A DNA stretch of 52,938 bases, taken from the NCBI GenBank assembly GCA_964526375.1, contig CAZGLK010000002.1, positions 1 through 52,938 of the forward strand, written 5' to 3'. The stretch is from an uncultured Candidatus Saccharibacteria bacterium (GTDB lineage Bacteria > Patescibacteriota > Minisyncoccia > JACQLN01). Shown here piece by piece: positions 1-52,938 of the stretch. Under the pieces are notes generated by a model. The model saw only the letters and a list, made by a program, of their open reading frames with translations. It was not told the origin of the DNA and searched no databases. Numbering within the stretch: the stretch's first letter is position 1; each line of letters opens with the position of its first letter. The position numbers and the translations under genes are program-made.

Positions 1-95
1 TGCTCCGAATATACGCACAAGTAATTGGGTAACTAGGTAATTAAGTAATTAGGAGCATTCGGATAAATTTGTAGTTTGGGATTATTTTATCAATG
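1..95. repeat. Family-A long imperfect palindromic intergenic element (cut by the window edge)
   Basis: Built from the words GCTCCGAAT / ATTCGGAT / CCTAAT. The outer arm GTAGTTTGGGATTATTTTATC is shared with copies at 9531, 15841, 21171, 37701 and 42582. Confidence 0.8.
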
Positions 96-187
96 TTTAT
101 CACTCTTTTATATCCTTTTTCTGTGGAAAAACCTTGCTAAAATTGCCAAACTAAAAAGCCGTCAAGTGGTATAATTATGAGAAGGGA

Positions 188-607
188 TTAGCTTACTAGC
201 TTCCTAGGCATTAGGAGAAATGATACACACCTACAAAGACCTGATAGTATGGCAGAGATCGATGGAATTAGTCGTGGCTGTTTACGAATTGACCGAACAA
301 TTTCCAAGGGAAGAAATATTTGGTTTGGTTTCTCAAATGAGACGAGCAGCCGTGTCTATACCATCAAACATCGCTGAAGGCAGGCTAAGAGGTTACCGCA
401 AGGAATATAAGCAGTTTTTGCTAAATGCTTTTGGGTCAGGCGGCGAGTTGGAAACACAAATGGAGATAGCTAAAAGATTGCCCAAAACAAGCAAATTGGA
501 TTACCGCAATGTCGATCAGCTACTGGACGAAACCATGCGCATGTTAAATTCAATTATCAATAAACTAAAGCTGCCTAGCGCCTAATATCCTAGTAAGCTA
601 GTAAGCT
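188..607. repeat. Inverted-repeat-flanked cassette carrying a four-helix-bundle gene (family E arms)
   Basis: The left arm AGCTTACTAGCTTCCTAGGCATTAGG (188-215) is the reverse complement of the right arm CCTAATATCCTAGTAAGCTAGTAAGCT (581-607). The same arms occur without a gene at 20523-20618. Confidence 0.75.
220..585 (+). CDS. Four-helix-bundle protein (23S rRNA intervening-sequence protein / Avd-like family)
   Basis: The 121-aa ORF shows the family hallmarks YKDLIVWQ..., RRAAVSIPSNIAEG and GSGGELETQ. The stop codon lies inside the right IR arm. Confidence 0.9.
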   Translation: MIHTYKDLIVWQRSMELVVAVYELTEQFPREEIFGLVSQMRRAAVSIPSNIAEGRLRGYRKEYKQFLLNAFGSGGELETQMEIAKRLPKTSKLDYRNVDQLLDETMRMLNSIINKLKLPSA

Positions 608-613
608 ATAAAT

Positions 614-1384
614 ATGCGTTCTAAAAAACACTTTCCTTGGCTCATCACTGCGGTTTTTTTGGTCGGCCTTATCGGCGGGGCTTATTTGGTTTTGCGAAGC
701 AGTGTTAGCAAAGGCGAGCTGACCTACTCCACTCCGCTCTCGCAGGGCAAAAGCAGTGATGAGCTTTTGGACGAACTCTTAAAACTTAATCAAGCCGAGC
801 AAGACGGCGTCTACATTCCGCCCGAAGACAAAAACCTAACCGAAGGATTTCTTAAAGAAATCATTACAGAGGGCGGCCAAAGCCGGCTAAGCCCCGAAGT
901 GGTGGCCAGCGACGACTTTTTTGTGTCCACCATTCTGCCCTACTTAAAGTCCAACCAAATAGAACTCTTCCCGCCCATACCCGACTCGGTCTTAAAAATC
1001 GCGCTCGACAGCCGCGCCAACAACCAAAAGTATTTTAAGGATACTGAACCCGTTTTAAGCCGCGTGTTTAAGGTAATGCAGGCAGTACCCAAGCTGAATG
1101 TTGAAAACCTAAACGATTTTACCGTGCGAGGCGATCTGCAAGAAAACATCGCCGAGCTGGCCGACACCTTCCAAACGCTGTCGCGCGCGGCCGTGCCCAA
1201 AAAACTTTTGCCCCTGCACAAAAATGTTCTGTTAATGAATTACTCTCTGCAAAAATTCGCCGAAGCTTTGGCCAACAGCCAAGAAGATCCGTTAAAATCC
1301 CTGCTGATAATAAACGAACACGAAGCCCTGGGGGAGTTTTGGAGAGATACTTTGTTGGAATACGATCAAGCCTCAAAGCAATAA
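614..1384 (+). CDS. Hypothetical N-terminally membrane-anchored protein
   Basis: The 256-aa ORF has one N-terminal hydrophobic helix (WLITAVFLVGLIGGAYLVL). I recognise no family. Confidence 0.6.
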   Translation: MRSKKHFPWLITAVFLVGLIGGAYLVLRSSVSKGELTYSTPLSQGKSSDELLDELLKLNQAEQDGVYIPPEDKNLTEGFLKEIITEGGQSRLSPEVVASDDFFVSTILPYLKSNQIELFPPIPDSVLKIALDSRANNQKYFKDTEPVLSRVFKVMQAVPKLNVENLNDFTVRGDLQENIAELADTFQTLSRAAVPKKLLPLHKNVLLMNYSLQKFAEALANSQEDPLKSLLIINEHEALGEFWRDTLLEYDQASKQ

Positions 1385-1488
1385 CCAAGATACAAGGCGC
1401 AAGGTACAAGAAACAATAACCAGGCAAAAAATTTCTAATTCCTAATATCTAATTTCTAATCAATGCCTGATGACAAATTTGTTTAATT

Positions 1489-1934
1489 GAAATCCAAAAC
1501 TCAAAGTTCAAATGTCAAATCAAATCCAAAGCCCAAAGTCCAAGAAGGAATATGATCTTGCAGAAAGAACAGCAAAATTCGGGGAAGACATAATTGAATT
1601 TGCGGGCAGCCTGCCAAACACGCCAATCAACAAACCTCTTATAAGCCAGTTAGTCAGGGCAGGGACAAGCACCGGAGCAAATTACATGGAGGCTGATGCC
1701 GCAGAATCTAAAAAAGATTTCCAGCACAAAATAGCCCTGTGTAAAAAAGAATCCAAAGAAACAATGCACTGGCTAAGAATGACCGCCAAGGCTAATCCCT
1801 CAAAAATGGCAGCCTGCAGAAAACTGTGGAAGGAGGCCCACGAACTTGCCTTGATATTCTCTGCCATATTGCGTAAAAAGTAATTCTTTGAGCTTTGACA
1901 TTGGTTTGAGTTTTGGATTTTGAAATTTGATATT
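1489..1934. repeat. Inverted-repeat-flanked cassette carrying a four-helix-bundle gene (family B arms)
   Basis: The left arm GAAATCCAAAACTCAAAGTTCAAATGTCAAATC pairs with the right arm GAGCTTTGACATTGGTTTGAGTTTTGGATTTTGAAATTTGA. The first codons of the gene are encoded by the arm. Confidence 0.7.
1512..1883 (+). CDS. Four-helix-bundle protein (second subtype)
   Basis: The 123-aa ORF carries the motifs RAGTSTGANYMEA and KESKETMHWL, typical of the family. Confidence 0.85.
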   Translation: MSNQIQSPKSKKEYDLAERTAKFGEDIIEFAGSLPNTPINKPLISQLVRAGTSTGANYMEADAAESKKDFQHKIALCKKESKETMHWLRMTAKANPSKMAACRKLWKEAHELALIFSAILRKK

Positions 1935-1953
1935 TTCTTCTTCGCCAAAGAAT

Positions 1954-4900
1954 ATGGTCAGCCGTCTTAAAAAACTCTTTTCTATTATAACTCTGCTAGC
2001 CATTTTGGGTTCGGTTTTGGTTTCTCCTTTTTCCGTAAAAAAAGCCGATGCTTTCCTTGGCATCCCTGATTTCAACATTACTCTTCAAGATATCCCGCGC
2101 GCCCTTAAATGGATATATGACAAATTTGGCAGAGTTTATATTGAACAGCTGCGCAAGCAGATGATCCGCCAGTTTCAAAACGACATGGTTAACTGGATTC
2201 AAAACGGCGGCCGGCCCAGGTTTGTAGAAAATTTTATGAGGAATTTAGGCCTCGCACACGAACGGGCCGCAGGCCAGGCTTTATCTGATTTGTTTAGCGC
2301 CGAAGGAGTGAATATCTGCTCGCCCTTTAGAGCCAGCTTGCAGGTTCTGATCGCCACCCCGCCAGCCCCAGAAGCAATTGACGTTGGCGTAAGTTGTACC
2401 TTGGGACAAATCAGAGGAAATTTAGATTTGGATAACGGACTTAGAAACTTCGGCGAGAGTTTTGCAGGTAGCATTACTGACAAAGAAAGCGGCTGGAGAA
2501 CCTGGTTCAAACTGCACGAAGCAAACAACACCCTACCCGGCACTTATTTAAGAAGCAAAAGCTTCGTCAGCTCCAATGTTGCCAAGCAGGTAGAGGGCAA
2601 CAAAGCAGAAATCGTCGCATCCGGAGGATTTTTAGATCAAAAATTCTGCCTCAAGGCAGTAAAGATGGCCGTGGTCGTTGATAACTCTACAGAACCCCCA
2701 AACGTTCCCAAAGTTTTTACAGTAGACCTCCGGCGCAATGACACGGCGCTTGAAAATATCGAGGTGATAAGGCTTCAAGAATTCCTCAATAAGTACATGC
2801 GTCTGGGCATTAAAGAAGACGGCATTTTTGGGCCGGAGACGGAAAAAGCGGTAAAATCATTCCAACGAAAACTGTTTCTGGAAGTAGACGGCGTGGTCGG
2901 GGCAGAAACAAGGCAAGCTTTGGATGACGTCAGTTATAGTTTGTCGCCGGCATCTCTCCAAGAAGCGGCCAAAGCCGTATCCTATGAATATGAAACGGTT
3001 GATTACAGCGGAGAAAACCAAGGCAGCGGTATTTCCATGAACGATTTGCCGCAAAACGAAAGGTGCACCGAGACAAGAACCGTCACTCCCGGATCTGTCA
3101 TTGGCCACGAAATTACCGGCAATCTTCAAAAAACCGGCATAGACAGCATTATTAACGCCAAGGAATTAACCCAATTTATCAGCGCGGTAATAGACGCAAT
3201 GATCAACCGGGTTGCCCGTGAAGGCTTGTCCTTAATAAAAACCGGCCGGGGTTCTTGGAGTAAGCCCAGAACCAGCGGGGGAACGCAGCAAGACAAAAGT
3301 AGAACCAGAACAGCGGAGGATATTCAGGGGTTAGAAGGTCCGCAAGCGGCTGAATTGCTAAACATGGTAATAGATTTTAATGTTAACACCCAAAAACTGC
3401 AAAATGACTTAGGAAAATTGATCGCTGGGGAAAACAAAACAGAAAGTTTCGCCACTCGGCTTGATCTTTTGTTTACGGACAAGGTGTCTGTTTACAACAC
3501 CACTGCAAATTCCTGGACCCCCCGTCTTTGCGCCGGAGGATTTAGAGGTTTTGTTGACGGCTGCATGTACGGCTCCGGAGCGGAAAAAAACCTTAACATA
3601 GAAACAAATAATCCTGGCCCATATCTGGCGAACAAAATATTTCACCAAAAACTAAAAGAAAAATGGGAGCTAGTGAGTAATCTGTTTAACGGCGTTAGCA
3701 CGGAGACTCTTATTACCGGCGCAACCATGAACGGTGAGCTGGCCAAGTCCAGTTGTAGAGTTCCGGATGTAAGAATCACTCTTACCCCTGAAGACGAAAA
3801 TCATCTGCCGTTTTACGACGGCGAGGGCACGACTTTTCAGTTGAAAGACAGCAAGGTTACCAACTATACGGGAGAGCTTGCCGCGGCCGTAAAAATCAAT
3901 GCCGCTACATTAGAAACAGAGACTGGTGCAGTGGCTGGTTGGGAAACTTATCTTCCTAGCGCCATTGGCATGGCTAATACTGAAATCAGCGCCAACGATA
4001 ATGCTGCTGCCGCTTACGACGGCCTTATAACCAAACTAAAAGAACAGAAGGATGCCATTAAAAAAGACCTTGATTACGCCCAAGACATTACTCCCAAGAT
4101 TGTGCTTTACGCCAGCATTCTTATGGACTACGACCGGGCCGGCAGAAGTAAGGGCCTTGGCGGCGAAAACATCAACCTTGTTGGTAAATTCAAAAACTAC
4201 GCCGATGCTTTGAACAACCGCTATAAAATCACGCCGGAAAAAGCGGCGGCAGTATTGAGTAGCCCCAGGTGGGTTGAGGCAAGACTCTCTGTAGGAACCG
4301 TAACCAGCGAAATCGCGCTTGATGTAGCTAAAGAGGAATTATTAAATGCCCAAACAGCCACCCGCAATGAATGGTTAAGAATTCAACGAATAATAAGCGC
4401 CGCCCCGGATGCCAATCCCACAATTGGCCCGACAAACGACCCCGCTACCGGTGATCCCCTCACTGTTGACCCTACCCAAAAAATCAGAGCCATAGAGAAA
4501 ATCCCCATAATTGAAGCCGCCGTTCAACTCATTGAACAATCTCTTTTGCCCGCTGAAGCCGATTCTACAGATAAACTGCGCGATCCCATAGAGATTGGCC
4601 TTAGCCCGTCGGAGGCAGTGGGGCAAGCCATGGCCAATCTGCCCGACGGCCATAAATACAAACTAAGCCAAAGCATTGAACAGCTAAGCAATGAGCTGGA
4701 ATTGCGGGATTCCCAGATCAGCCGCCAAAAATCGGAGGCGGGCAATGTTTTGGGCAAATTTGAGGGCGACCCTATTATAAGAGCCGAATTCGGCGTGGAG
4801 GGCGGCGACAGCGAATGGGAGAGATATTTTAAAAACCGCTACCAATATGCCTATGTAGCTTTTATTTATGACTACTATAAACATTACTTTAAATGTGAGG

Positions 4901-5232
4901 AGGGTGGCGGAACATCGAGGGTAACCCCCGGAGTGAGCGGCAATAGATCGCCGGCCCCCAAACCCTTAATAGAGTATAAAAGTTCGGGGTTTTCACCAAA
5001 CTCTCTCTCCATCTCCATAACAGCCGGCTCGACCGTAACTTTTAAAAACAGCTCCGCACAATCAATAACAATCAGTTCAATAGGTGACTTTGCGCCCAGC
5101 GGCTGGTCAAATATCTCCTTAGGTATTAGCAGCGCCGACAACACGCGAGATTTTACTTTTTCAAGTGCGGATCGTTACAGATTTAAAACCGATGCCAGCA
5201 ATTATAGTCTAGAAGTAAGTGTTAATAGATGA
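1954..5232 (+). CDS. Large secreted/anchored protein with a peptidoglycan-binding (PG_binding_1-like) repeat and a cupredoxin-like C-terminus; T4SS-associated
   Basis: The ORF track gives 1927-5232 with a TTG start; an ATG at 1954 is followed by a signal/TM segment. LQEFLNKYMRLGIKEDGIFGPETEKAVKSFQRKLFLEVDGVVGAETRQAL looks like a PG-binding domain. The C-terminus ITAGSTVTFKNSS is cupredoxin-like. Confidence 0.75.
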   Translation: MVSRLKKLFSIITLLAILGSVLVSPFSVKKADAFLGIPDFNITLQDIPRALKWIYDKFGRVYIEQLRKQMIRQFQNDMVNWIQNGGRPRFVENFMRNLGLAHERAAGQALSDLFSAEGVNICSPFRASLQVLIATPPAPEAIDVGVSCTLGQIRGNLDLDNGLRNFGESFAGSITDKESGWRTWFKLHEANNTLPGTYLRSKSFVSSNVAKQVEGNKAEIVASGGFLDQKFCLKAVKMAVVVDNSTEPPNVPKVFTVDLRRNDTALENIEVIRLQEFLNKYMRLGIKEDGIFGPETEKAVKSFQRKLFLEVDGVVGAETRQALDDVSYSLSPASLQEAAKAVSYEYETVDYSGENQGSGISMNDLPQNERCTETRTVTPGSVIGHEITGNLQKTGIDSIINAKELTQFISAVIDAMINRVAREGLSLIKTGRGSWSKPRTSGGTQQDKSRTRTAEDIQGLEGPQAAELLNMVIDFNVNTQKLQNDLGKLIAGENKTESFATRLDLLFTDKVSVYNTTANSWTPRLCAGGFRGFVDGCMYGSGAEKNLNIETNNPGPYLANKIFHQKLKEKWELVSNLFNGVSTETLITGATMNGELAKSSCRVPDVRITLTPEDENHLPFYDGEGTTFQLKDSKVTNYTGELAAAVKINAATLETETGAVAGWETYLPSAIGMANTEISANDNAAAAYDGLITKLKEQKDAIKKDLDYAQDITPKIVLYASILMDYDRAGRSKGLGGENINLVGKFKNYADALNNRYKITPEKAAAVLSSPRWVEARLSVGTVTSEIALDVAKEELLNAQTATRNEWLRIQRIISAAPDANPTIGPTNDPATGDPLTVDPTQKIRAIEKIPIIEAAVQLIEQSLLPAEADSTDKLRDPIEIGLSPSEAVGQAMANLPDGHKYKLSQSIEQLSNELELRDSQISRQKSEAGNVLGKFEGDPIIRAEFGVEGGDSEWERYFKNRYQYAYVAFIYDYYKHYFKCEEGGGTSRVTPGVSGNRSPAPKPLIEYKSSGFSPNSLSISITAGSTVTFKNSSAQSITISSIGDFAPSGWSNISLGISSADNTRDFTFSSADRYRFKTDASNYSLEVSVNR

Positions 5233-5271
5233 TTCGCCCACAAAGTCGGGGGCAAGGTCAAACATACATTA

Positions 5272-7272
5272 ATGACCACTAGATTATTCGAGCCACGAAA
5301 GGCAGTGTTGCTGTTGGTCCTAACAGCCTTGTTTTTGCTCGTCCCGCTAAAACCGGCTTGGGCGGTTTTTGATTGCATCACGGATCCGATTGATTGCTTC
5401 ACCGATATTGTTTTGGTGGTTATAAACCTGGTGGTTGATTTTGTTGGTCTGGTTTTAATCGGCATTGCGGCCTCCGTAGTTAATTTTGTTTTTAATTTTC
5501 AGGGCTTTATTAAGGTGCCGGCGGTGCAGATCGGCTGGACTATGACTCGGGATGTTGCGAATATGGCTTTTATTTTAATAATGCTGGCCATGGCTTTTGG
5601 CACTATTTTGCGATATGAAAGCTATGGCTGGAAAAAGCTTCTGCCAAGATTGGTTATTATGGCGCTTCTTTTAAACTTTAGCCTGCTTATTGCCGGTGCG
5701 GTTATTGATGTCGGAAACAGCTTGGCCAGGTTTTTTATTACCGGCGGAGGAGACAATGATGTGGGAGACTTAATAATGACCTCCATTAGGGCCGGCTCCA
5801 TTGCCCAGTTGCGAAATAATGTCAGCGCTGGCAGCACAGGCACCGCCGTCGGCTCCGCCCTTAACTCCTTAATTATGGCATCTGTAATCCAGCTTATTTT
5901 TTATGTGGTTATTGCTTTTTTGCTTTTTGCTTTAGGTTTTATGATGATCTATCGCATTGTTCACTTATGGGTTCAGATTATTATGGCCCCCTTAGCCTGG
6001 GTGGGCTGGGCAATTCCTTTTGCCAGCGGATCAGCCAAAAAATGGTGGACCAGTTTCTTGCAATGGGCGTTTTTTCCGGCTTATGTTGGCTTTTTTATTT
6101 TTTTAGGAGCCTTGGTCGGCTCTACTTTAGGAGCCACGGATTTTAACCTCTTTGCCAAAGATGTAGGTGGTTTTTGGGACTGGCTTATTCCCACCACGCT
6201 TTTTTCCACCATAATGCAATTTATTGTGGTAATTACCATTCTCTTTATGGGCCTGAACAAAGCCAATAGCTGGGGCATAAGCGGCGCCAAAATGATGGTG
6301 GCCGCGGCCGAAAAAGGGCAAAAGTGGGCCAAGGACCAAGCTAAAACTTATGGCAAACGAGCTGCCGGGCGTCTGGCGGAAAAAGCTTTATACAAAAAAG
6401 GTGAGGGTGGCAAGAGAACCGATTTAAGAGAAGGCTTGCAAAGATTAGCTGGCACCGGCTACGGCGTTGGCAGGGTTGTTGGCCAAGCTCTGCGTTTGCC
6501 CACGGCTTTGATTGAACAACGCCAAAAACTAGTCAAGGGGGCCGAAGACAAGCTAAAGGGCAACTCCACGGCCACATTAAAGACAATATTTGCCGGCTTG
6601 GATGACATGGCAAAAGCCGCAATTTTGCGAGTTCTGGCCGACCGAGGCGATCTGGAATTTGTCAGCGAGGAAACCCTTATTGACAGAAAATTTAAGAAGG
6701 CGGGGTCAGACAAGAAATTCAAAGACCTTTCTGACACAGAAAAAGAGGCCGAACGGGCCCAGCTTACCGAGGAAGAAAAGAGAGAGATCGGCAAAATCAA
6801 TGAGGACAAAATGGGCGGAATAACCCAAGCCCGCTTTGAAGCGGCTCTAAAATTTAACGGCACGGCGGGGCTGGATAAAGAAATACTGAACGCCGCCCCG
6901 CAGTTTGCCGAAATCGTCGGCAAGAAAATAAAGGATGTTATTGAAAAAATATCTCCTGCCAATGCCGCTAAGATACAAGCTGGTTCCTTACAATTGCCGG
7001 AAGTCCAACAGGCTATTAAGGAAGCCCTAATGAATAATAAGTGGGACGGGAGTCAATTAAGCAGTATCGGCCAGAAAAATCCCAAGGCCTTAACCGATCT
7101 TATGGAATTTTTGGACAAGATGAGCGATGAAGAAAAGAGCAAGATGGCTAAGAGAACCCAAAATTACATGAAGGCTGGCGGCTATATTACCTTTACGCCT
7201 ACGCCGGAACCTACGGCAGAACCTACGCCGGCACCAACACCTGCACCAGCTCCAGCTCGCGGCGAGATATAA
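5272..7272 (+). CDS. VirB6/TrbL-like polytopic membrane protein with a long charged, Pro-rich tail
   Basis: The 666-aa ORF has at least 6 hydrophobic helices in its first 330 aa. A K/E-rich tail ends in TPTPEPTAEPTPAPTPAPAPA. It sits upstream of PrgI and VirB4. Confidence 0.7.
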   Translation: MTTRLFEPRKAVLLLVLTALFLLVPLKPAWAVFDCITDPIDCFTDIVLVVINLVVDFVGLVLIGIAASVVNFVFNFQGFIKVPAVQIGWTMTRDVANMAFILIMLAMAFGTILRYESYGWKKLLPRLVIMALLLNFSLLIAGAVIDVGNSLARFFITGGGDNDVGDLIMTSIRAGSIAQLRNNVSAGSTGTAVGSALNSLIMASVIQLIFYVVIAFLLFALGFMMIYRIVHLWVQIIMAPLAWVGWAIPFASGSAKKWWTSFLQWAFFPAYVGFFIFLGALVGSTLGATDFNLFAKDVGGFWDWLIPTTLFSTIMQFIVVITILFMGLNKANSWGISGAKMMVAAAEKGQKWAKDQAKTYGKRAAGRLAEKALYKKGEGGKRTDLREGLQRLAGTGYGVGRVVGQALRLPTALIEQRQKLVKGAEDKLKGNSTATLKTIFAGLDDMAKAAILRVLADRGDLEFVSEETLIDRKFKKAGSDKKFKDLSDTEKEAERAQLTEEEKREIGKINEDKMGGITQARFEAALKFNGTAGLDKEILNAAPQFAEIVGKKIKDVIEKISPANAAKIQAGSLQLPEVQQAIKEALMNNKWDGSQLSSIGQKNPKALTDLMEFLDKMSDEEKSKMAKRTQNYMKAGGYITFTPTPEPTAEPTPAPTPAPAPARGEI

Positions 7273-7290
7273 CATCTAAACACACAAATC

Positions 7291-7980
7291 ATGGCACAAC
7301 TTACTCCATCATTAAAAGAAGAAATAATGAGCATAAAAAATCCAGTTATCAGGTCGCGCTGGCAGAGGTTTTTTGTTATTCCGCAAGACTTACAGCAAGC
7401 TTTGTTTGGCGAACCGTTTGCTGAAAATGTTTGGGGCATTACCAAAGAAAAGTACGATCTGCCCGACGCCAGCGTGAGCGCCGTGGCCAGAATCATCGGC
7501 CTGATATTTTTGGGCGAACTGCCCATTAAAAATTTTATTGTGGCTTTAAGGGACAACCTTAAAATAGACGCGGCCAAAGCCGCGGCCATCGCCCAAGATA
7601 TCAACGCCGCTATTTTCCAGCCGGTCAGAGAAAGTTTGATGGCGGTGCACAACATACCGCAGACTAACGCGGACTATACGCAGACCAACGCGGACAACAA
7701 TCAGCGCAATACCAATAATATCAACCAAGTTCCAAGTTCCAAGTTCCAAGTTCCAAACAACGCACCGCCTCCCGTATCGCTAGACGAGCTCGATAAGCAC
7801 AACCCCACCAACGATCCGCGATCCAAGATCCAAGATCCAAGATACAAGACACAAGCCCCCAAACCCTACCAAGCCAAACAAACCGTTTACCTCGTGCCTA
7901 AAAAGAATGTGGTGGATTTAAGAAACATCAAGAGAAAGAGGTATAATAAGAGCAGGTATGAGGGGTTTTTCAGCGCGTAA
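7291..7980 (+). CDS. Hypothetical protein whose C-terminal half is encoded by low-complexity word repeats
   Basis: The first 120 aa of this 229-aa ORF look like ordinary protein. The rest translates ACGCGGAC, CAAGTTC and CAAGATC type repeats. Confidence 0.5.
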   Translation: MAQLTPSLKEEIMSIKNPVIRSRWQRFFVIPQDLQQALFGEPFAENVWGITKEKYDLPDASVSAVARIIGLIFLGELPIKNFIVALRDNLKIDAAKAAAIAQDINAAIFQPVRESLMAVHNIPQTNADYTQTNADNNQRNTNNINQVPSSKFQVPNNAPPPVSLDELDKHNPTNDPRSKIQDPRYKTQAPKPYQAKQTVYLVPKKNVVDLRNIKRKRYNKSRYEGFFSA

Positions 7981-7985
7981 CTCGT

Positions 7986-8457
7986 GAATAAGGAATTAGG
8001 AATTATGAATTAGGATATGAATTAGGAATGGTGTAAATTATGAATGAATACGGAAATCCAAGCAAAATACAATCATTTACTGATTTAGACGCCTGGAAAG
8101 AAGGGCATAAACTGGTTTTAATGGTCTATGAGACAACCATGACTTTTCCCAGAGAAGAAACTTTTGGCTTAACAAGTCAAAAAAGACGCTGCGTGGTATC
8201 CATAACTTCTAATATAGCCGAGGGATTCAGCCGACAATCCTACAAAGAAAAGGTGCGGTTTTACTCCATGGCGCAGGGATCGGTAACGGAGCTACAAAAT
8301 CAGCTACTTATAGCCAGAGATGTTGGTTATGTACCAACCGACAAATTCCAAACAATCGCAGAACAGTCAGTAAAGGTTCATAAAATAATCAGTGGATTGA
8401 TCAAGAAAACAAAAACGCTGTCTTAATTCCTTATTCCTAATTCATTATTCATAATTC
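7986..8457. repeat. Inverted-repeat-flanked cassette carrying a four-helix-bundle gene (family D arms)
   Basis: The left arm is GAATAAGGAATTAGGAATTATGAATTAGG. The right arm CTTAATTCCTTATTCCTAATTCATTATTCATAATTC is its approximate reverse complement. Confidence 0.7.
8040..8426 (+). CDS. Four-helix-bundle protein (23S IVS / Avd-like)
   Basis: The 128-aa ORF carries FTDLDAWKEGHKL, SITSNIAEGFSR and GSVTELQNQL. Confidence 0.9.
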   Translation: MNEYGNPSKIQSFTDLDAWKEGHKLVLMVYETTMTFPREETFGLTSQKRRCVVSITSNIAEGFSRQSYKEKVRFYSMAQGSVTELQNQLLIARDVGYVPTDKFQTIAEQSVKVHKIISGLIKKTKTLS

Positions 8458-8733
8458 ATGCAATATCAGGTTCCCCAATTCATAGAACTAGAAGACAAAA
8501 TCGTGGGGCCGCTCACCCTAAAGCAGTTTGGCTACATTGCCGGCGCGGGCGCGATTTGTTTTTTGTTCTTTTTTACGCTCAAGTTCGGATTCGCCCTGTC
8601 TTTGTCGGTGCCCGTGGGCAGTTTGGCTTTGGCTTTGGCTTTTGGCAAAGTAAAGGGTACCGCCATGCCGCGTTATTTGATGTCCATGATCGGATTCGCG
8701 CTTAAACCGCAGATGTACTTTTGGCGGAAATGA
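8458..8733 (+). CDS. PrgI-family (VirB3-like) small membrane protein
   Basis: The 91-aa ORF starts MQYQVPQFIELEDKIVGPLTLKQF and has two TM helices. This is the classic PrgI layout, and it lies upstream of VirB4. Confidence 0.75.
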   Translation: MQYQVPQFIELEDKIVGPLTLKQFGYIAGAGAICFLFFFTLKFGFALSLSVPVGSLALALAFGKVKGTAMPRYLMSMIGFALKPQMYFWRK

Positions 8734-8836
8734 CAAATTTCAAAGCTCAAATGACAAACCAAATCCAAAAAACTAAATACCGGCTTTGAGTTTTGGGTTT
8801 TGAGTTTTATTTGACATTTGGATTTTGACATTTGTA
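8731..8836. repeat. Family-B palindrome, empty form
   Basis: TGACAAATTTCAAAGCTCAAATGACAAA ... TTTGACATTTGGATTTTGACATTTG form a hairpin with no ORF inside. Confidence 0.75.
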
Positions 8837-8847
8837 ATTTCTATCTT

Positions 8848-9525
8848 ATGGAGTCTTCCACCCACCAACTTATAGATGTCCAAACCGTGCGCGATAATGT
8901 GGTCGTGCTTAAGAACAAAAACTTAAGGGCGGTGTTGGCCGTTTCCTCCATAAATTTCGGCCTAAAGTCGCAAGACGAACAGCAGGCCATTGTGGAACGC
9001 TTTCAAGACCTCACCAACTCGCTGGACTACAGCCTGCAGATACTAATCCAGTCGCGCACTCTGGACATATCCGAATATATGGCTTTTTTGAACGAGCGCG
9101 CCGAGGTCCAGACCAACGAGCTCCTAAAGATTCAAACGGCCGAGTATATCAGTTTTATCAATGAACTTATAAAACTTTCCAATGTAATGTCTAAAATGTT
9201 TTTTGTGGTGGTGCCGCTTAACAAGGCTTTGGCCGCGGTGGAAGGATCAAGCTGGTTTGGCAAAATTCCCTTCTTAAAAAAACAGGAGCCCGACGGAAAG
9301 ATCAGCGCCGCCGACTTAAACTTTGAGGCCTCCAAAAACGAACTTACGCAGAGGGTGGATCAAGTTACCAGCCTGCTCAGCGCCATGGGCCTGCGGGCAA
9401 TACCCCTGGAGCGCGAAGAATTGATTGAGCTTTTGTACACCAGTTACAACCCCGGCGCGGTGCTGAAGCAAAAGAATATGGAATTGCTGATTGCGACGGG
9501 GGAGGAAGCTAAGAAAGCAGAATAA
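8848..9525 (+). CDS. VirB4 N-terminal-domain-like protein without an NTPase domain
   Basis: An ATG at 8848 follows the repeat; the track start at 8818 is a TTG inside the repeat. The sequence LIDVQTVRDNVVVLKNKNLRAVLAVSSINFGLKSQDEQ resembles the N-terminal module of Gram-positive VirB4/PrgJ proteins. No Walker motifs are present. Confidence 0.55.
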   Translation: MESSTHQLIDVQTVRDNVVVLKNKNLRAVLAVSSINFGLKSQDEQQAIVERFQDLTNSLDYSLQILIQSRTLDISEYMAFLNERAEVQTNELLKIQTAEYISFINELIKLSNVMSKMFFVVVPLNKALAAVEGSSWFGKIPFLKKQEPDGKISAADLNFEASKNELTQRVDQVTSLLSAMGLRAIPLEREELIELLYTSYNPGAVLKQKNMELLIATGEEAKKAE

Positions 9526-9530
9526 TGAAT

Positions 9531-9658
9531 TTTGATAACATAATCCAAAAAATCCTAATGTATCCTAATGCTCCGAATGAACCAAAGTAATTGGATAACT
9601 AGGTAATTAAGTAGTTAGGAACATTCGGATGAATTAGTAGTTTGGGATTATTTTATCG
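9531..9658. repeat. Family-A long palindrome
   Basis: The outer arms are TTTGATAACATAATCCAAAAAATCCTAATG...GCTCCGAATGA and AACATTCGGATGAATTAGTAGTTTGGGATTATTTTATC. Confidence 0.85.
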
Positions 9659-9666
9659 ACCTGCAT

Positions 9667-11463
9667 ATGTCCTTATTCAAAAAAACCGAAAAGCCAAAAA
9701 CCACCCAGCCGAGTTCGGAAACGGCCAACCAAAACCTGGCCGATGTTCTGGCTCCGGCCGCGGTTAAGGTCAGCCCGAGTTTTTTGCAAGTGGGCGAAAA
9801 GTTTTCGCGCACCATTTTTGCCGCCACCTACCCGCGCTATTTGAGCGTCAGCTGGTTTTCGCCGGTAATAAACCTGGACCGGGTTTTGGATGTAACACTC
9901 TACATTCAACCGGCCGAAACTGGCCCGGTGCTAAAGCGGCTCACCAAAAAAACAGCCCAAATCGGCGCCCAAATATCCGAAAAAGAAGAAGGCGGCTTCA
10001 TTCGCGACCCCATGCTGGAAACGGCTTACCAAGATTTGGAAAGCCTGCGCGATCAGCTTCAGCAGGGCACCGAAAGGTTTTTCAAACTGGGCCTTTATAT
10101 TACTTTTTATGCCGATTCGGAAAAAGAACTGGGCGAGACGGAAAAGAAACTAAACACCTTAATGGAATCCAAACTTGTTTACACCAAGGTGGCCGTGTTT
10201 CAGCAACAACAGGGTTTTAATTCCACCCTGCCGCTAAATTTGGATCGCTTGGCCGTCTACAACAGCCTAAACACCGGGCCGCTCTCCACCTTTTTTCCGT
10301 TTGTTTCGGCCGATTTAACTTCCAACAAGGGCGTGCTTTACGGCCTTAACCGCCACAACAACGGCTTGATACTTTTTGACCGCTTCTCGCTGGAGAACGC
10401 CAATATGGTGGTCTTTGCCAAATCGGGCTCGGGCAAAAGCTACACCGTTAAGCTGGAGGTTCTGCGCTCGCTGATGCTGGGCGACGAGGTGGTTATTATT
10501 GACCCCGAAAGCGAATACAAGTATTTAAGCGATGTGGTCGGCGGCACATTCACCAGCATCTCTTTAACCTCGCCCCACCACATCAATCCTTTTGACTTAA
10601 CCGAACCCCGCGAAGATGAAAGCCCAGCCGAAGCTCTGCGGGCCAACATCATCCAATTATCCGGCCTGTTAAAAGTAATGCTGGGGCAGTTAACGCCCGA
10701 GGAAGACGCCATTATTGACCGGGCTTTAAGCGAAACTTACGCTACGCGCGACATCACCATGGAAAACGACTGGCGCGGCAAAACCGTTCCTTTAATGAGC
10801 GATTTATACACCGTGCTAAAGAATATGGCCGGGGCCGAAAAACTGGCCGTAAGATTGGAAAAATTCGTCAGCGGCTCTTTTTCGGGCTTTTTAAACCAGC
10901 CCACCAATGTGGCGCTTAACAATAGTTTAATGGTTTTTTCCATACGTGATCTGGAGCCGGAATTGCGACCCATAGCCATGTACATTCTGCTGCACTTTGT
11001 GTGGAACTTAATTCGCGCCCAAAGGAAAAAAAGGATCATGGTGGTGGACGAGGCCTGGTGGATGATGCAGCACCCCGAAGCCGCGGCCTTTTTGTTTAGC
11101 ATCGCCAAGCGCTGCCGCAAATACTACCTGGGGCTGACCACCATAACGCAGGATGTGGAGGATTTTATGAAATCGCCCTTCGGCAAACCCATTGTTACCA
11201 ATTCTTCCCTGCAAATTTTGCTTAAACAATCGCCGGCGGCCGTGGACATAGTGGCCCAGACTTTTAATTTAACCGATGCGGAAAAGTTTTTGCTTTTGGA
11301 ATCCAATGTGGGCGAGGGCATATTCATAGCCGGCCTAAAACGCGCCGCCATCAAGGTGGTGGCTTCCTACACCGAAGATCAGGTCATAACCTCCGACCCA
11401 GCCCAGCTTTTGGAAATAGAAGCGGCTAAGAAAGAATTGGCAAACACTACCAATTACCAATAG
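9667..11463 (+). CDS. virB4: VirB4/PrgJ/TraE-type T4SS ATPase
   Basis: The 598-aa ORF has Walker A AKSGSGKSYT and Walker B MVVDEAWWMM. Its N-terminal IFAATYPRYLSVSWF module is typical of VirB4. Confidence 0.88.
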   Translation: MSLFKKTEKPKTTQPSSETANQNLADVLAPAAVKVSPSFLQVGEKFSRTIFAATYPRYLSVSWFSPVINLDRVLDVTLYIQPAETGPVLKRLTKKTAQIGAQISEKEEGGFIRDPMLETAYQDLESLRDQLQQGTERFFKLGLYITFYADSEKELGETEKKLNTLMESKLVYTKVAVFQQQQGFNSTLPLNLDRLAVYNSLNTGPLSTFFPFVSADLTSNKGVLYGLNRHNNGLILFDRFSLENANMVVFAKSGSGKSYTVKLEVLRSLMLGDEVVIIDPESEYKYLSDVVGGTFTSISLTSPHHINPFDLTEPREDESPAEALRANIIQLSGLLKVMLGQLTPEEDAIIDRALSETYATRDITMENDWRGKTVPLMSDLYTVLKNMAGAEKLAVRLEKFVSGSFSGFLNQPTNVALNNSLMVFSIRDLEPELRPIAMYILLHFVWNLIRAQRKKRIMVVDEAWWMMQHPEAAAFLFSIAKRCRKYYLGLTTITQDVEDFMKSPFGKPIVTNSSLQILLKQSPAAVDIVAQTFNLTDAEKFLLLESNVGEGIFIAGLKRAAIKVVASYTEDQVITSDPAQLLEIEAAKKELANTTNYQ

Positions 11464-11533
11464 TTACGAATATACCAATGGATTAAAGTAATTATTAGTA
11501 GATTAGTAACTATTCGTAATTAGTAGGGAATAT

Positions 11534-11974
11534 GTGTCCTATCAAGACGAATTAGAGGAATTAAAACTAGAGGGTATTGAAGAAGAAGACATTGAGGCGG
11601 CCAAAAAAGGAAGTTTGGATGAGCCGGAGTTCCCTTTTTTAATATTTACACTCGCCGTAGCCAAAGATATTGTTGATTGGTTGAGCGTGGAAACGGTCGG
11701 GTTAATAGGCTCCCTTGTAACTCTTGTTGTCGCACCTATAATGTTCATTCACTATCGCGGTAAAGCCAGTCGGATTAAAAGAACAATATACAAGAGAATG
11801 GCCACAGCTGTTATTGCCAGCTTGATACCCGGCGTAAATGTTATCCTCCCAGAATGGTCTTTGTTTGTGATAATAGCCTACTCTAAAGATCGCTCTCAGG
11901 TTTTGAGGATTATAGACTTTGCCGCAAAGTTTGGGAGGTCGTCAAAATTATCCCCAAAAACAAGCTCAAAATGA
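11534..11974 (+). CDS. Small membrane protein (hypothetical, T4SS cluster)
   Basis: The 146-aa ORF has a GTG start, an acidic N-terminus and then 3 hydrophobic segments. Its end overlaps the next ORF by 4 nt. Confidence 0.55.
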   Translation: MSYQDELEELKLEGIEEEDIEAAKKGSLDEPEFPFLIFTLAVAKDIVDWLSVETVGLIGSLVTLVVAPIMFIHYRGKASRIKRTIYKRMATAVIASLIPGVNVILPEWSLFVIIAYSKDRSQVLRIIDFAAKFGRSSKLSPKTSSK

Positions 11975-12939
11975 TCAGGAAAACAATTTTTACAATTTCA
12001 ACACTGATCGGTTTAGCCCTTGTTGTTATTGTCGGACTTCCGATGTCCGATACGCGGGCAGTCAATGATTCTCTTGTACCAAATCTGAATGACCCGGAAT
12101 TGGAACAGGCCTTAAATACCGTCAGACAACGACAAACAACGCCAAACCCTCGACAAGAAGACCCGGCCGCATCGCCAGACGAAACAACCGCTGTCAGCGC
12201 CGAGGATTTTAGAAAACTTCAGGAACTTTTTCAGGCCCTTGATCAAAATTCTTTGCTTGGGCAAAACAGACAAGACGGCAATGATTTTGAGCTGGATTTA
12301 ATATGGAAAACCAATACCTTGGTACCTTATGACTATCCCGGCAAGGCTCTGCCGGGCGCTCTCTCTGCAATAAGTGTTTATGCCTTAGCCAATGTGCCTA
12401 ATCCGGAAAAGCTGGAATACAACTGGATCGTAGACGACGCTTCTTCTTATCGCGAAGGCCCAGACCAAGTTGGCATAGGACAGAGCGTTTTTAACTGGAT
12501 TACTTTTGTGGTGCCAAACTATACCCACAGAATTAAGGTATCAGCTAAAGACCCGTCCACGGAAAAAGTCTCCTCTGCCTCGCTTTCTTTTAAAACCCAG
12601 CGGCCCGAAGCATATGTTTATTTTAAGCAGAATAACAACTATAACAACTTGTCTCCGGCAAGAATGAGTTTTCTGCCGGACCAAGAGCAAATGTTTTTAA
12701 TCCGTCCGTTTTATTTTAACGCCGCAAATATCGCTGGACTTGATTTTAACTGGTATCTGGACGGCGAGAAAATTGATGAGTCTAGCGCCCAGCCGGATAT
12801 CTTGCCCATCCACATCAGTAAAAGAACAACCCTTGGCACCCAAACCAATATCCGTTTGGAGGTAATAAATAAAAGCAAAAGCCGCAGCGCCAACGAAAGG
12901 GTGAATGTAAGAAGAGACATTAGCGTGGCGGGGGAATAA
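11971..12939 (+). CDS. Hypothetical secreted/anchored protein (T4SS cluster)
   Basis: The 322-aa ORF has an N-terminal TM/signal segment and is translationally coupled to the upstream ORF. Confidence 0.6.
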   Translation: MIRKTIFTISTLIGLALVVIVGLPMSDTRAVNDSLVPNLNDPELEQALNTVRQRQTTPNPRQEDPAASPDETTAVSAEDFRKLQELFQALDQNSLLGQNRQDGNDFELDLIWKTNTLVPYDYPGKALPGALSAISVYALANVPNPEKLEYNWIVDDASSYREGPDQVGIGQSVFNWITFVVPNYTHRIKVSAKDPSTEKVSSASLSFKTQRPEAYVYFKQNNNYNNLSPARMSFLPDQEQMFLIRPFYFNAANIAGLDFNWYLDGEKIDESSAQPDILPIHISKRTTLGTQTNIRLEVINKSKSRSANERVNVRRDISVAGE

Positions 12940-13005
12940 AAAACAAAAAACAGCCGTGATATCAACCAGCAGGCCACGGCGAGAGTGGATATAAATGTTA
13001 CACAA

Positions 13006-13108
13006 TGACAAATTTCAAAGCTCAAATATCAAATCAAATCCAAATGACTAAATGACAAATTTGAATTTTGGGCTTTGGGTTTTATTTGACATTTGGATTT
13101 TGACATTA
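13006..13108. repeat. Family-B palindrome, empty form
   Basis: It uses the same CAAATTTCAAAGCTCAAAT / TTTGACATTTGGATTTTGACAT words as the copies at 8731 and 16656. Confidence 0.75.
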
Positions 13109-13128
13109 GACACTAAGAAAAAGTATTC

Positions 13129-14037
13129 ATGAAAAGATTTTTATTGATAGCTATCGGTGTCGCTACAACAATAATGCCGCTTGTATCTTTAGCTTTGGAG
13201 GTTGATTTTCCTTCCATTGCCGGCCAGGCGCCGACCGATTCCTTTGGCCCGGCTCAATGGATCAGTTACATTTTTGTTTTTAGCTTGGCTGTGGTGGGCC
13301 TGGCCATAATTTACGCTCTGGTGCGGGCCGGGTTTTTGTGGATGACCGCGGGCGACAACAGCGGCAAAATAACAGAGGCCAGAGACTGGATCAAGGGCGC
13401 GGTGATTGGTTTGGTGATTCTGGTGGGCTCGGTGACATTTTTAAGGATGATAAACCCGCAGCTTGTAACTCTAAAAAACCCGCAAATTAAAATCATCGGC
13501 ACGCTGGATTATTGGAAAGCGCTCTTTACCGGAGGCAGTTCTACAAAATTTTGTACCTACTTCTCCAAGTGCAAAGAGGGTGAGGGTGAGTGTGTTAATC
13601 AAGCAGGAGAGATAGTGAATGAACCCGGTGAATTCGGGATATGTGACGCCGAGGCTGTGGGTGTGCCACAATACCAATTAGTTCGTGAAACAAAAATAGG
13701 TTCAGCTTGTTTTGGCCACCTAGAGTGCGAATCTGGGTTTTGTTCTGGTTTTACAGCGGCACCACCACGAAGCGGTACTTGCCAAAACCCACCTTTTGAT
13801 CGACCGGCATTGAAACAAAATGGCGAGGTGTGCGAAAACCATAATGTGTGTCAATCTGGTGTTTGTAATGGCTATGTCGGCTATCCTTTTAAAACGGGCA
13901 TATGTGCTGATCGATCAGTATTGAAAGCGGATGGCGAGAATTGCACAAAAAATGATGTGTGCCAATCTGGTTTCTGCGCCGGTTTTAATGCCTATCCTTA
14001 TACTGTCGGTGCGTGTGCGGAACGACCGGCCACATAA
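13129..14037 (+). CDS. VirB2/TrbC-like pilin module fused to a triple Cys-rich repeat domain
   Basis: A signal peptide plus two TM helices (ISYIFVFSLAVVGLAII; AVIGLVILVGSV) give a pilin-like N-terminus. Three repeats follow with the pattern C-x5-C-x-SG-x-C-x-G ... G-x-C. Confidence 0.65.
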   Translation: MKRFLLIAIGVATTIMPLVSLALEVDFPSIAGQAPTDSFGPAQWISYIFVFSLAVVGLAIIYALVRAGFLWMTAGDNSGKITEARDWIKGAVIGLVILVGSVTFLRMINPQLVTLKNPQIKIIGTLDYWKALFTGGSSTKFCTYFSKCKEGEGECVNQAGEIVNEPGEFGICDAEAVGVPQYQLVRETKIGSACFGHLECESGFCSGFTAAPPRSGTCQNPPFDRPALKQNGEVCENHNVCQSGVCNGYVGYPFKTGICADRSVLKADGENCTKNDVCQSGFCAGFNAYPYTVGACAERPAT

Positions 14038-14068
14038 ATATAGAGTTATGTTTGTTTGTGTTTAAGTT

Positions 14069-15292
14069 TTGTTTTATATTTTCTGGCAGAATACCCCCGC
14101 GGCTTGCCTGCCTGCGGTAGGCAGGTTGCGGGGATTTCTATTGTTAGCTGTCGCCACTCAAACCGTGTCCCAAAAAACCAAAAAAATCCTAAAAATAACT
14201 GCTGTTGTTCTGGTAATAGTTTTTATCGGACTTTTGGTTTATTATTTCTTTTTTGAAGAAAAACCGCCCAAGATTGGCCCAGTAGGCGAGGGCGGGCTAC
14301 CTCCAGTAGTAGAAGAAGGAGCGCCCGGAGCCAAACCCAGGTTAATAGCTCTAACGGAAGAAGCGGTTTTAGGCGCTAGTTTAACCTCCGATAACAAGAT
14401 AAACTATGTGGCTTGGGATGGCGCAATTAAGCAGATAGATTTTAACGGCGAGAGCGACGAGAACCTTGGATCTATTGCGGTTGAGCGCATTGGCAAGGTT
14501 TTGTTTTCCAGCGACGGCCAAAAAATAGCTCTTAGTCACACCCTTCCCTCCGGCACCAAGAGAATCTTAATCTATGATCTCTCCAACCGCGTGCTTAAAG
14601 CCCTGCCGCAAAACTCCGTTTTTGCCGCTTTCAGCCCTAATGCCGGCGAAGATCGTTTAATTTATGGTTTGTTGGAAGGGGTTAATACCCGGCTGATTTC
14701 CTCTAACATCGCTGGCACCCAAACCCAGGCCATTACCAGTGTTAAAATTCCTGATCTAGCAACAGAATGGACCCACAAAGATTTTCTAACTCTTAAAACC
14801 AAACCGTCTGGTTTAGCTTATGGCCTTTTGTATACTCTGGATCTTAAGACCAAAAGGTTGCAAAGGGTTTTTGGCAACGTTTACGGCTTAACTTCTATTT
14901 TTTCACCCTCGCACACCAAAATTTTGTACTCCCAGACCTCTGACCGAGGTTTTGATTACAAGCTCGCTGTTTTAAATTTAACCCAAAAACAAAACCGCGA
15001 GCTTAGTATTTTTACCCTGCCCGAAAAATGCGTTTTTGCCAAAGACGACCGAACCATATTCTGTGCCGTTATTCTAAGCCAGGAAGACCATATTATGCCA
15101 GACGACTATTACAAAGGGTTGGTTGATTCGGAGGGAAATGACATCCTTAAACTCAACCTGGACACCCGCCAACAGGAAAAGGTCATTCACGCCAACATAG
15201 ACGCCGCTGACTTATTTTTATCACCCGACGAGACCTATCTCTTCTTTATAAACAAAATAGACGGCAGATTATATCGCTTGATGTTGGAATAG
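14069..15292 (+). CDS. Membrane-anchored protein with a TolB-like beta-propeller appearance
   Basis: The 407-aa ORF has an uncertain start: TTG at 14069, with an alternative GTG at 14165 just before the TM helix ITAVVLVIVFIGLLVYYFFF. It contains repeated beta-strand-rich segments. Confidence 0.6.
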   Translation: MFYIFWQNTPAACLPAVGRLRGFLLLAVATQTVSQKTKKILKITAVVLVIVFIGLLVYYFFFEEKPPKIGPVGEGGLPPVVEEGAPGAKPRLIALTEEAVLGASLTSDNKINYVAWDGAIKQIDFNGESDENLGSIAVERIGKVLFSSDGQKIALSHTLPSGTKRILIYDLSNRVLKALPQNSVFAAFSPNAGEDRLIYGLLEGVNTRLISSNIAGTQTQAITSVKIPDLATEWTHKDFLTLKTKPSGLAYGLLYTLDLKTKRLQRVFGNVYGLTSIFSPSHTKILYSQTSDRGFDYKLAVLNLTQKQNRELSIFTLPEKCVFAKDDRTIFCAVILSQEDHIMPDDYYKGLVDSEGNDILKLNLDTRQQEKVIHANIDAADLFLSPDETYLFFINKIDGRLYRLMLE

Positions 15293-15375
15293 GGTATAGG
15301 GTATAGGGTATAGGAAGAGATTCGGGGTATCTTCTGATTTTACCCTAGTGGCTAAACCCTAACCCCTATACCCCA

Positions 15376-15831
15376 TTAAACTGGTTTGATCACCACCCTC
15401 CTCTCCTCTCCCTCACCCACGCTTTGGCTGGCAACTCCTTCTATTTTCTCCACCGCCAAGTGCACAATCCGCCGCTCGGCGGCGCAAAGAGGCGGCAGTT
15501 CCGCTGTTTTTTTGCTCTCCAACACCTCAAGGGCGGTGTTTTTGGCCAAAGACGTTAAATAGTCCTCGCGCTCTTTTTGATAATTATTGATGTCCAAAAC
15601 AAAATTGCCCGGATAAAAAATATTTCCGGTTTTTTTTGAAACCATCAGCAAAAGTATGTGCTGAAGAGCCCGCAGGTTTTCGCCGCCGTGGCCTATTAAA
15701 AACCCGGCCTCGTCCACAGTGGTATTGACCTTCAAGCCAGCGGTATCGGCCTCAACGCTAATCCGGGCTTCTACGCCCATAAAGTCCAGCAGCTCTTTGG
15801 TTAAGTTTTCAGCTATTTGCGCCGTCTCCAT
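15376..15831 (-). CDS. jag: Jag/KhpB-type RNA-binding protein (KH + R3H)
   Basis: FLIGHGGENLRALQH matches a KH domain and ERRIVHLAV matches R3H. The ATG at 15831 is preferred because the track start at 15855 lies in the family-A repeat. The gene is downstream of yidC, as is usual. Confidence 0.85.
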   Translation of the reverse strand: METAQIAENLTKELLDFMGVEARISVEADTAGLKVNTTVDEAGFLIGHGGENLRALQHILLLMVSKKTGNIFYPGNFVLDINNYQKEREDYLTSLAKNTALEVLESKKTAELPPLCAAERRIVHLAVEKIEGVASQSVGEGEERRVVIKPV

Positions 15832-15840
15832 AAATACTAA

Positions 15841-15936
15841 GATAAAATAATCCAAAGCTACAAATTCATCCTAATTATCCGAATAGATTTTATTAGGAGC
15901 ATTGGGATATATTAGGATTTTTGGGATTATGTTATC
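15841..15936. repeat. Family-A long palindrome
   Basis: The sequence is GATAAAATAATCCAAAGCTACAAATTCATCCTAAT ... TTAGGATTTTTGGGATTATGTTATC. It overlaps the yidC stop codon. Confidence 0.8.
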
Positions 15937-16648
15937 AATTTTTATGTCTGGGGCGCATAATAGCATACTGCTGGATAATAGTAAACAAAGTGGTTACCAG
16001 CCAGTAAAGGGCCAGTCCCGAGGGCAACTTCCAAGAAATTATAATCGTCAGCACCGGCAAAAAATAAAGGGTCTGTTTGGAAATCGCTTGAGCCATGTAT
16101 TCGTCTGAACTTTTGGGCACAGAGGGCAGTTTCTTTTTGGGCAAGATCATTTTGGCCTGCCAAAACTGGGTTAGGCCCGCCAAAACAGCCAATATTTTAT
16201 TGGCCCGGGAAAGATCAACCCAATTTAGGGAAATGGGATTGATCGCTCCGGGGTTAGCCACAAAAGGGTACAGCATTTCCAGACTGCTGTTGTGCAAACC
16301 CTTCAAAAAAACCTGGTACAGGGCTATTAAAATGGGCAGTTGAATTATTAAGGGCAAACAGCCCGAGAACGGATTAACCTTGTTGCTTTTGTAAAGCGCC
16401 ATCAGCGCCCGAGCTTGTTCTTCTTTGTTGTCTTTGTGTTTTTCTTGAACGGCCTTAATTTGGGGCTGCAAATCCTGCAGGGCTTTTTGAGATTTTATGG
16501 CTTTTTGCGACAAGGGCAAAAAGACTAACTTAATCAGCAGAGTCAGCAAAACAATGGCCAGGCCAATGTCGGAAAAGGCGATGTTATAAAAAAAGACCAG
16601 CAGGTTGAACAGGGGACGGTAAAGAAGTTCGTTGAATAGGGAAACCAT
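15935..16648 (-). CDS. yidC: Membrane protein insertase YidC
   Basis: The sequence is of the short Gram-positive-type YidC family, with PLSQKAIKSQKALQDLQP and CLPLIIQLPILIALY. The ATG at 16648 is preferred over 16669, which lies in a family-B repeat. Confidence 0.9.
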   Translation of the reverse strand: MVSLFNELLYRPLFNLLVFFYNIAFSDIGLAIVLLTLLIKLVFLPLSQKAIKSQKALQDLQPQIKAVQEKHKDNKEEQARALMALYKSNKVNPFSGCLPLIIQLPILIALYQVFLKGLHNSSLEMLYPFVANPGAINPISLNWVDLSRANKILAVLAGLTQFWQAKMILPKKKLPSVPKSSDEYMAQAISKQTLYFLPVLTIIISWKLPSGLALYWLVTTLFTIIQQYAIMRPRHKN

Positions 16649-16655
16649 GTTAAAA

Positions 16656-16740
16656 ATATCAAATTTCAAAGCTCAAATGTCAAAAAGATTATTTTGGATT
16701 TTGAATTTTGTTTGATATTTGGATTTTGACATTTGGATTT
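16656..16740. repeat. Family-B palindrome, empty form
   Basis: The arms are ATATCAAATTTCAAAGCTCAAATGTC and GATATTTGGATTTTGACATTTGGATTT. Confidence 0.75.
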
Positions 16741-16746
16741 ATTTAC

Positions 16747-16977
16747 TCAAACACACCGGCTAATTCTCCTCAATGTTAACCATAATCCCCTAACCACACC
16801 GTATCGTCCAACAGACTGCACGCAGTATTCCGAACAAGTCGGCTGGAAACGGCAACCCGGCCGCGTGGCTCCATACAAATTAAAAATGGGCAAAAGATAG
16901 ATAAACTTAAACAGCCCCCGTCGGGGCGATAATGTTTTTTGGTACAGTTTGACTATGTTAATGACTATATCTCTCAT
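16747..16977 (-). CDS. yidD: Membrane protein insertion efficiency factor YidD
   Basis: The motif CRFQPTCSEYCVQSVGRYG...RRISRC is present, and the gene overlaps rnpA by 4 nt. Confidence 0.88.
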   Translation of the reverse strand: MRDIVINIVKLYQKTLSPRRGLFKFIYLLPIFNLYGATRPGCRFQPTCSEYCVQSVGRYGVVRGLWLTLRRISRCV

Positions 16978-17264
16978 GAGCCGATAATTCTTTTTCGGGC
17001 TGTTTGAAACATTGCCGCTAAATCAGATTTAATGTCACCAAACTTTTGACCGACACCGCCGGGTTTAACCGCAACTTTAATATGGCAAGCTTTAGCCAGA
17101 TCCGGAGCCAGCTCTCTTACTATAACCCTGACGCGGCGTCTAATTTTGTTGCGATCCACCGCCAGCTTGGCCATTTTCTTGCTTACGCTTACACCTAATT
17201 TACCGACTCGATCGGTTGGCTTACGACTTAAAACAACATCAAACCACAAACCATTCACCCTCAT
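16974..17264 (-). CDS. rnpA: RNase P protein component
   Basis: The 96-aa basic ORF carries [14 protein letters not shown] and lies between rpmH and yidD. Confidence 0.88.
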
Positions 17265-17398
17265 AGCGCTAATCTCTTTCTACCCTTAAGCCTGCGTCTT
17301 CTTATGGTATTACGGCCGGACTTGGTTGACATCCTTTTAAAGAACCCGTGGGTTCTAGCTCTTTTCTTTTTTTTGGGGCGATATTTTGTTGTCTTCAT
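17261..17398 (-). CDS. rpmH: 50S ribosomal protein L34
   Basis: This ORF is absent from the ORF track because it is shorter than 60 aa. My translation of the minus strand gives [45 protein letters not shown]. The stop overlaps the rnpA start (ATGA). Confidence 0.92.
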
Positions 17399-17579
17399 AA
17401 CAAACCACTTCCTACCAATTACGAATAGTTACTAATCTACCAATCAAGCTTACAAGATTTATTAGTATATTCGTACCGATTGGTAATTAGTAGGGGATAG
17501 ATTATTTTATCAACTAGTTCTAGTGTACCAACAACCGGCAAAAGATACAAACACAACGAGGATTGGTTGATGTAAAACA

Positions 17580-17610
17580 AAATCCACATTTCCTCAACAA
17601 CTTATCCACA
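17580..17610. promoter_or_regulatory. DnaA boxes upstream of dnaA
   Basis: A perfect TTATCCACA lies at 17602-17610 and AAATCCACA at 17580-17588. A TATAAT at 17655-17660 is a plausible dnaA -10 element. Confidence 0.7.
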
Positions 17611-17757
17611 TTAATAGGGTTGTGAGTCAAATTTTTCTTTACTTGGCCGTGTGATATAATGACCAGCGAACAAAAGTTCTCACCGCTACCGATCAAGTCT
17701 GCTTAAGAGGTGTTTGCGTTGGGTAATTAAATTAAAAACCTAAAAACAAAACAAGGC

Positions 17758-19137
17758 ATGGATAAAGACGAGCTTTGGCAAACCGCTTTGGCGGAAATAG
17801 AATTAACTCTGTCAAAAGCCAATTTTGTTACCTGGTTCCGCAACACCTCCATAGCCCACAAAAAAGAGGGTGTGGTTTTAATATCCACCCCCAGCGCTTT
17901 TAACAAGGAGTGGTTGGAAAGCAAATACAATCTTTTGATTCTTAAAACATTGCGGGGTCTGGCCGGAGATGTTAAAGAAATAAAGTTCGCCATAAAGCCG
18001 CAGATAGAATCTGAAAGAAAAATCGCGCCGGCCAGAAAAAGAGAGTTTGGCCTGCCGCTATTAGCCGACCATCAGCTTAACATGGCCGACTTGGTTACCC
18101 CAGACAAAGAAACCAATCTTAACCCCAAATACACTTTTGACTCTTTTGTGGTAGGCTCTTCCAACGAACTGGCCCATGCCGCGGCGGTGGCTGTGAGCAA
18201 ACAACTCGGCACCACCTACAACCCCTTGTTTATTTACGGCGGGGTGGGTTTGGGCAAAACCCACCTTCTGCAGGCCATTGGCAACGCGGCCGTAAAAGCC
18301 GATGGCAAAATAAAGGTGCGGTATGTGTCTTCGGAAAAGTTTTTGGGTGAGCTTATCAACTCCATCCGCGGCAAAACCGTTGATAAATTTAAAGAGGAAT
18401 ACAAAAAAATAAACCTGCTCATAGTTGACGACATTCAATTTCTGGCCGGCAAGGAAAAAACCCAGGAGGAGTTCTTTCACATTTTTAACGAGCTTTACCA
18501 AAAAAACAACCAAATAGTGCTTTCTTCCGACCGGCCGCCCAAAGCCATAAACACCCTGGAGGAGCGGCTGCGCTCCCGTTTTGAGGGCGGCATGATCGCC
18601 GACATTATTCCGCCCGATTATGAAACCCGCATTGCCATATTAAAAAACAAAATGGCGGAAAGGGGGTTGGGCGATTTGGGTGAAGATGTTTTGTCTTACG
18701 TGGCCAATATGGTAACTAAAAATATCAGGGAGTTGGAGGGCGCCTTAAACAGAATATCAATGCTGGGCCAAACAGCCAGCCTGCCGCCAAGCCTAGATAA
18801 AGTCAAAACCGCCCTGGCTAACATCAACCACGCCAATACCGCCGTAAAAACAACGGCTAAGGCCATAATAAAAGCAGTGTCGGAGTTTTACGACATTAAA
18901 GAAGAGGATTTGATCAACCAATCCAGAAAAAGAGAAATAGTTCTGCCGCGCCAAATTTGCATGTATTTGATGCGTGAGGAGTTAAAGAGCTCCTACCCCT
19001 TTATTGGCGAGAGATTCGGCGGCCGAGACCACACCACAGTTATGCATGCCTGTGATAAAATAAACAAAATCCTGCAAACCAGCGAGGGTTTGAGCGACGA
19101 AATCAGCACTATTAAAAACAAAGTCTACGAATCTTAA
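17758..19137 (+). CDS. dnaA: Chromosomal replication initiator DnaA
   Basis: The 459-aa ORF has Walker A GGVGLGKTHL, the segment LLIVDDIQFL, and the C-terminal DNA-binding motif GGRDHTTVMHA. Confidence 0.97.
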   Translation: MDKDELWQTALAEIELTLSKANFVTWFRNTSIAHKKEGVVLISTPSAFNKEWLESKYNLLILKTLRGLAGDVKEIKFAIKPQIESERKIAPARKREFGLPLLADHQLNMADLVTPDKETNLNPKYTFDSFVVGSSNELAHAAAVAVSKQLGTTYNPLFIYGGVGLGKTHLLQAIGNAAVKADGKIKVRYVSSEKFLGELINSIRGKTVDKFKEEYKKINLLIVDDIQFLAGKEKTQEEFFHIFNELYQKNNQIVLSSDRPPKAINTLEERLRSRFEGGMIADIIPPDYETRIAILKNKMAERGLGDLGEDVLSYVANMVTKNIRELEGALNRISMLGQTASLPPSLDKVKTALANINHANTAVKTTAKAIIKAVSEFYDIKEEDLINQSRKREIVLPRQICMYLMREELKSSYPFIGERFGGRDHTTVMHACDKINKILQTSEGLSDEISTIKNKVYES

Positions 19138-19234
19138 AAAGTATGGATATGGTGTGGAATTTGTGTTCCAAAAGCAGGGAATTGTTTTAATAACGCCACA
19201 ACATCGGAAAAACAAAAATACCCCGGTCAACCCC

Positions 19235-19402
19235 TTATCTACACAAAATACCATTGAAATAAAACCATTAGGCACATTATTTGCACACCCGAGAAAGCGA
19301 ATATTTATTTTGTTTAAACGGGTTTAACAACAATCAAAAACTCTTGTGGATTAATAACTAATAATCAATAATAAAGTTTAATTTAATTAATTTAATTATT
19401 AG
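19235..19402. promoter_or_regulatory. Candidate oriC segment: DnaA-box-like sites plus an AT-rich unwinding stretch
   Basis: TTATCTACA lies at 19235-19243 and TGTGGATTA (reverse complement TAATCCACA) at 19345-19353. A nearly pure A/T run follows at 19354-19402, just before dnaN. Confidence 0.6.
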
Positions 19403-19405
19403 CTT

Positions 19406-20521
19406 ATGAAAGTTGTCTGCGGCACCCAAAAACTTAAAACAGCTCTGGATAATTCCGAAAGAATTTTGACTCGCCATTTAACCCTGCCGATTCTTAACAA
19501 CGTTTTGATTCGGGTTATTAATAACGGTCTAAGAGTTGTTTCAACCAATTTGGAAATGGCGGTTAGTTCGTGGTTTCCGTGCAAAATTGTAAGCCCCGGT
19601 GAAACCACCGTACCCGCCAAGGTTTTTCACGCTATTATAGCCGGCTTAAATGCAGAAAAAATTGATTTGGAAACAAAAAAAGACAACTCTTTGAATATCC
19701 GCGCCGATAATTACACCGCCGATATAAAAAGCGAAGACGGCAAAAATTTTCCCATAATACCTCATCCCAAAAACGGCTTGGAAATTAAAATAAAAAGCGG
19801 TGAAATAATCAAAGCCATTGGGCAAACGATTGGTTTTGTTTCAAATTCCGAAACCAGACCGGAAATAACCGGCGTGTTGCTTGCCAAAGAAAAAGGCGAG
19901 CAGTTTTTAAGAGTGGTTGGCACCGACAGTTTCAGGCTTGGCGAGAAAAAGATCGCCGTTGGGGGCGATTTAAAGAATGTGGAGTTTTCGGTGATTGTTC
20001 CAGCCAGAACGGCCGCCGAAATTATTAGGATATACAGCAACGAAAACGAGGAGTTAAACATTGTTTTGGAAAAAAACCAGATATACTTTGAATCCGGCAA
20101 GGTGGAGGTTGTTTCGCGGGTGATTGAGGGCAATTTCCCCGATTATCGCCGCCTGATTCCCCAAGAATTTAAAACCCAAGCCGGTTTGAATAAGGATGAT
20201 TTTGTAAAAACTTTAAAGTTGGTAAGTTTATCGTCGGGGAGAATCAATGACATCAGCCTGTCTTTTTTACCCGGCAAAGATGCCCGGGTTAAGGTTTTCT
20301 CGGCCGACCCTGATTTGGGCGAAAGCAGTTCTTTTTTGCCGGTGGGTTTGTCTGGCGAAGGACTATCAGCCAAGTTTAACTGGCGATATTTGGTTGACGG
20401 TATTGGAGTGGTTGATTCCGACAAGGTGGTGCTAAGTTTTGTTGATGAAACCAAGCCCTGCTTGGTTAGACCGGCTTCTGATGACGGGTTTTTGTATTTA
20501 GTAATGCCGATAAGGTCTTGA
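19406..20521 (+). CDS. dnaN: DNA polymerase III beta sliding clamp
   Basis: The 371-aa ORF follows dnaA and contains TDSFRL and RVIEGNFPDY. Confidence 0.95.
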   Translation: MKVVCGTQKLKTALDNSERILTRHLTLPILNNVLIRVINNGLRVVSTNLEMAVSSWFPCKIVSPGETTVPAKVFHAIIAGLNAEKIDLETKKDNSLNIRADNYTADIKSEDGKNFPIIPHPKNGLEIKIKSGEIIKAIGQTIGFVSNSETRPEITGVLLAKEKGEQFLRVVGTDSFRLGEKKIAVGGDLKNVEFSVIVPARTAAEIIRIYSNENEELNIVLEKNQIYFESGKVEVVSRVIEGNFPDYRRLIPQEFKTQAGLNKDDFVKTLKLVSLSSGRINDISLSFLPGKDARVKVFSADPDLGESSSFLPVGLSGEGLSAKFNWRYLVDGIGVVDSDKVVLSFVDETKPCLVRPASDDGFLYLVMPIRS

Positions 20522-20522
20522 T

Positions 20523-20618
20523 GCTAGGGTTTTAGCTTATTAGCTTATTAGGACGCTAGGGAATTAATCTGTGGAAAAATTAATCCTAAAGCCTAATATC
20601 CTAGTAAGCTAGTAAGCT
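20523..20618. repeat. Family-E palindrome, empty form
   Basis: The arms are GCTAGGGTTTTAGCTTATTAGCTTATTAGGACGCTAGGG and CCTAAAGCCTAATATCCTAGTAAGCTAGTAAGC. The right arm is the same one that closes the 4HB cassette at 581-607. Confidence 0.75.
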
Positions 20619-20621
20619 GCC

Positions 20622-21164
20622 TTGAGTGGTCACAGCAAATGGGCTCAAATCAAAAGAAAAAAGGCCATAACCGATGCTCAAAGAAGCCGGCTGTTTTCTA
20701 AATTTTCAAAACTGATTGAGGTGGCGGCTAAAAACAACCCCGACCCTAAAACCAATTTTGCCCTGCGCTCTGCGGTGGAACAGGCCAGAAAAGTCAATAT
20801 GCCCGCGGCCAATATTGAGCGGGCCATAAAAAAAGCCTCTGCGGCAGGGGGCGAGGAGCTGGAGAATATAATCTACGAAGCTTACGGTCCGGGCGGCGCG
20901 GCCATAATAGTTGCGGCGGTAACTTCAAACAAAAACAGAACCGTGGCCGAAATAAAACATATCTTGTCGCAATACGGCGGCAGCTTGTCGGGCCCAGGCA
21001 GCGCCATGTGGCTGTTTGATAAAAAAAATAACGAGGCGGCGGTGAGGTGGGAGCCCAAAAACATTCTTAAAATTAACACCGAAGACGAGGCCAAACTGAA
21101 CGACCTTTTAGACGCACTGGATGAAAATGAGGATGTGGTGGGGGTGTATACCAACAGCGAATAA
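20622..21164 (+). CDS. YebC/PmpR-family protein, short form
   Basis: The ORF has a TTG start and MSGHSKWAQIKRKK is the family signature. At 180 aa it is shorter than the usual length of about 240 aa. Confidence 0.85.
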   Translation: MSGHSKWAQIKRKKAITDAQRSRLFSKFSKLIEVAAKNNPDPKTNFALRSAVEQARKVNMPAANIERAIKKASAAGGEELENIIYEAYGPGGAAIIVAAVTSNKNRTVAEIKHILSQYGGSLSGPGSAMWLFDKKNNEAAVRWEPKNILKINTEDEAKLNDLLDALDENEDVVGVYTNSE

Positions 21165-21170
21165 ATATGT

Positions 21171-21276
21171 TTTGATAAAATAATCCCAAACTACAAATTT
21201 ATCCGAATGCACCAAACGATGAGTTTCTGTTCGGAGCATTAGGATACATTCGGATTTTTTGGATTATGTTGTCAAT
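21171..21276. repeat. Family-A long palindrome
   Basis: The sequence is TTTGATAAAATAATCCCAAACTACAAATTTATCCGAATGC ... CGGAGCATTAGGATACATTCGGATTTTTTGGATTATGTTGTC. Confidence 0.85.
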
Positions 21277-21278
21277 CT

Positions 21279-21764
21279 GTGATTATACTTGGTATTGACC
21301 CCGGCACCAACAGAATTGGCTGGGGTGTGGTTGAAGAAAGCGATACCGCCATCCGTTTTGTTGATTGCGGCTGTGTTGAGTTTAAGACTAATACTGACAC
21401 ACATACCAATTTGGATCGTCTGCATACCTCGGTTCGCAAACTAATCAGCCAACACCAGCCCGACGCTGTGGCGGTGGAGAAGATATTTTTTTTTAAAAAT
21501 TCTAAAACAGTTATTGGGGTTAGCCAGGCTAGGGGTGTGATTTTGCTGGCCGCTGCCCAAACCAACACACCCATCCGCGAGTTTACTCCCTTGCAGGTAA
21601 AACAAGCGGTATCGGCTTACGGCCGAGCCCAAAAGAAAGAAGTTCAAAAAATGGTTCGCCTCATTTTGAATTTGGACTTTGACCCAGCTCCGGACGATGC
21701 CGCCGACGCCTTGGCTGTGGCCATTTGTGCCGCCCACTCTGTTGGAATAAGGAATAAGGAATAA
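21279..21764 (+). CDS. ruvC: Crossover junction endodeoxyribonuclease RuvC
   Basis: The ORF has a GTG start and contains ILGIDPGTNRIGWGV and the C-terminal DAADALAVAICAA. Confidence 0.92.
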   Translation: MIILGIDPGTNRIGWGVVEESDTAIRFVDCGCVEFKTNTDTHTNLDRLHTSVRKLISQHQPDAVAVEKIFFFKNSKTVIGVSQARGVILLAAAQTNTPIREFTPLQVKQAVSAYGRAQKKEVQKMVRLILNLDFDPAPDDAADALAVAICAAHSVGIRNKE

Positions 21765-22007
21765 TGAATTATGAATTAGGACGGGGGATTTACAAACCCG
21801 TGATTCATGATTCGGGATTCATGATTCGCTGTTTGGGTTGGGGATAAATCAGCATTGACCCGCAAGCCATAATAAGTAAAATTAAGCCAAGCTTAACAAT
21901 AGGCGGCTACACAACCAAATTAAAAGGTCGTTTTTAAGGCGGTAACCCCGCACTAGATCCGCCAGCTGGCGGATCAGTACAGGGTCTGACAATATAATAA
22001 ACATTAT

Positions 22008-22184
22008 ATGCTACACGCACCTTTAATAGATTTTGCCTACAAATCAGATTATAACGAAGACAACTCCGACGGTTTTGGCGGCAGCGACACAGATGCGGAC
22101 GTCAAAGATGACACAGAAGAAGAGGATGTGGATGAAGTTGATGAGGTTGACGACGACGAGGATGCCGAGGATGATTTGGAGTAA
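22008..22184 (+). CDS. Possible small, extremely acidic protein (58 aa)
   Basis: My translation gives MLHAPLIDFAYKSDYNEDNSDGFGGSDTDADVKDDTEEEDVDEVDEVDDDEDAEDDLE. TATAAT-like sequence lies just upstream and a strong hairpin terminator lies downstream. It is below the ORF-track cutoff. Confidence 0.35.
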   Translation: MLHAPLIDFAYKSDYNEDNSDGFGGSDTDADVKDDTEEEDVDEVDEVDDDEDAEDDLE

Positions 22185-22252
22185 TACGATAAAAAGTAAC
22201 TGAGTAATTGGTAACTAGGTAATTAAGCAAACTGGCAGTTACTTGATTACAA

Positions 22253-22287
22253 AAACCTCTCCCGATGTATATTGGGGAGAGGTTTTT
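22253..22287. terminator. Bidirectional intrinsic terminator
   Basis: The stem is AAACCTCTCCC-loop-GGGGAGAGGTTT, with an A-run before and a T-run after. It sits between the convergent small ORF and tyrS. Confidence 0.75.
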
Positions 22288-22314
22288 AATTACCCGATTA
22301 CCCAATTACTGAAT

Positions 22315-23523
22315 TTACCTAACTACTTTTACAAACTTATGCTTGCCCACTTTTAGAACTACACCCTCGGGCTTAATTTTAACAAGCTCGCCCGGAGATT
22401 TAATAGTGCTGCCGTCCACATCCACCGCGCCGTCTTCTATCAGCCGCCGGGCCTCGCTCTTGGACGCGGCCAAACCAGACTCAATTACCAAATCCAGTAA
22501 AGATAGTTCCTCTGGCCCGGTTTTTATTGTTTCCAAATCACTAGGCGTGCCTTTGTGGCTAAAGGTGTTTGTGAAACTCTGTTGGGCCGATACGGCTTCG
22601 GACGGCGAATGATAAAGTTTTACTATCTCTTCAGCCAGGCGCAGTTTAAGGTCGCGCGGGTTAACCCGCTTTTGCTCTAAATCCCGAGCCATCTCTTTGA
22701 CCTCGCTCCACCCAACTCGCGTGGCTAGCGTAAAGTAATCAATTATTAAACTATCGTTCAAAGACATAATCTTGCCAAACTGTTCCCGCGGCGGCTCGTT
22801 AAGGCCTATGTAGTTGTTTAAACTTTGACCCATTTTTTGCGAGCCGTCTAGTCCTACCAGCAACTCTATGGCCACAATGCTTTGCGGTTCCTGGCCAAAG
22901 TCTTTTTGCAGGTCGCGGCCAAAGTTTTCATTAAAAATCTGATCGGTGCCGATTACCGTAAGGTCGCTTTTTAGCATAACCGAGTCATAGCCCTGCAAAA
23001 CAGGATAGATGGTTTCGTGCAGTTGCGTGGCCAGACCCTTCTTTTTTCTTTCGCGGAACATGTCGCGCTCCAAAACTTGGTCTGTGGTGAAGTGAGACAT
23101 TAGTTTTAAAAGCTCCTCGGCCGACATATTGTCGTACCACTCGCTGTTGGTCCGCACCTCTAATTCTTTGATGTTGAGTATCTTGCTGATTTGGTCTAAA
23201 TAGTTTTTGGCCGCGGCTTCGGTTTCTTGTTTTGACCGCAAAGTCCTTGTTTTTAATTTTTCAGTGGGGTCGCCAAAACGGCCGGTAAAGCCGCCGATAA
23301 GAAAAACAATTTTGTGCCCCATTTCTTGCAAATCCCTAAGTTTTAGGTAGACTGAAGCGTGGCCGAGGTGCAGGTTTTGGCCGGAGGGGTCAACCCCATG
23401 TTTTACGCGCAAAACTTGGCCCGAGGCCAGTTGGCGGCGGACATCTTCTGGGGTGATAATCTCTTTTACGCCCCTTTCCAAAAAATCCTCTATTTTAGCT
23501 GGTGATGTGTCTGTTTGAGGCAT
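22315..23523 (-). CDS. tyrS: Tyrosine--tRNA ligase
   Basis: The class I motifs are HLGH and KMGQS, and the C-terminus is S4-like (SKSEARRLIEDGAV). The ATG at 23523 (MPQTD) is preferred; the upstream extension to 23604 reads repeat sequence. Confidence 0.9.
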   Translation of the reverse strand: MPQTDTSPAKIEDFLERGVKEIITPEDVRRQLASGQVLRVKHGVDPSGQNLHLGHASVYLKLRDLQEMGHKIVFLIGGFTGRFGDPTEKLKTRTLRSKQETEAAAKNYLDQISKILNIKELEVRTNSEWYDNMSAEELLKLMSHFTTDQVLERDMFRERKKKGLATQLHETIYPVLQGYDSVMLKSDLTVIGTDQIFNENFGRDLQKDFGQEPQSIVAIELLVGLDGSQKMGQSLNNYIGLNEPPREQFGKIMSLNDSLIIDYFTLATRVGWSEVKEMARDLEQKRVNPRDLKLRLAEEIVKLYHSPSEAVSAQQSFTNTFSHKGTPSDLETIKTGPEELSLLDLVIESGLAASKSEARRLIEDGAVDVDGSTIKSPGELVKIKPEGVVLKVGKHKFVKVVR

Positions 23524-23672
23524 ATAAACCGATCCGAACAACCCGAACTTTACCCGAATGACCCGAAGAGTTAAGCTCACTCCATTTGTGTCATTCGGAT
23601 GCATTCGTAGCTTCGCATCGCATTATACGCAGTATAAGATATGTGCTATAAATAATCAAAGAGATTTAGGAC

Positions 23673-25886
23673 ATGGGCAGTGATTTGATCAAAAATGCCA
23701 ACTCGGGACGGGGTCTGTTGAAGTTTATAATCGGCCTTGTTTTGGTGTTGGCGCTGGGGGGGCTGGCCGCCACCCTGGCGGTTTTTATTGTTTTTTCCAG
23801 AAACCTGCCCGACCCCTCCAATTTGGAGGATCGCAGTATTACCCAGTCAACTAAAATCTACGACCGCACTGGCAAAATAACTTTGTACGACATTCACGGC
23901 GAGGAAAAAAGAACCGTCATCCCTTTTAATGAAATTCCCCAAGTGGTTAAAGACGCTACTATTGTGGCCGAAGACCGAGACTTTTATAAGCATCACGGTG
24001 TTGACTTTAAGGCCATTGTTCGGGCGGCTTGGCAAAATATTATCAGTGATTCCCTGCAGGGCGGCTCTACCATTACCCAGCAGTTCGTAAAAAAATCCAT
24101 ATTGTCCGACGAGCGCACATTCACCCGAAAAATAAAAGAAGCCATTCTGGCGCTGGAGCTGGAGCGGCGATATTCCAAAGACGAGATACTTAATTTTTAC
24201 TTAAACCAGATTCCCTACGGTTCTAACGCTTACGGCATTGAGGCCGCGGCTCAAACCTATTTTTCCAAAAAAGCCCCCGATCTTAGCCTGGCCGAAGCGG
24301 CTTTGTTGGCCGCCTTGCCCAAAGCCCCCAGCTATTATTCGCCTTACGGTGAGCGCAAAGCCGAATTATTAAAGCGCCAGCAGACAATTTTGGACAAAAT
24401 GGCCCAGCTTAACTATATTTCCCCGGCCGATTTGGACAAAGCCAAGAAACTGGTTCTTGATTTTTCCAAACCGCAGGCTGGCCTTAAAGCGCCCCACTTT
24501 GTTTTTTACGTGCGCCAGCTGGTGGAAGAAAAATACGGCGAGGAATATGTAGAGCGGGCGGGACTTCGCATTATTACCACACTGGACGCGGATTTGCAGG
24601 ACGCGGCCGGAGAAGCTGTGGCTGAAAGCGCCGAAAGAAATGAGGCTTCGGGCGCGGGCAATTCCGCCTTAGTGGCACTGGATCCAAAGACCGGCCAGAT
24701 TTTGGCTATGGTCGGCTCGCGCGATTTTTTTGGAGACCCCAAGCCCGAGGGCTGCACCCCGGGGGTTGACTGCAAATTTGAAGGGCAGGTTAATGTAACT
24801 ATCCGTTCGCGCCAGCCCGGCTCGGCTTTTAAGCCCATCGTTTACGCCACTGCTTTCAAAAAAGGCTACACCGATAAAACCATTCTCTTTGATGTGCCCA
24901 CCGAGTTTAGTTCCGAGTGCAATTCGTCGGGCTATCCCTTGCGTTCGGGCGCGAAGTGTTATTCGCCCACTAACTACACCGGCAAATATACAGGTGCTCT
25001 GACCGCGCGCTCGGCTTTGGCCAACTCTTTGAACGTGCCTTCGGTTCAAATGCTCTACCTGGCCGGGGTGGACGATTCCATCAACACCGCCGAGGATATG
25101 GGTATAACCACGCTCAAAGACCGTTCCCGTTTCGGCTTGTCGCTGGTTTTGGGCGGCGGCGAAGTAAGATTACTGGAGTTGACTGCGGCCTACGGCGTTT
25201 TTGCTACCGAGGGCGTGCGCCACGCGCCCGAGGCCATATTAAGAATAGAAGACGGCAAAGGCAAAGTTCTGGAAGAGTTTAAGGACGAGCCCGTTCAGGT
25301 TTTAGACAGCGAAGTGACGCGACTAGTCTCCGATGTCTTGTCGGACAATGCCGCCCGCACGCCGGTTTTTGGCTCGCGCGGCGCTTTATATTTTCCCGAC
25401 CGCCCGGTGGCGGCCAAAACCGGAACCACTAACGAGTTTAGAGACGGCTGGGCTATCGGTTACACGCCCTCACTGGTGGCCGGGGTGTGGTCGGGCAACA
25501 ACGACAACACCCCCATGAGGCGCGACCCGGGCGCGGTTACGGCGGCGCCCATTTGGCATGACTTTATGGAAAAAGCTTTTGCCAAGCTGAACTTGCCGGC
25601 TGAAAGTTTTACTCCGCCCGAGCCGCGCGCGATCAGCAGGCCGATTTTGAATGGGGAGTGGTTTATCAACGGCGCCATCCACAGCACTCTCTATTACATT
25701 AACCGCGACGATCCCTTAGGCCCGCCGCCGGCTAATCCCGCCGCCGATCCCCAGTTTGCCAATTGGGAGGCTGGAGTAAGGGCTTGGTACGGTCCGGTGT
25801 TAAAACCGGCCCCGGTTCAGCAACCGCCGGCCGGCGAGGGCACTCCATCTCCCGCGCCCTCTGCACCAATTAACACCCCCGGTTGA
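23673..25886 (+). CDS. Bifunctional class A penicillin-binding protein (PBP1A type)
   Basis: The glycosyltransferase motifs are EDRDFYKHHG and GGSTITQQ. The transpeptidase motifs are SAFKP, SLN and KTGT. There is an N-terminal TM helix. Confidence 0.93.
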   Translation: MGSDLIKNANSGRGLLKFIIGLVLVLALGGLAATLAVFIVFSRNLPDPSNLEDRSITQSTKIYDRTGKITLYDIHGEEKRTVIPFNEIPQVVKDATIVAEDRDFYKHHGVDFKAIVRAAWQNIISDSLQGGSTITQQFVKKSILSDERTFTRKIKEAILALELERRYSKDEILNFYLNQIPYGSNAYGIEAAAQTYFSKKAPDLSLAEAALLAALPKAPSYYSPYGERKAELLKRQQTILDKMAQLNYISPADLDKAKKLVLDFSKPQAGLKAPHFVFYVRQLVEEKYGEEYVERAGLRIITTLDADLQDAAGEAVAESAERNEASGAGNSALVALDPKTGQILAMVGSRDFFGDPKPEGCTPGVDCKFEGQVNVTIRSRQPGSAFKPIVYATAFKKGYTDKTILFDVPTEFSSECNSSGYPLRSGAKCYSPTNYTGKYTGALTARSALANSLNVPSVQMLYLAGVDDSINTAEDMGITTLKDRSRFGLSLVLGGGEVRLLELTAAYGVFATEGVRHAPEAILRIEDGKGKVLEEFKDEPVQVLDSEVTRLVSDVLSDNAARTPVFGSRGALYFPDRPVAAKTGTTNEFRDGWAIGYTPSLVAGVWSGNNDNTPMRRDPGAVTAAPIWHDFMEKAFAKLNLPAESFTPPEPRAISRPILNGEWFINGAIHSTLYYINRDDPLGPPPANPAADPQFANWEAGVRAWYGPVLKPAPVQQPPAGEGTPSPAPSAPINTPG

Positions 25887-25893
25887 TGGAGAG

Positions 25894-25927
25894 GAGGCTT
25901 AGCCTCCAAAAGGAGGCTAAGCCTCCC
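25894..25927. terminator. Tandem self-complementary hairpins after the PBP gene
   Basis: GGAGGCTTAGCCTCC-AAAA-GGAGGCTAAGCCTCC lies immediately after the stop codon. Confidence 0.6.
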
Positions 25928-25970
25928 TGAGCGAAAGTTCTTTAATTTTAAAACAAAGGAGGCACGAATT

Positions 25971-26747
25971 ATGCCGACATTGAACCGCCGAGAGTTTTTA
26001 AGATGGCTGACCTTGGCCGGCGGCGCAGCCGCCTGCCTGCCGGTAGGCATGGCCTGTGGTGACAAATCAACCGGACCGTCTCAATCCGAACCAGACATTA
26101 TGCTGGGGGGGTCGGAGACGGAGCTTGTTGAAACGGCCGGCGGGCAGTTTAACCGCTTGTGGGCTATGGCCCAAAACCCCGGCCGCGAAGTTACCCTGGG
26201 TTTTTCTGAAGGCGGCATGCAAGAAGTTTTGCGAATGAGTTTTGTTAAAAACAAAAGCGCAGAGTATCATCATTTAAGAGTGGTGCGCCAATCAACCGGC
26301 GAGGCGGCCAATTTGCTCTGGGGCCTAGAAAATTTCCTGCCGGCCATTAAACTCGTTGATGACAGCGGCCGGGCGCTGGTTAAAAACGGGCGGGAGATCG
26401 CGGTTGATTTTGCCAGCACCAAAATTGCGGCCCAATCCCAGAGCATTGATCTTTTGGAGCTGGGAGCCAAAGTGGCAATTATTGCTTTGGCCATTTGGCT
26501 GGGCGCGGCCGTGGGCAAAGCCGTGCTGGCGGCCATTGGTTTTATTGCCTTTAACGCCATGGTCTTGGGTCTTGTGGTATTGGCTTTGGGAGCGCTGTCG
26601 CCCCTGCTTGAAAAGATCAGGGATGTTACCGGCTGGCAGGCGGGTGATGTTAAGGCCTTTATGGAGGCTGGTGTGGAGAGATTAAAAGAGTTCTTTGGCG
26701 AAGCCCGGCAGTTGCTGGATACCCTACTAATTACAAATAATTACTAA
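25971..26747 (+). CDS. Hypothetical Tat-signal lipoprotein-like protein with a C-terminal hydrophobic region
   Basis: The N-terminus has a twin-arginine motif NRREFLRWL followed by a lipobox-like GMACG. The C-terminal half is Ala/Gly/Leu-rich and hydrophobic, and the gene is G+C-rich. Confidence 0.65.
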   Translation: MPTLNRREFLRWLTLAGGAAACLPVGMACGDKSTGPSQSEPDIMLGGSETELVETAGGQFNRLWAMAQNPGREVTLGFSEGGMQEVLRMSFVKNKSAEYHHLRVVRQSTGEAANLLWGLENFLPAIKLVDDSGRALVKNGREIAVDFASTKIAAQSQSIDLLELGAKVAIIALAIWLGAAVGKAVLAAIGFIAFNAMVLGLVVLALGALSPLLEKIRDVTGWQAGDVKAFMEAGVERLKEFFGEARQLLDTLLITNNY

Positions 26748-26808
26748 TCTACCAATGAATCAGTAAATTTGTAACTATTAGTAATTGGTAGGGGGTCACC
26801 GTTCTTTC

Positions 26809-26841
26809 AAAACCGCCCCGAGCTTGTCGAGGGGCGGTTTT
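26809..26841. terminator. Hairpin at the left edge of the island, overlapping the fic stop
   Basis: The hairpin is AAAACCGCCCC-GAGCTTGTCGA-GGGGCGGTTTT. It is preceded by GGGGGTCACC and GTTCTTTC, and a near-identical hairpin lies at 34369-34403. Confidence 0.7.
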
Positions 26842-27943
26842 ATATCTTACGGTATCTTGTGGTTCGGCCAAGTCCGAGCCGCTCCACTTTTTTCAAGCGG
26901 AGGAGTTTGTCCAGCGCTTGATTAATGGTTCGACGAGCAACGCCCGTGGCTTTGGAAATCTCTCCGGGTGTGGCCGCGTCGGTTTTTTGTAGATAATTCC
27001 ACACGGCCAATTGTTTTGGCGACAAGAGTTTTTCTATGTTCTCCTTCGAGAGAAGGTCGACCGCCAGTTGCGCCTGTTTCAATAACACGCCGAAAAAGAA
27101 ATCCAACCAGGGCGCAATATCTTCGTGCCCCGATTTAAATGTCTTTTGACTTCTTCGTAAGGCCACATAGTAATCGGGCTTATTATCTTCAACCAACTTC
27201 TCGTGGGGTACATAAGGCACATACAGATATCCCTCTTTGAGTAAAAGAAGATTGGTGAGAACGCGGGACAGCCGGCCGTTGCCATCTTGGAATGGATGAA
27301 TGTTGAGAAATTCAACCAGGAAGTTCCCTATAACAAGGAGAGGGTGATATTTTTTCTCCGAGAGAGCTTCCTGGGTCCATTCCACCAGCTCCTGCATCTC
27401 TTTAGGAACAAGGTATGCCGGCGTGGTGTCAAAAAGAACGCCGACTGATTCTCCAAGCTCGTTAATCATCTGCACCCGGTTCTCTTGCTTCTTGTATTCG
27501 CCGCGGTGGATTTGGTCTTTCTCTACATATTTAAGAAGCTCGCCATGGAAATGTTTTATTGAGCTTTCCGAAAAGCTTAAACTTTTCCCCGCCGCCGCTA
27601 AAGCTTTGGCGGGCGGGCATGAATCAAACACATTCTCCAGAAGCTCGTAGTACCCCCGCACTTCCTGCTTATCGCGATCAGTGAACTTCTGTATGGCAAT
27701 GCCGCGCATCATTTTTTCAATATCTTCATCGGAAAGTTTGGCCCCCTCAATGCGGGTGGACGCCCCCGTAGAGGTAACCAAAGTTGACCGCTTGAGGCGG
27801 CCTAAAACTTGAGGGCTAAGCTGGGCTCCAGCGATCCACTGCCCCTTAAGCTCATCTATTTGTTTGAACTTTGACCAGACCTCGGAGGATAGCCCTTCGA
27901 GCCGTAGGTCAAAACGAGGTTTTTGAGTAACCGGCTCGTCCAT
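26840..27943 (-). CDS. fic: Fic/DOC family protein with a C-terminal winged-helix domain
   Basis: The 367-aa ORF has the Fic motif HPFQDGNGRLSR. Its C-terminus AVWNYLQK...TPGEISKATGVARRTINQALDKL is wHTH-like. Confidence 0.9.
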   Translation of the reverse strand: MDEPVTQKPRFDLRLEGLSSEVWSKFKQIDELKGQWIAGAQLSPQVLGRLKRSTLVTSTGASTRIEGAKLSDEDIEKMMRGIAIQKFTDRDKQEVRGYYELLENVFDSCPPAKALAAAGKSLSFSESSIKHFHGELLKYVEKDQIHRGEYKKQENRVQMINELGESVGVLFDTTPAYLVPKEMQELVEWTQEALSEKKYHPLLVIGNFLVEFLNIHPFQDGNGRLSRVLTNLLLLKEGYLYVPYVPHEKLVEDNKPDYYVALRRSQKTFKSGHEDIAPWLDFFFGVLLKQAQLAVDLLSKENIEKLLSPKQLAVWNYLQKTDAATPGEISKATGVARRTINQALDKLLRLKKVERLGLGRTTRYRKI

Positions 27944-28069
27944 ATGATCTTAATAATCTTACATTTCAAGTATAGAAGATTATGCAAGATTAATCAATGG
28001 CGTTCTGTGGGCAAAAGCCCTATCTTACATATATGCAGGAAAGCCCACAAATAAAGGACTTTTTTGTGC

Positions 28070-28098
28070 TTGACAAGCATACCATGATTTGCTATAAT
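28070..28098 (+). promoter_or_regulatory. Consensus sigma70-type promoter P1
   Basis: TTGACA lies at 28070-28075 and TATAAT at 28093-28098, with a spacer of exactly 17 nt. Confidence 0.7.
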
Positions 28099-28218
28099 GG
28101 AACCATACGATAGAAATGCTGGTTGGGGCTGTTTAGCAGGGGTGCCTGCACCGAGCTAGTCGAGATGCCGGACCCAAACCCCGAAAGCTGGCATAGTAAT
28201 CCTTCACAGGGCAGGGTC

Positions 28219-28247
28219 TTGACAAACAGATATGCTTGGTATATAAT
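28219..28247 (+). promoter_or_regulatory. Consensus sigma70-type promoter P2
   Basis: TTGACA lies at 28219-28224 and TATAAT at 28242-28247, with a 17-nt spacer. Confidence 0.7.
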
Positions 28248-28253
28248 GGAGGT

Positions 28254-28426
28254 GTAAGCTGAAAGTACCTAATAAAACATAATAAAGTCTAAGCTTCTAG
28301 AGGAGAGAGTCTGGGGCTGGGATATTAAGGTATATTAAGGTGCAGGTTATATATAGCCCCAAACAACAACCCAAAAAGCGGTTGAAAGATTCTTTCCTTT
28401 AAGAAGGCGTCTTTCAACCGCTTTTT
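28254..28426 (+). ncRNA. Candidate sRNA of about 170 nt, bounded by P2 and an intrinsic terminator
   Basis: There is no credible ORF. An internal hairpin GGGGCT...AGCCCC is present. The terminator stem is AGCGGTTGAAAG (28377-28388) with CTTTCAACCGCT (28411-28422), followed by TTTT. Confidence 0.5.
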
Positions 28427-28697
28427 AGATATCTGGCGAGGAGAAAGATGGAGGAGAGAATTAAGCCGTGGTGGCGAGGCTTCGGGTTTAGCCCAAGTCT
28501 GGCTACTAAACACGTTTTGAGAATATTGGCGGAAGCGGAAATGCAACCCGCAACCATAGGGCAAAATTCCGCGGCGCAAGTTCTCATCAATTCTTCTCTA
28601 TCTTTCTCCCCAACCACAAGCGAAGGGAGAGTTAAATTCCTGATGTTCTTTTCAAATCTTTTCCGCGGCACCGACGTATTCGGGCAGGGGAAAAATT

Positions 28698-29129
28698 ATG
28701 AAGGCCACAAGTTTCTTGTTTCTCGCGGCGCTCTTCGTCAGTGCAATAGGCTGCACCGACACCCGGCCTTTTTACAGGTCGGTTCTGCAGGATAAAGAAG
28801 TCGTTGTGAAGCTCACTGAGGCAATTTGGCTGCATGGCGATACTACGTGCGCCATCACCAAGCTGGCCCGTCAGCTGGATGCCGAAAGACGAGCAGACGT
28901 CCGGAGGCCGTATTCGCCCGTAAACGCGGATCGTATGCTTTGGGAGGAAATCCATAAGGTTGTCATAGACAATTGGTATTCTTCCACGGATACCATGCGT
29001 GCAGAAGTACGGCGGACCTTGGACCTTTGGCTTTCTCCCGAGAAATCAAGTAAGGCCGAGGTGTGGGTGATGCCTGTAACGGTCCATTACCGCTTTGACC
29101 CCGATCAGGTTTATCTGACAAAGAAGTAA
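28698..29129 (+). CDS. Hypothetical lipoprotein
   Basis: The 143-aa ORF has a signal peptide with the lipobox FVSAIGC. A GGGGAAAAATT ribosome-binding region precedes the ATG. Confidence 0.7.
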   Translation: MKATSFLFLAALFVSAIGCTDTRPFYRSVLQDKEVVVKLTEAIWLHGDTTCAITKLARQLDAERRADVRRPYSPVNADRMLWEEIHKVVIDNWYSSTDTMRAEVRRTLDLWLSPEKSSKAEVWVMPVTVHYRFDPDQVYLTKK

Positions 29130-29172
29130 AGGATTGGGAGGCTCTGCGAACAAAAAAATTCGCATTCCTCCC

Positions 29173-29235
29173 TCTGTCTCCCGATGTATGTCGGGACTGA
29201 TGAGCCCTTTGATAGTTACCGCAGGGCGAAACAGA
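29173..29235 (+). ncRNA. Type III hammerhead self-cleaving ribozyme
   Basis: Stem III pairs TCTGT (29173-29177) with ACAGA (29231-29235). The cleavage triplet is GUC, with C17 at 29178. Stem I is TCCCGA-TGTATG-TCGGGA (29179-29196). The core CTGATGA lies at 29197-29203. Stem II is GCCCT-14 nt-AGGGC (29204-29227), and GAAA lies at 29228-29231. Confidence 0.85.
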
Positions 29236-29279
29236 AAATTGCTTGCACCGAGCTAGCCGATATTCTTTGAAAATCAATA

Positions 29280-29537
29280 TTAGCGGTAAATGTCTTTGCG
29301 GTGGTCAATGTCAAAAAAGATCGCTGTTTCTGCGTGCTGCAAATAAAAAAGCACCCGGAAATTGCGAGTGACCCTGAAAGAAAGAGCATGAGGGAGGATT
29401 TTAACTTTTTTGATGTGCAGCCGCGGGTCGCACCAGTTCTTTTGAAACGAACTCTTTTGAGTAAAATAGAGCCGCTGAATTTCCTTAGGCAGTTTGTTTA
29501 GTGACCTTTCAAAATCATCGGTCTGGATTATCTCCAT
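29280..29537 (-). CDS. RelE/ParE-superfamily toxin
   Basis: The 85-aa basic ORF overlaps the upstream small ORF by 10 nt. Its C-terminus FRVLFYLQHAETAIFFDIDHRKDIY resembles the RelE/YafQ type. Confidence 0.7.
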   Translation of the reverse strand: MEIIQTDDFERSLNKLPKEIQRLYFTQKSSFQKNWCDPRLHIKKVKILPHALSFRVTRNFRVLFYLQHAETAIFFDIDHRKDIYR

Positions 29538-29737
29538 ACGGAAGACACCGGCGGATATTTCTTTATGGCTTTTTCATAGGATCGTTTGATCCGTTGCGGG
29601 TGAGCATAGCCGACCAGATCTTCTTGAGGGAAAAGAAATTCAACCTCGCTTCTTAGCAGGCGGAGTTCCTCAATGACCGTTCCCAAGAGCTCGTTAGTGG
29701 CCGCAGCAGAGGTCTTATCTTTTGTGAGTATTTCCAT
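29528..29737 (-). CDS. Cognate antitoxin (family not recognised)
   Basis: The 69-aa ORF lies immediately upstream of the toxin and overlaps it. Confidence 0.55.
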   Translation of the reverse strand: MEILTKDKTSAAATNELLGTVIEELRLLRSEVEFLFPQEDLVGYAHPQRIKRSYEKAIKKYPPVSSVWR

Positions 29738-29782
29738 TAACCATGATTATAGTTTATCACCAAAGGTATGTCAATTTTCTTT

Positions 29783-29861
29783 CTAACCCACCCCTCAACA
29801 ACACGCGGATACACGCGGATCAAAACGCGGATACACGCGGATAGATTGAAGGGTGAGTTAG
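29783..29861. repeat. Hairpin element with an ACGCGGAT word loop (unit A head)
   Basis: CTAACCCACCCCTCAA (29783-29798) pairs with TTGAAGGGTGAGTTAG (29846-29861). The loop holds four ACGCGGAT words. Confidence 0.75.
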
Positions 29862-29939
29862 GGAGAGAAGGACTCTTCCGAAGGCGACGCGTGCCTATAA
29901 AGTGCGAGCCATGTAAACACCTGAAAGGAGGTGAAAAGC

Positions 29940-30197
29940 ATGGCAAGTAAGGATCTTTGGGTGGAGATTAAACTCCACCCGGAGGCCGAGCCGGTTTGGG
30001 CTCGGAGAGAGGTCCCGCCCGCAGTTGTCCAGGAGTTCCAAAGGATCCTGGATACTGGGGGTGGTGAGCACATCTCCTTTCCCTATCCCGACGATTCTGA
30101 AAGAATCGTTTCGGAGGTGGGGGGGCGAGATGTGGTTCTCTCTGTGCCCTCTCGGGCACGGGGAGGGAACTACGTGATCCATTTTTTGGGTCACTGA
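29940..30197 (+). CDS. Small acidic hypothetical protein (unit A payload, 85 aa)
   Basis: The ATG lies 9 nt after AAAGGAGGTGA, a near-perfect SD. The leader is conserved with unit B. I recognise no family. Confidence 0.6.
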   Translation: MASKDLWVEIKLHPEAEPVWARREVPPAVVQEFQRILDTGGGEHISFPYPDDSERIVSEVGGRDVVLSVPSRARGGNYVIHFLGH

Positions 30198-30234
30198 TTC
30201 CCGTTCCCGAAACCCGCCCCCACCGCGGTAATGT

Positions 30235-30466
30235 GGGGAGATGGCGCAGGTTGACGCCATACTGAAGCGGTCTTGATTGACGCGATACTAACCCGTGCCT
30301 GATGGCAGGCAGCCCGTGGAAACACGACGGGTATACGGGGAATAAGTGTCAGTAGAGACCGCCAGTCCAGACGAACAGCAGGACAACACTCCTTGCTGTT
30401 CAGGATTCAACCACAGGGCCGCCAAAGAGCTCGGCCCTAATCCCGAAGCACTCGGGAAAGCTCAAG
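30235..30466 (+). repeat. 232-nt structured element, copy 1 (candidate unclassified ncRNA)
   Basis: By eye it is identical to 31722-31953. It contains a 3-way junction (ACCCGT/ACGGGT closing GCCTG-ATGG-CAGGC and CGTG-GAAA-CACG). Further hairpins are GAACAGCA../..TGCTGTTC, GGGCCG/CGGCCC and CCCGA/TCGGG. Confidence 0.7.
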
Positions 30467-30641
30467 ATTTTGGGAGAGTTGCCAGAGATGACAGCTCTCC
30501 CCCTTATCCGAGTTCATCGTCTCTTTCCGCGTAAATCAGCGTTCTAATCTGCGTTGATCCGCGTAAAGTAAGGGTGGATTCAGAGGAGGGAAAAACATTC
30601 TCATATTCTGCAGAATGTTAGAATGTTGGTTCTTTGAGAAA

Positions 30642-30869
30642 TTAAGCAGGAGTTAGAACAACTTCAACGGGAAGAGGAACGGCCGTATGTTTCGCCTTCA
30701 TTCGGTGGGCAAAATTAAGCACCGTAAAACCCTTAACCTTGCGAGTTTTGGGGTCAAGGCGAAGAATCACATCGTTGGCGGCCTCTTCGCTGCGATCTTT
30801 TGCGGATGGCTTGCCTTGAGAGATGTAGAGTATGTCGGCCTCTTGGTCGTAGTAATAATAGAGTTGCAT
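30642..30869 (-). CDS. DUF2283-type small protein (antitoxin-like)
   Basis: The 75-aa ORF contains YYYDQEADILYISQG ... VKGFTVLNF, typical of DUF2283. Confidence 0.7.
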   Translation of the reverse strand: MQLYYYYDQEADILYISQGKPSAKDRSEEAANDVILRLDPKTRKVKGFTVLNFAHRMKAKHTAVPLPVEVVLTPA

Positions 30870-30873
30870 AATT

Positions 30874-31146
30874 TTAATGTTTGATTTTAGAGGTTAAGTA
30901 TATGGTAAGTATAAAGTTGCGTTGATTGGTTTTCACTACTACCACAAGATGTTTCCTCTGGCTGATTGGACTATAGCATATTTGCACCCTTGGATCAAAT
31001 TTCGATTGGCTAATAATACTGGGTTTGGCAAGTACTTGCTTAATCCGTTTCAGATAGCGTCTAACTTCTGGGTGGAATTTAAGAACATGCTCAACCCTTT
31101 CGTTAGTCAGCTCAACTTCTCCAAACGGCGAATCAAACTTCTTCAT
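30874..31146 (-). CDS. Putative toxin partner of DUF2283 (DUF4258 / RelE-barnase-like)
   Basis: The ATG at 31146 (MKKFDSPFGEV) gives a 90-aa protein. It contains ERVEHVLKFHPEV and LVVVVKTNQRNFILTIY, and lies 4 nt upstream of the DUF2283 gene. Confidence 0.55.
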   Translation of the reverse strand: MKKFDSPFGEVELTNERVEHVLKFHPEVRRYLKRIKQVLAKPSIISQSKFDPRVQICYSPISQRKHLVVVVKTNQRNFILTIYLTSKIKH

Positions 31147-31190
31147 TTTGATATTATACCTCAACGCTAATCCGTAGCCAATTTTCTTCT

Positions 31191-31292
31191 CTAACCCACC
31201 CCTCAACAATACGCGGATTAACCCCTCGACTTCGCTCAGGGCAAGCGCGGACTAAACGCGGATCTACGCGGATAGATTGAAGGGTGAGTTAG
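31191..31292. repeat. Hairpin element with an ACGCGGAT word loop (unit B head)
   Basis: The arms are the same as at 29783-29861 (CTAACCCACCCCTCAA / TTGAAGGGTGAGTTAG), but the loop is longer. Confidence 0.75.
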
Positions 31293-31377
31293 GGAGAGAA
31301 ATGCTCTTCCTATCAAAGGCGACGCGTGCCTATATAAAGTGCGAGCCATGTAAAACACCTGAAAGGAGGTGAAAGAT

Positions 31378-31686
31378 ATGGCAAAGGCATTTTCTTTCGT
31401 CCTTTACACCCAAGCCGGCGGGTACGACGGCTATGTGGTGGTTCAGGATGAGAGGACGGCAGACGCCACAGACGATTTGATTCGATCTGTGGTGGATCCC
31501 GAAGGGGAAATTTCTTTCGTCGGGGGAGTCCATCTGACTCCTTTTGGCGAGGGAGAACCCCAATCCCTCTGGCAGACAATCTGTCAGGAAGAAGAGGGGT
31601 TCCTTTTCGGAGGTGATTTGGCCGCAATGCTCGCCCGGACGCCAGCAGAGAAGCTGGTGAACCGGGTGGAGTACTACGGTCATTAA
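31378..31686 (+). CDS. Small highly acidic hypothetical protein (unit B payload, 102 aa)
   Basis: The ATG follows the same AAAGGAGGTGA leader. The protein is unrelated to the unit A payload, and both end in GH. Confidence 0.6.
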   Translation: MAKAFSFVLYTQAGGYDGYVVVQDERTADATDDLIRSVVDPEGEISFVGGVHLTPFGEGEPQSLWQTICQEEEGFLFGGDLAAMLARTPAEKLVNRVEYYGH

Positions 31687-31721
31687 GCCGCCCCGCCCTA
31701 ACCCTCCCCCTAGGGTCACAA

Positions 31722-31953
31722 GGGGAGATGGCGCAGGTTGACGCCATACTGAAGCGGTCTTGATTGACGCGATACTAACCCGTGCCTGATGGCAGGCAGC
31801 CCGTGGAAACACGACGGGTATACGGGGAATAAGTGTCAGTAGAGACCGCCAGTCCAGACGAACAGCAGGACAACACTCCTTGCTGTTCAGGATTCAACCA
31901 CAGGGCCGCCAAAGAGCTCGGCCCTAATCCCGAAGCACTCGGGAAAGCTCAAG
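31722..31953 (+). repeat. 232-nt structured element, copy 2
   Basis: By eye it is identical to 30235-30466. Confidence 0.7.
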
Positions 31954-32094
31954 TTTTGGGGAGAGGGTCTCAAAAAAGAGAATCTCTCCCCACCTTATCC
32001 GAGTTCATCATCCGCGTTTATCCGTTTGCCAATCTGCGTATATCCGCGATGTGTATGGTGGATTCAGAGGAGGGAGGTGTTCTTTGAAAAAAAA

Positions 32095-32307
32095 TTACAA
32101 ATCTTCTTCTGAAACGCCAGCTTGTTTTAGGATTGAATGAAGCGTGCCCTTGGGCAGGTCTTTGGTGTGGTAGGGTACGGATGCTCGTTTCTTCTTTTGC
32201 GGGTGATAAAAAATATAATGGCTTCCAGTAGCATAGTCTAACTGAAAGCCAAGACGTTTGAGAATAACAATAACCTTTTTGGGTGTAAGAGACGGGATCT
32301 TAGGCAT
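32095..32307 (-). CDS. hicA: HicA toxin
   Basis: The 70-aa ORF contains KKVIVILKRLGFQLDYATGSHYIF and LPKGTLHSILKQAG. Confidence 0.88.
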   Translation of the reverse strand: MPKIPSLTPKKVIVILKRLGFQLDYATGSHYIFYHPQKKKRASVPYHTKDLPKGTLHSILKQAGVSEEDL

Positions 32308-32557
32308 GGGCGGAAGCCTTTTCGCGGACAGGTTCCTTTATCTGAATAGAAGCAATGAATGTTTCTTCGTCTGAAGGAATTAGTTCACGATGTTTTCTAA
32401 GGCTCGCGATATATCCTTCGACGGCATCCCGCGCCATATTTTTGGCTTCGGTAAGGTTTTTCCCGTAACTAACGCAACCTGGCAAGGCCGGAACAAAAAC
32501 CGTAAACCCGCCCTCCGGTTCCGGACGAAGAATGATATTGTAATTGAGTATTTTCAT
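32300..32557 (-). CDS. hicB: HicB antitoxin
   Basis: The ATG at 32557 gives MKILNYNIILRPEPEGGFTVFVPALPGCVSYG. The gene overlaps hicA by 8 nt, and the longer track ORF (to 32869) is a spurious extension. Confidence 0.85.
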   Translation of the reverse strand: MKILNYNIILRPEPEGGFTVFVPALPGCVSYGKNLTEAKNMARDAVEGYIASLRKHRELIPSDEETFIASIQIKEPVREKASAHA

Positions 32558-32762
32558 ACACCAATATGGTATCAAACAAAATCCAATGTTGCAAATTTTT
32601 CCCCTAACCCACCCCTCAACAACGCGCGCCTGCCTGCGGCAGGCAGGGATATACGCGGTGTGATCTCTCACAAGATAGTTTAGTAAGTTGTTTTGTGAGA
32701 GGTCGCACGGTGCGGCTTCTGTAAAGACTTGGGGCCAATCCCAAGCAGGAAAGGAGGGTGCT

Positions 32763-33350
32763 ATGAAAATAGTGCTCTGCGGGCCGCCAAGGTCCGGCAA
32801 GTCCTGCTTGAGGGAAGGCCTCAAGCAGGCGGTGCGGCGTATTCCTGGAGCGCCGTATCCGTATGTCATAACCGGGTGCCCTGACGGGGAGGGCGCCTGG
32901 TTCCAGGAGACTGTGAACTTGGATCCCGAATTGGCGGCGCGGTGTAAGGCCGCCTATAAATCCAAGTTCACAACGGAATTCGTGCGGAGGGTCGCGGATT
33001 CCGTAAAAAGTTGTAACCTTCCTTTGACGCTCGTGGACATTGGTGGCATCCCGAGCGCTGAGAACGAGGAGATTTGCTCCTCGGCCACCCACGCCATTTT
33101 GCTGGCGGGCGATCTTGATCGTCTGCCCGAGTGGCGCGAGTTCTGCGGGAAGCTGGGTCTCCGCATCATCGCGGAGATCCATAGCGATTACCGTGGAACT
33201 GAAGACACCGCTCCTTCGCTCGGCGAGGATGGTGTCTGGAGTGGATCGGTTCATTACCTCGAAAGAGGCGAGCCGGTCCACGAGCGCCCGACAGTCAAGG
33301 CGCTCGCCGAGACCCTCGCGCAGATGGCTACTGCAGCAGAGGAGAACTAA
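32763..33350 (+). CDS. P-loop NTPase (possible Csx3-associated ATPase module)
   Basis: The ATG at 32763 follows GGAAAGGAGGG. Walker A is GPPRSGKS, and LTLVDIGG is Walker B/DxxG-like. The protein is 195 aa. Confidence 0.6.
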   Translation: MKIVLCGPPRSGKSCLREGLKQAVRRIPGAPYPYVITGCPDGEGAWFQETVNLDPELAARCKAAYKSKFTTEFVRRVADSVKSCNLPLTLVDIGGIPSAENEEICSSATHAILLAGDLDRLPEWREFCGKLGLRIIAEIHSDYRGTEDTAPSLGEDGVWSGSVHYLERGEPVHERPTVKALAETLAQMATAAEEN

Positions 33351-33486
33351 AACAGCCGCTCGGCGCGTTCCTTGCCAGCGCGTCCGGGTTTCCAAAAAAC
33401 AAAGGCTCAAAAAAAAGAGCCGCCTCTCCCAAGCTTGCCATAGTTTGGGTGACAAGAGGGGTCTCCTTGAGAAGAAAGGAGGAGAT

Positions 33487-33795
33487 ATGGCGGCGTATAA
33501 AATTTTTTTGGAGGGCGGAGACGTCCTCCGGGTCGGGTTCGGCGACCCGGCCCAGAACGACGCGATCTGCCGGGACGCCGCCCGGCAGCTGGAGGAGCTT
33601 GTCTCCTCCGGAGCCCTGGCCGGTGGCTCAGTTATTAAAATAAACGGCCCCGCCTCCTTGCCCGTGGCGGTGGTGTTCGCTCACGCGATTGGCCACCTCT
33701 ACGAGGCGGTGGCGGTGTTCGACCCCAAGCTGGGGAAGTATGTCGTGGCGGTTAGCCACGGTGTCCAGCTCGGGGTCGGCGACCTGATCGACTAG
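33487..33795 (+). CDS. csx3: Csx3/Crn3-like protein (putative cyclic oligoadenylate ring nuclease)
   Basis: The ATG follows GAAAGGAGGAG and the protein is 102 aa. IKINGPASLPVAVVFAHAIGHLYEAVAVFDPKLGKYVVAVSHG...GDLI matches, from memory, the Csx3 pattern GRGPIWL..H..H..VAVYDPRLG..VVVQSH..GDVI. Confidence 0.55.
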   Translation: MAAYKIFLEGGDVLRVGFGDPAQNDAICRDAARQLEELVSSGALAGGSVIKINGPASLPVAVVFAHAIGHLYEAVAVFDPKLGKYVVAVSHGVQLGVGDLID

Positions 33796-33860
33796 CCATC
33801 GGTCAGGAAAAAACTCCCGAGTGGCGCTCGGGGCATTCACCTGAAAGGAGGTGAAAAAAC

Positions 33861-33995
33861 ATGGAGGAGTTCGGCCGCTTTGTCGCGGCCATCCCGCCAC
33901 GGGACGTTTTGGCCCTGTTGGTGGGGTGGGCGGGCCTGCTCCTTTGCGTCGCTGACGCAGTGGAGCGGCTCCTTAACGAGAAATTTCCTCGTTAA
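33861..33995 (+). CDS. Possible 44-aa hydrophobic peptide (third payload behind the shared SD)
   Basis: CACCTGAAAGGAGGTGAAAA lies at 33839-33858 and the ATG at 33861. My translation gives MEEFGRFVAAIPPRDVLALLVGWAGLLLCVADAVERLLNEKFPR. Confidence 0.4.
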   Translation: MEEFGRFVAAIPPRDVLALLVGWAGLLLCVADAVERLLNEKFPR

Positions 33996-34368
33996 AAGGT
34001 CCCCGCCCTCGTCAAATCCCCGGTCACGGAGCCGGGGTTGCCCGAAAGTCCACGGGCGTAAAAGTATGGGTAAAAGGCCAGGGGGTTGCCTGACGCGCAC
34101 TCGTCAAAAACCCTCTCTGTTCTCCGCCCAAGGCGGACTGACGAGCTCCCACTTTCGCCAAGAAGCTTCAGCGGGCAGGCAAAAGAGTGGAAACAGACCG
34201 CCGTGGTGGGCGGACGAGAATTGGGGAAATCTTTTATGCCCCCCTGATTCGCAAAAACACCAGTCCTTATAAAGCTGTGAGCTGGAAAAATCTCTCTCCT
34301 TGGTTTTGTTGAAGGTTCTTTGAGAATTTTTAACGAAACAATCCAGTTCGCAGCTTTATGGGGGCTAC

Positions 34369-34403
34369 CAAAACCGCCCCGATGTTATGTCGGGGCGGTT
34401 TTG
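34369..34403. terminator. Hairpin at the right edge of the island
   Basis: The hairpin is CAAAACCGCCCC-GATGTTATGTC-GGGGCGGTTTTG, preceded by GGGGGCTACC. It is nearly the same as 26791-26841. Confidence 0.7.
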
Positions 34404-34432
34404 TTGTATATTTGTTGTATAATGGGACTATT

Positions 34433-34702
34433 ATGGAAAAAGAAACAATCGGCTTGGAGTCCGAAGTGCATCCCCCGGAGCCAAACATCAGAGATACCAA
34501 TTTTATACAGAGGGACTTGATTACCCGTTCCGGCCAAAATCCGCTGGAATGGATAAAGGAAAAGTCCGATGAGATTCAGAAACTGGTTAATTCGCGGCCA
34601 GAGCTTTTTTACGGCTATGCCGAACTAAATGAAGAGGAAAAAGTCCTGCGGTTGAAATCGGTGGAAGCAGAATTAAACCAGTTTCTCAAAGAAGCTATCT
34701 AG
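34433..34702 (+). CDS. Hypothetical small protein
   Basis: The ATG at 34433 (MEKETIG) has a TATAAT at 34419-34424 upstream. The track start at 34358 lies within the hairpin. Confidence 0.55.
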   Translation: MEKETIGLESEVHPPEPNIRDTNFIQRDLITRSGQNPLEWIKEKSDEIQKLVNSRPELFYGYAELNEEEKVLRLKSVEAELNQFLKEAI

Positions 34703-34706
34703 TTCA

Positions 34707-35735
34707 TTATATCAATCTATTCTGCGGCGTTTTGATTCCCATGTGTTGGTACGCCGCCATGGTAACCTCCCGTCCCCGCGGGGTGCGGTTTATAAATCCA
34801 AGCTGCAGCAAATAAGGTTCGTAAACTTCCAAAATTGTGTTTTCTTCCTCGCCGGTGGAAGCGGCCAGGGCCTGCAGGCCCACCGGCCCGCCGTTAAACT
34901 TTTTTATTATCATCTCCAAAATTTTCCTGTCCACATTTTCCAAACCCAGCTCATCCACACTTAACATGCCCAAGCCCTTTTGGGCCGCGGCCAGAGAAAC
35001 GGCGCCGTCGGCTTTTACCTGGGCGTAGTCGCGCACTCTTTTTAGCAGGCGGTTAGCCACGCGCGGGGTTTGGCGGCTGCGGGAAGCGATCAGTTTAAGG
35101 CCAGCCCCGTCGGCTTTTACATTTAAGATTTTTGCCGAGCGCGTTAATATTTTTTCTATATCTGCGTTTTCGTAAAACTCAAGTTTGTAAGTGGCGCCGA
35201 AGCGGCTTCTAAAAGCCGAGCTCAAGCCGCCGATGTTGGTGGTGGCGCCTATTAGGGTGAAGCGGGAGAGTTTAAGCTGAATGGTGCGGGCCGAAGGCCC
35301 TTTGCCGATAACAATGTCAAAAACAAAATCCTCCATGGCCGGGTAGAGCATCTCCTCCACCGTTTTGTTTAGGCGGTGGACTTCGTCTATAAACAAGATG
35401 TCGCCGTCTTTAAGGTTAGTGAGAATGGCTCCCAGATCGCCGGTTTTTTCTATGGCTGGGCCGGAGGTTATTTTAATGTTTTTACCAAGCTCATGGGCAA
35501 TAATGTGGGCCAGAGTGGTTTTGCCCAAGCCGGCCGGGCCGTAAAGCAAAATATGCTCTATGGGCTCGTTTCGTTTTTGGGCCGCGCCCAAAAAAATCTT
35601 CAGATTTTCCTTTATCTGATTTTGGCCGATGTAATCCTCCAGGCGATTTGGTCGCAGGGTTTGGTCCAGGACTTCGTCTTCGGGTTGTCCCCGTAGAATT
35701 TCTTTACGGGGTTGGTTGTTTTTTGGGGTCGGCAT
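34707..35735 (-). CDS. ruvB: Holliday junction helicase RuvB
   Basis: The 342-aa ORF has Walker [10 protein letters not shown], the segment [10 protein letters not shown], and the C-terminal [10 protein letters not shown]. Confidence 0.96.
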
Positions 35736-35811
35736 GGCTTTTTGCTAATATTATCCACAATTTCTTCCACACTTTATTCACACCCGCTCTTTTTGGGGGT
35801 GCTTGTGGTGC

Positions 35812-35840
35812 TTGACATGGGTGTTTTTTAGGAATAAAAT
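35812..35840 (+). promoter_or_regulatory. Near-consensus promoter with no downstream plus-strand ORF
   Basis: TTGACA lies at 35812-35817 and TAAAAT at 35835-35840, with a 17-nt spacer. Confidence 0.55.
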
Positions 35841-35846
35841 GGAGGC

Positions 35847-36015
35847 ATAATAAGGCTGGTAGATCTGTGGGCAAAGGGAATCTTATTCAGTTTTAGGCTG
35901 GTTTGGTTGCCTGTCTAGGCGGGTGACTGGGCCAATCCTCGGTAAGTTTCTCTCCCTGTGTTTCCCAAGATTCGGGGGTTGCCCCGCTTCGGCGGGGCTT
36001 GCCCACAGATGTGCC
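35847..36015 (+). ncRNA. Candidate structured ncRNA (class unknown)
   Basis: A 12-bp closing helix pairs ATCTGTGGGCAA (35863-35874) with TTGCCCACAGAT (35999-36010). An inner helix pairs GAATCTT with AAGATTC. A hairpin GCCCCGC-TTCG-GCGGGGC carries a UUCG loop. Confidence 0.45.
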
Positions 36016-36028
36016 AGTCTGCGCGCCC

Positions 36029-37693
36029 TCACACCGCCGCACTGGTTACCCTCTCAATCTCCTCTAAAGTAGTTTCTCCTTCCAGCACTCTCATTAGGCC
36101 GTCTTGGTACATGGTTACAAAACCGGCTTTTTTAGCTTGGGCAAAAACCAGTTGGTGAGTGGGGCTTTGGCCAATCAATTTTTCCATTTCGCTGTCCACC
36201 GCCAACACCTCAAAAACGCCGATCCGTCCTTTGTAACCGGTGCCGCCGCAGCGCTCACAGCCGACGGCTTGATATGTTTTTGGCGGCTCGGGCCAGGGGA
36301 AAATATCTTCAACAAATTTTGAGTCGTACAATTCTTTTTTAATTTGTTCCATTTTGGCCGGATCCAAATTCGCCTCCTTTTTGCATTGCGGGCACAGCCG
36401 GCGCACCAATCTCTGGGCTATTACCAAATTCAGGGCCGAAGCCAAAATGGGCGGCTTGGCATTAAGGTCTAAAAAGCGCGGTATGGCGCCGACGGCATTG
36501 TTGGTATGCAGTGTTGAAAAAACCAAGTGCCCGGTTAAGGCGGCGTGCAGGGCTACATCGGCGGTTTCTTCGTCGCGAATCTCGCCCACCAGAATAATGT
36601 TGGGGTCTTGCCTCAAAACCGAGCGCAGGCCCTGGGCAAAGGTGTAGCCCTTTTCGGCCTCAATCTGCGACTGATTGATGCCGGTTAAGTGGTATTCTAT
36701 GGGATCCTCCAGGGTAACTATTTTAACCCCGGGCTGGTTGAGTGTTTTTAAGAAACCGTAAAGCGTGGTGGTTTTGCCAGAACCGGTTGGTCCGGTTACC
36801 AAAATTATGCCGGTGGGCTTTTTAATTTCACGCTCCAGAATCTGCCACAGCCAATCGCGCAAGCCCAAGTCTTTAACTTCCAGCTTTACGGCATTAGGGT
36901 TGAGAATGCGCAGAACAATATATTCGCCGTAAGCTCCGGGCAGAATTGAGGTTCTAACCTCAACCTCTAATCCGCCCTCCTTTATTGTGAACCTCCCGTC
37001 TTGGGGAACATCTTTTACATTTAACTGCAGTCCGGAAAGAAGTTTAACGCGCGAGAGTATCAAGTGGTAGGTGTTAGGCGCGATATTGCCGGTGTCTTGC
37101 AGAATGCCGTCCAGGCGAAAACGAATCTGGGTTTGATTTTGTTGAGGTTCAATGTGCACATCAGAGGCATCCAGGTTTAAGGCGGCGCTTAAAAAGACTT
37201 CCAGCAATAGGCTGGTGTCGCCGGCGCCAACAGCAGCGATTTTGTTTTTTAGAGCGGCAAAAGTGGTCAGTTCTTTTTTAAGAGCTTCAATTTGCTCCAG
37301 CGAAACTTCTCCCGAAACAGCGGCCCCTTTGCCTTGGACAGCGATAAACTTAAACTCGCCCAGAGCTTTTTTAAACGAGGAGCGCGAGATCATCAAAACT
37401 TCTACCTTAAAACTCTGCGACTTGAGCCGCTCCAAAACCTGCAATGTTTCCTGATTGGCTGGATCCAGCAGGCCCACTTTTAGGTTTTGGCCGCTTTTTT
37501 GAATTACCACCGCGCCCGATCTTTCGGCCTCGGCTTGGGGTATAATGGCCAAACTGTCGCGCTGTACTGGAATTAAAGTAAGGTCAACATAAGCCGCGCC
37601 GGCCTTTTGAGCCAGTCTTTCGGTTTGTTCCTCTTCTTCTTTGCGCTTAACCTCGGTTAGTTTTTGTTCGCGCTCTTGGTCTAGAGTGGACAT
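36029..37693 (-). CDS. pilB: GspE/PilB-family secretion/pilus assembly ATPase
   Basis: The 554-aa ORF has Walker A GPTGSGKTTT, the segments VGEIRD and TGHLVFSTLHTN, and the Cys motif CPQCK...CERCGGTGYKGR. Confidence 0.93.
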   Translation of the reverse strand: MSTLDQEREQKLTEVKRKEEEEQTERLAQKAGAAYVDLTLIPVQRDSLAIIPQAEAERSGAVVIQKSGQNLKVGLLDPANQETLQVLERLKSQSFKVEVLMISRSSFKKALGEFKFIAVQGKGAAVSGEVSLEQIEALKKELTTFAALKNKIAAVGAGDTSLLLEVFLSAALNLDASDVHIEPQQNQTQIRFRLDGILQDTGNIAPNTYHLILSRVKLLSGLQLNVKDVPQDGRFTIKEGGLEVEVRTSILPGAYGEYIVLRILNPNAVKLEVKDLGLRDWLWQILEREIKKPTGIILVTGPTGSGKTTTLYGFLKTLNQPGVKIVTLEDPIEYHLTGINQSQIEAEKGYTFAQGLRSVLRQDPNIILVGEIRDEETADVALHAALTGHLVFSTLHTNNAVGAIPRFLDLNAKPPILASALNLVIAQRLVRRLCPQCKKEANLDPAKMEQIKKELYDSKFVEDIFPWPEPPKTYQAVGCERCGGTGYKGRIGVFEVLAVDSEMEKLIGQSPTHQLVFAQAKKAGFVTMYQDGLMRVLEGETTLEEIERVTSAAV

Positions 37694-37700
37694 GGAATTG

Positions 37701-37816
37701 TTGATAACATAATCCCAAAAATCCTAATGTATCCTAATGCTCCGAATGAATTATGAATAAGGAATTAAGTATTGGGAGCATTCGGATAAATTCGTAGTTT
37801 GGGATTATTTTATCAG
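37701..37816. repeat. Family-A long palindrome
   Basis: The sequence is TTGATAACATAATCCCAAAAATCCTAATGTATCCTAATGCTCCGAATGA ... GGGAGCATTCGGATAAATTCGTAGTTTGGGATTATTTTATC. Confidence 0.85.
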
Positions 37817-37923
37817 CTGTTTCTATTTTATTACATTTCCTCTTTTTCTTACACTTGACACAGAATAGCTTATCTGGTATCCTTGAGGAAAAGTTTTGTT
37901 CTTTGACAGAAAGGAGCAAGTCT

Positions 37924-38214
37924 ATGACTCTTTTTGAGGAAAGTGCACTGGCTTGGTCGCAAATGACCTCGTCCGAGCGAGTTTTGTTTCTAAACGAGCT
38001 CAAGGCGGAGGTTGCCTCTGGCCAGCTTTGGATGCAGACCGCGGCCGAGGGCTGGGCGGCCATGGAAAGTTTTGACCGGTTGCCCCAAGACCTTAGGGGC
38101 CGCCTGATGATGGCAGTGACTTCGTCGGGCTTTTCGCTGGAGCGGTACAAGGTCTGCCGGCGGGTGCTTTTGGCCCGGAAAGAACAACTCAAAAACGGAG
38201 GTGCCGGAAAATGA
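37924..38214 (+). CDS. Hypothetical small helical protein (first gene of a G+C-rich trio)
   Basis: The ATG at 37924 follows GAAAGGAG. A TTGACA at 37855-37860 lies 17 nt before TATCCT. The gene overlaps the next ORF by 4 nt. Confidence 0.55.
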   Translation: MTLFEESALAWSQMTSSERVLFLNELKAEVASGQLWMQTAAEGWAAMESFDRLPQDLRGRLMMAVTSSGFSLERYKVCRRVLLARKEQLKNGGAGK

Positions 38215-38879
38215 TTACCAGATTAATGTTTTTGGCGCTGGCGCTGGCCGTTTTATTTCTGGCTTTTTTAGCCGGTTGCGCCACCACGCGAGTTGTGCTG
38301 ATTCGCGAGGAAGAGGGCATACGTTTGCCCATCCGCGCGCTTAAAGATGTGCCCGAGATTGCCCCCGGCACGGTTTTGTTCGTCAACCGCACACCCGGGG
38401 TATGGCGAACTTGTGTTGTTTACCCGGGTCAGTGGAATGCCGACCAGCTGATAGTCGGTGGGCTGGACGGCAATTACCATCTGCGCGTGGAACCTAACTT
38501 TCGGCCGGTTGGCTACTTTAAAGTGCCGCCGGCCTTGGGCGGCCCGCGTCATCCATTTTACAAAGAGCGATTGGCAGGATTTTTTGACCGCGGCACTGCC
38601 TATACGGTGATAGTAATAACCAAAAGCTTTACAGGCAGAGTGTTGCAGATGGATGTGTTTGGTTTCCAGATGAGCGACCGCTACGGGGAAAGGTATTATT
38701 ATTACCCCACCCTAGGCCCTGCGGCTGCCTTGGACATCCAGGTGTCGCGCTCGGTCAATCATGTGGAGCACTTACCTGACTACTATCCCGACAGGGTCGG
38801 AAATGATATCCGACTCTTGATCATTGTTGACCCCAACCAGCTTCTGCGGGATGCTCTGCAGGACTACCTAGATCCATGA
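38211..38879 (+). CDS. Hypothetical lipoprotein
   Basis: The 222-aa ORF has a signal peptide with the lipobox FLAGC. Confidence 0.65.
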   Translation: MITRLMFLALALAVLFLAFLAGCATTRVVLIREEEGIRLPIRALKDVPEIAPGTVLFVNRTPGVWRTCVVYPGQWNADQLIVGGLDGNYHLRVEPNFRPVGYFKVPPALGGPRHPFYKERLAGFFDRGTAYTVIVITKSFTGRVLQMDVFGFQMSDRYGERYYYYPTLGPAAALDIQVSRSVNHVEHLPDYYPDRVGNDIRLLIIVDPNQLLRDALQDYLDP

Positions 38880-38891
38880 GGAGGCGGTGTT

Positions 38892-39320
38892 ATGAAATTT
38901 TTATGCTTCTGCCTCTTTATGATTTTGGCGGGCTGTTATCGGGTGGAATATGTCTCCCTGCGCCGGCCGCAGTTTCCCGAACCGGTGCGGGCAGACACAG
39001 TGGAAGTCAAAGACTGCGAATATCAACCGCCGCCCGATATGGTCTATTCCAACCACGGCGATGATCCCAGCGCGGTGGGGTTTGTAAACGAAACACCCTA
39101 TCGCGCCAAGGTAGAGGTGGACGGCGGCCGCGGGCAGACGATTGTGGTTGGTCCGCACAAAGAGAGCCCGTGGATTCACTTTAACCAGGGCCGTCACAAA
39201 TTGAAAATCATTTTGGAGCGGCCGACCAAGCACTATGGCGTTTGGCAGGTGGTGCGCGACCAGGAGATAGAAATAACTCCTGCCGGCCACCCCCAGGTTG
39301 TCCGCATTGGTGATCCCTGA
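38892..39320 (+). CDS. Hypothetical lipoprotein
   Basis: The 142-aa ORF has a signal peptide with the lipobox ILAGC. Confidence 0.65.
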   Translation: MKFLCFCLFMILAGCYRVEYVSLRRPQFPEPVRADTVEVKDCEYQPPPDMVYSNHGDDPSAVGFVNETPYRAKVEVDGGRGQTIVVGPHKESPWIHFNQGRHKLKIILERPTKHYGVWQVVRDQEIEITPAGHPQVVRIGDP

Positions 39321-39521
39321 TCTTGTCCAACATTCGGTGTCCGACATCGGGTGTTGGACATCGGACATTGTGGTGTGCAAAACCCCTGCTTGTTGGATTG
39401 GCTGGGGTTTTGTACACTTATAACATATCATAGCAGGTCTCCTTAATGTTCTTTCGAAGGAGGTGATTTATCAAAGAAACAAAATCATCTTCATAATGAA
39501 GTTCTGTCTTGGCAGCAAGCC

Positions 39522-39567
39522 AGCCGCTCTTGCCCCCAGTTCTCCCCGGCAAGAGCGGCTTTTTTTA
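39522..39567 (+). terminator. Strong intrinsic terminator
   Basis: A 13-bp stem pairs AGCCGCTCTTGCC with GGCAAGAGCGGCT, followed by TTTTTTT. Confidence 0.75.
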
Positions 39568-39598
39568 TTCGTTTCTGTCTGCTACGATTCATTTAATT

Positions 39599-40075
39599 AT
39601 GCGGCTGGTTTTGAAAAATCTTAAAGATACCCAAAAACTGGCCAAAAGACTGGCCAAAGAGTGGCTGTGTCAAACCGGTCCCTTGACCATCGCCCTGTAC
39701 GGCGGTTTGGGCGCGGGCAAGACAACCTTTGTTCAATTTTTTGCCAGAGCGGTGGGGGCAAAGGATAAAGTGTTGAGCCCGACTTTTTTAATTATCAAGG
39801 CTCTCTGTCTTGATGCGCGGATTGACGCGGATCAAAGACGGATATACGCGGATATACTTAAGTATAAAAGATTGATCCATATTGATTGTTATCGTCTAAA
39901 GTCGGCCAAAGAGCTTGTTGCCTTGGGGCTCAAAGACATTTTAAGAGATAAAGAAAACATTGTGGTTATAGAATGGCCGGAGAAGATCGCCCGATATTTA
40001 CCGGGGAGCACGAAGAAGGTTTGGTTTGAAGTGGTGGGAGAGAAAGAAAGAAAAATCATTATTAAAAATATCTAA
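39599..40075 (+). CDS. tsaE: tRNA t6A biosynthesis protein TsaE, carrying a repeat-derived insertion
   Basis: The ATG at 39599 gives an ORF with P-loop GGLGAGKTTF, SPTF and HIDCYRL. About 15 extra aa between SPTF and HIDCYRL are encoded by GCGCGGAT/ACGCGGAT words. Confidence 0.85.
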   Translation: MRLVLKNLKDTQKLAKRLAKEWLCQTGPLTIALYGGLGAGKTTFVQFFARAVGAKDKVLSPTFLIIKALCLDARIDADQRRIYADILKYKRLIHIDCYRLKSAKELVALGLKDILRDKENIVVIEWPEKIARYLPGSTKKVWFEVVGEKERKIIIKNI

Positions 40076-40232
40076 TTTCTAATATCTAATTTCTAATAAA
40101 ATGACTAATTCCCAAACATCTAAAATCTTGGTTTGGTATTGGTCATTAGGCATTTGGAATTGATTGGAAATTAGAAATTGTCTCCCTTCGGGAGATCTCC
40201 CGTAGGGAGAGTAATTGGAAATTTTCCAACAC
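40076..40232. repeat. Family-C palindromic word repeats
   Basis: The arms are ATCTAATTTCTAATATCTAATTTCTAAT and TTGGAAATTAGAAATTG. TCTCCCTTCGGGAGA and TCTCCCGTAGGGAGA mini-hairpins are also present. A similar block lies at 52097-52220. Confidence 0.7.
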
Positions 40233-40233
40233 T

Positions 40234-42591
40234 ATGGCAAGCAACAGAGAATTGGTGATTATAGATTCCCACGCCTTGATCCACCGCGCTTACCACGCCC
40301 TGCCGCCCTTAAGTTCGCCCCAAGGCGAGCCGGTGCAGGCGGTCTATGGTTTTACCAGTATATTGATTAAGGTGCTAAAGGAATTAAAACCCGACTATGT
40401 GGCCGCGGCTTTTGACGTGGCCGGGCCGGTTTTTCGCCAAGCCGAGTTAAAAAGCTACAAAGCCCAGCGCCCTGAAACCGAAAGCGATCTGGCCAGCCAG
40501 TTTCCCTGGGTTAGGCAGGTGCTTGAGGCCGTGGGCATACCGGTACTGGAAAAGTTTGGTTTTGAGGCCGATGATGTCATCGGTACCATAGTTGAGAAAA
40601 CCAAAAACGAATCTGGTTTGGAAACCATTATCGTCACCGGTGACCTGGATGCTCTGCAGTTGGTTCGTGGCGAGCGGGTGAGGGTTTACACCCTGCGCAA
40701 GGGTATCACCGACACCGTTATCTACAATGAAAAGGCGGTTAAGGAACGTTTTGGCGGTTTGGGCCCGGAGCAAATGACCGATTACAAGGGCTTAAAGGGT
40801 GATCCTTCGGACAATATCCCCGGCGTACCGGGGGTGGGTGAAAAAACTGCTATTGAACTCTTGAAGGAATACGGTAGCTTAGAGAATATGTACGGCAAGG
40901 TGGAAAAATTCTCCGCCGAAGGCGGATCCGCCTCTGGCGGAAAAATCCAAAACCCCCCGAAGCAGAGCAGGCTCGCTACGGGGCAGGCAAAACTATTTGA
41001 TAAACTCCTGGCGCACAAAGAGCAGGCGTTTTTGAGCAAGCGAATGGCCGTGATTAGGCGGGATGTGCCGGTGGATTTTGATTTGTCTCAAGCCAAGTTC
41101 AGTCCGGTGGTTGATGACAATGCCAAAAACATATTTAATCGTTTGGGCTTTAAGAGTTTGCTGGGGCGGTGGGGTGAGCTGGCTGATAGTTGGAATGGGA
41201 AGGTTGGCACGAAGTCAGGAATCTCACAGAGTATCCTTCGGGATCGTGATAGTAACAATGACAATGACAATGACAATGACGATGACAATGACGATGACAA
41301 TGACGATGACAATAACGAATATGATGAATTGGAGGTCTACTACAAAAAAGGCATTTTTTCGGAACGAATTTATAAACTGGAAAAGGCCTTACGGCCGGTT
41401 TTGCGGCGCATGGAGGCGGTTGGTTTTTTGGTGGATGTTAAGGCGCTGAAAAGTTTGGAGATAAAAATAAACAGGGAATTGGAGCGGGTTAAAAAAGTAG
41501 TGGTGTCGTTGGCCGGTGAGGAGTTTAATTTAAACTCCACTCAAGAACTGGGCCGGATTCTTTTTGAGAAAATCGGTTTGGGCGGAGTCCGGGTTAAAAA
41601 AACCAAAACCGGGGCTTATTCCACCGCTTTTGATCAGTTGGAGAAAATAAAAACCAGCCACCCCATTGTGCCCCTAATGTTAAAATGGCGCGAGCTGTCT
41701 AAACTCCAGTCCACTTATGTGGAGGCCTTGCCCAAATTGGTCAGCCGCGCTGATGGTCGTATCCACACCACCTTTAAGCAGTTGGGCGCGGTTACCGGGC
41801 GGTTGGCTTCGGAGAATCCCAATGTGCAGAATATCCCCATTAGAGGAGAATATGGTCTGGAAATCCGCAAGGCCTTTGTGGCTCGGCCGGGTTTTGTTAT
41901 TCTTTCGGCTGATTATTCTCAAATAGAACTGCGGGTGGCCGCGGCTTTGTCGGGCGACGAGAAAATGATAGAAACATTTAAGCGCGGCGAGGATATTCAT
42001 GCCCGCACCGCCGCCGAAATTTTTAATGTATTGCCGAGCGAGGTTACCAAAGATATGCGCCAGGCGGCCAAGACTCTAAACTTTGGAGTGCTTTATGGTA
42101 TGGGTCCGCGGGCTTTTGCCCAGGCGGCCGGGGTGAGTTTTGAGGAGGCCAAAAAATTCATCCATGAATATGAAAATGGCTTTGCGGGCTTGGCTAGGTT
42201 TATTCGCGAGCTTAAAGACAAAGCCCGCGCGCAGGGTTTTGTGGAAACCTTGTGGGGCCGAAAACGGTTTGTTGATTTATCCTCGCCCAACCCCATGCTG
42301 CGCGCTGCCGCCGAGCGCGAGGCCGTTAACATGCCTATTCAAGGCACGGCCACGGGTGATATCATTAAAGCCGCCATGGTGGCTTTGGACAAAGCCCTCG
42401 GGCCAGCCGCGGACATTTACATGATTCTGCAGGTGCACGATGAGTTGGTGTTTGAGGTTAAAAAAGAGGTGCTAGAAAAGTACGCGCCGATCATTAAAAA
42501 AACAATGGAAAATGTAATCAAACTGGCAGTGCCGTTGGCGGTGGAGCTGGAGGCGGGGAGGAGTTGGGGGGAACTAAAAAAGATAACATAA
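40234..42591 (+). CDS. polA: DNA polymerase I (5'-nuclease + polymerase domains)
   Basis: The 785-aa ORF contains DSHALIHRAYHA and LTGDPSDNIPGVPGVGEKTA (5'-nuclease). The polymerase motifs are SADYSQIELR and QVHDELVFE. A (D/N)-only tract lies at the domain junction. Confidence 0.95.
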   Translation: MASNRELVIIDSHALIHRAYHALPPLSSPQGEPVQAVYGFTSILIKVLKELKPDYVAAAFDVAGPVFRQAELKSYKAQRPETESDLASQFPWVRQVLEAVGIPVLEKFGFEADDVIGTIVEKTKNESGLETIIVTGDLDALQLVRGERVRVYTLRKGITDTVIYNEKAVKERFGGLGPEQMTDYKGLKGDPSDNIPGVPGVGEKTAIELLKEYGSLENMYGKVEKFSAEGGSASGGKIQNPPKQSRLATGQAKLFDKLLAHKEQAFLSKRMAVIRRDVPVDFDLSQAKFSPVVDDNAKNIFNRLGFKSLLGRWGELADSWNGKVGTKSGISQSILRDRDSNNDNDNDNDDDNDDDNDDDNNEYDELEVYYKKGIFSERIYKLEKALRPVLRRMEAVGFLVDVKALKSLEIKINRELERVKKVVVSLAGEEFNLNSTQELGRILFEKIGLGGVRVKKTKTGAYSTAFDQLEKIKTSHPIVPLMLKWRELSKLQSTYVEALPKLVSRADGRIHTTFKQLGAVTGRLASENPNVQNIPIRGEYGLEIRKAFVARPGFVILSADYSQIELRVAAALSGDEKMIETFKRGEDIHARTAAEIFNVLPSEVTKDMRQAAKTLNFGVLYGMGPRAFAQAAGVSFEEAKKFIHEYENGFAGLARFIRELKDKARAQGFVETLWGRKRFVDLSSPNPMLRAAAEREAVNMPIQGTATGDIIKAAMVALDKALGPAADIYMILQVHDELVFEVKKEVLEKYAPIIKKTMENVIKLAVPLAVELEAGRSWGELKKIT

Positions 42592-42685
42592 TCCTAAAAA
42601 TCCTAATGTATCCTAATACTCCGAATATACGCGCAAGCAATTGGGAGCATTGGGATAAATTCGTAGTTTGGGATTATTTTATCAA
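42582..42685. repeat. Family-A long palindrome overlapping the polA stop
   Basis: The sequence is GATAACATAATCCTAAAAATCCTAATGTATCCTAATACTCCGAAT ... GGGAGCATTGGGATAAATTCGTAGTTTGGGATTATTTTATC. Confidence 0.85.
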
Positions 42686-42694
42686 ATTTGTGGC

Positions 42695-43261
42695 ATGGAT
42701 ATTTTCTCCCACGCCTTTTGGACGGCTGTGTCCGCCAGAGGGGCCAATTCTAAAATCCGCTATTTGCGGGAGTTTAAACCCCTAAAAGTCGTTTGGGCAA
42801 CAGTTTGGGGCGTGGCGCCCGATGTTTTTGCTTTTGCCCCGCTTTTTGTTTCGCTGATTCTGGGATTGTTTTTGGGCATTGGGGATCTGCGCTGGGATAA
42901 TCTGCCGCGACCGACCGATACCGAGCCGTTTGGCCCGCCGGACTCTTTAGCAATTTTTCGTTTGACCAACATTCTTTACAGCATCAGCCACAGTTTAGTG
43001 ACTTTTGCGATTGTTTTTGTTACGGTCTGGTTTTTGAGCCGCCGTGTTAAATGGGAAATGCTGGGCTGGCTGTTGCATATTCTTATAGACGTGCCCACCC
43101 ATTCTTACCGTTTTTACCCCACGCCGGTTTTTTGGCCCCTGGCTGCTTGGAAATTTGACGGTATATCTTGGGGAACGCCGTGGTTTTTTGTTTTGAATCT
43201 AGCCGCCGTGGCGTTGGTTAGTATCTGGTTGATGGTTAAGCATTATCGGTCTCGTAAATAA
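42695..43261 (+). CDS. Polytopic membrane protein, metal-dependent-hydrolase-like (DUF457-type)
   Basis: The ATG at 42695 gives MDIFSHAFWT, and HILIDVPTHS occurs later. The track start at 42668 lies in the repeat. Confidence 0.6.
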   Translation: MDIFSHAFWTAVSARGANSKIRYLREFKPLKVVWATVWGVAPDVFAFAPLFVSLILGLFLGIGDLRWDNLPRPTDTEPFGPPDSLAIFRLTNILYSISHSLVTFAIVFVTVWFLSRRVKWEMLGWLLHILIDVPTHSYRFYPTPVFWPLAAWKFDGISWGTPWFFVLNLAAVALVSIWLMVKHYRSRK

Positions 43262-43436
43262 ATCCGAAGCGCGAAAACAATATCGTTAAACGTTAATCGG
43301 CAACGAAACCTGTATCGTTAAGAGTGAGGCGTCTGACGTAACCGCTAGACGAAACGGGCATCGTAACCCTTCAACGTTAAACACGGTAGATTCTGTTTCG
43401 AATTTCGATATTCGAATTTCGTGTTTACCCAAAGTT

Positions 43437-44264
43437 GTGCCCGAACTGCCCGAGGTTGAAACTATAACCCAAGACCTTCGCCGCAAACTGATCGGCTGGA
43501 GGATTGTTGATTTGTGGAGTGATTGGCCCAAGTATTTTAAGTCCAGCGGCGGTTTTAATCGGGCTAAGCGAATTTTGATCGGCCGGAGGATCACTGGTTT
43601 GGAACGGCTGGGCAAGAACATCTTGTTTTATCTTTCGGGTGGCTATGCCTTGGCCGTGCACCTAAAAATGACAGGCCACTTTTTATTTTCTCCGCCCCCT
43701 CGCCCCCATTATACCCATTTGATTTTTGATTTGAAAAAAGGCGGCCAAAAATCAAAGCTTTATTTTTCGGATGTTAGAAAGTTTGCCAGAATTTTGATTG
43801 GCCGGAAAGATGTTGTGATGACCCGGCCGGAAATATCAAAACTTGGTCCGGATCCCTTGGGCCTGTCGCTTAGAGAGTTCATAGCTCGGATAGAAAAATG
43901 TCGTGGTAAGATAAAGGCGATCTTGTTGAATCAAGAGATATTGGCCGGCGTGGGCAACATCTATTCCGACGAGGCATTGTATTTGGCCAAGATCAATCCT
44001 TTGAGTCGGGTAGAAAAGATCCCCTTGGCCCAAAAGAAGCTTTTATTTAATAAACTGGTTTCTGTTCTGAAAAAGTCTTTAGCCCTGAAGGGTTCAAGCA
44101 GGAGAGATTATCGTCTACCCTCGGGCGGGAAGGGGGACTATTACGGTGCTCGTTTGGTCTACGCCCGAAAGGGAGAAAAGTGTGCCTGCGGCGGGGTTGT
44201 TGCGACTCTGAAGATTGGCTCGCGCACCGCCCACTTTTGCCCCAAATGCCAGAAGTTATACTAA
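43437..44264 (+). CDS. mutM: Formamidopyrimidine-DNA glycosylase
   Basis: The ORF has a GTG start and the N-terminus (M)PELPEVETI. The C-terminal zinc finger is C-x2-C...CPKCQ. Confidence 0.92.
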   Translation: MPELPEVETITQDLRRKLIGWRIVDLWSDWPKYFKSSGGFNRAKRILIGRRITGLERLGKNILFYLSGGYALAVHLKMTGHFLFSPPPRPHYTHLIFDLKKGGQKSKLYFSDVRKFARILIGRKDVVMTRPEISKLGPDPLGLSLREFIARIEKCRGKIKAILLNQEILAGVGNIYSDEALYLAKINPLSRVEKIPLAQKKLLFNKLVSVLKKSLALKGSSRRDYRLPSGGKGDYYGARLVYARKGEKCACGGVVATLKIGSRTAHFCPKCQKLY

Positions 44265-44347
44265 ATGACGATTGACGATAACTTTTGACCAAAAAATCAT
44301 TTGTCATTGTTATTGTCATCGTAATCGTCATAGTCATTGTCATTGTC

Positions 44348-45340
44348 ATGGTCTATTTGCTTTATGGCCCCAATTCGTTTTTGATTCAGGAAAAGCTCAA
44401 CAGCCTTAAAGACCGTTATCTGGCCAAATTTTCCAGCGGCTTGGATTTTTGGAAGTTTGATTTGGAAGAAGGCCTGGGTGATCTTAAGGCGATATTAGAC
44501 AGCCGGTCTTTGTTCGAAAGCAAGAAACTGGTTTTTTTGCGAGGCGCTTTGGGGATGCTTGAGGGCGAATGGTCTGAACTCGAAAAATTGATAAACCGGT
44601 CAAATTGGGTTGACTCCAAAGACGCCATTTTGATTTTTTATGATGCTACTTCTCCCGACGGCAAATTGGGCGAGCACGAAAAGAGCCGCTTGAATTTCTT
44701 TAAGAAAGCGGGCAAGGCAGAAGAATGCAAAGCCCTGGATCGCTCTAGCGCAATCAGGTGGGCGGCGGCCCAAGCCCAAAAACTGGAACTAAAAATCGGC
44801 CCGGCCGAGTTGGTCGCGCTGGTTGAGGCGGTGGGAGTAGATGGTTGGCGTTTGACCAACGAGCTGGCCAAGCTGAAAGCGTTCGCGGAGTCGGAACCAG
44901 TTTCCCGAAGTGATATAGAGCAGGTTGTGTCTAAAGAAATAACCGCCAATGTTTTTGAAACCGTAGCGGCCCTGGCCCGCAAGGACGCCGGTGCGGCTTT
45001 GGTCAGTTTAGCCAACCATTGGCATAACAACGAAGACCCGCTGATGGTTTTGAATATGCTGGCTTGGCAATTTCGCATTCTGTTAAAGCTGGCCGATCCA
45101 GCGGTGAAAAATCTATCGGTTGAAAGCGCGGCCTCAAAGTTAAAACTTAATCCTTGGGTAGCTAAAAAAAGTTTGGTTTGTCTTAAAAATTTTACTTTAG
45201 CTGAACTAAAAAACTTCCACCAAAACTTGATGGAAGCCGACATCGCCGTAAAAACGGGCATTAAAGACGGCCGCGAAGCCTTAGAGGATCTTGCCTACGA
45301 ATGTTGCAGACCCAAGGCTAAACCTCCAGTGGAGGTTTAG
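44348..45340 (+). CDS. holA: DNA polymerase III delta subunit
   Basis: The ATG at 44348 gives MVYLLYGPNSFLIQEKL. The track ORF from 44285 would add VIVIVIVIV encoded by GTCATTGTC repeats. Confidence 0.85.
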   Translation: MVYLLYGPNSFLIQEKLNSLKDRYLAKFSSGLDFWKFDLEEGLGDLKAILDSRSLFESKKLVFLRGALGMLEGEWSELEKLINRSNWVDSKDAILIFYDATSPDGKLGEHEKSRLNFFKKAGKAEECKALDRSSAIRWAAAQAQKLELKIGPAELVALVEAVGVDGWRLTNELAKLKAFAESEPVSRSDIEQVVSKEITANVFETVAALARKDAGAALVSLANHWHNNEDPLMVLNMLAWQFRILLKLADPAVKNLSVESAASKLKLNPWVAKKSLVCLKNFTLAELKNFHQNLMEADIAVKTGIKDGREALEDLAYECCRPKAKPPVEV

Positions 45341-45349
45341 CCTTAATTA

Positions 45350-45616
45350 TTACCCGCCGATTTTATTGATGGCTTTCTGCAGCCGTGACTTATACCTCGC
45401 GGCCGCGTTCTTTTTTATAACATTCACCTTGGCGGCTTTGTCTAAAACCTTGGCCACCTGGGGCATCAATTCCTGGGCGCCCTTTTTGTCTTTAGCTGCT
45501 ATTTTCTTTTTAAGTTCTTTTACAACTTTTTTAATACTTAACTTAACGGCTTTGTTTTTGGCCGTCCTTTTTTTGGTCTGCCGCAGAGCTTTTTTAGCTG
45601 ATTTTTTGATAGGCAT
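45350..45616 (-). CDS. rpsT: 30S ribosomal protein S20
   Basis: The 88-aa ORF contains MPIKKSAKKALRQTKKRTAKNK and AARYKSRL. Confidence 0.93.
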   Translation of the reverse strand: MPIKKSAKKALRQTKKRTAKNKAVKLSIKKVVKELKKKIAAKDKKGAQELMPQVAKVLDKAAKVNVIKKNAAARYKSRLQKAINKIGG

Positions 45617-45960
45617 GAAACTAAGTTAGCAGGTAATAATTATCAGGTCAAGATTTTGTATTGAGGCTTGGCCTCTTATTCGCCTGACGCCAACATGGCA
45701 GGCTATAAAGACTTCAGGAGTTCAGGGTTTATTATTTATTGTTAACAATCCGACGACGATCGTAGAAGAGTTGTTAACAATGAACCCGACCCCGCCCCAA
45801 GGGGCGGGGTATCGGGGCGGGTTCAGCTTGCAAGGTGTCGGCTCTGCCCCGTTAAAGCGAAGCTTCTACGGGGCTCCGCCGACAGCATTTTAAAAGCCCT
45901 CCATCCCCGCCCCAAGGGGCGGGGTATTACGGGCGGCAAAATAAAAATCCTTATAAAATC

Positions 45961-47970
45961 TTACAAAGTTTTCAAATAATCCCTCAATAAAATTGCTTTT
46001 TCAAAATCCCACTCGGCGATGGCGTGTTTTAGGTCGCGTTCCAGCTCTTTTTTGGTTTTGGTTTTTAGCCAGATTTTTTCGGGTTCGGGCGTGGCGGGCA
46101 GGGCTCTCACTTCTTTTTTAATGGGTTGGGGTTTAAGGTTGTTGTCTTTATTAAATTTTTCCTGGAAGGCCCGGCGGCGGTTGGTTTCTTTTATGGCCGC
46201 GCGCATGGAGGCGGTTGTTCTGTCGGCATACATTATAACTTGCCCCTGCAGATGCCGGGCCGCCCGGCCGATGGTTTGCACCAGAGTCGTCTCGTTTCTT
46301 AAAAAACCCTCTTTGTCGGCGTCAAAAATCAAAATCAAAGAAACCTCGGGCAGGTCCAGCCCTTCCCGCAGAAGGTTGACCCCCACCAGCGCGTCAACCT
46401 TGCCGCTGCGCAAGTCATTTAATATCTCGGGGCGGTTTAATGTTTTTATTTCGGAATGAAGATAAGCCGCCTTCACTCCAGCCCGGGCCAGGTGTTCGGC
46501 CAAATCCTCGGCCAGCCGCTTGGTGATTACGGTTATCAAAACCCGCTCACCCCTTTTGACGCGCTCGCCGATTTCTTTTAACGCGTCATCTATTTGTTTT
46601 TCCGTCGGCCGTACCTCAACTTGTGGGTCTAAAATATGGGTGGGGCGAATCAGCTGCTCGGCGACAAAAGTTTGATGGTGTTTCTTTGAGTTCAGTATCT
46701 CGTATTCCCCCGGTGTGGCCGAAGAAAATATCACTTGGTCTATTTTTTCTTCCCATTCGTTAAACTTGAGCGGCCGGTTGTCCAAGGCCGAGGGCAGGCG
46801 GAAGCCGTGTGTTACCAAAGTTTCTTTGCGGGCGCGGTCGCCGTTATACATGCCTTTTATTTGCGGCAGGCTCATGTGAGATTCGTCCACTATCATCAGC
46901 AAATCTTTGGCCCCGCCTTCGCCACCCACTTCGCTAAAGTTTCGAGGGTCGAGAAGGCTATGGCGGGCAAGGAAGAAGTCTATCAGCGAGAACGGCGGCG
47001 AGCCCGGCTCTCTAAAGGAAAGATGCCGCGAGTAGTTTTCTATGCCCGAACAATAGCCAGCCTCGGCCAGCATTTCCAAATCGTAATGAGTGCGCTGTTC
47101 CAGCCGTGCCGCCTCCAAAATCTTTTTTTCTTGGCGCAGTTTGTGAAGCTCGTCTTTAAGCTCGGCTTCAATGTTGGCCAGGGCAATTTTTAGTTTGGCT
47201 TCTTCGGTAATAAAATGTTTGGCCGGGAACAACGCGAAATTATCAACAACGGCTTTTTGCGAGTGCTGGATTTTTTCTATGCGCGAGCCGTCAAAGTAAA
47301 CACGAACACTGGCCTGGCCGGTGGGCAGGATTATTTCAACCGTTTCGCCCTTAAAGCTAAAAGTGCCCGGCTCGGCGGCAATGTTGTTGCGGTGAAACTG
47401 CATCAGCACCAGCCGCCGGGCTAAATCCCGCCGCGACATGGCCAGGCCGATTTTTAACTCAACGGCGATTTTTTGGTACTCGTTGGGGTCGCCGATGTTA
47501 TAGATGCACGATACCGAGGCGACTATAATCGTATCCGGCCGCGTTAACACCGCTTGCGTGGCGGCGTGGCGCAATTTATCAATCGTCTCGTTGATTTGGG
47601 CGTCTTTTTCTATGTAGGTGTCGGTTTGGGGAATGTAAGCCTCGGGTTGGTAGTAGTCGTAGTAGGACACAAAATAATGGACCTCGTTTTGAGGAAAGAA
47701 ATCTTTGAATTCCTGATACAGTTGCCAGGCCAAAGTTTTGTTGTGCGAAATTACCAAAGTCGGCTTTTGGATTTTTTCAATCACATTAGCCAAAGTAAAA
47801 GTTTTGCCCGAGCCGGTCACTCCCAGCAGAGTTTGGTATTTGGCGCCCGACATTAAACTAGCCGTCAGTTGTCGGATTGCTTCTGGTTGGTCTCCTGTAG
47901 GCTGGAACGGACTTTTGAGCTTAAATTTGGGCTGGGGTTGACAAGATTGCATATGGGGTTTATATTGCAT
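45961..47970 (-). CDS. uvrB: Excinuclease ABC subunit B
   Basis: The 669-aa ORF contains GDQPEAI, GVTGSGKTFT, DESH and the C-terminal UVR motif. Confidence 0.96.
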   Translation of the reverse strand: MQYKPHMQSCQPQPKFKLKSPFQPTGDQPEAIRQLTASLMSGAKYQTLLGVTGSGKTFTLANVIEKIQKPTLVISHNKTLAWQLYQEFKDFFPQNEVHYFVSYYDYYQPEAYIPQTDTYIEKDAQINETIDKLRHAATQAVLTRPDTIIVASVSCIYNIGDPNEYQKIAVELKIGLAMSRRDLARRLVLMQFHRNNIAAEPGTFSFKGETVEIILPTGQASVRVYFDGSRIEKIQHSQKAVVDNFALFPAKHFITEEAKLKIALANIEAELKDELHKLRQEKKILEAARLEQRTHYDLEMLAEAGYCSGIENYSRHLSFREPGSPPFSLIDFFLARHSLLDPRNFSEVGGEGGAKDLLMIVDESHMSLPQIKGMYNGDRARKETLVTHGFRLPSALDNRPLKFNEWEEKIDQVIFSSATPGEYEILNSKKHHQTFVAEQLIRPTHILDPQVEVRPTEKQIDDALKEIGERVKRGERVLITVITKRLAEDLAEHLARAGVKAAYLHSEIKTLNRPEILNDLRSGKVDALVGVNLLREGLDLPEVSLILIFDADKEGFLRNETTLVQTIGRAARHLQGQVIMYADRTTASMRAAIKETNRRRAFQEKFNKDNNLKPQPIKKEVRALPATPEPEKIWLKTKTKKELERDLKHAIAEWDFEKAILLRDYLKTL

Positions 47971-48092
47971 AACAAGCTCTTTACCTACATTGAACCCTCA
48001 AGCCGAGTGTTCGGCTTCAAAGGTCAATTTCAGGGTAAAAGATAGCATTTTGTTCTTTAAGTTCAAACCCTAAAAAATAGGAGAGTTGCAAA

Positions 48093-48440
48093 ATGGATGC
48101 CATGAATATTTATCAAAGAGGCCGCAGCGGGTTTATGGAACTGCGGACACTAACACAAGAGCTTCGTTCTGCTTGTTCAGTTCAAAGAGACGGTGGCGAA
48201 GCCATTGTTGTAACTGACGGTAAAATGGGCCCCGTCGATGATCATCAAGGGATCAAGACGTTGTTAAGGTTGGGTAGCCTTCCCACAGTTTTACTTGTGC
48301 CTATCGGGGCTATGCTTCGTGACTACGATTGCATGGCAGGCGCATATTGTTGGGAGTGGAACGGTAAGACATTTGCATCTAAAGGTCCTCTTTTAGCCGT
48401 CTTACTGGGACAGTGTGAGGGCCATCGGCTTTCTGCATAG
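48093..48440 (+). CDS. Hypothetical protein (orphan, G+C-richer than its neighbours)
   Basis: The 115-aa ORF has GGAGAG upstream and its own terminator downstream. I recognise no family. Confidence 0.5.
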   Translation: MDAMNIYQRGRSGFMELRTLTQELRSACSVQRDGGEAIVVTDGKMGPVDDHQGIKTLLRLGSLPTVLLVPIGAMLRDYDCMAGAYCWEWNGKTFASKGPLLAVLLGQCEGHRLSA

Positions 48441-48465
48441 CTCGCAAAAACGTAAGCTCGGTTTT

Positions 48466-48495
48466 ACCCCCCTAACGGATGGGGGGTTTCTTTTT
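48466..48495 (+). terminator. Intrinsic terminator
   Basis: The stem is ACCCCCC-TAACGGAT-GGGGGGT, followed by TTCTTTTT. Confidence 0.7.
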
Positions 48496-48520
48496 GTCCA
48501 AAATGTGTTAAGATATCTGC

Positions 48521-48814
48521 ATGGGTGACATAGAAAGAATAAAAGATAGTATTGTGCCGATATTAGAACGCAATGACATCGATTTTGCGGCGCTTTTTGG
48601 TTCTTATGCCAAAGGTAATGTTAATAGTGACAGCGATGTTGATTTGTTGGTTAGGTTTTCACGGCCGAAGAGCTTATTTGACATTGCCGGAATAGAAATA
48701 GATATTGAAGAAAGTTTGGGCAAAGAAGTGGATTTAGTTACTGAAGATTCACTTAGCCCTTATATTAAAGATAGTGTTATTAAAGAATCAAAAGTTATTT
48801 ATGGAAAGAGATGA
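48521..48814 (+). CDS. mntA: MntA-type nucleotidyltransferase antitoxin
   Basis: The 97-aa ORF contains LFGSYAKG...DSDVDLLV, a minimal NTase motif. Confidence 0.85.
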   Translation: MGDIERIKDSIVPILERNDIDFAALFGSYAKGNVNSDSDVDLLVRFSRPKSLFDIAGIEIDIEESLGKEVDLVTEDSLSPYIKDSVIKESKVIYGKR

Positions 48815-49130
48815 AGTTTATCTAAAGCACATCCTGGACGCGATTGTTATTATAGAGGATTATGTTAGAGATGTTAATTTTGGCGAGTTTTTGAACAACA
48901 AGTTGTTGCAAGATGGTGTTGTTCGTGAGCTTGAAATTGTTGGTGAGGCCGCTAAAAATTTGTCGCAAGATTTTAAAGAAAGGTATAACGATATTCCTTG
49001 GAGAAAAATAATGGGCATGCGAAATAGATTGATCCACGAATATTTCGGCGTCAGCTTAAAAGCCGTTTGGCAGACAGTATCGAAAGATTTACCCCAGTTG
49101 AAAAAATGGATAGAGGGCATCATGGTGTAA
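48801..49130 (+). CDS. hepT: HepT (DUF86/HEPN) toxin
   Basis: The ATG at 48801 overlaps the end of mntA. The HEPN motif R-x4-H is present in MRNRLIHEY. Confidence 0.85.
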   Translation: MERDEVYLKHILDAIVIIEDYVRDVNFGEFLNNKLLQDGVVRELEIVGEAAKNLSQDFKERYNDIPWRKIMGMRNRLIHEYFGVSLKAVWQTVSKDLPQLKKWIEGIMV

Positions 49131-49258
49131 CAATGCTATCTCAACAAAAGGTCTGTTTTTAACCGAGCCAGCAAGAGCATCTGCTCGGTTTTTGTTTTTG
49201 TGCTAGACTAAGATCAGTGATAGGATTTTACCTGTTTGGCGTATCTTGTTTCTAACCC

Positions 49259-49840
49259 ATGATCGGTTATCTGGAAGGCGAACTTATTAAAAAATACGAC
49301 CGGCGCTGTATTCTTAAATGCGGCTCTTTGGGCTACCGCGTTTTTATGGGCAACAACGCACTTAGCAAGATACAAGAAAATGGCGCTGTCGTCAAAATAT
49401 TTACCCACCCTCACCAACGCGAAGACGCCCAGGAATTATATGGCTTTTTGAACCCGGAGGAACTGGACCTTTTTGAGATGCTTATTACGGTTTCGGGCGT
49501 GGGGCCGCGCACGGCCCTGGTTTTAACCGACGAGGTGCCTTTTGACATGCTGGTGGGGGCAATCACCCACGGTGACGAAAATATTTTTAGGCGGGTGACC
49601 GGTATTGGTCAAAAAACGGCCCAGCGAATAATTATTGAACTAAAACAAAAAGCTGTGGTTCTGGCGGCCGGTTTGGAATCGGGCGGCGCCAGCATCAGCC
49701 AAGACGCCGATGTTTTGGAGGCCTTAAAGAGCTTGGGTTACTCGGCCTATCAAGCCCGCGAAGCCCTGAAGCAGGTACCGGCCGGGATCAAAGGGGTGGA
49801 GAAGAGGTTGGAGGAGGCTCTCAAAATCTTGGCGAAATAA
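49259..49840 (+). CDS. ruvA: Holliday junction DNA helicase RuvA
   Basis: The 193-aa ORF contains MIGYLEGEL and LITVSGVGPRTAL (HhH). Confidence 0.93.
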   Translation: MIGYLEGELIKKYDRRCILKCGSLGYRVFMGNNALSKIQENGAVVKIFTHPHQREDAQELYGFLNPEELDLFEMLITVSGVGPRTALVLTDEVPFDMLVGAITHGDENIFRRVTGIGQKTAQRIIIELKQKAVVLAAGLESGGASISQDADVLEALKSLGYSAYQAREALKQVPAGIKGVEKRLEEALKILAK

Positions 49841-49883
49841 ACTTTGTGATGCGGGGTGAATCATGAATTATGAATCATGAATT

Positions 49884-50792
49884 ATGAATAAGGAATTATG
49901 GGACAAGAAAGCGACTGATTTTGGCGGTGAATTTCTGCAAAGCTGGGAGTGGGGTGAGTTCCAGGAAAGTTTGGGCAAGAAGGTAATAAAGTTTTTTGAC
50001 GATGATTTGGGTTTGGCGCAGATTGTAATCACTTCCTTGCCGCTGGGGCTCTCGTGGGCCTATGTGCCTCGCGGGCCGGTGTTTTTTAACCCCGAACGAG
50101 CCCAAGATTTAGCGGACAAAATTGTCCGAGCGATGCCGGCTGGTTGTGTTTTTGTGGTTTTGGAGCCGGCTGATCGCGTCAGTCTGTCTTGGAAAAAATT
50201 CAAGCCCCGCCAGCCGGTTGAAACCGTGGCGCTGGATTTGTCCCAGAGCGAAGGGGAATTGTTGGATGCCATGAATCCTAAAACACGCTACTCCATTAGG
50301 CGATCATTAACCAGCGGCTTGGATTTTGCGGAGGTAGAAGATGTTTCGGAGTTTTATAAACTTTTAGTCTCAACCGCCCGCCGCCAATCTTTTAGAACTT
50401 ACCCCGAGATTTATTTTAAGCGCATGGTAGAGGCGATCGGTAAAAGCAATGTTAAAATTCTCGGCGCGCGTCACCAAGGCAAATTGCTCTCGGCCGGACT
50501 GTTTGTGATTTTTGGCTCCACGGCCTTTTACCTTCACAGCGGCTCGGATTACGAGTCGCACTCGCTGATGGCGCCGTATTTTATGCACTGGGAGGCGATT
50601 AAATATTTTCGAGCGCGCGGCTTAAAGAGTTATGATTTTTGGGGCATAGACGCCCAGCGCTGGCCGGGTATAACCCGTTTCAAAACCCGCTTCGGCGGCA
50701 CAGTAAAAACATACCCAGGCGCTTATGTTAAAGTATTAAAGCCGTTTTGGTTTGGAGTATATCAATTGGCTAAGAAGTTTAATGTTGGATGA
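49884..50792 (+). CDS. FemAB-family peptidoglycan interpeptide-bridge aminoacyltransferase
   Basis: The 302-aa ORF contains FLQSWEWGEFQ and YDFWGI, which resemble the FemX/FemAB family. Confidence 0.8.
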   Translation: MNKELWDKKATDFGGEFLQSWEWGEFQESLGKKVIKFFDDDLGLAQIVITSLPLGLSWAYVPRGPVFFNPERAQDLADKIVRAMPAGCVFVVLEPADRVSLSWKKFKPRQPVETVALDLSQSEGELLDAMNPKTRYSIRRSLTSGLDFAEVEDVSEFYKLLVSTARRQSFRTYPEIYFKRMVEAIGKSNVKILGARHQGKLLSAGLFVIFGSTAFYLHSGSDYESHSLMAPYFMHWEAIKYFRARGLKSYDFWGIDAQRWPGITRFKTRFGGTVKTYPGAYVKVLKPFWFGVYQLAKKFNVG

Positions 50793-52096
50793 GACGCATT
50801 CTTAAGAAAATTGCCCCGCATATTTTGATCTCGGCCTATCATTATTTGTGGGCTATTTTTGCGGCGGCGTATTACGGCTGGCCCAGCCGCAAAATGGCGG
50901 TGATCGGGGTAACGGGCACTAAGGGCAAAACCTCCACGGCTAACTTTATTTGGTCGTGTCTTAACTCATCGGGTTTGAAGACTGGTTTGATCGGCACGGC
51001 CAACATTAGAATCGGCCATCAGGAGTGGTTTAACAAATATCACATGACCATGCCCGGCCGTTTGATTTTGCAGGGCTTGCTGGCGCAAATGGTCAAGGCT
51101 GGCTGCAAATACTGCATTGTTGAAACCACTTCCGAGGGCATCAAACAATGGCGGCACAAAGGCATCAGTTACGACATGGCCGCTTTTACCAACCTTACGC
51201 CTGAACATCTGGAGGCCCACGGCAGTTTTGAGGCCTATAAAAAAACTAAGGGCAAGCTGTTTGCCTCTTTGGCCAAATCCAAGCATAAAATTATTAGCGG
51301 GCAAAAAATCAAGAAGCTGACTATAGTCAATAATGACAGCTCGCACGCAGACTATTTCTTAAGTTTTAAGGCCGACAAAAAAATAACTTTTGGTTTTGGC
51401 GCCGGTGCTGATTACACGGCCGAAAATATCAAAGCGGACGTTAGCGGGGTGGATTTTGAAGTTGGAAGCGAAGAATATCATCTCAATATCATGGGCATCT
51501 TTAATGTTTATAACGCTCTGCCGGCCATAGTTATTGGCCGGGAGATTGGTTTGTCGGCCGATGCGATACGAAGGGGCCTTGCTGATCTCAAACTTATCCC
51601 CGGCCGAATGGAACTGATAGACGAAGGCCAGGATTTTACGGTTATTGTGGATTATGCTCACGAGAAGGAAAGTATGATGGCACTTTTGGAAACGGCCGTG
51701 GCGATGAGATCTGCCTCGTCTAAGATAATTATTTTGCTGGGCGCCGAGGGCGGCGGGCGTGACAAGGCCAAGCGCCCCGTAATGGGTGAACTGGCGGCTA
51801 AAACGGTTGATGTCGTGATTGTCAGCAATGTGGATCCCTATGACGACGATCCGCGGCAGATTTTGGAAGATATTGCCGCGGCCGCCGAGCGGTCGGGCAA
51901 ATCAAGGGACACGAATCTTTTTGTAATAGAAGATCGCCGTTTGGGCATTGTTCGGGCTTTGGAGTTGGCGCGATCGGGTGATATTGTTTTAATAACCGGC
52001 AAAGGCGCGGAGCAGTCCATGATAATTAAAGGGCATCGGCTGGAGTGGGATGATAGAGAGGTGGTGAGGGAAGAAATACGGAGAGCAGAGAAGTAA
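50789..52096 (+). CDS. murE: Mur ligase family protein (MurE-like)
   Basis: The 435-aa ORF has the P-loop GVTGTKGKTST and contains NLTPEHLEAHGS and DYAHEKESM. It overlaps the fem gene by 4 nt. Confidence 0.85.
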   Translation: MRRILKKIAPHILISAYHYLWAIFAAAYYGWPSRKMAVIGVTGTKGKTSTANFIWSCLNSSGLKTGLIGTANIRIGHQEWFNKYHMTMPGRLILQGLLAQMVKAGCKYCIVETTSEGIKQWRHKGISYDMAAFTNLTPEHLEAHGSFEAYKKTKGKLFASLAKSKHKIISGQKIKKLTIVNNDSSHADYFLSFKADKKITFGFGAGADYTAENIKADVSGVDFEVGSEEYHLNIMGIFNVYNALPAIVIGREIGLSADAIRRGLADLKLIPGRMELIDEGQDFTVIVDYAHEKESMMALLETAVAMRSASSKIIILLGAEGGGRDKAKRPVMGELAAKTVDVVIVSNVDPYDDDPRQILEDIAAAAERSGKSRDTNLFVIEDRRLGIVRALELARSGDIVLITGKGAEQSMIIKGHRLEWDDREVVREEIRRAEK

Positions 52097-52239
52097 TTTC
52101 TAATTTCCAATATCTAATTTCTAATGAATGTTCAATGCTCAAGCCCCAATGTCAAAGATAATTGGACATTGGTTATTGGGATTTTATTGGAAATTGGGAA
52201 TTGGATATTGGAAATTATGGACTCTGAAAAACGACGATT

Positions 52240-52938
52240 ATGCGTTTATTGAAAGTGTTACTTAAAAAAGCAACTCCAGCCTCGCTATGGAATCTGGCTC
52301 ATTGGATGTTCGGTTTTGCGGCCGCGGCCGTGTGCCGTTTTCCTTCGCGCAAAATGGTTGTTATTGGAGTAACCGGCACCAACGGCAAGTCCACGGTGGT
52401 GGAATTGATTCACGCGACCTTAAGCAGTTTTGGTTGGAATGTGGCGGCGATGTAATCGGTGAGGTGGTGGCTTAAGGATGAAGTTCAAGACAATGCTTCC
52501 GGTTTGAGCATGGCCGGCGGTTGGCAGCTGCAGAGATTTTTGAAAAAGGCGGCCGCGGCTGGCTGCCAGTATTTTGTTTTGGAAACCACCTCGCAGGGTT
52601 TGGTTCAGCACCGCGCTGCCGCTGTTAATTTTGATGTTGCGGTTATAACCAACCTGCGGCCGGAGCACATTGAAAGCCACGGCTCTTTTGAGAAATACCG
52701 TTCGGCCAAGGCCAAGCTTTTTAAGAAACTCCGTTTGGGAAAGGGCGGTGTCCGAAAAATAAATGTAGTGAATTTGGATGACCCTTCAGCCTTTTTTTAC
52801 GCTCACTTCAAGTCAGATGAGCACTGGGGTTACGGTTTATTTGAAGTTAACAAACGCCCTGGCCTGGAGTGTCTGGTGCCAGAGAGCATTAAGTTTTCGG
52901 GCGACGGCATCAGTTTTGAGCTGGATAATGAAAAGTAT
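52240..52938 (+). pseudogene. Second Mur ligase paralogue interrupted by an in-frame TAA (runs off the window)
   Basis: GVTGTNGKST lies in the first 71 codons. A TAA lies at 52453-52455. The same frame then continues with homology (LETTSQGL, NLRPEHIESHGS) to the window end. Confidence 0.6.

What the first reader, a model, noticed from the sequence alone, without database searches (positions are those of the whole stretch)
26791..34403. G+C-rich cassette-like island bounded by near-identical hairpins, alternating TA modules with payload-plus-RNA units
Between the Tat-lipoprotein gene and ruvB the sequence changes character. It is visibly more G+C-rich and lacks the family A/B palindromes seen elsewhere. 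The minus strand carries only Fic and three type II TA pairs (RelE-like, DUF2283 pair, HicAB). These alternate with plus-strand units consisting of a leader, a small ORF and a structured non-coding element. The left edge reads GGGGGTCACC-GTTCTTTC-AAAACCGCCCCGAGCTTGTCGAGGGGCGGTTTT (26791-26841). The right edge reads GGGGGCTACC-AAAACCGCCCCGATGTTATGTCGGGGCGGTTTT (34360-34402). These look like direct repeats differing by an 8-nt insert, as expected for att-like duplication or repeated use of one site. A 12-nt motif RTTCTTTSARAA recurs at 26801, 29262, 30629, 32079 and 34315. Each occurrence lies at the 3' end of a plus-strand unit. All but the last also lie 1-28 nt beyond the stop codon of the next minus-strand gene. 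The layout recalls sedentary integron arrays or defence/anti-defence hotspots, but no integrase, transposase or attC-type sites are visible. Caveat: the 7-mer GTTCTTT is common in this window, including inside genes, and weaker look-alikes sit at 25937, 39448 and 48052. Motif significance therefore needs statistics.
Basis: partly seen in the sequence, partly recalled or inferred. Interest (0 to 1): 0.85.

Follow-up and report, generated by a model that had tools for sequence, protein, structure and literature searches.

The report
Ribozyme-and-toxin mosaic around split Csx3 genes
The stretch is a real mosaic island in a Patescibacteria (CPR) genome, made of small self-contained gene units ending in structured RNAs (one a hammerhead ribozyme) that alternate with toxin-antitoxin operons, and it is an expanded copy of a locus shared by many such bacteria rather than an integron-like cassette array.

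Summary
The coordinates, edge hairpins, gene identities and 12-mer are as described. The 12-mer occurs 6 times against 0.15 expected.

The integron/att reading is not supported. No recombinase lies in the 53 kb, there are no attC-type sites, and the units carry their own promoters.

The island is an expanded version of a locus conserved across Patescibacteria, built around a split 'AAA-Csx3' pair. The P-loop NTPase has more than 1000 homologues, and the best 120 listed are 72-88% identical.

Shared non-coding parts recur in other genomes:
- strong consensus promoters
- structured leaders
- canonical type III hammerhead ribozymes (window 29173-29235 and three other genomes; 10 of 16 pairs covary)
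- a conserved two-hairpin 3' module
- the 12-mer, which always lies just 3' of a helix

The 12-mer also follows ordinary genes such as the PBP and Tat-lipoprotein genes. I therefore read it as a strand-specific 3'-end or intercistronic signal. This reading is inferred.

Minus-strand TA operons inside the locus recur in a second genome, where HicB is 68% identical. The plus-strand small ORFs tested are orphans.

Relatives with the same PilB-RuvB...PBP synteny lack the island. The function of the RNAs and of the NTPase-Csx3 pair remains unknown.

The parts
26717..26800 (+). AT-rich palindrome of a generic intergenic family.
   Evidence: The other family copies are at 11446-11532 and 17411-17499.
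26801..26812 (+). 12-mer copy GTTCTTTCAAAA, directly 3' of the palindrome.
26808..26841 (.). Left edge hairpin, a bidirectional intrinsic-terminator-like structure between the convergent Tat-lipoprotein and Fic genes.
   Evidence: (family D7).
26840..27943 (-). Fic-domain protein with a C-terminal winged HTH (SoFic-like). It contains the motif HPFQDGNGRLSR.
   Evidence: Pfam Fic 57.7 bits plus HTH hits. PADLOC SoFic 3e-40 over residues 50-361.
28070..28098 (+). Promoter P1, TTGACA-17-TATAAT, 12 of 12 matches.
   Evidence: A tandem P1/P2 arrangement and the following sequence ATACGAT.GAA are also seen in L151.
28219..28247 (+). Promoter P2, TTGACA-17-TATAAT, 12 of 12 matches.
   Evidence: The RNA downstream is homologous to L151 3697-4222 (nhmmer E 2e-8).
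28248..28432 (+). Leader RNA ending in an intrinsic-terminator-like hairpin (28373-28426).
   Evidence: pair I1. A promoter, leader and terminator in the same order are seen in L140, L143, L151 and L154. The sequences are too divergent to align.
28440..28656 (+). Structured RNA domain closed by a purine/pyrimidine helix (28440-28457 with 28592-28609). It ends in the 12-mer variant GTTCTTTTCAAA (28645).
   Evidence: (pair I6).
28698..29129 (+). Orphan lipoprotein ORF of 143 aa (unit U1 payload).
   Evidence: Lipobox ...SAIGC in the translation. No homologue among 5.8 billion proteins.
29173..29235 (+). Type III hammerhead ribozyme. The predicted cleavage is after C29178. It is preceded by the hairpin GGGAGG...CCTCCC (about 29136-29172).
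   Evidence: Rfam RF00008 37.6 bits, E 2e-5, below the gathering score of 48.5. Own model R1 scores 67 bits. Covariation with three other genomes. The same hairpin-plus-hammerhead layout occurs in phage contigs.
29262..29273 (+). 12-mer copy ATTCTTTGAAAA at the end of U1.
29280..29774 (-). RelE/ParE-like toxin (29280-29537), antitoxin (29528-29737) and a 12/12 promoter (29774-29746).
   Evidence: A 32% identical homologue sits in the same relative position in L154.
29776..29869 (.). U2 leader hairpin: CTAACCCACCCCTCAAC, then 4 x ACGCGGAT, then TTGAAGGGTGAGTTAG.
   Evidence: z about -7.5 on both strands..
29918..30197 (+). Shared SD hairpin (29918-29936) and orphan orf85 (29940-30197).
   Evidence: In some searches the only hits are repeat-inflated matches to low-complexity proteins.
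30198..30640 (+). U2 structured 3' RNA. It contains the 244-nt block 30235-30478, the two-hairpin module end, the palindrome 30594-30627 and the 12-mer 30629-30640.
   Evidence: Folding z = -8.85.. The stretch 30429-30515 is homologous to L151 6217-6301 (E 4e-5).
30642..31181 (-). DUF2283 gene (30642-30869), DUF4258-like gene (30874-31146) and promoter (31181-31153).
31184..32090 (+). Unit U3: leader hairpin, SD hairpin 31356-31374, orphan orf102 31378-31686, 3' RNA (block 31722-31965) and 12-mer 32079-32090.
32095..32557 (-). HicA (32095-32307) and HicB (32300-32557).
   Evidence: HicB is 68% identical to the HicB in L154.
32594..32715 (+). Half leader (left arm only) plus two hairpins upstream of the NTPase gene.
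32763..33350 (+). P-loop NTPase, the 'AAA' half of Csx3-AAA.
   Evidence: PADLOC Csx3-AAA 8e-58. 1061 homologues at E <= 1e-10. The AF2 model has pLDDT 88, and its nearest folds are SIMIBI NTPases with TM 0.45-0.6.
33487..33795 (+). Csx3-family protein.
   Evidence: Pfam PF09620 24.1 bits, above the 21-bit cut-off. PADLOC 2e-24.
33838..33995 (+). Shared SD hairpin and a 44-aa hydrophobic ORF.
   Evidence: Small hydrophobic ORFs follow Csx3 in L143 and L147.
34117..34196 (+). Degenerate hammerhead. It has a 32-nt insert in loop II, U at position 11.1 and G at position 13, and is probably inactive.
   Evidence: Model R1 22.7 bits, E 1.7e-5. Homologous to L143 7397-7483. The surrounding RNA has z = -0.6.
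34315..34326 (+). 12-mer copy GTTCTTTGAGAA at the tip of a 17-bp hairpin.
34369..34403 (.). Right edge hairpin, terminator-like.

Best explanation
**What it is.** The stretch is a lineage-specific, expanded copy of an RNA-rich locus found in many Patescibacteria. The locus is built around a split 'AAA-Csx3' pair: a SIMIBI-type P-loop NTPase and a Csx3 protein.

**Anatomy (shown).**
- A divergent HTH-bearing gene, here a SoFic-like Fic-wHTH protein, faces two tandem consensus promoters.
- The plus strand then carries self-contained expression units.
- Each unit has a structured leader, a shared SD hairpin, a small orphan ORF (or the NTPase-Csx3 pair) and a structured 3' region.
- That 3' region ends in a closing helix followed by the U-rich motif GUUCUUU(G/C)ARAA.
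- In unit 1 the closing structure is a canonical type III hammerhead ribozyme.
- In unit 4 it is a decayed hammerhead.
- In units 2 and 3 it is a conserved two-hairpin module at the end of a ~400-nt RNA.
- Autonomous type II TA operons with their own consensus promoters sit on the opposite strand, converging on each unit's end.

**How it works (inferred).** The helix plus 12-mer acts as a strand-specific 3'-end or intercistronic signal, by termination or processing. The hammerhead cuts the transcript about 49 nt after the ORF. The mRNA is left ending in a protective hairpin with a 2',3'-cyclic phosphate. The RNA that would otherwise run antisense into the convergent TA operon is thereby uncoupled.

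**How it arose (inferred).** The near-identical blocks around unrelated ORFs come from duplication and homologous recombination or gene conversion between units, which swaps payloads between conserved flanks. They do not come from site-specific cassette capture.

**Role.** The content (SoFic, TA pairs, Csx3 pair) suggests a defence or addiction island. That role is inferred from annotation only.
For: **The locus is conserved.**
- The NTPase has 1061 homologues at E <= 1e-10. The best 120 listed are 72-88% identical, and those named by their source are Patescibacteria.
- Csx3 is adjacent in every context fetched.
- Non-coding homology to other loci (all from nhmmer):
  - window 28214-28617 matches L151 3697-4222, E 2e-8.
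  - the U2 RNA matches L151, E 4e-5.
  - the U4 RNA matches L143, E 5e-4.
  - the U2 leader matches L140, E 7.5e-3.

**Hammerheads.**
- Canonical hammerheads occur in four genomes.
- All 16 pairs are formed in every sequence, and 10 show compensatory changes.
- A decayed copy lies in U4.

**The 12-mer.**
- It is non-random.
- It lies on the same strand as the NTPase-Csx3 genes.
- It sits immediately 3' of hammerhead stem III in L143, and after an A5 spacer in L154.
- It sits 3' of the covarying H2 hairpin in U3, L151, L140 and L147.
- It sits 3' of the hairpins after the PBP and Tat-lipoprotein genes.

**Promoters.** Three perfect 12/12 promoters are present.

**TA operons in a second genome.** L154 carries RelE/ParE-like, HicB and PIN operons on the opposite strand, interleaved with a hammerhead, the same SD sequence and an ORF with no significant Pfam match.

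**Orphan payloads.**

**Absence from syntenic relatives.**

**Context in the literature and in phages.**
- Prokaryotic hammerheads flanking small non-conserved ORFs are a known but unexplained context (PMC6155905).
- The same hairpin-then-hammerhead layout occurs in intergenic regions of phage contigs.
Against: - There are no expression data. Termination, processing and self-cleavage are all untested.
- The hammerhead scores below Rfam's gathering threshold (37.6 against 48.5 bits).
- The 12-mer is a poor canonical U-tract. It is sometimes 5-35 nt from the helix (U1, 28645, 25937). It also occurs in 5' UTRs with no preceding gene (37898, 48052), so a different role such as protein binding or a translation element is possible.
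- The non-coding homology rests on few sequences and on E-values computed against a small database.
- The leaders could not be aligned.
- The two edge hairpins remain an unexplained specific direct repeat.
- No conspecific genomes were found, so gain or loss of modules was not observed. All Logan contigs carrying island proteins are identical to the window.
Confidence: 0.55

Rival explanations
1. An integron-like or other site-specific cassette array. Modules would be captured one by one at a recurring core site, either the 12-mer or the CTAACCC...GTTAGGG hairpin. The island would have been inserted with duplication of an att-like hairpin.
For: - The two edge hairpins are a specific direct repeat, unique in the 53 kb.
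- Minus-strand genes start 1-27 nt after the 12-mer.
- The leader hairpins begin with YYCTAAC and end with GTTAGGG, which resembles the R''/R' boxes.
- Orphan small ORFs and TA cassettes are typical of sedentary integrons (own knowledge).
- The island is absent from syntenic relatives.
Against: - No recombinase was seen in the window.
- Hairpins with AAC...GTT exist at only 2 of about 8 junctions. They form a continuous 17-bp stem without the extrahelical bases or central spacer of attC.
- Modules have their own strong promoters and alternate in orientation.
- The 12-mer is part of RNA 3' modules in other genomes. It also follows ordinary genes.
- The same TA/unit interleaving is inherited in L154.
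- GGGGGTCACC belongs to a generic palindrome family.
Confidence: 0.1
2. Units U2 and U3 are non-autonomous mobile elements (MITE-like, carrying a payload). They would be bounded by ~65-bp terminal inverted repeats that each hold four CGCGGAT-type binding sites, and mobilised in trans by a transposase encoded elsewhere.
For: - Leader and trailer are inverted repeats (nhmmer E about 6e-6).
- The whole unit folds as a panhandle (z = -14).
- A CGCGGAT x4 array also sits in frame inside a tsaE-like gene at 39812-39863 and in the L140 leader. This suggests the array spreads.
- U2 and U3 share a 244-nt block that is 99% identical.
Against: - No target-site duplications flank the units.
- No transposase was found.
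- The only copies are tandem neighbours inside one locus.
- In L151, L140 and L147 the homologous 3' module lacks the CGCGGAT array. The array is therefore an insertion into the loop of hairpin H2, not a unit terminus.
- The payload boundaries coincide with the start codon and about 35 nt after the stop codon, not with the inverted repeats.
Confidence: 0.1
3. The long structured RNAs are the functional core. They would be ribozymes, sensors or RNP partners of the NTPase-Csx3 pair, for instance a new self-cleaving class in the 244-nt block occupying the hammerhead's position. The small ORFs and TA operons would be accessory.
For: - The U2 RNA folds far better than shuffled controls (z = -8.85).
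- It occupies the same position as the hammerhead in U1.
- New ribozyme classes were previously discovered next to hammerhead-associated small ORFs (PMC6155905).
- No Rfam family matches it.
- RNA modules are conserved next to NTPase-Csx3 genes in several genomes.
- The NTPase is unusually conserved.
Against: - Only the 3' ~90 nt of the 244-nt-block RNA has detectable homologues, so there is no covariation support for the block itself.
- The U4 RNA is not more stable than chance.
- Csx3 is known as a cyclic-oligoadenylate ring nuclease (PMC8136920), and the fold search points to SIMIBI-type NTPases rather than RNA-end-modifying enzymes.
- Nothing was tested biochemically.
Confidence: 0.2

Closest known systems
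Prokaryotic or phage hammerhead ribozymes flanking small non-conserved ORFs (de la Pena et al. 2017 review, PMC6155905; Rfam RF00008)
   Same: - A canonical type III core, with three covarying helices.
- An intergenic position directly after a small orphan ORF.
- The same upstream hairpin GGGAGG...CCTCCC abutting stem III as in IMG/VR phage contigs.
   Different: - The setting here is chromosomal, in a Patescibacteria genome.
- The ribozyme is tied to an NTPase-Csx3 pair and to convergent TA operons.
- It is followed by the lineage-specific GUUCUUUGA motif, which the phage copies lack.
- One copy is decayed, and in two units another structured RNA takes its place.
Csx3-AAA / AAA-Csx3 accessory proteins of type III CRISPR-Cas (Shah et al. 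2019, clusters 35 and 67; PMC6546367)
   Same: Both halves match the PADLOC models built from these families, at 8e-58 and 2e-24.
   Different: - The pair is split into two ORFs.
- No cas genes or CRISPR array were seen in 53 kb.
- It is widespread and 72-88% conserved in Patescibacteria.
- It is embedded in structured RNAs and ribozymes.
Defence islands and TA-rich hotspots; 'moron'-type autonomous promoter-gene-terminator units of prophages
   Same: - A cluster of SoFic, RelE/ParE, HicAB and DUF4258/DUF2283 genes.
- Each module carries its own promoter and 3' end.
- The island is absent from syntenic relatives.
   Different: - Strict alternation of strands.
- Shared 5' and 3' RNA modules between units.
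- The architecture is conserved across genomes rather than assembled ad hoc.
Sedentary chromosomal integron cassette arrays
   Same: - Small orphan ORFs.
- Interspersed TA cassettes with their own promoters.
- Highly similar repeats between modules.
   Different: - No IntI.
- No attC structure.
- The repeats are 5' and 3' expression modules.
- Orientation alternates (see the membership test).

Membership tests
Integron / attC cassette array | An IntI-type tyrosine recombinase next to the array. | tested here: not met
   No recombinase or transposase domain in the island ORFs or in ten other window ORFs scanned against Pfam. None was recognisable in the ORF list of the 53-kb window. The rest of the genome was not available.
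Integron / attC cassette array | An attC site (R''-L''...L'-R', RYYYAAC/GTTRRRY, extrahelical bases, unpaired central spacer) at the 3' end of every cassette. | tested here: not met
   Only two complete hairpins (29776-29869, 31184-31300) begin with YYCTAAC and end with GTTAGGG. Their bottom strand forms an uninterrupted 17-bp stem. The third copy has only the left arm, and the other junctions have none. No attC covariance model was available.
Integron / attC cassette array | Promoterless cassettes in one orientation, read from a common promoter. | tested here: not met
   The strands alternate, and 12/12 promoters lie at 28070, 28219 and 29774(-).
Integron / attC cassette array | Cassette content varies between close relatives. 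| tested here: inconclusive
   Relatives at 77-82% RuvB identity lack the whole island. No conspecific genome was found, and all Logan contigs are identical to the window.
Hammerhead ribozyme, type III (RF00008) | The conserved core C3-U4-G5-A6-N7-G8-A9 ... G12-A13-A14, and a NUH cleavage triplet. | tested here: met
   29173-29235 reads ...CUGUC|U..., CUGAUGA, GAAA.
Hammerhead ribozyme, type III (RF00008) | Three helices around the core, supported by covariation. | tested here: met
   In four genomes all 16 pairs are formed, 10 of them with changes on both sides. No shuffle out of 500 reaches this.
Hammerhead ribozyme, type III (RF00008) | A score at or above Rfam's gathering threshold. | tested here: not met
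   37.6 bits against 48.5 (E 2e-5). L143 scores 43.3 bits. The 14-nt loop II costs score.
Hammerhead ribozyme, type III (RF00008) | Self-cleavage. | not testable with these tools
   This needs in vitro transcription or RNA-end mapping.
Csx3-AAA / AAA-Csx3 type III CRISPR accessory proteins | A Csx3 domain and a P-loop domain homologous to the family. | tested here: met
   PADLOC PDLC01045 at 8e-58 and 1.8e-24. Pfam PF09620 24.1 bits, above the 21-bit cut-off.
Csx3-AAA / AAA-Csx3 type III CRISPR accessory proteins | The two domains fused in one polypeptide. | tested here: not met
   Two ORFs, 32763-33350 and 33487-33795, lie 136 nt apart. They are also separate in all contexts fetched.
Csx3-AAA / AAA-Csx3 type III CRISPR accessory proteins | Encoded next to a type III CRISPR-Cas module. 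| tested here: not met
   No CRISPR repeat family and no cas-like ORF were seen in the window. None lies in the flanks of L140-L156 according to the precomputed Pfam lists.
Type II toxin-antitoxin modules | A toxin or antitoxin family domain. | tested here: met
   HicA 72.8, HicB 36.8 and DUF2283 35.5 bits, all above their cut-offs. The RelE/ParE-like and DUF4258-like toxins are below the Pfam cut-offs (17 bits each); the former has a PHROG RelE-like match at 1e-7.
Type II toxin-antitoxin modules | A compact two-gene operon with its own promoter. | tested here: met
   The gene pairs overlap or abut. Promoters lie at 29774(-) with 12/12 matches and at 31181(-) with 10/12.
SoFic (Fic-domain defence protein) | The Fic motif HxFx(D/E)GNGRxxR and a full-length match to the SoFic model. 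| tested here: met
   HPFQDGNGRLSR is in the translation. PADLOC SoFic 3e-40 over residues 50-361. The NCBIfam equivalog cut-off is not reached (45.6 against 550 bits). Defence activity was not tested.
MITE / TIR transposon | Terminal inverted repeats, target-site duplication and dispersed copies. | tested here: inconclusive
   Inverted repeats are present. No target-site duplication was seen. The only copies are tandem neighbours, plus a CGCGGAT array inside the tsaE-like ORF.

The most novel reading that the evidence does not exclude
The NTPase-Csx3 pair and its surrounding RNAs form a previously unrecognised, Patescibacteria-wide RNA-centred system. Ribozyme-processed, modular transcripts would work with the two proteins and with antisense-embedded TA operons, for example as an RNA-controlled abortive-infection or addiction device. 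These transcripts include hammerheads, the conserved two-hairpin module, the GUUCUUUGA signal, and possibly a new catalytic or sensing RNA in the 244-nt block. This would give hammerhead-flanked small orphan ORFs a concrete biological role.
Probability: 0.2. Interest if true: 0.85.

Novelty: new variant of a known kind. Interest (0 to 1): 0.6.

Why it matters
- The biological role of bacterial hammerhead ribozymes that flank small, non-conserved ORFs is an acknowledged open question (PMC6155905).
- This locus ties such ribozymes to a very conserved, uncharacterised protein pair in CPR bacteria, a split Csx3-AAA without CRISPR.
- It also ties them to a recurring 3' RNA module and motif, and to convergent toxin-antitoxin operons.
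- That gives a defined set of sequences to test for cleavage, RNA ends and antisense control of TA expression.
- It gives a comparative handle of more than 1000 homologous loci.
- It is also a caution: repeat-bounded 'cassette' arrays can be conserved expression modules rather than recombination products.

Tried and rejected
1. **Rfam scans.** The whole window at gathering thresholds gave nothing. A permissive scan of the island gave only the hammerhead. Twister, twister-sister, pistol, hatchet and the large-RNA families did not match the 244-nt RNA.
2. **Metagenome scan with the 17-mer CTAACCCACCCCTCAAC.** It gave 47 hits. None showed any other similarity to the island, so I read them as chance matches. 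The viral scan with the longer 19-mer CTAACCCACCCCTCAACAA gave none. Viral hits to the SD hairpin were not followed up and are probably generic.
3. **U2 RNA against the phage collection.** No match.
4. **NTPase against viral contigs.** No relatives.
5. **Polynucleotide-kinase idea.** I considered that the NTPase might act on hammerhead 5'-OH ends. The fold search points instead to SIMIBI GTPases/ATPases such as GPN-loop, FtsY and MinD. PDB sequence searches were uninformative.
6. **Hammerhead in the U2/U3 RNA (CUGAUGG...GGAAAC).** Rejected, because model R1 finds nothing there.
7. **Riboswitch-like conserved leader.** The promoter, leader and terminator order is shared, but the five leaders do not align. 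I make no claim.
8. **The 12-mer as a promoter -35 box.** This fits only L143. The window copies have no -10 box.
9. **The 12-mer as a start for mini-ORFs.** The TTG is not conserved (G/A), and the resulting ORF lengths are erratic.
10. **The 12-mer as an extension of hammerhead stem III.** The pairing is weak, with a conserved A·C mismatch.
11. **MAFFT alignment of the module-end element.** It misplaced the 5' arms, so the pairs were read by hand.
12. **Literature searches.** Searches for Csx3 with Patescibacteria, hammerhead with CPR, and the motif itself found nothing relevant.

Full report
**What is there**

The window is a chromosomal stretch of a Patescibacteria (CPR) genome. By my reading of the ORF list it carries dnaA, dnaN, ruvC, a PBP1A gene, ruvB, pilB, polA, uvrB and ruvA. 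It also carries T4SS-like genes. The closest RuvB proteins, at 77-82% identity, come from Parcubacteria, Yanofskybacteria and other Patescibacteria MAGs.

The minus strand of 26791-34403 carries:
- a Fic protein with a C-terminal winged HTH (PADLOC SoFic 3e-40);
- a RelE/ParE-like pair;
- a DUF4258-like/DUF2283 pair;
- HicAB.

The plus strand carries four units.

- **U1 (27960-29273)**
  - two perfect TTGACA-17-TATAAT promoters at 28070 and 28219;
  - a leader ending in a terminator-like hairpin at 28373-28426;
  - a helix-closed RNA domain;
  - an orphan lipoprotein ORF;
  - a type III hammerhead ribozyme at 29173-29235.
- **U2 and U3**
  - These share a leader hairpin: CTAACCCACCCCTCAAC, then 4 x ACGCGGAT, then its complement.
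  - They share an identical SD hairpin.
  - They share a 3' RNA whose 244-nt core is 99% identical.
  - Their ORFs, of 85 and 102 aa, are unrelated to each other.
  - Neither ORF has any real homologue.
- **U4**
  - It keeps only the left arm of the leader.
  - It encodes a P-loop NTPase, a Csx3 protein and a 44-aa hydrophobic ORF behind the same SD hairpin.
  - It ends in an RNA that contains a decayed hammerhead.

**Checking the observation**

- **Edges and 12-mer.**
  - The 12-mer occurs 6 times against 0.15 expected.
  - The hairpin arm is exact only at the two edges.
- **G+C.** The excess is modest at 0.508 against 0.469. It lies only in the plus-strand units, and the TA modules are AT-richer than average.
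- **Repeat families.** The AT-rich intergenic repeat families of the window are absent from the island.
- **Correction to the left edge.** 'GGGGGTCACC' is the tail of one of those generic palindromes, and the 12-mer follows it directly.

**Relatives**

- Four MAGs keep PilB-RuvB...PBP1A.
- Between ruvB and the PBP gene they have a single ~900-aa secreted protein.
- They carry no island gene, no Tat-lipoprotein gene and no orf89.
- The island is therefore accessory at this position. No empty site and no conspecific genome were found.
- Exact-protein look-ups returned only short contigs identical to the window.

**The turning point: the NTPase**

- The P-loop protein has 1061 homologues at E <= 1e-10.
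- The best 120 listed are 72-88% identical, and those named by their source are Patescibacteria.
- In every context fetched it is followed or preceded by a Csx3 gene.
- In the five genomes whose upstream region was examined it is preceded by one of two things. One is 1-2 kb with few or no called genes. The other is small genes, often next to a divergent TrmB-type HTH gene.
- Both proteins match PADLOC's 'Csx3-AAA' model, which describes a type III CRISPR accessory family (Shah et al. 2019, PMC6546367).
- Here the two domains are split into separate ORFs, and no cas genes are nearby.
- An AlphaFold model (pLDDT 88) resembles SIMIBI-class NTPases only distantly.

**Shared non-coding apparatus**

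- **Sequence homology (nhmmer).**
  - Window 28214-28617 matches L151 upstream of its NTPase gene (E 2e-8).
  - The U2 RNA matches the RNA after L151's Csx3 (E 4e-5).
  - The U4 RNA matches L143 (E 5e-4).
  - The U2 leader matches L140, which also has 4 x CGCGGA (E 7.5e-3; sequence).
- **Hammerheads.**
  - Canonical type III hammerheads lie in L143 (after a small ORF downstream of Csx3), L151 and L154.
  - Together with the window's copy, all 16 pairs are formed in every sequence.
  - Ten of those pairs show compensatory changes.
  - The window's U4 element scores 22.7 bits with my model. It has a 32-nt insert and two core-adjacent substitutions, so it is probably dead.
- **The 12-mer in other genomes.**
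  - In L143 it (GTTCTTTGACAA) starts at the last pair of hammerhead stem III.
  - In L154 it follows after five A residues.
- **A second kind of unit end** occurs in U2, U3, L151, L140 and L147. Its parts, in order, are:
  - hairpin H1 (GGGAGAG...CUCUCCC);
  - the linker CCUUAUCC;
  - hairpin H2 (GAGUUCAUC...GGUGGAUUC), which covaries: L151 has GAGCCCGCAA/UUUGCGGGUUC and L147 has GAGUUUAUC/GGUAAAUUC;
  - AGAGGAGGGAG;
  - the 12-mer.

**What the 12-mer is**

- In the window, the 12-mer or its GTTCTTT-plus-A-rich variants lie just 3' of a helix at:
  - the end of each of the four units;
  - after the Tat-lipoprotein gene;
  - after the PBP gene, at 25937.
- GTTCTTT followed by an A-rich run also sits in the 5' UTRs of ordinary genes at 37898 and 48052, and at L007 901.
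- It is always on the strand of the unit it closes.
- This pattern fits an RNA-level or otherwise strand-specific 3'-end or intercistronic signal of this lineage.
- It does not fit a recombination core site.
- Its exact role is inferred, not shown. It could be a terminator U-tract, a processing site or a protein-binding site.

**TA operons are part of the inherited architecture**

In L154 the interval between the TrmB gene and the NTPase gene holds, in order:
- a consensus-like promoter;
- RNA modules ending in GTTCTT(T)AAAA;
- a RelE/ParE-like pair on the opposite strand, starting 5 nt after such a motif, as in the window;
- HicB, 68% identical to the window's;
- a plus-strand hammerhead followed by the motif;
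- a PIN pair on the opposite strand;
- a unit with the same SD (GAAAGGAGGTGAAAAG-ATGG), a 116-aa ORF with no significant Pfam match, a structured 3' RNA and the motif.

Alternation of TA operons with payload-plus-RNA units is thus a conserved layout.

**How it most likely works**

- **Shown:**
  - autonomous units with strong promoters on both strands, arranged convergently;
  - conserved closing structures, including an apparently intact ribozyme;
  - a motif at each plus-strand unit end.
- **Inferred:**
  - The closing helix plus motif ends or processes the plus-strand RNA.
  - The hammerhead cleaves after C29178. The lipoprotein mRNA is left ending in the hairpin at about 29136-29172.
  - This detaches the RNA that would otherwise be antisense to the RelE/ParE operon.
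- **Phage parallel:** the same hairpin-then-hammerhead arrangement occurs between genes in phage contigs, without the 12-mer.
- **Origin of the repeats (inferred):** the 99% identical block around unrelated ORFs has similarity boundaries at the start codon and about 35 nt after the stop codon. This points to duplication and homologous exchange between conserved flanks.
- **Role (from annotation only):** a defence or addiction role is suggested by SoFic, the TA pairs and Csx3.

**What remains unexplained**

- the specific 34-nt direct repeat at the two edges;
- the 24-nt direct repeat that brackets P2...hammerhead (28143 and 29240);
- the CGCGGAT x4 arrays, which occur:
  - in the leaders;
  - inverted in the H2 loops of U2 and U3;
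  - in frame inside a tsaE-like gene at 39812-39863;
- the function of the 244-nt RNA, whose unit folds with z = -8.9 (3' RNA) to -14 (whole unit);
- the function of the very conserved NTPase-Csx3 pair.

**Novelty**

The literature library holds no paper linking Csx3 with Patescibacteria, or hammerheads with CPR. Hammerheads flanking small non-conserved ORFs are a known, unexplained context (PMC6155905).

I rate this a new variant of known kinds: a ribozyme-associated small-ORF locus inside a TA/defence island. A minority reading is that it is a genuinely new RNA-centred system.

Noticed in passing
window 39800-39870: A CGCGGAT x4 array (GATGCGCGGATTGACGCGGATCAAAGACGGATATACGCGGAT), preceded by CTCTCTGTCTT, lies in frame inside a tsaE-like ORF. 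By my comparison with E. coli YjeE from memory, it adds about 16 aa between the SPTF and HxDxYRL motifs. The same array type sits in the island's leaders and trailers, so it looks like a spreading mini-repeat.
   Followed up: partly
window 28143-28166 and 29240-29263: A 24-nt direct repeat, TGCYTGCACCGAGCTAGYCGAKAT (21 of 24 identical), brackets the stretch from promoter P2 through the lipoprotein ORF and the hammerhead. It may be a trace of how unit U1 was inserted or duplicated.
   Followed up: no
window 25886-25975: After the PBP1A stop codon, a perfect 15-bp hairpin is followed by CTGAGCGAAA-GTTCTTTAATTTT and then the SD of the Tat-lipoprotein gene. This is a 12-mer look-alike at an ordinary gene end. 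The Tat-lipoprotein gene and orf89 are also absent from syntenic relatives, so the accessory region may span 25890-34700.
   Followed up: partly
L158, L170, L173 and other IMG/VR contigs (L158-L176): Nineteen viral contigs carry hammerheads with the same stem II (GUCC-GAAA-GGAC). Several share the window's layout of a GGGAGG...CCTCCC hairpin abutting stem III, placed between genes.
   Followed up: partly
L151 6475-7880: In this genome a second, paralogous P-loop ORF (MAKIAIGGPPHSGKT...) follows the NTPase-Csx3 pair, and the hammerhead lies after the next ORF. The locus can therefore hold two NTPase paralogues.
   Followed up: no
window 32763-33350 and P0003-P0121: The 195-aa NTPase is 72-88% identical across the best 120 of 1061 homologous 90%-identity clusters. 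This is unusually high conservation for a gene sitting among TA and defence genes. Invariant motifs include GPPxSGKSC and PDGEGxWFQ.
   Followed up: partly
window 1-52938 (e.g. 19-91, 9585-9657, 37742-37814, 42611-42683; 1421-1465, 40058-40102, 52086-52130): Several families of AT-rich intergenic repeats and palindromes recur between housekeeping genes. None lies inside the island.
   Followed up: no
window 41247-41318: A 12-nt tandem repeat (TGACAATGACGA, about 6 copies) lies inside the polA-like ORF.
   Followed up: no
window 9667-14037: A T4SS-like cluster, with a TraG/VirB4-type P-loop protein (Pfam 96 bits) and a T4SS pilin, lies upstream of dnaA. Three small ORFs at 220-585, 1512-1883 and 8040-8426 look, by my reading only, like four-helix-bundle '23S rRNA intervening sequence' proteins.
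   Followed up: partly
window 29746-29774, 31153-31181, 32547-32575 (minus strand): The TA promoters abut the conserved CTAACCC arm, and the start codons lie only 6-8 nt after the -10 box. The TA mRNAs would therefore be leaderless or nearly so.
   Followed up: no

Follow-up and report, generated by a model that had tools for sequence, protein, structure and literature searches.

A type III hammerhead ribozyme in a toxin-antitoxin cassette island of an uncultured Candidatus Saccharibacteria bacterium

Hammerhead ribozymes cleave their own RNA 3' of residue H17, leaving a 2',3'-cyclic phosphate and a 5'-OH, and bacterial hammerheads are known in thousands. RiboJ, an engineered type III hammerhead, works as an insulator placed 5' of a gene and has its hairpin downstream of the ribozyme, and the mammalian CLEC2 hammerheads, which are eukaryotic and discontinuous, lie in 3' UTRs, where cleavage alters the fate of the mRNA. 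To the locus described here, both offer a functional analogy only, that of a hammerhead and a hairpin that would separate coding RNA from its context. In bacteria, hammerheads flanking small nonconserved ORFs are the published norm (PMC6155905, PMC3088659), and what biological function they serve has yet to be established (PMC6155905, PMC6765202). As the original prediction for this locus had correctly stated, ribozymes in bacteria occur in clusters and in shared gene neighborhoods (PMC6765202, PMC3088659, PMC6155905), and it was by following such neighborhoods that the twister-sister, pistol, and hatchet ribozymes were discovered (PMC6765202).

The ribozyme that we describe, HH1, lies in a window of 52,938 nucleotides, the whole stretch of DNA that was analyzed, from an uncultured Candidatus Saccharibacteria bacterium. 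With the type III hammerheads of Rfam (RF00008), HH1 shares the invariant core, the GUC triplet, the A15.1-U16.1 and G10.1-C11.1 pairs, capped stems I and II, and an open stem III, and it differs from them by longer loops 1 and 2 and by a score of 37.6 bits where the gathering threshold is 48.5 bits, a curators' cut-off rather than a biological feature. Like the genomic hammerheads of bacteria and phages, it is intergenic, co-oriented with a small nonconserved ORF, and located in a variable, probably mobile region (PMC3088659, PMC6155905), but it is a single intact ribozyme and not one of several that flank a gene. Its setting also sets it apart from them, namely a toxin-antitoxin cassette island between housekeeping genes, and a Pfam scan of neighboring proteins revealed neither prophage nor integrase genes. 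As in the neighborhoods shared by twister and hammerhead ribozymes, HH1 stands in a position taken by a different structured RNA in sister units (PMC6765202); the difference is that the sister RNA, at 30198-30640, has no Rfam ribozyme match and is a candidate only. Keyword searches of the literature returned no description of an association between hammerheads and toxin-antitoxin genes or of cassette arrays in Patescibacteria, which does not prove that none exists.

Integron attC sites and circular-RNA elements were considered as well and rejected. The motif that delimits the units of the island, RTTCTTTSARAA, fits neither the RYYYAAC nor the GTTRRRY core of attC on either strand, and no integrase was found among the tested neighbors of the island (Fic, TyrRS, PBP, RuvB, and PilB-like). 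A circular-RNA element of the viroid-like or retrozyme kind, in which a circularizing unit is bounded by tandem copies or by two ribozymes of like polarity, does not agree with the presence, in 52.9 kb, of just one intact hammerhead, the second being defective and 4.9 kb away.

Anatomy and identity of HH1

HH1 is a complete type III hammerhead on the plus strand (29173-29235), as recognized by sequence reading, by Rfam RF00008, by our own covariance model (R1), by a structural descriptor, and by minimum free energy (MFE) folding. Its elements are the following.

29173-29177, plus strand: stem III 5' strand, U16.5-U16.1 (UCUGU)
29178, plus strand: C17 of the cleavage triplet; predicted cut between C29178 and U29179
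29179-29196, plus strand: stem I hairpin UCCCGA-UGUAUG-UCGGGA, in which UCCCGA (29179-29184) pairs with UCGGGA (29191-29196)
29197-29203, plus strand: core strand C3-A9, CUGAUGA
29204-29227, plus strand: stem II, GCCCU (29204-29208) with AGGGC (29223-29227), and a 14-nt loop, UUGAUAGUUACCGC
29228-29235, plus strand: G12-A13-A14 (29228-29230), then the stem III 3' strand ACAGA, A15.1-A15.5 (29231-29235)

Read along the strand, this gives UCUGU C / UCCCGA-UGUAUG-UCGGGA CUGAUGA GCCCU-UUGAUAGUUACCGC-AGGGC GAA ACAGA. The NUH triplet is G29176-U29177-C29178, in which H17 is a C and not a G, and A29231 pairs with U29177 as A15.1-U16.1. U29179-A29196 provides the junction pair N1.1-N2.1, and G29204-C29227 provides G10.1-C11.1, which closes the 5 bp of stem II. 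Stem I has 6 bp, or 7 bp if the optional U85-G90 wobble is counted, and is capped by its loop, as is stem II; the 5-bp stem III is open. All 11 invariant core nucleotides and all 3 junction pairs are intact, and the stems are perfect. HH1 would accordingly be accepted under the rules of Perreault et al., which demand a core without mismatch and pairing at 1.1-2.1, 10.1-11.1, and 15.1-16.1 (PMC3088659). The original prediction had placed the GUC, the cut after C29178, stem I, the CUGAUGA, the G10.1-C11.1 pair, the GAAA, and the A15.1-U16.1 pair in this order and at these coordinates, and every one of these assignments was correct.

On its own, as a 73-nt RNA, HH1 reaches its MFE (-22 kcal/mol, z = -2.5) in the three-way junction. 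When the RNA is extended to 171 nt, the predicted optimum gives the strands of stem III other partners, which is mild counter-evidence; thermodynamic folding commonly misplaces the strands of hammerheads, a known weakness of such predictions. Hammerheads need a tertiary contact between loops 1 and 2 if they are to cleave fast at physiological Mg2+. In HH1 these loops, compared by eye, share only 3 bp of Watson-Crick complementarity, which is too short for a pseudoknot to be called. The sequence of loop 1, UGUAUG, is one base off UGUGUG, the variant seen most often in 71 type III hammerheads from viral contigs.

A strict descriptor required H17 directly after U16.1, stems I, II, and III of at least 4, 3, and 4 bp, respectively (stem I as a hairpin and stem II closed by G-C), and the core sequences CUGANGA and GAAA. 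HH1 was its sole match on both strands of the window, and 300 dinucleotide shuffles gave 0 matches. Covariance model R1, built from nine relatives found elsewhere with the window left out, gave HH1 a score of 60.3 bits (E = 4.8e-17).

Relatives elsewhere and the Rfam threshold

Scanned with Rfam at the gathering threshold, the window returned no match. With reporting by E value, the full Hammerhead_3 model (RF00008, positions 1-54; clan CL00010) aligned to HH1 at the 37.6 bits given above, the E value rising with the length searched, from 5.2e-7 (201 nt) through 2e-5 (the 7.8-kb island) to 1.4e-4 (the whole window). Loop 1 carries 5 inserted bases in this alignment and loop 2 has 14 nt against 6 in the model; we attribute the low score to both, the long loop 2 being the main cause. 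Permissive Rfam scans did not find other ribozyme families in either the island or the whole window.

Relatives were sought with the subgroup pattern GGGACTGATGAGCCCN{8,30}GGGCGAAAC, which fixes the 3' strand of stem I, the core, the base of stem II, and the first pair of stem III. Three of its matches lay in GTDB genomes, two of them in uncultured Gammaproteobacteria assemblies and one in a Candidatus Paceibacter assembly; metagenome contigs contributed 11 more, and IMG/VR none. Parts that the pattern does not require, namely a GUH triplet, the 5' strand of stem I, and stem III, are present at 13 of the 14 sites. When 10 distinct sequences were aligned, 90.7% of the pair cells were standard, against 35-52% in slid controls, and changes on both sides were seen in 7 pairs, including 5 in stem III, with the caveat that the search pattern itself fixed part of stems I and II. 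Pairs 15.3/16.3 and 15.4/16.4 of stem III are fully compensatory among the relatives. Since the homologues keep their pairing through compensatory change, selection on the hammerhead fold is indicated.

The relatives also bear on the threshold. Seven clear ones, from five distinct lineages, score 31-39 bits on RF00008, and the gathering cut-off therefore excludes the whole subgroup. The original prediction had stated that a score below gathering would refute the ribozyme; HH1 does score below it, but this outcome is non-discriminating, because the covarying relatives and the homologue in the L139 array (see below) fall short too. The canonical type III identity claimed for HH1 holds by sequence, by two covariance models, by the descriptor with its shuffles, and by the covarying relatives, and we regard it as confirmed, cleavage activity being predicted. 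A generic type III pattern found at least 120 sites in viral contigs, 84 of which fold as complete type III hammerheads, so this kind of ribozyme is abundant and well known (PMC3088659, PMC6155905). HH1 is a fresh example of a well-known class, and its setting is the less ordinary part.

The cassette island and its counterpart in another metagenome

HH1 lies in an island of four units (26801-34326) cut by five plus-strand copies of RTTCTTTSARAA, a motif with 6 matches (one on the minus strand) against 0.15 expected. The island is flanked by housekeeping genes, with DnaN, YebC, RuvC, TyrRS, and a class A PBP upstream and RuvB and a PilB-like ATPase downstream. In every unit, the minus strand carries a toxin-type gene, and the plus strand comprises a leader, then a cargo ORF, and finally a 3' RNA region.

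Unit 1: minus strand, Fic with a helix-turn-helix domain; plus strand, 143-aa putative lipoprotein and HH1
Unit 2: minus strand, ParE-like pair; plus strand, 85-aa ORF
Unit 3: minus strand, DUF2283 gene and partner gene; plus strand, 102-aa ORF
Unit 4: minus strand, HicAB; plus strand, P-loop protein and Csx3-like protein
34114-34199, plus strand: HH2, homologous to hammerheads but decayed, in the 3' slot of unit 4, 4.9 kb from HH1

The ORF of unit 2 is an orphan, for which homologues were sought and not found, and the ORFs of units 2 and 3 have no homology to each other. The leaders of these two units are 78% identical, and their 3' regions are 90% identical over 361 nt, or 99% over 244 nt; the original prediction had described this repeat as a 232-nt element. 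For the unit 2 trailer (30198-30640), the folding energy is -191 kcal/mol (z = -8.6). This large RNA matches no Rfam family, and no Rfam ribozyme even at E <= 1; a 24-mer of it gave 0 matches in IMG/VR, and the RNA has no match in GenBank phages. By eye, the leader box of unit 2 and its 3' box are identical at 12 of 22 positions, and we claim no direct repeat.

HH1 occupies in unit 1 the position held by the large RNA in units 2 and 3. That the two share the same slot, as had been predicted, is approximately right, HH1 ending 27 nt before the motif at 29262 and the element 4-38 nt before its own motif, and the idea is further supported by the canonical hammerhead found in this slot in L139 and by the decayed copy in unit 4 of the window. 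A repeated boundary motif so close to HH1, in an island that resembles a cassette array, might suggest that the hammerhead is a chance resemblance or that the element works as DNA, for instance as an attC-like recombination site in folded form. However, GTTCTTTSARAA does not fit the attC core GTTRRRY, the tested neighbors include no integrase, and the relatives of HH1 occur in unrelated contexts without the motif, fuzzy matches to GTTCTTTSARAA near them being at the background of 0.8 per kb. Together with the absence of matches in 300 shuffles and the E value obtained with an independent model, this makes a chance or DNA-level explanation extremely improbable, and we consider it effectively refuted. 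A motif travelling with the ribozyme was rejected too, and the similarity seen in L004 (GTTCTTGCAGA) is probably due to chance.

The Fic protein of unit 1 has thousands of homologues at 75-87% identity, and their named sources are mostly Patescibacteria; together with the relatives L004 and L125, this is weak evidence for placing the window in that group. One related array from another metagenome, L139, shares Fic and the promoter region with the window at 80% nucleotide identity and HicAB at 65%. Its leaders are of the same style as those of the window (leader sequence CACCTGAAAGGAGGTG), and its 3' boundary boxes, CTTAYCCGAG, GGNGGATTCAGAKGAGGG, and GTTCTTT, can be aligned with their counterparts in window units 2 and 3. 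On the cargo strand of L139, at 2379-2298, a canonical type III hammerhead occupies the equivalent slot of unit c; it reads UCUGU U / CAGAGAU-GUGU-AUCUCUG CUGAUGA GUCC-35 nt-GGAC GAAA CAGA. Rfam did not detect this hammerhead, whose stem II interior is 35 nt long. It has in common with HH1 the sequence of stem III, the loop-1 region, and a loop 2 that contains GAUAG. L139 and L137 both have GAU-GUGU-AUC at the place of loop 1 of HH1, so that GAU-GURU-RUC is kept, and stem I shows a compensatory change between HH1 and these two, from UCCC/GGGA to CAGA/UCUG. We conclude that HH1 has homologous hammerheads with which it forms a set, a 3' module found repeatedly in toxin-antitoxin-plus-cargo arrays of uncultured genomes that are probably Patescibacteria.

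HH2 scores 19.5 bits on model R1 (E about 1e-4 to 8e-4) and has the stem II interior, as well as the 5' flank AAAAACCCTCTCTGTT, in common with the L139 hammerhead. A second active ribozyme was rejected on several grounds: HH2 has an extra nucleotide at 1.1, GAGUG replaces the GGAC that closes stem II, so that the G10.1-C11.1 pair is absent, its fold is no better than that of shuffles, and CUGACGAG can pair instead with CUCGUCA upstream. As its sequence reads, HH2 is a decayed copy of a canonical ancestor like the L139 hammerhead and not a ribozyme. Five more Fic loci that have no toxin-antitoxin arrays (62 kb) held no hammerheads; the Fic gene was therefore rejected as a predictor of hammerheads, and the ribozyme goes with the array and not with Fic.

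The 3' end of the cargo unit and the role of HH1

The surroundings of HH1 in the window comprise the following features.

28070-28098 and 28219-28247, plus strand: two perfect sigma-70 consensus promoters, each with 12/12 consensus matches
28373-28426: terminator-like hairpin with 24-nt arms, between the promoters and the cargo ORF
28698-29129, plus strand: cargo ORF, 143 aa, orphan, called as a gene on the source contig (L001)
29136-29172, plus strand: hairpin GGGAGG..UGCGAA-loop-UUCGCA..CCUCCC, directly abutting stem III (-16.9 kcal/mol, z = -4.8)
29240-29273, plus strand: unit boundary, a 24-nt box, TGCTTGCACCGAGCTAGCCGATAT, then ATTCTTTGAAAA
29280-29737, minus strand: convergent ParE-like toxin gene and putative antitoxin gene (gene calls on L001)

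The N-terminus of the cargo ORF resembles a signal peptide with a lipobox, MKATSFLFLAALFVSAIGC, which by sequence reading alone makes it a putative lipoprotein. The ORF found only itself among 5.8 billion proteins and has no Pfam match; it stands as a candidate gene. Its stop codon ends at 29129 and HH1 begins at 29173, with 43 nt between them, which agrees with the 44-nt spacing of the original prediction, and the hairpin placed there between the stop codon and the ribozyme exists with the coordinates and energy listed above. The 24-nt box TGCTTGCACCGAGCTAGCCGATAT recurs at 28143-28166. Because the terminator-like hairpin separates the only consensus promoters from the ORF, the promoter that drives the cargo unit is ambiguous.

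This ambiguity, together with the orphan cargo genes, would be in line with HH1 being a functionless though intact-looking passenger of a mobile cassette, either untranscribed or unselected. The sister element HH2, clearly decayed from a canonical L139-like ancestor, points the same way and indicates that such elements can be dispensable. HH1 itself, however, has kept all its core nucleotides, junction pairs, and stems, its loop 1 is near the common consensus, and its homologues show compensatory changes, so that we hold a passenger status to be very unlikely.

Our preferred interpretation, which we consider likely, is that HH1 is a genuine type III hammerhead in the 3' UTR of the cargo gene, with a role in 3'-end formation and insulation. 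Upon transcription of the plus strand, stems I, II, and III would assemble around the CUGAUGA / GAA core, and the RNA would cut itself after C29178 by internal transesterification. The upstream fragment would be the cargo mRNA, ending in the 29136-29172 hairpin followed by UCUGUC with a 2',3'-cyclic phosphate, and the downstream fragment would start with a 5'-OH at U29179 and carry the body of the ribozyme. Cleavage would thus give the cargo mRNA a defined, hairpin-protected end and would detach it from read-through RNA antisense to the toxin-antitoxin operon. The structured 3' end and the detached downstream RNA are what hammerhead chemistry and the anatomy of the locus would predict; by the same reasoning, we infer transcription of HH1, its cleavage in vivo, and an effect on the fate of the mRNA.

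Several features of the junction bear on this role. The hairpin at 29136-29172 was rejected as an intrinsic terminator, since it is followed by UCUGUCUCCC, without a U-tract, and is absent from the list of the terminator scan. The same scan found no plus-strand terminator-like site between 29235 and 30776. HH1 is separated by 45 nt from the stop codon of the ParE-like gene, whose Pfam match to ParE_toxin is weak (17 bits, below the cut-off), and a plus-strand transcript continuing beyond HH1 would be antisense to the ParE-like toxin-antitoxin pair. It is because no intrinsic terminator was detected, and because the convergent ParE-like pair comes next, that 3'-end formation and insulation appear to be the most likely role.

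The relatives offer a comparison. A strong hairpin lies 0-1 nt from stem III in the window, in L004, and in L126/L129, that is, in just 3 of the 10 distinct subgroup members, and the sequences of these hairpins are unrelated; their presence in the window, L004, and L126 appears to support a role at the 3' end. In L004, the hammerhead is 3' of a 44-aa hydrophobic ORF. The relatives that lie 3' of a gene are located at a convergent junction. An intrinsic terminator follows the ribozyme within about 20-50 nt in L004, L130, and L133, whereas the window and L134 have none after the ribozyme, both being convergent junctions with toxin-antitoxin genes (in L134, a convergent DUF2283 gene).

Alternatively, HH1 could be active with another purpose, that of making the downstream RNA, whose 5'-OH end at U29179 would lead antisense into the ParE-like operon; such an RNA would modulate the toxin-antitoxin module or escape 5'-end-dependent RNases. 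The stretch without a terminator-like site up to 30776 and the convergent genes that come next are compatible with this proposal, as is the similar arrangement in L134, and the subgroup hammerheads of L002/L003, L125, and L127 lie 14-25 nt upstream of a start codon, where they would process the 5' end of a downstream RNA. On the other hand, the terminators of L004, L130, and L133 leave no functional downstream RNA, and in the window nothing is conserved in 29236-29280 beyond the boundary box. We therefore judge a function of the downstream RNA to be unlikely at this locus. Since some members of the subgroup lie 5' of genes, no single role fits the subgroup, and what fits best would be a generic insulator module that says "cut here" and may serve either end of a gene.

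A broader proposal, which we advance tentatively and regard as improbable as it stands, is that mobile "toxin-antitoxin plus cargo" cassettes form an undescribed family in Patescibacteria-like genomes and that HH1 is one of its exchangeable 3' modules, the hammerhead and a large RNA of about 400 nt taking each other's place. Each cassette would have a toxin or toxin-antitoxin gene on one strand and, on the opposite strand, a conserved leader with a Shine-Dalgarno-sequestering hairpin, an orphan cargo ORF unrelated to those of the other cassettes, and a 3' RNA, and it would end in the terminal boxes CTTAYCCGAG, then GGNGGATTCAGAKGAGGG, then GTTCTTTNMRAA. The hammerhead module would be represented in unit 1 of the window and in unit c of L139, and in decayed form in unit 4 of the window, and the extremely stable RNA of about 400 nt would represent the other module in window units 2 and 3. 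If this proposal is true, the large RNA would process RNA as the hammerhead does and might represent a new class of self-cleaving or processing RNA.

Our analysis identifies as less ordinary a cassette architecture that is conserved across metagenomes, with a 3' slot that holds a hammerhead or a large stable RNA. The type III gathering cut-off of Rfam passes over an environmental subgroup of hammerheads, candidate-phyla bacterial members included. The context of HH1 is unusually readable, with one intact ribozyme, an abutting hairpin, and a convergent junction without a detected terminator, all within a cassette array whose architecture and boundary boxes recur in another metagenome with a homologous hammerhead in the same slot. 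The large structured RNA nearby is a candidate functional equivalent of HH1, and HH1 itself yields a testable hypothesis, according to which ribozymes would make the 3' ends of cargo mRNAs and provide insulation between convergent units.

Layout and boundaries of the cassette array

26801-34326, window: cassette array
L139 2150-5700, minus strand: cassette array
28143-28166 and 29240-29263, plus strand, window: 24-nt direct repeat TGCYTGCACCGAGCTAGYCGAKAT

In each cassette, one strand has a toxin or toxin-antitoxin gene, and the opposite strand bears a leader, a cargo ORF, which is an unrelated orphan, and a 3' RNA. Each is closed by conserved boxes (CTTAYCCGAG, GGNGGATTCAGAKGAGGG and GTTCTTTNMRAA). 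The same layout and boxes were found again in L139, a contig of a different metagenome. The neighbours of the array that were tested include no recombinase. The two copies of TGCYTGCACCGAGCTAGYCGAKAT enclose a segment comprising the second of two sigma-70 promoters, the cargo gene and HH1, the complete type III hammerhead of cassette 1; this repeat may have diverged from the CTTAYCCGAG boundary box, or it may mark where cassettes are exchanged.

RNAs of the 3' slot and related hammerheads

30198-30640 and 31687-32078, plus strand, window: large 3' trailer RNA of cassettes 2 and 3
34114-34199, plus strand, window: HH2, hammerhead-like element (3' slot, cassette 4)
L137/L138 2278-2332, minus strand: a further hammerhead of the same lineage
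L004 2365-2500, minus strand: compact single-gene unit in a Candidatus Paceibacter genome assembly
L125 181-967 and L133 825-2290: 16S rRNA genes on contigs with subgroup hammerheads

The slot occupied by HH1 in cassette 1 is filled in cassettes 2 and 3 by a common trailer RNA, the copies of which are 99% identical over 244 nt and 90% identical over 361 nt. Its predicted fold (-191 kcal/mol, z = -8.6) is a closed multi-branch structure in which several hairpins are GNRA-capped, and it has no match in Rfam or in phage collections.

HH2 is homologous to the canonical hammerhead of L139, with which it has the 5' flank and the interior of stem II in common. Since HH2 has one extra base at position 1.1 and lacks the G10.1-C11.1 pair, it is probably a decayed ribozyme. 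The L137/L138 hammerhead has the loop region GAU-GUGU-AUC, the core CUGAUGA and a GUCC/GGAC stem II; its stem III is poor, and C and A are mismatched at 1.1-2.1. Two genes for rve-family transposases flank it.

The single-gene unit of L004 resembles cassette 1 of the window. It consists of a GC-rich 44-aa hydrophobic ORF amid AT-rich surroundings, followed in order by a GC hairpin, a hammerhead and an intrinsic terminator. On L125, the 16S rRNA gene contains an intervening sequence that resembles a group I intron (39 bits); 16S rRNA genes interrupted by group I introns are a trait reported for candidate-phyla bacteria.

Other repeats and RNA matches in the window

9532-9657, 37701-37814, 42580-42683, 8729-8840 and 13004-13114, window: examples of intergenic palindromes and repeats
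18235-18310, minus strand, window: sub-threshold match to AsdA

Many intergenic regions of the window contain long imperfect palindromes and direct repeats beside genes, composed of short simple words such as AATTAGG, TTTGACA and CCTAAT. They are a genome-wide intergenic feature, and the same kind of repeat is visible in L004 (1900-1960). AsdA, the Rfam family for the RNA antisense to dnaA, also matched, at 40.8 bits against a gathering score of 52. The match falls within a 459-aa ORF (17758-19137), presumably dnaA itself, and probably reflects coding-sequence conservation.

Cargo genes and their expression signals

32763-33350, plus strand, window: P-loop NTPase-like ORF, cassette 4 cargo
33487-33795, plus strand, window: Csx3-like ORF (Pfam Cas_csx3), cassette 4 cargo
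28070-28098 and 28219-28247, plus strand, window: perfect sigma-70 consensus promoters
29918-29933, 31356-31371 and 33838-33853, plus strand, window: conserved hairpin CACCUGAAAGGAGGUG before cargo ORFs

In cassette 4, the P-loop ORF is followed by the Csx3-like ORF, whose Cas_csx3 score of 21.7 bits is barely over the cut-off (21). None of the scans of the window brought up cas genes or a CRISPR array. Within 28070-28440 (plus strand), a strongly structured stretch (z = -4.5) comes after the two sigma-70 promoters and ends in a terminator-like hairpin (28373-28426) that has 24-nt arms with A and T runs alongside. Lying ahead of the putative lipoprotein gene, this region may represent an attenuator or a small RNA. 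The Shine-Dalgarno sequence, 6-8 nt upstream of the start codon of the cargo ORFs, is sequestered in hairpin CACCUGAAAGGAGGUG, for which L139 has the similar counterpart GCCAGAAAUGGCAGGAGGUG; this arrangement suggests that the cargo genes are under translational control.

Follow-up and report, generated by a model that had tools for sequence, protein, structure and literature searches.

Two units with constant flanks, a predicted hairpin at the ribosome site and unrelated small ORFs in a toxin-antitoxin island of an uncultured Saccharibacteria bacterium

In hok-type toxin mRNAs and in the fold-back of IS10/IS50 transposase mRNAs, the Shine-Dalgarno (SD) sequence and the start are sequestered by an upstream complement. 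The two units described here, A and B, resemble these systems, as each is predicted to give a compact and highly folded mRNA that is presumably long-lived and has its SD and start masked in the same way, and like the hok-type systems they lie in an addiction-type region rich in toxin-antitoxin (TA) genes. On the best-supported account of the locus, the hok-type toxin mRNA or the fold-back inhibition of IS10 would be the closest functional analogy. Like type I toxin genes, a third copy of the hairpin and a sister of it on another contig of the genome (C8) precede hydrophobic single-helix peptides of 32-44 aa. Unlike hok-type toxins, however, the ORFs of units A and B encode acidic proteins of 85-102 aa that are not hydrophobic, no antisense RNA promoter was found and the units show no relation to an Rfam type I family.

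The arm-cargo-arm organization, with inverted tandem repeats of ~8 nt on both sides, is shared with the ORF-bearing intervening sequences of 23S rRNA and with PF05635 cassettes. Unlike in the PF05635 cassettes, the cargo here consists of a leader, a variable orphan ORF and a structured RNA of 300 nt, and unlike the 23S rRNA intervening sequences the units are located in a TA island and not in rRNA, in a genome where no RNase III was found. Small, apparently promoterless ORFs among TA cassettes, hairpin boundary sites and a content that differs between relatives are also features of sedentary chromosomal integrons and CALINs. In difference to these, the units lack IntI, and they have sites of alternating orientation, constant 5' and 3' RNA modules and the boundary word GTTCTTTGA.

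Two further systems are similar in outline. In Acinetobacter plasmids, pdif modules, which are often TA pairs, are separated by recombination sites of alternating orientation. These are 28-bp XerC/XerD sites, whereas the sites here are ~95-bp hairpins with octamer arrays, and no evidence ties the single Xer-like recombinase of the genome to them. Anti-CRISPR and other anti-defence loci also carry variable, small and acidic orphan genes behind one conserved upstream block, but the units differ from them in that no recognisable promoter, aca regulator, mobile-element context or family membership was found.

Genomic setting and anatomy of the units

The window, i.e., the whole stretch of 52,938 nucleotides analysed here, is contig C2 of an 816-kb genome in 59 contigs with a completeness of 97%. 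Between a PBP gene and ruvB it contains an island of 7.6 kb (26801-34402) that holds units A, B and C. PBP and ruvB served as synteny anchors, since the gene left of the island has no counterpart in the family relatives and is unusable for this purpose. In seven relatives of the same family the PBP-ruvB gap is only 0.5-3 kb long and either empty or occupied by one large secreted-protein gene, and the island is thus an insertion specific to this genome. Its minus strand carries Fic and three type II TA pairs, with which the payload units on the plus strand are interleaved. The island also carries a split Csx3-AAA pair, which belongs to unit C. The surroundings of units A and B contain neither an aca-type regulator nor genes of phages or plasmids. 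A second array on contig C8 follows the same pattern as the island, with a constant tail behind different ORFs. The TA pairs of the island are leaderless, as the -10 box of the consensus promoter in front of each pair leaves 7-8 nt to the ATG:

29280-29737, minus strand: ParE/RelE-like TA pair, neighbouring unit A
29774-29746, minus strand: consensus leaderless promoter of the ParE/RelE-like pair, abutting the left arm of unit A
30642-31146, minus strand: DUF4258/DUF2283 pair, placed to unit B as the ParE/RelE-like pair is to unit A
32095-32557, minus strand: HicAB pair, placed to unit C as the ParE/RelE-like pair is to unit A

Unit A (29773-30600) and unit B (31181-32080) have ~170 nt in common upstream and ~370 nt in common downstream of their ORFs. 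The upstream alignment runs from 29773/31181 through ATGGCAA, i.e., up to the seventh base of the ORF, where it ends abruptly. From the last two codons (Gly-His-stop) onwards the units align again for ~370 nt, and the sharp boundaries of similarity are the start codon and the stop codon. The parts of the two units and of the third hairpin copy are:

29773-29867, plus strand: left arm of unit A, with four tandem ACGCGGAT octamers (29803-29845) between an outer and an inner arm
29868-29939, plus strand: true 5' leader of unit A, with hairpins, a TATAAA box and a two-tier SD/AUG hairpin
29861-29879 and 29882-29896, plus strand: small conserved hairpins of the unit A leader (predicted folds)
29896-29901, plus strand: lone TATAAA box in the unit A leader
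29908-29944, plus strand: two-tier hairpin of unit A, containing the SD (29924-29934) and the AUG (29940-29942)
29940-30197, plus strand: ORF A, 85 aa, pI 5.45, net charge -4, orphan with a structured coding region
30198-30494, plus strand: structured 3' tail of unit A (z -7.3), with its core at 30235-30478
30495-30600, plus strand: right arm of unit A, repeating the left arm in inverted and diverged form, with its four octamers (30526-30564) reversed
31181-31298, plus strand: left arm of unit B, with 23 nt inserted into its array
31299-31377, plus strand: 5' leader of unit B, with an SD/AUG hairpin at 31345-31382
31378-31686, plus strand: ORF B, 102 aa, pI 4.25, net charge -11, orphan with a structured coding region
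31687-32080, plus strand: tail of unit B followed by the right arm; the tail core is common to unit A
31986-32080, plus strand: right arm of unit B, an inverted homologue of the left arm
33836-33857, plus strand: third copy of the SD hairpin, with an inner stem of 7 bp and no outer stem (-12.3 kcal/mol)
33861-33995, plus strand: ORF of 44 aa for a hydrophobic single helix, at the end of unit C and before the third structured tail

The initial annotation had described almost identical sequence upstream of both ORFs and had treated it from 29840 on as one 5' module. The near-identity was reproduced (BLASTN of 29846-29939 against 31277-31374, 89% identity over 98 nt), and the TA and A indels given there are exact; further indels on the leader side are a 4-nt and a 23-nt insertion, both in B. 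The single module did not hold up, as ~40% of the upstream part (its first ~28 nt) is the inner end of the repeat arm and not 5' UTR. In the ORF list both frames begin three codons earlier, at in-frame GTGs. The ATG starts at 29940 and 31378 are used here. The conserved AUG follows the SD by 7-8 nt, and both frames end exactly at the conserved tail.

The ribosome site and the host 16S rRNA

A CACCT/AGGTG hairpin around the SD had been proposed. It is present in the predicted folds and larger than proposed, since a 7-bp outer stem also pairs the AUG. Half of the SD lies within the inner CACCU/AGGUG stem, and the AUG is fully paired in the outer stem. Segments of 43-44 nt fold with -18.4 kcal/mol (z -5.3) in unit A and with -17.4 kcal/mol (z -7.3) in unit B, and the leader hairpins of unit A are the same in the isolated fold and in a 680-nt fold. 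An SD or start codon that is sequestered in the predicted mRNA fold is a feature of type I TA systems. The two substitutions in the outer stem between A and B retain the pairs (G-C/U-G becomes G-U/U-A), while the indels and remaining substitutions of the leader fall into loops or linkers only. That the differences spare the stems is suggestive evidence, drawn from two sequences, of stem conservation.

The ribosome site contains the 16-mer CACCTGAAAGGAGGTG, of which the 816-kb genome has exactly three copies (29918, 31356 and 33838), all within the island. The bare SD AAAGGAGGTGA has 18 copies in the genome and is thus less special. The third copy of the motif (33838) precedes, as had been stated earlier, a hydrophobic peptide of 44 aa (GRAVY +0.60), and the 20-mer before this ORF is identical to that of unit A. 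A minus-strand terminator-like hairpin (33832-33816) lies directly upstream of the third SD hairpin. A sister mini-gene on contig C8 has a hydrophobic ORF of 32 aa. Both of these short ORFs fall within the size and hydrophobicity range of type I toxins (hydrophobic peptides below ~60 aa), and ORFs A (GRAVY -0.30) and B (GRAVY -0.13) fall outside. For the leader hairpins no exact-pattern match was obtained in metagenome or genome contig collections, and the relatives have no such leader. A 31-nt BLAST match in one relative (G011) was rejected as a leader homologue: it consists of a strong SD in front of a small peptide, adjacent to a radical-SAM gene, and has no CACCU arm.

The 3' tail of the host 16S rRNA sets the ribosome site apart. 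In the host family the 16S rRNA has no canonical anti-SD but CACUUCUUA instead, and this genome shares the tail GGAUCACUUCUUAUCU with four relatives of the family. A canonical tail is present in five of six other genomes read, namely in one of two relatives of the same order and in all four relatives of the same class; the remaining relative of the order has a third variant, which is also non-canonical. Loss of the anti-SD motif (CCUCCU) has been described for a part of the Parcubacteria (PMC9297842). Against a canonical tail the SD pairs with -17.5 kcal/mol. Against the host's own, non-canonical tail it forms nine contiguous pairs, two of them G-U wobbles (-11.2 kcal/mol), which is weaker than the cis hairpin alone (-16.9 kcal/mol in A and -15.9 kcal/mol in B). 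The SD is thus near-perfect, as had been claimed, for a canonical anti-SD and not for the 16S tail of this host.

Nevertheless, GGAGG is found before the start of 43 of 643 long ORFs and in 10 of 643 control windows, and this enrichment makes some use of SD sequences in this genome likely. The motif precedes eight of the ten payload genes in the island and the C8 array, compared with ~7% genome-wide, and a canonical SD therefore marks the cassette genes in this genome.

On the plus strand of either leader no sigma-70-type promoter was detected, also with relaxed thresholds, and the leader is therefore a translation module at best. The description of a constant expression module with variable cargo thus stands as far as constant 5' and 3' modules around non-homologous ORFs are concerned, but the statement that the leader drives the ORFs can only apply to translation. 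Units A and B may be transcribed all the same. Inside the units no credible minus-strand promoter was found; one weak match of 8 of 12 positions in unit A appeared at the relaxed threshold.

For the function of the hairpin we propose that CACCU acts in cis as a mimic of the anti-SD and pairs with the SD, and that the upstream GCCAUGU pairs with the start codon. As SD and AUG are both paired, translation would be off by default and the hairpin would have to open first. The gate would carry more weight here than elsewhere because the host family has lost the canonical anti-SD, and the host 16S rRNA is predicted to bind the SD more weakly than the hairpin does. Alternatively, the role of a hairpin located right at the 5' end could be mRNA stabilisation instead of translational gating.

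RNA structure and coding status of the ORFs

Leader, ORF and tail fold as a single hyper-structured RNA of the sense strand, with z -15.7 for the whole of unit A. The plus strands of units A, B and C reach z -14.2, -13.7 and -12.5, the minus strands z -8.3, -5.9 and -10.3, and the plus strand of the units has more G-U pairs than the minus strand. The stronger fold of the sense strand and its additional G-U pairs point to selection on RNA and not on DNA. In sliding windows three blocks with z -4 to -8 coincide with units A, B and C, whereas the TA genes between the units and core genes are at z ~0. No Rfam family was matched by leaders, ORFs and tails, either in the gathering-score scan of the whole window or in the E-value scan of 29700-34400; the sole Rfam match is a hammerhead at 29171-29237, below its gathering score. 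A single-strand promoter of the Frpo type was considered for the tail and rejected, since the fold is multi-branched and not one long promoter-bearing hairpin.

The ORFs A and B look coding by their composition. Codon periodicity is significant in both (p 0.008 for A and 0.0003 for B), with 44-47% G at position 1 and an A/T-rich position 2. The chance of the frame staying open is 0.08 for A and 0.047 for B, and the mirror antisense frame is likewise open in both. Genetic code 25 (TGA = Gly), which would lengthen ORF A, was rejected because the core genes are intact under code 11.

Both proteins are orphans. They have no match in Pfam, PHROGs, PADLOC or PDB, and no relative turned up in collections of 5.8 billion and 1.84 billion proteins; word-index searches with near and longer lengths, exhaustive HMMER searches and ESM Atlas searches were all empty, and two HMMER matches to ORF A turned out to be translated tandem-repeat junk. 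Recognition by a language model is low (1965 and 2091, where 91% of known families reach 2300). Structure prediction, which had been suggested for both proteins, gave no usable fold: single-sequence AlphaFold models reached pLDDT 52 for A and 40 for B, a confidence too poor for a fold search with the models. As the initial annotation had noted, the two payloads of 85 and 102 aa are unrelated (protein comparison E 2.6, no similarity at the DNA level).

The main alternative is that the units are non-coding, i.e., long structured RNAs in which the ORFs are incidental to a G+C-rich, hairpin-rich sequence and the SD-like motif is structural. We regard this as unlikely, although it is the strongest of the competing explanations. 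The orphan status of both proteins with their low recognition scores and low pLDDT, the open mirror frame and a host without canonical anti-SD are in line with it, as is the strength of the fold in the ORF segments, which equals that of the tails (z -9.8 to -11.4 in A and z -7.4 in B). However, AAA (z -10.6) and Csx3 (z -5.5) of unit C, which are known protein genes, fold with comparable strength, so that structure is no argument against coding here. In addition, the periodicity of the ORFs is of the universal type and absent from the three tails, which have one to five stops in almost every frame of the plus strand, the tail of unit A having stops in all of them, and the two frames run exactly from the conserved AUG behind the SD to the conserved tail. 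Translation of ORFs A and B is therefore considered fairly probable. Hyper-structure is also seen beyond this genome: an AAA/Csx3 cassette of ~80% identity in another family (genome G147) is hyper-structured and located beside a minus-strand TA pair, whereas a more distant homologue in a third genome (G112) is not hyper-structured.

A second possibility concerns the cargo and is compatible with our preferred explanation. The proteins could be anti-defence factors (DNA mimics or Acr-like proteins) that share one expression module. They are small and unusually acidic for the proteome, as the net charge lies in the 3rd percentile (A) and in the 0.3rd percentile (B) among the long ORFs of the genome. 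Their orphan status is typical for such genes, and the island with Fic, the three TA pairs and the split Csx3-AAA pair would be a fitting neighbourhood. However, the description of the second payload as very rich in D/E was overstated, as D+E amounts to only 15-17%, far below classical DNA mimics. Moreover, searches of Pfam, PHROGs and PADLOC assign neither protein to a family of Acr or other anti-defence proteins, PDB has no matching entry, neither protein gives a confident fold, and an aca-type regulator, phage genes and plasmid genes are missing nearby. The anti-defence reading of the initial annotation is thus left with acidity and neighbourhood, and we consider it improbable.

Constant flanks, repeat arms and a proposed exchange of the cargo

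To explain the shared flanks simply by recency, a tandem duplication of ~1.45 kb would have been followed by two accidental replacements, and the leader would be functionless. There are only two full copies of the unit, both in this genome and 1.4 kb apart, with no relatives elsewhere, and the 244-nt tail core (30235-30478 in A) is 99-99.6% identical, which is in line with a recent duplication. The age of the flanks is uneven, however: the core is 99.6% identical, but the leader ~89% and the right arm ~80%. Between the ORFs there is no similarity, and it breaks off exactly at start and stop codons. Furthermore, no stem is broken by the differences between the two leaders, the SD hairpin recurs as an independent third copy before another small ORF and the C8 array repeats the constant tail behind different ORFs. 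Mere recency is therefore improbable, to the same degree as the anti-defence role. Inside the genome, BLASTN and TBLASTN gave no source for the variable segments.

The units are bounded by repeat arms, of which the right ones are homologous to the left ones in inverted orientation (~95-bp site, alignment A2). The predicted pairing between left and right arms exceeds that of shuffled controls. Units A and B thus have the design of octamer-armed cassettes, in which inverted ~8-nt tandem arms bracket a cargo. The left arm of unit A is made up of the repeat families D2, D3 and D6 and folds as single-stranded DNA into a hairpin with the octamer array in the loop (z -4.4). In the left sites a stem of 5+5+4 bp (or longer) ends in ..CTAAC / GTTAG.. 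and has two symmetric mismatches (z -4.4 and -2.6), and the fold is weak in the right sites (z -1.6 and -1.1). The short boundary word GTTCTTTGA is common to these units and to a cassette in another family.

Arrays of the ACGCGGAT type are present at ~35 sites of the genome, many of them gene-less compact 4+4 palindromes, and also in relatives. Three 4+4 palindromes lie within the RNase P RNA gene, which measures 639 nt against a model of 367 positions, and other arrays lie inside a putative lepA-like coding region (frame read by eye). For a 19-mer of the left arm each contig collection gave two matches, which were dismissed since their contexts are unrelated and their number fits chance. The genome also has ten genes of PF05635 (23S-rRNA-IVS protein), each with inverted arrays of its own ~8-nt repeat. 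These repeats differ from the arms of units A and B, and the cargo of A and B has no Pfam match, so it is neither PF05635 nor a small nuclease. Excision from arm to arm as in rRNA intervening sequences was rejected, since it needs RNase III and no such domain was found in the 97%-complete genome.

The weakest of the explanations, with the hairpin sites as attC and the leader as the conserved start of integron-type cassettes, had been raised by the initial annotation and is very improbable: small ORFs are interleaved with oppositely oriented TA modules, the island is missing from the PBP-ruvB locus of seven relatives and the ends of the imperfect left-site hairpin (..TCTAAC / GTTAGGG) match six of seven R''/R' consensus positions, but there is no IntI (best TIGR02249 score 86 bits against a cut-off of 265; the sole Xer-like tyrosine recombinase gene of the genome, PF00589, is on contig C29), successive sites alternate in orientation, which is not known from integrons, the stems have symmetric C-A mismatches and no extrahelical bases, the hairpin loop is a genome-wide octamer array and constant untranslated 5' and 3' blocks are not a known feature of integron cassettes.

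With moderate confidence we therefore favour the interpretation of A and B as sister cassettes with translation-gated, very stable mRNAs and cargo swapped between constant flanks. A small gene cassette would be present in two sister copies, and the shared leader would be the constant part at its 5' end. Between inverted arms, each with four ACGCGGAT octamers, such a cassette would contain a 5' UTR of ~75 nt followed by a variable ORF and then by a structured ~300-nt tail, and its whole cargo would be made as a single, extremely folded RNA of the sense strand. The ORFs would be real orphan acidic proteins, which may have been exchanged by recombination within the constant flanks.

A more far-reaching version, which we put forward as a speculation that is unlikely and yet less so than the anti-defence role, is an RNA-centred cassette of an undescribed kind in CPR bacteria. 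It would be a hyper-structured RNA bounded by arms, with its own gate, formed by the canonical SD and the cis anti-SD, and a constant 3' domain, into which arbitrary ORFs are swapped; in a neighbouring unit the constant 3' domain would be a hammerhead ribozyme. Such an RNA might survive RNase toxins and stay intact and translatable while HicA and RelE-like toxins destroy the unstructured, leaderless mRNAs of the host.

If the interpretation of A and B as sister cassettes is true, it would show how accessory genes are expressed in a lineage without a canonical anti-SD, where most of the host's own genes are leaderless or lack an SD. The cassette genes would import a canonical SD together with a built-in mimic that masks this SD. 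In addition, coding RNA of a bacterial chromosome would be folded as tightly as viral or viroid-like RNA, and this tight folding would cover Csx3, AAA and orphans alike and be confined to cassettes. Selection for RNA structure over coding regions would thereby become directly testable, and the leader would be tied to octamer-armed hairpin cassettes, here with a new, non-enzymatic cargo.

16S rRNA tail and predicted leaderless mRNAs

In the host genome and four relatives of its family the tail of the 16S rRNA has CACUUCUUA in place of CACCUCCUU (C44:1054-1110, 16S 3' end; loci L032-L036). A third variant of the tail was detected in one relative of the same order, and more distant relatives of the class carry the canonical tail. 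Most genes of the host genome have no Shine-Dalgarno (SD) sequence. Many promoters are located 7-8 nt 5' of the ATG, which implies that leaderless mRNAs are made in this organism.

Structured elements in the island and a second cassette array

A type III hammerhead match lies in the tail slot of the unit preceding unit A (window 29171-29237) and scores 37.6 bits (E 4e-6), which is below the Rfam gathering score of 48.5. Immediately 5' of the third SD hairpin, which precedes the 44-aa ORF, a terminator-like hairpin with a U-run is found on the minus strand (window 33816-33832). A putative antisense RNA over the 44-aa ORF would end at this hairpin; a promoter for such an RNA was looked for and none was found.

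A second cassette array is present on another contig of the genome:

C8:7136-11700 (locus L053), second cassette array

Here, a 169-nt tail is duplicated with 99% identity 3' of two different ORFs, a RelE-like gene is duplicated as well, and four copies of an 87-nt end block are present, all of them ending in GTTCTTT. The array also contains a strong SD followed by a 32-aa hydrophobic ORF. The tail of this ORF has a core in common with the third tail of the window (33996-34326), and within this core one stem pair shows a compensatory change from U-A to C-G.

Repeat arrays in and around genes

The RNase P RNA gene is 639 nt long (C4:6755-7393; locus L048:256-894; Rfam RF00010, 103.6 bits). At each of three places it is interrupted by an inserted palindrome of about 85 nt that consists of 4+4 ACGCGGAT-type octamers. 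Such octamer arrays are also housed in protein-coding sequence, namely in a lepA-like GTPase gene and a glycosyltransferase-like gene, where they appear to be in frame:

C4:1125-2312, octamer arrays within coding sequence
C1:29247-29285, octamer array within coding sequence
C1:29872-29910, octamer array within coding sequence

Long repeat hairpins are abundant in the genome, some of them inside RNA genes, yet a search of the whole genome for an RNase III domain (PF14622, PF00636) gave no match.

The 816-kb genome encodes ten PF05635 (23S rRNA IVS protein) genes, three in the window and the others on seven other contigs. Each is flanked by inverted arrays, and the repeat unit of about 8 nt differs from gene to gene:

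Window 235-552, PF05635 gene
Window 1548-1850, PF05635 gene
Window 8082-8396, PF05635 gene

Bin composition and a possible boundary word

A second, diverged PBP-ruvB locus (C47:1-6048; locus L047; protein identity 72% and 87%) carries, in place of the island, the large secreted-protein gene that also occurs in relatives. The genome bin is therefore probably a mixture of two related populations.

Each island unit ends in the word GTTCTTT(GA):

Window 26801, GTTCTTT(GA)
Window 29264, GTTCTTT(GA)
Window 30629, GTTCTTT(GA)
Window 32079, GTTCTTT(GA)
Window 34315, GTTCTTT(GA)

Genome-wide, the word is located at most 45 nt upstream of 26 of the 160 SD-led ORFs, compared with 0.9% of background windows. 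It is also found on both sides of the homologous AAA-Csx3 cassette in a genome of another family (G147, locus L060). GTTCTTT(GA) may mark the boundary of a cassette, serve as a signal in the 5' UTR or mimic the variant anti-SD of the host.

What the first reader, a model, noticed from the sequence alone, without database searches (positions are those of the whole stretch)
30218..30518. Identical 232-nt highly structured element repeated behind two unrelated small ORFs (twin at 31704-32009)
30235-30466 and 31722-31953 are identical by eye, although the ORFs in front of them share no similarity. The block folds on paper into a 3-way junction containing a GAAA tetraloop hairpin. It also forms an 8+2-bp hairpin (GAACAGCAGG/CCTTGCTGTTC) and two short GC hairpins. 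A possible pseudoknot pairs GAGCT in the GGGCCG loop with AGCTC near the 3' end. Upstream of each copy, different sequence (CCCCAC in A, CTCCCC in B) can pair with the G-run that opens the block. Downstream, both copies have a GGGAGAG/CTCTCCC hairpin whose loops are unrelated (15 vs 18 nt). A shared CCTTATCCGAGTTCATC follows. Conserved stems with divergent loops and flanks argue for selection on structure, either as RNA or as folded ssDNA. I cannot match it to hammerhead, twister, pistol, hairpin, SRP, 6S, tmRNA or RNase P from memory. Candidate roles are a novel processing ribozyme, a 3'-UTR stabiliser or regulator, a guide-like RNA of a mobile element, or a recombination site.
Basis: seen in the sequence. 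Interest (0 to 1): 0.85.

Follow-up and report, generated by a model that had tools for sequence, protein, structure and literature searches.

The report
Structured RNA tail of twin cassettes
The identical 232-base block is real and is most likely the folded, non-coding tail of two neighbouring gene cassettes in a fast-changing cassette array of an uncultured groundwater bacterium; its larger half is an orphan RNA-like fold in the same slot where the next cassette carries a hammerhead ribozyme.

Summary
30235-30466 and 31722-31953 are identical at 232 of 232 bases, behind unrelated ORFs. The block folds far better than shuffles (z -7.6 and -6.7) and has no open frame.

It is not a free-standing element. 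It is the 3' tail of two plus-strand cassettes in a roughly 6.5-kb array between a two-promoter leader and ruvB, in a Patescibacteria chromosome. The other cassettes hold three toxin-antitoxin pairs, SoFic and a split Csx3-AAA. Hairpin 'arms' and a one-way GTTCTTTGARAA motif mark the junctions.

Two related genomes (RuvB 93-94% identical) have the same leader, arms and junctions but different cassettes. Their plus-strand cassettes share only the block's last ~50 nt (hairpins H1 and H2) and the terminal GGGAGAG hairpin. The first 181 nt, a three-way-junction domain, has no relative anywhere I could search. It matches no Rfam family.

In the neighbouring cassette, a canonical type III hammerhead occupies the same slot.

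My best reading is a transcribed cis-acting 3'-UTR RNA for end formation or processing (confidence about 0.45). Rivals are a folded-ssDNA recombination site, a trans-acting RNA, and neutral duplication. Covariation for the main domain cannot be tested here.

The parts
30235..30466 (+). 232-nt block, copy A. It comprises the 5' domain (30235-30415), H1 (30416-30437), H2 (30441-30457) and a linker AAGCTCAAG.
   Evidence: Exact repeat. Fold z -7.6 with flanks. No Rfam hit. No open frame.
31722..31953 (+). 232-nt block, copy B, identical to copy A.
30235..30415 (+). Orphan 5' domain. It has hairpin Pa, a long helix capped by a three-way junction with a GAAA-region hairpin, and the hairpin GAACAGCAGG/CCUUGCUGUUC. 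The twin is at 31722-31902.
   Evidence: RNA fold of the + strand is -79.1 kcal/mol (z -6.1); the - strand is -67.5 (z -3.6). nhmmer and blastn on L087-L090 find no match to this part of the block.
30416..30457 (+). Hairpins H1 (GGGCCG/CGGCCC) and H2 (UCCCGA/UCGGGA, loop AGCAC). These are shared with plus-strand cassette tails in the related genome. The twin is at 31903-31944.
   Evidence: Homologous hairpins at L088 4112-4066 and 5835-5781 on the minus strand, with a conserved AGCAY loop and changed stem pairs.
30472..30518 (+). Terminal hairpin GGGAGAG-16 nt-CTCTCCC followed by the conserved CCTTATCCGAGTTCATC. In copy B these lie at 31958-32009, with an 18-nt loop.
   Evidence: The same hairpin occurs in L088 tails with an inner-stem C-G to A-U change.
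30198..30234 (+). C-rich spacer after the ORF A stop codon (S*: GAAACCCGCCCCCACC). It forms a hairpin with the block's first Gs. Copy B has its spacer at 31687-31721.
   Evidence: L088 has GAACCCGCCCCCCCAC at the same place.
29940..30197 (+). ORF A (85 aa). It is an orphan with coding-like composition.
31378..31686 (+). ORF B (102 aa). It is an orphan and unrelated to ORF A.
29776..29939 (+). Left arm 1 and the conserved 5' UTR. The parts are S box TAACCCACCCCTCAA (29784-29798), four ACGCGGAT iterons (29803-29842), S' box (29846-29860), GGGAGAG hairpin (29861-29879) and an RBS-sequestering hairpin CACCTGAAAGGAGGTG (29918-29933). The unit 2 equivalent is 31184-31377.
30519..30640 (+). Right arm: a degenerate inverted copy of the left arm. 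It has inverted iterons (30524-30565), the S2 box GGTGGATTCAGAGGAGGGA (ending 30592), a palindromic terminator (30594-30627) and the junction motif GTTCTTTGAGAA (30629-30640). The unit 2 equivalent is 32010-32090.
29171..29237 (+). Type III hammerhead ribozyme in the 3' tail of the preceding plus-strand cassette (ORF 28698-29129). This is the same slot that the block occupies.
   Evidence: RF00008 at 37.6 bits, E 1.4e-4 for the whole window. The core CUGAUGAG...CGAAAC and the GUC cleavage site are complete.
28070..28247 (+). Array leader with two perfect sigma-70 promoters (28070-28098 and 28219-28247) that point into the array.
   Evidence: The leader is conserved in L088 at 7770-7610.
29280..29737 (-). 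Minus-strand toxin-antitoxin cassette 1 (ParE-like) with its own promoter.
30642..31146 (-). Minus-strand toxin-antitoxin cassette 2 (DUF4258/DUF2283), lying between the two block-bearing cassettes.
32095..32569 (-). Minus-strand HicAB cassette.
34315..34326 (+). Last junction motif, GTTCTTTGAGAA, at the conserved end of the array next to ruvB.
   Evidence: The same end is present in L089 and L090.

Best explanation
The 232-nt block is the non-coding, transcribed 3' tail of two sister plus-strand gene cassettes. The cassettes sit in a hypervariable, integron-like array next to ruvB in a Patescibacteria (Parcubacteria/Minisyncoccia-type) chromosome.

**How it is transcribed.** Each plus-strand cassette has a shared 5' UTR with an RBS-sequestering hairpin, a freely exchangeable small ORF, and a structured tail. 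I infer that the cassettes are read from the two strong leader promoters or from weak internal ones. No terminator lies between ORF and block, so the block would be made as part of the ORF's mRNA.

**The two parts of the tail.**
- A family-wide 3' module: hairpins H1 and H2, then the terminal GGGAGAG hairpin. This module is also found behind unrelated ORFs in related genomes.
- A cassette-specific insert: the 181-nt three-way-junction domain.

**Proposed function.** I propose the tail works in cis at the RNA level. It would define or protect the 3' end of the cassette mRNA, and separate it from read-through that would run antisense into the convergent toxin-antitoxin operon.

**The hammerhead analogy.** The 181-nt domain occupies the slot where the neighbouring cassette has a hammerhead placed just after a stem-loop that follows the stop codon. 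It may therefore be a processing element, possibly self-cleaving.

**Why the two copies are identical.** Perfect identity, against 33-93% in the flanking bins, is best explained by recent duplication or gene conversion between the two cassettes. Extreme constraint is not needed.

**Shown:** the repeat, the fold statistics, the cassette anatomy, conservation of the 3' module in relatives, and the hammerhead next door.

**Inferred:** transcription, cis function, and any catalysis.
For: **Repeat and fold.**
- Exact 232-nt repeat behind unrelated, coding-like ORFs.
- Strong fold on the ORF strand (z -7.6 and -6.7).
- The 5' domain is 11.6 kcal/mol more stable on the + strand than on the - strand.
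- No frame is open across the block.
- No terminator-like site was called between either ORF's stop codon and its block. The one + strand call nearby (31519-31538) lies inside ORF B.

**Shared cassette scaffold.**
- The RBS motif GAAAGGAGGTGAAAA(GC)ATGG and the post-stop C-rich spacer recur in a third, unrelated cassette in L088.

**The 3' module is conserved in relatives.**
- Four tails (W1, W2, L088a, L088b) carry H1, H2 and the terminal hairpin. H2 keeps the loop AGCAY.
- Stem changes preserve pairing. In H2, A-U becomes C-G and G-C becomes G.U in L088b, and the fourth pair flips from G-C to C-G in L088a. In the inner stem of the terminal hairpin, C-G becomes A-U.

**Hammerhead in the same slot.**
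- A complete type III hammerhead lies on the same strand, 42 nt after the stop codon of the preceding plus-strand ORF, just behind a stem-loop.

**Array context.**
- The leader promoters point into the array.
- The array's content differs completely between genomes whose RuvB is 93-94% identical, while the leader, arms, junction motif and array end are conserved.
Against: - There is no transcript evidence.
- There is no homologue of the 181-nt domain, so it has no covariation support. Identity of the two copies can be explained by gene conversion alone.
- With DNA parameters, the whole tail folds equally well on both strands. The 3' module also folds equally on both strands as RNA. A DNA-level role is therefore not excluded.
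- G.U counts do not favour the + strand.
- The terminal hairpin lacks a U-tract, so it is not a canonical terminator.
- The comparative set is only four tails from two lineages.
- The hammerhead scores below Rfam's gathering cut-off (37.6 against 48.5 bits).
Confidence: 0.45

Rival explanations
1. **A DNA-level element.** The block would be the large variable interior of a giant attC-like recombination site that folds as single-stranded DNA. The base of the structure would be the post-stop S* box (..RAAC-CC..) pairing with the right-arm and junction sequence (GGAGGG..GTTCTTTG). A site-specific recombinase encoded elsewhere would excise and insert the plus-strand cassettes there.
For: - The array behaves like a sedentary integron or CALIN. 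It has a conserved leader with outward promoters, hypervariable cassettes, abundant toxin-antitoxin cassettes with their own promoters, and a unidirectional junction motif that starts with GTT.
- The short arms are AAC...GTT-bounded imperfect palindromes. They are 81% paired in register, against 27-54% when the register is slid.
- In copy B, AAC+CCCTCC after the stop codon is complementary to GGAGGG(AGGT)GTT at the junction. In L088, AGAACCC is complementary to GGGTTCT (read).
- The homology breakpoint around the shared ParE-like cassette falls exactly at |TTCTTTGAAAA.
- With DNA parameters, both strands of 30198-30600 fold well (z -4.3 and -4.6).
- There is a published precedent. The DUF1874 motif is a multistem motif found in consecutive intergenic regions and was proposed as an unusual attC (PMC5737381).
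Against: - The site would be about 385-420 nt, far beyond the 57-141 nt of attC sites.
- The 181-nt domain is absent from the equivalent sites in L088, so it is not needed for a shared recombination mechanism.
- The domain folds better on the ORF (top) strand, whereas integron attC sites act through the bottom strand (established knowledge).
- No extrahelical bases or unpaired central spacer appear in the short arms.
- No integrase or other recombinase is present in the 53-kb window or next to the array in L088 or L089.
- A hammerhead, which is an RNA device, occupies the same slot.
Confidence: 0.2
2. **A trans-acting non-coding RNA gene carried as cassette cargo.** Examples would be an RNA partner or antitoxin for the small ORF product, a decoy or sensor in phage defence, or a guide-like RNA for a protein encoded elsewhere.
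For: - The size and fold significance are typical of functional RNAs.
- The island is a defence and toxin-antitoxin island, with SoFic, a split Csx3-AAA and three toxin-antitoxin pairs.
- The same RNA is kept with two different ORFs, so it could act independently of them.
Against: - No conserved promoter lies in front of the block. The two upstream spacers differ and no promoter-like site was called there.
- The ORF partners are unrelated, which argues against a specific protein-RNA pair.
- No nuclease, RT or recombinase is adjacent.
- The variable segments and the block itself have no complementarity in the window above chance.
- No Rfam family matches, including HEARO/OMEGA, retron-type and other known RNAs.
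Confidence: 0.15
3. **No specific function.** The block would be a recently duplicated or gene-converted stretch of cassette backbone, and its predicted structure would be incidental to G+C-rich foreign DNA.
For: - Identity is perfect with sharp edges inside an otherwise diverged scaffold, as expected for a conversion tract.
- No homologue of the 181-nt domain was found in four exact-match DNA scans with block-derived patterns or in the protein-word search.
- The plus-strand cassettes are G+C-richer (55-57%) than the genome (47%).
Against: - The z-scores of -6 to -7.6 are measured against dinucleotide-preserving shuffles.
- The 3' third is demonstrably conserved in structure in other cassettes.
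- The region has stops in all six frames yet is retained intact in both cassettes.
Confidence: 0.12
4. **The end or interior of a non-autonomous transposable element.** This would be a MITE or mobile insertion cassette whose transposase is encoded elsewhere. The roughly 100-bp arms with four phased ACGCGGAT iterons would be the transposase-binding inverted ends.
For: - Each ORF-plus-block module is flanked by long inverted arms with phased 8-bp iterons.
- An iteron-array fragment also lies inside the tsaE coding sequence.
Against: - No target-site duplication is present (read).
- The arms also flank the toxin-antitoxin cassettes and stand alone at the array end in L089, with the iterons inverted. 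They are therefore array junctions, not ends of this module.
- Arms and S boxes occur only inside the array in 53 kb.
- No transposase is present in the window.
- The module has no match in the plasmid or phage collections.
- The block itself lies inside the module, not at an end.
Confidence: 0.05

Closest known systems
attC sites and species-specific repeats (for example VCRs) of sedentary chromosomal integrons and CALINs
   Same: - A near-identical structured repeat follows unrelated small ORFs in a hypervariable array.
- Toxin-antitoxin cassettes with their own promoters are interspersed.
- Promoters at one end read into the array.
- Junctions are one-directional, start with GTT, and are paired with AAC-containing inverted partners.
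- Cassette content differs between close relatives.
   Different: - The block is 232 nt, inside a 385-420-nt inter-cassette region, against 57-141 nt for attC sites.
- It is a branched fold, not a single bulged hairpin.
- It folds better on the top strand.
- The short arms carry phased iterons and lack extrahelical bases.
- The 5' UTRs are also conserved between cassettes.
- No integron integrase was found.
- The host is a CPR bacterium.
DUF1874 motif (Weinberg et al. 2017, PMC5737381)
   Same: It is a multistem motif that recurs in consecutive intergenic regions in a motif-ORF-motif-ORF pattern. It has no adjacent integrase. Its authors could not decide between an RNA and an unusual ssDNA attC.
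   Different: Neither this nor any other Rfam family matches the block at E up to 10. The block sits 3' of the ORFs rather than in a putative 5' UTR. Only two identical copies are known.
Hammerhead and other small self-cleaving ribozymes in bacterial operons and mobile DNA
   Same: - The block lies on the same strand and in the same position as a bona fide type III hammerhead in the adjacent cassette: just after a post-stop stem-loop and before a convergent toxin-antitoxin operon.
- From my own knowledge, not checked here: Weinberg et al. 2015 used the tendency of different self-cleaving ribozyme classes to occur near one another as a discovery heuristic.
   Different: - No hammerhead, twister, twister-sister, pistol, hatchet, HDV-like or hairpin core is detectable in the block.
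- The CUGAUGG and GAAAC strings lie inside hairpins of a tight junction, not in a hammerhead core.
- 181-232 nt is large for a self-cleaver.
- Cleavage is untested.
pdif (XerC/D) module arrays of Acinetobacter plasmids
   Same: Discrete modules, many of them toxin-antitoxin pairs, are bounded by short recombination sites whose orientation alternates. As a result every module is flanked by inverted sites. The comparison rests on my own knowledge of that system and on the anatomy seen.
   Different: The arms here are 85-125 bp palindromes with iterons and show no resemblance to the 28-bp dif architecture. The locus is chromosomal. No Xer involvement has been shown.

Membership tests
Any Rfam 15 RNA family (including hammerhead, twister, pistol, hatchet, HDV-like, HEARO, 6S, SRP, tmRNA, RNase P, group I/II introns, DUF1874) | A covariance-model match at or near the family's gathering score | tested here: not met
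   There were 0 hits at gathering score in the whole window. At E up to 10 over 29700-32700, the only matches overlapping either copy are two minus-strand HOTTIP_3 lncRNA alignments (20.4 and 7.8 bits, gathering score 50; the model has no base pairs), which I treat as chance.
Hammerhead ribozyme (for the block itself) | Three helices around the core CUGANGA...GAAA, with a cleavable NUH site | tested here: not met
   No RF00008, RF00163 or RF02275-type hit falls in the block. The junction strands of the predicted three-way junction are 0, 1 and 3 nt. By contrast, the neighbouring cassette at 29171-29237 has the full core.
Integron attC site | R'' (RYYYAAC) and R' (GTTRRRY) boxes forming the base of one imperfect hairpin | tested here: inconclusive
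   The short arms have TCTAAC...GTTAGGG (6 of 7 in each box) and form a 16-bp stem. For the block-containing region, only AAC...GTT with short adjacent complementarity can be drawn by eye. IntegronFinder's attC model was not available.
Integron attC site | Length of 57-141 nt, with extrahelical bases and an unpaired central spacer on the bottom strand | tested here: not met
   The region from S* to the junction is about 385-420 nt. The short arms fold as continuous stems without extrahelical bases. The block's 5' domain favours the top strand.
Integron (complete) | An IntI tyrosine recombinase and attI adjacent to the array | tested here: not met
   Pfam scans of the window's ORFs of about 180 aa or more (a few shorter array ORFs were also scanned) and of the ORFs flanking the arrays in L088 and L089 find no recombinase. 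The one exception is an IS30-like transposase inserted in the L088 leader. About 7.8 kb of the contig lies outside the window and was not seen.
Integron-like cassette array (CALIN-type behaviour) | Same-orientation junction sites, and cassette content that varies between close relatives while the flanks are conserved | tested here: met
   GTTCTTTGARAA occurs 4 times in the window array and 3 to 5 times in L088, all in one orientation. The leader and array end are conserved while the cassettes differ in L088 and L089.
IS / MITE / mobile insertion cassette | Terminal inverted repeats with a target-site duplication, dispersed copies, and a cognate transposase | tested here: not met
   Inverted arms exist. 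However, there is no target-site duplication, no copies outside the array except an iteron fragment in tsaE, and no transposase in the window.
Transposon-, CRISPR- or recombinase-associated guide RNAs (TnpB/IscB omegaRNA, IS110 bridge RNA, tracrRNA) | An adjacent effector gene and a variable guide segment matching a target or donor | tested here: not met
   There is no such gene within the window. The variable spacers and loops have only chance-level 10-11-mers elsewhere.
Retron ncRNA | An adjacent reverse transcriptase and flanking a1/a2 repeats | tested here: not met
   No RT domain appears in any scanned ORF.
Type III toxin-antitoxin RNA antitoxin | A tandem array of short repeats upstream of an endoribonuclease toxin gene | tested here: not met
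   The block is a single 232-nt unit downstream of the ORF. No short tandem-repeat family was reported within it, and neither ORF matches a toxin family.

The most novel reading that the evidence does not exclude
The 181-nt three-way-junction domain (30235-30415 and 31722-31902) would be a new class of self-cleaving or otherwise self-processing RNA. It would do the same job as the hammerhead in the neighbouring cassette: cutting the cassette mRNA free just behind a protective stem-loop. It would belong to a previously undescribed integron-like defence and toxin-antitoxin cassette system of CPR bacteria, one that routinely equips its cassettes with RNA-processing tails.
Probability: 0.12. Interest if true: 0.85.

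Novelty: new variant of a known kind. Interest (0 to 1): 0.58.

Why it matters
**The array.** If the reading is right, this locus shows that ultra-small CPR bacteria keep an integron-like, rapidly exchanging bank of defence and toxin-antitoxin cassettes next to ruvB. Its junction sites are unlike canonical attC sites, and the recombinase is not in view. The plus-strand cassettes come with built-in structured RNA tails, one of which is a hammerhead ribozyme.

**The orphan domain.** This makes the 181-nt domain a concrete and cheap candidate for a new processing RNA, testable by a single in vitro transcription assay. Ribozyme classes have been found before by looking next to known ribozymes.

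**The open question of RNA versus ssDNA.** The locus also gives a tractable case for deciding whether complex multistem repeats in consecutive intergenic regions act as RNA or as folded ssDNA recombination sites. That question has been open since the DUF1874 motif was described.

Tried and rejected
**1. Known RNA families.**
- Rfam at gathering score on the whole window gave no hits.
- Rfam at E up to 10 on the region gave nothing credible in the block.
- ARAGORN found no tRNA or tmRNA.

**2. Homologues by DNA.**
- Exact 20-32-mers from the block had 0 hits in IMG/VR, GTDB representative genomes and JGI metagenomes.
- 19-22-mers from the conserved flanks had 0 hits in IMG/VR.
- The S-box 19-mer hit only two chance sites, inside a eukaryote-like hydrolase gene.
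- blastn of the module against plasmids and phages found no match.
- nhmmer on 80 ruvB loci from GTDB found nothing in relatives with RuvB identity of 82% or less.

**3. Homologues by protein.**
- ORF B has none.
- ORF A hits only a junk tandem-repeat protein.
- A translated pseudo-ORF of the block had no candidates.
- Exact look-ups show that all of these are singletons.

**4. Third cassette tail.** The tail at 33990-34300 is not alignable as a diverged copy and has z -0.96. I rejected it.

**5. Guide-like targets.** The variable spacers and loops have only chance-level matches.

**6. ACGCGGAT iterons as DnaA boxes.** I rejected this. The dnaA upstream region has standard TTATCCACA boxes.

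**7. Protein-coding block.** Rejected, because all six frames contain stops.

**8. Strand assignment by G.U counts.** No asymmetry was found.

**9. Covariation statistics on the arms.** Six sequences are too few. The pairing is in register but not significant against shuffles.

**10. A tRNA gene in the L088 array.** I suspected one by eye, but ARAGORN did not confirm it.

**11. Not attempted.** A covariance model of the shared H2 region was judged pointless, given how little sequence is available to search. AlphaFold on the orphan ORFs was skipped because it would have had no alignment depth.
Full report
**1. Checking the observation**

The two stretches 30235-30466 and 31722-31953 are identical at all 232 positions. 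Identity ends abruptly on both sides (family D1).

In an alignment of the two repeat units, the 40-column bins that lie wholly inside the block are 1.00. All other bins range from 0.33 to 0.93.

The ORFs in front, A (29940-30197, 85 aa) and B (31378-31686, 102 aa), are unrelated (BLASTP E 2.6).

| Stretch folded as RNA on the ORF strand | Energy (kcal/mol) | z against dinucleotide shuffles |
|---|---|---|
| Copy A with flanks | -135.7 | -7.6 |
| Copy B with flanks | -139.6 | -6.7 |

All six frames of the block contain stops.

- the three-way junction with the GAAA-region hairpin;
- the GAACAGCAGG/CCUUGCUGUUC hairpin;
- the two GC hairpins;
- the downstream GGGAGAG/CUCUCCC hairpin with unrelated loops.

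Independent Logan unitigs from two sequencing runs end or branch at the repeat edges. They join ORF A, the block, the next toxin-antitoxin pair and ORF B in the order seen in the window. The tandem arrangement is therefore not an assembly artefact.

The upstream sequences that pair with the opening G-run are a C-run conserved in both copies. This is conservation, not compensatory change.

**2. What surrounds the block**

The block is the perfect core of a longer repeated scaffold. Each unit contains these parts in order:
- **A left arm.** An S box (TAACCCACCCCTCAA), four helically phased ACGCGGAT iterons, an inverted S' box ending in GTTAGGGAGAG, and a small GGGAGAG hairpin.
- **A conserved 5' UTR.** Its Shine-Dalgarno sequence sits in a hairpin (CACCUGAAAGGAGGUG).
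- **The variable ORF.**
- **A C-rich spacer.**
- **The block.**
- **A GGGAGAG hairpin with a variable loop.**
- **The 17-mer CCTTATCCGAGTTCATC.**
- **A degenerate inverted copy of the arm.**
- **The junction motif GTTCTTTGARAA**.

Between the units lie toxin-antitoxin pairs on the other strand, each with its own promoter:
- a ParE-like pair;
- DUF4258/DUF2283;
- HicAB.

The whole island runs from two perfect sigma-70 promoters that point into it (28070 and 28219) to a conserved end next to ruvB. It also carries:
- SoFic (26840-27943), which lies just upstream of the two leader promoters;
- a split Csx3-AAA pair;
- a further plus-strand ORF (28698-29129).

The window is chromosomal, with dnaA, dnaN, polA, uvrB, ruvA and ruvB. 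It contains no recombinase, transposase or reverse transcriptase.

RuvB places the organism among Patescibacteria of the Parcubacteria/Minisyncoccia type.

**3. Related sequences**

Exact-pattern scans of IMG/VR, GTDB representative genomes and JGI metagenomes found nothing relevant. I used block-derived and flank-derived patterns. Plasmid and phage collections gave no match either.

The ORFs are orphans.

The useful route was RuvB. Homologues at 93-94% identity led to ENA contigs L087-L090. These carry the same locus:
- the same leader with both promoters;
- the same arms, in one case with the iterons inverted;
- the same junction motif in the same orientation;
- the same array end;
- entirely different cassettes.

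More distant relatives, with RuvB identity of 82% or less, lack all of it.

This is the behaviour of a sedentary integron or CALIN-type cassette array. However, canonical attC features are missing: there are no extrahelical bases, and the sites fall outside the 57-141-nt size range. No integrase was found.

**4. What the relatives say about the block**

L088 has two further plus-strand cassette tails. Both contain the following, in order:
- a GC hairpin (H1);
- a hairpin H2 with the conserved loop AGCAY;
- a linker;
- the GGGAGAG terminal hairpin;
- a CYUAUC motif;
- the junction.

Several stem positions change while pairing is kept:

| Helix | Tail | Change |
|---|---|---|
| H2 | L088b | A-U to C-G |
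| H2 | L088b | G-C to G.U |
| H2, fourth pair | L088a | G-C to C-G |
| Terminal hairpin, inner stem | L088a | C-G to A-U |

So the last ~50 nt of the block, together with the terminal hairpin, form a conserved structured 3' module of this cassette type.

The first 181 nt are different. That stretch comprises hairpin Pa, a long helix capped by the three-way junction, and the 8+3-bp hairpin. In L088a it is replaced by about 95 unrelated, weakly structured nucleotides. In L088b it is replaced by almost nothing. It has no homologue anywhere I could search.

As RNA, the 181-nt domain is 11.6 kcal/mol more stable on the ORF strand than on the opposite strand (z -6.1 against -3.6). With DNA parameters, the whole tail folds equally on both strands.

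**5. A ribozyme next door**

A permissive Rfam scan found a type III hammerhead at 29171-29237 on the plus strand:
- the score is 37.6 bits, with E 1.4e-4 for the whole window;
- the core is complete: C3-A9, G12-A14 and a GUC cleavage site;
- stem I has 6 bp, stem II 4 bp, and stem III 5 bp.

It lies 42 nt after the stop codon of the preceding plus-strand ORF, immediately behind a nested stem-loop, and before a convergent toxin-antitoxin operon. That is the same slot the block occupies in the next two cassettes.

Cleavage there would leave the mRNA ending in a protective hairpin. It would also detach the read-through that is antisense to the toxin-antitoxin operon.

**6. Most likely mechanism and its rivals**

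I conclude that the block is a transcribed, cis-acting 3' tail of two sister cassettes (confidence about 0.45). It joins the family-wide 3' module to a cassette-specific 181-nt structured insert.

By position, the insert may be a processing element analogous to the hammerhead.

The perfect identity of the two copies is best explained by recent duplication or gene conversion.

| Rival explanation | Confidence | Main argument against |
|---|---|---|
| A giant attC-like ssDNA recombination site | 0.20 | The 181-nt domain is absent from equivalent sites in relatives, and it favours the top strand |
| A trans-acting RNA | 0.15 | No conserved promoter, partner or target was found |
| Neutral duplicated backbone | 0.12 | Strong z-scores, and the 3' part is conserved |
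| A MITE or IS end | 0.05 | No target-site duplication, no dispersed copies, no transposase, and the arms also bound the other cassettes |

Transcription, cis function and catalysis are all inferred. None of them is shown.

**7. Comparison with what is known, and novelty**

The locus works like a sedentary integron or CALIN with species-specific repeats. It also resembles the unresolved DUF1874 motif, a multistem motif found in consecutive intergenic regions (PMC5737381).

It fails the membership tests for canonical attC sites, for integrons, and for every Rfam family.

I rate it as a new variant of a known kind. It is an integron-like cassette array in a CPR bacterium whose cassettes carry structured RNA tails, and one of those tails contains an orphan, strongly folded 181-nt domain.

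Interest is moderate to high (0.58):
- The ribozyme-neighbour context makes the domain a cheap and concrete candidate for experiment.
- Against that, it is known from one genome only, and its fold has no comparative support.

Noticed in passing
window 29171-29237 (+): A canonical type III hammerhead ribozyme, scoring 37.6 bits against a gathering score of 48.5. It lies 42 nt after the stop codon of ORF 28698-29129 and directly behind a nested GGGAGG/CCUCCC stem-loop. It sits in a CPR chromosome, inside the cassette array.
   Followed up: partly
window 28070-28330; L088 7770-7610 (minus strand): The array leader has two perfect TTGACA-17-TATAAT promoters about 150 bp apart. The first transcript begins with a hairpin that covaries between genomes (AACCA/UGGUU against AGCCA/UGGCU) and has a conserved loop UACGAUAGAAA. 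This may be a small RNA. In L088, an IS30-like transposase is inserted just after the second promoter.
   Followed up: partly
window 39816-39862, inside tsaE (39509-40075): A copy of the ACGCGGAT iteron array lies in frame inside the tsaE coding sequence. The protein is about 20 aa longer than the Pfam TsaE model at that point.
   Followed up: no
window 28143-28166 and 29240-29263: A 24-nt repeat, TGCYTGCACCGAGCTAGYCGAKAT (88% identical). One copy is in the leader transcript and the other immediately follows the hammerhead. Its meaning is unknown.
   Followed up: no
window 32760-33350 and 33511-33795 (+); 26840-27943 (-): Defence cargo in the island. It includes a Csx3-AAA system split into separate AAA and Csx3 genes (PADLOC E 4e-58 and 4e-23) and a SoFic-type Fic protein (E 3e-40). 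No CRISPR array or cas genes are present in the window.
   Followed up: partly
window 29918-29933, 31357-31372, 33838-33853; L088 ~4645-4626: The plus-strand cassettes share a translation-initiation region (the motif GAAAGGAGGTGAAAA). In all three window copies it begins CACCUGAAAGGAGGUG, so the Shine-Dalgarno sequence is paired in a 5-bp hairpin. This suggests regulated translation. The L088 copy begins GCCGAAAGGAGGTG and lacks that 5' arm.
   Followed up: no
window 31914-31921 with 31999-32006 (and 30427-30434 with 30508-30515): GAGCUCGG, in the loop and 3' arm of H1, can pair with CCGAGUUC in the conserved 17-mer. This encloses H2 and the terminal hairpin and excludes H1. L088b has an analogous pair, GUGAGC...GCUCAC. 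It may be a conformational switch.
   Followed up: partly
window 29262-29273, 30629-30640, 32079-32090, 34315-34326; L088 3959, 5370, 5639; L089 4329: The one-directional junction motif GTTCTTTGARAA lies immediately outside the 3' end of every minus-strand cassette and at the array end. Around the ParE-like cassette that both genomes share, homology between the window and L088 begins exactly at TTCTTTGAAAA.
   Followed up: partly
window 33996-34300 (+): About 300 nt of G+C-rich non-coding sequence lies behind a 44-aa ORF that uses the same RBS motif. It cannot be aligned with the block and its fold is not significant (z -0.96).
   Followed up: yes
L088 ~5400-5500 (minus strand of locus): A stretch resembles the 3' half of a tRNA (TGGACCCGCGGAGAATCGAACTCCGG...) inside the related array. 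ARAGORN calls no tRNA there, so it may be a fragment or an attachment-site remnant.
   Followed up: partly
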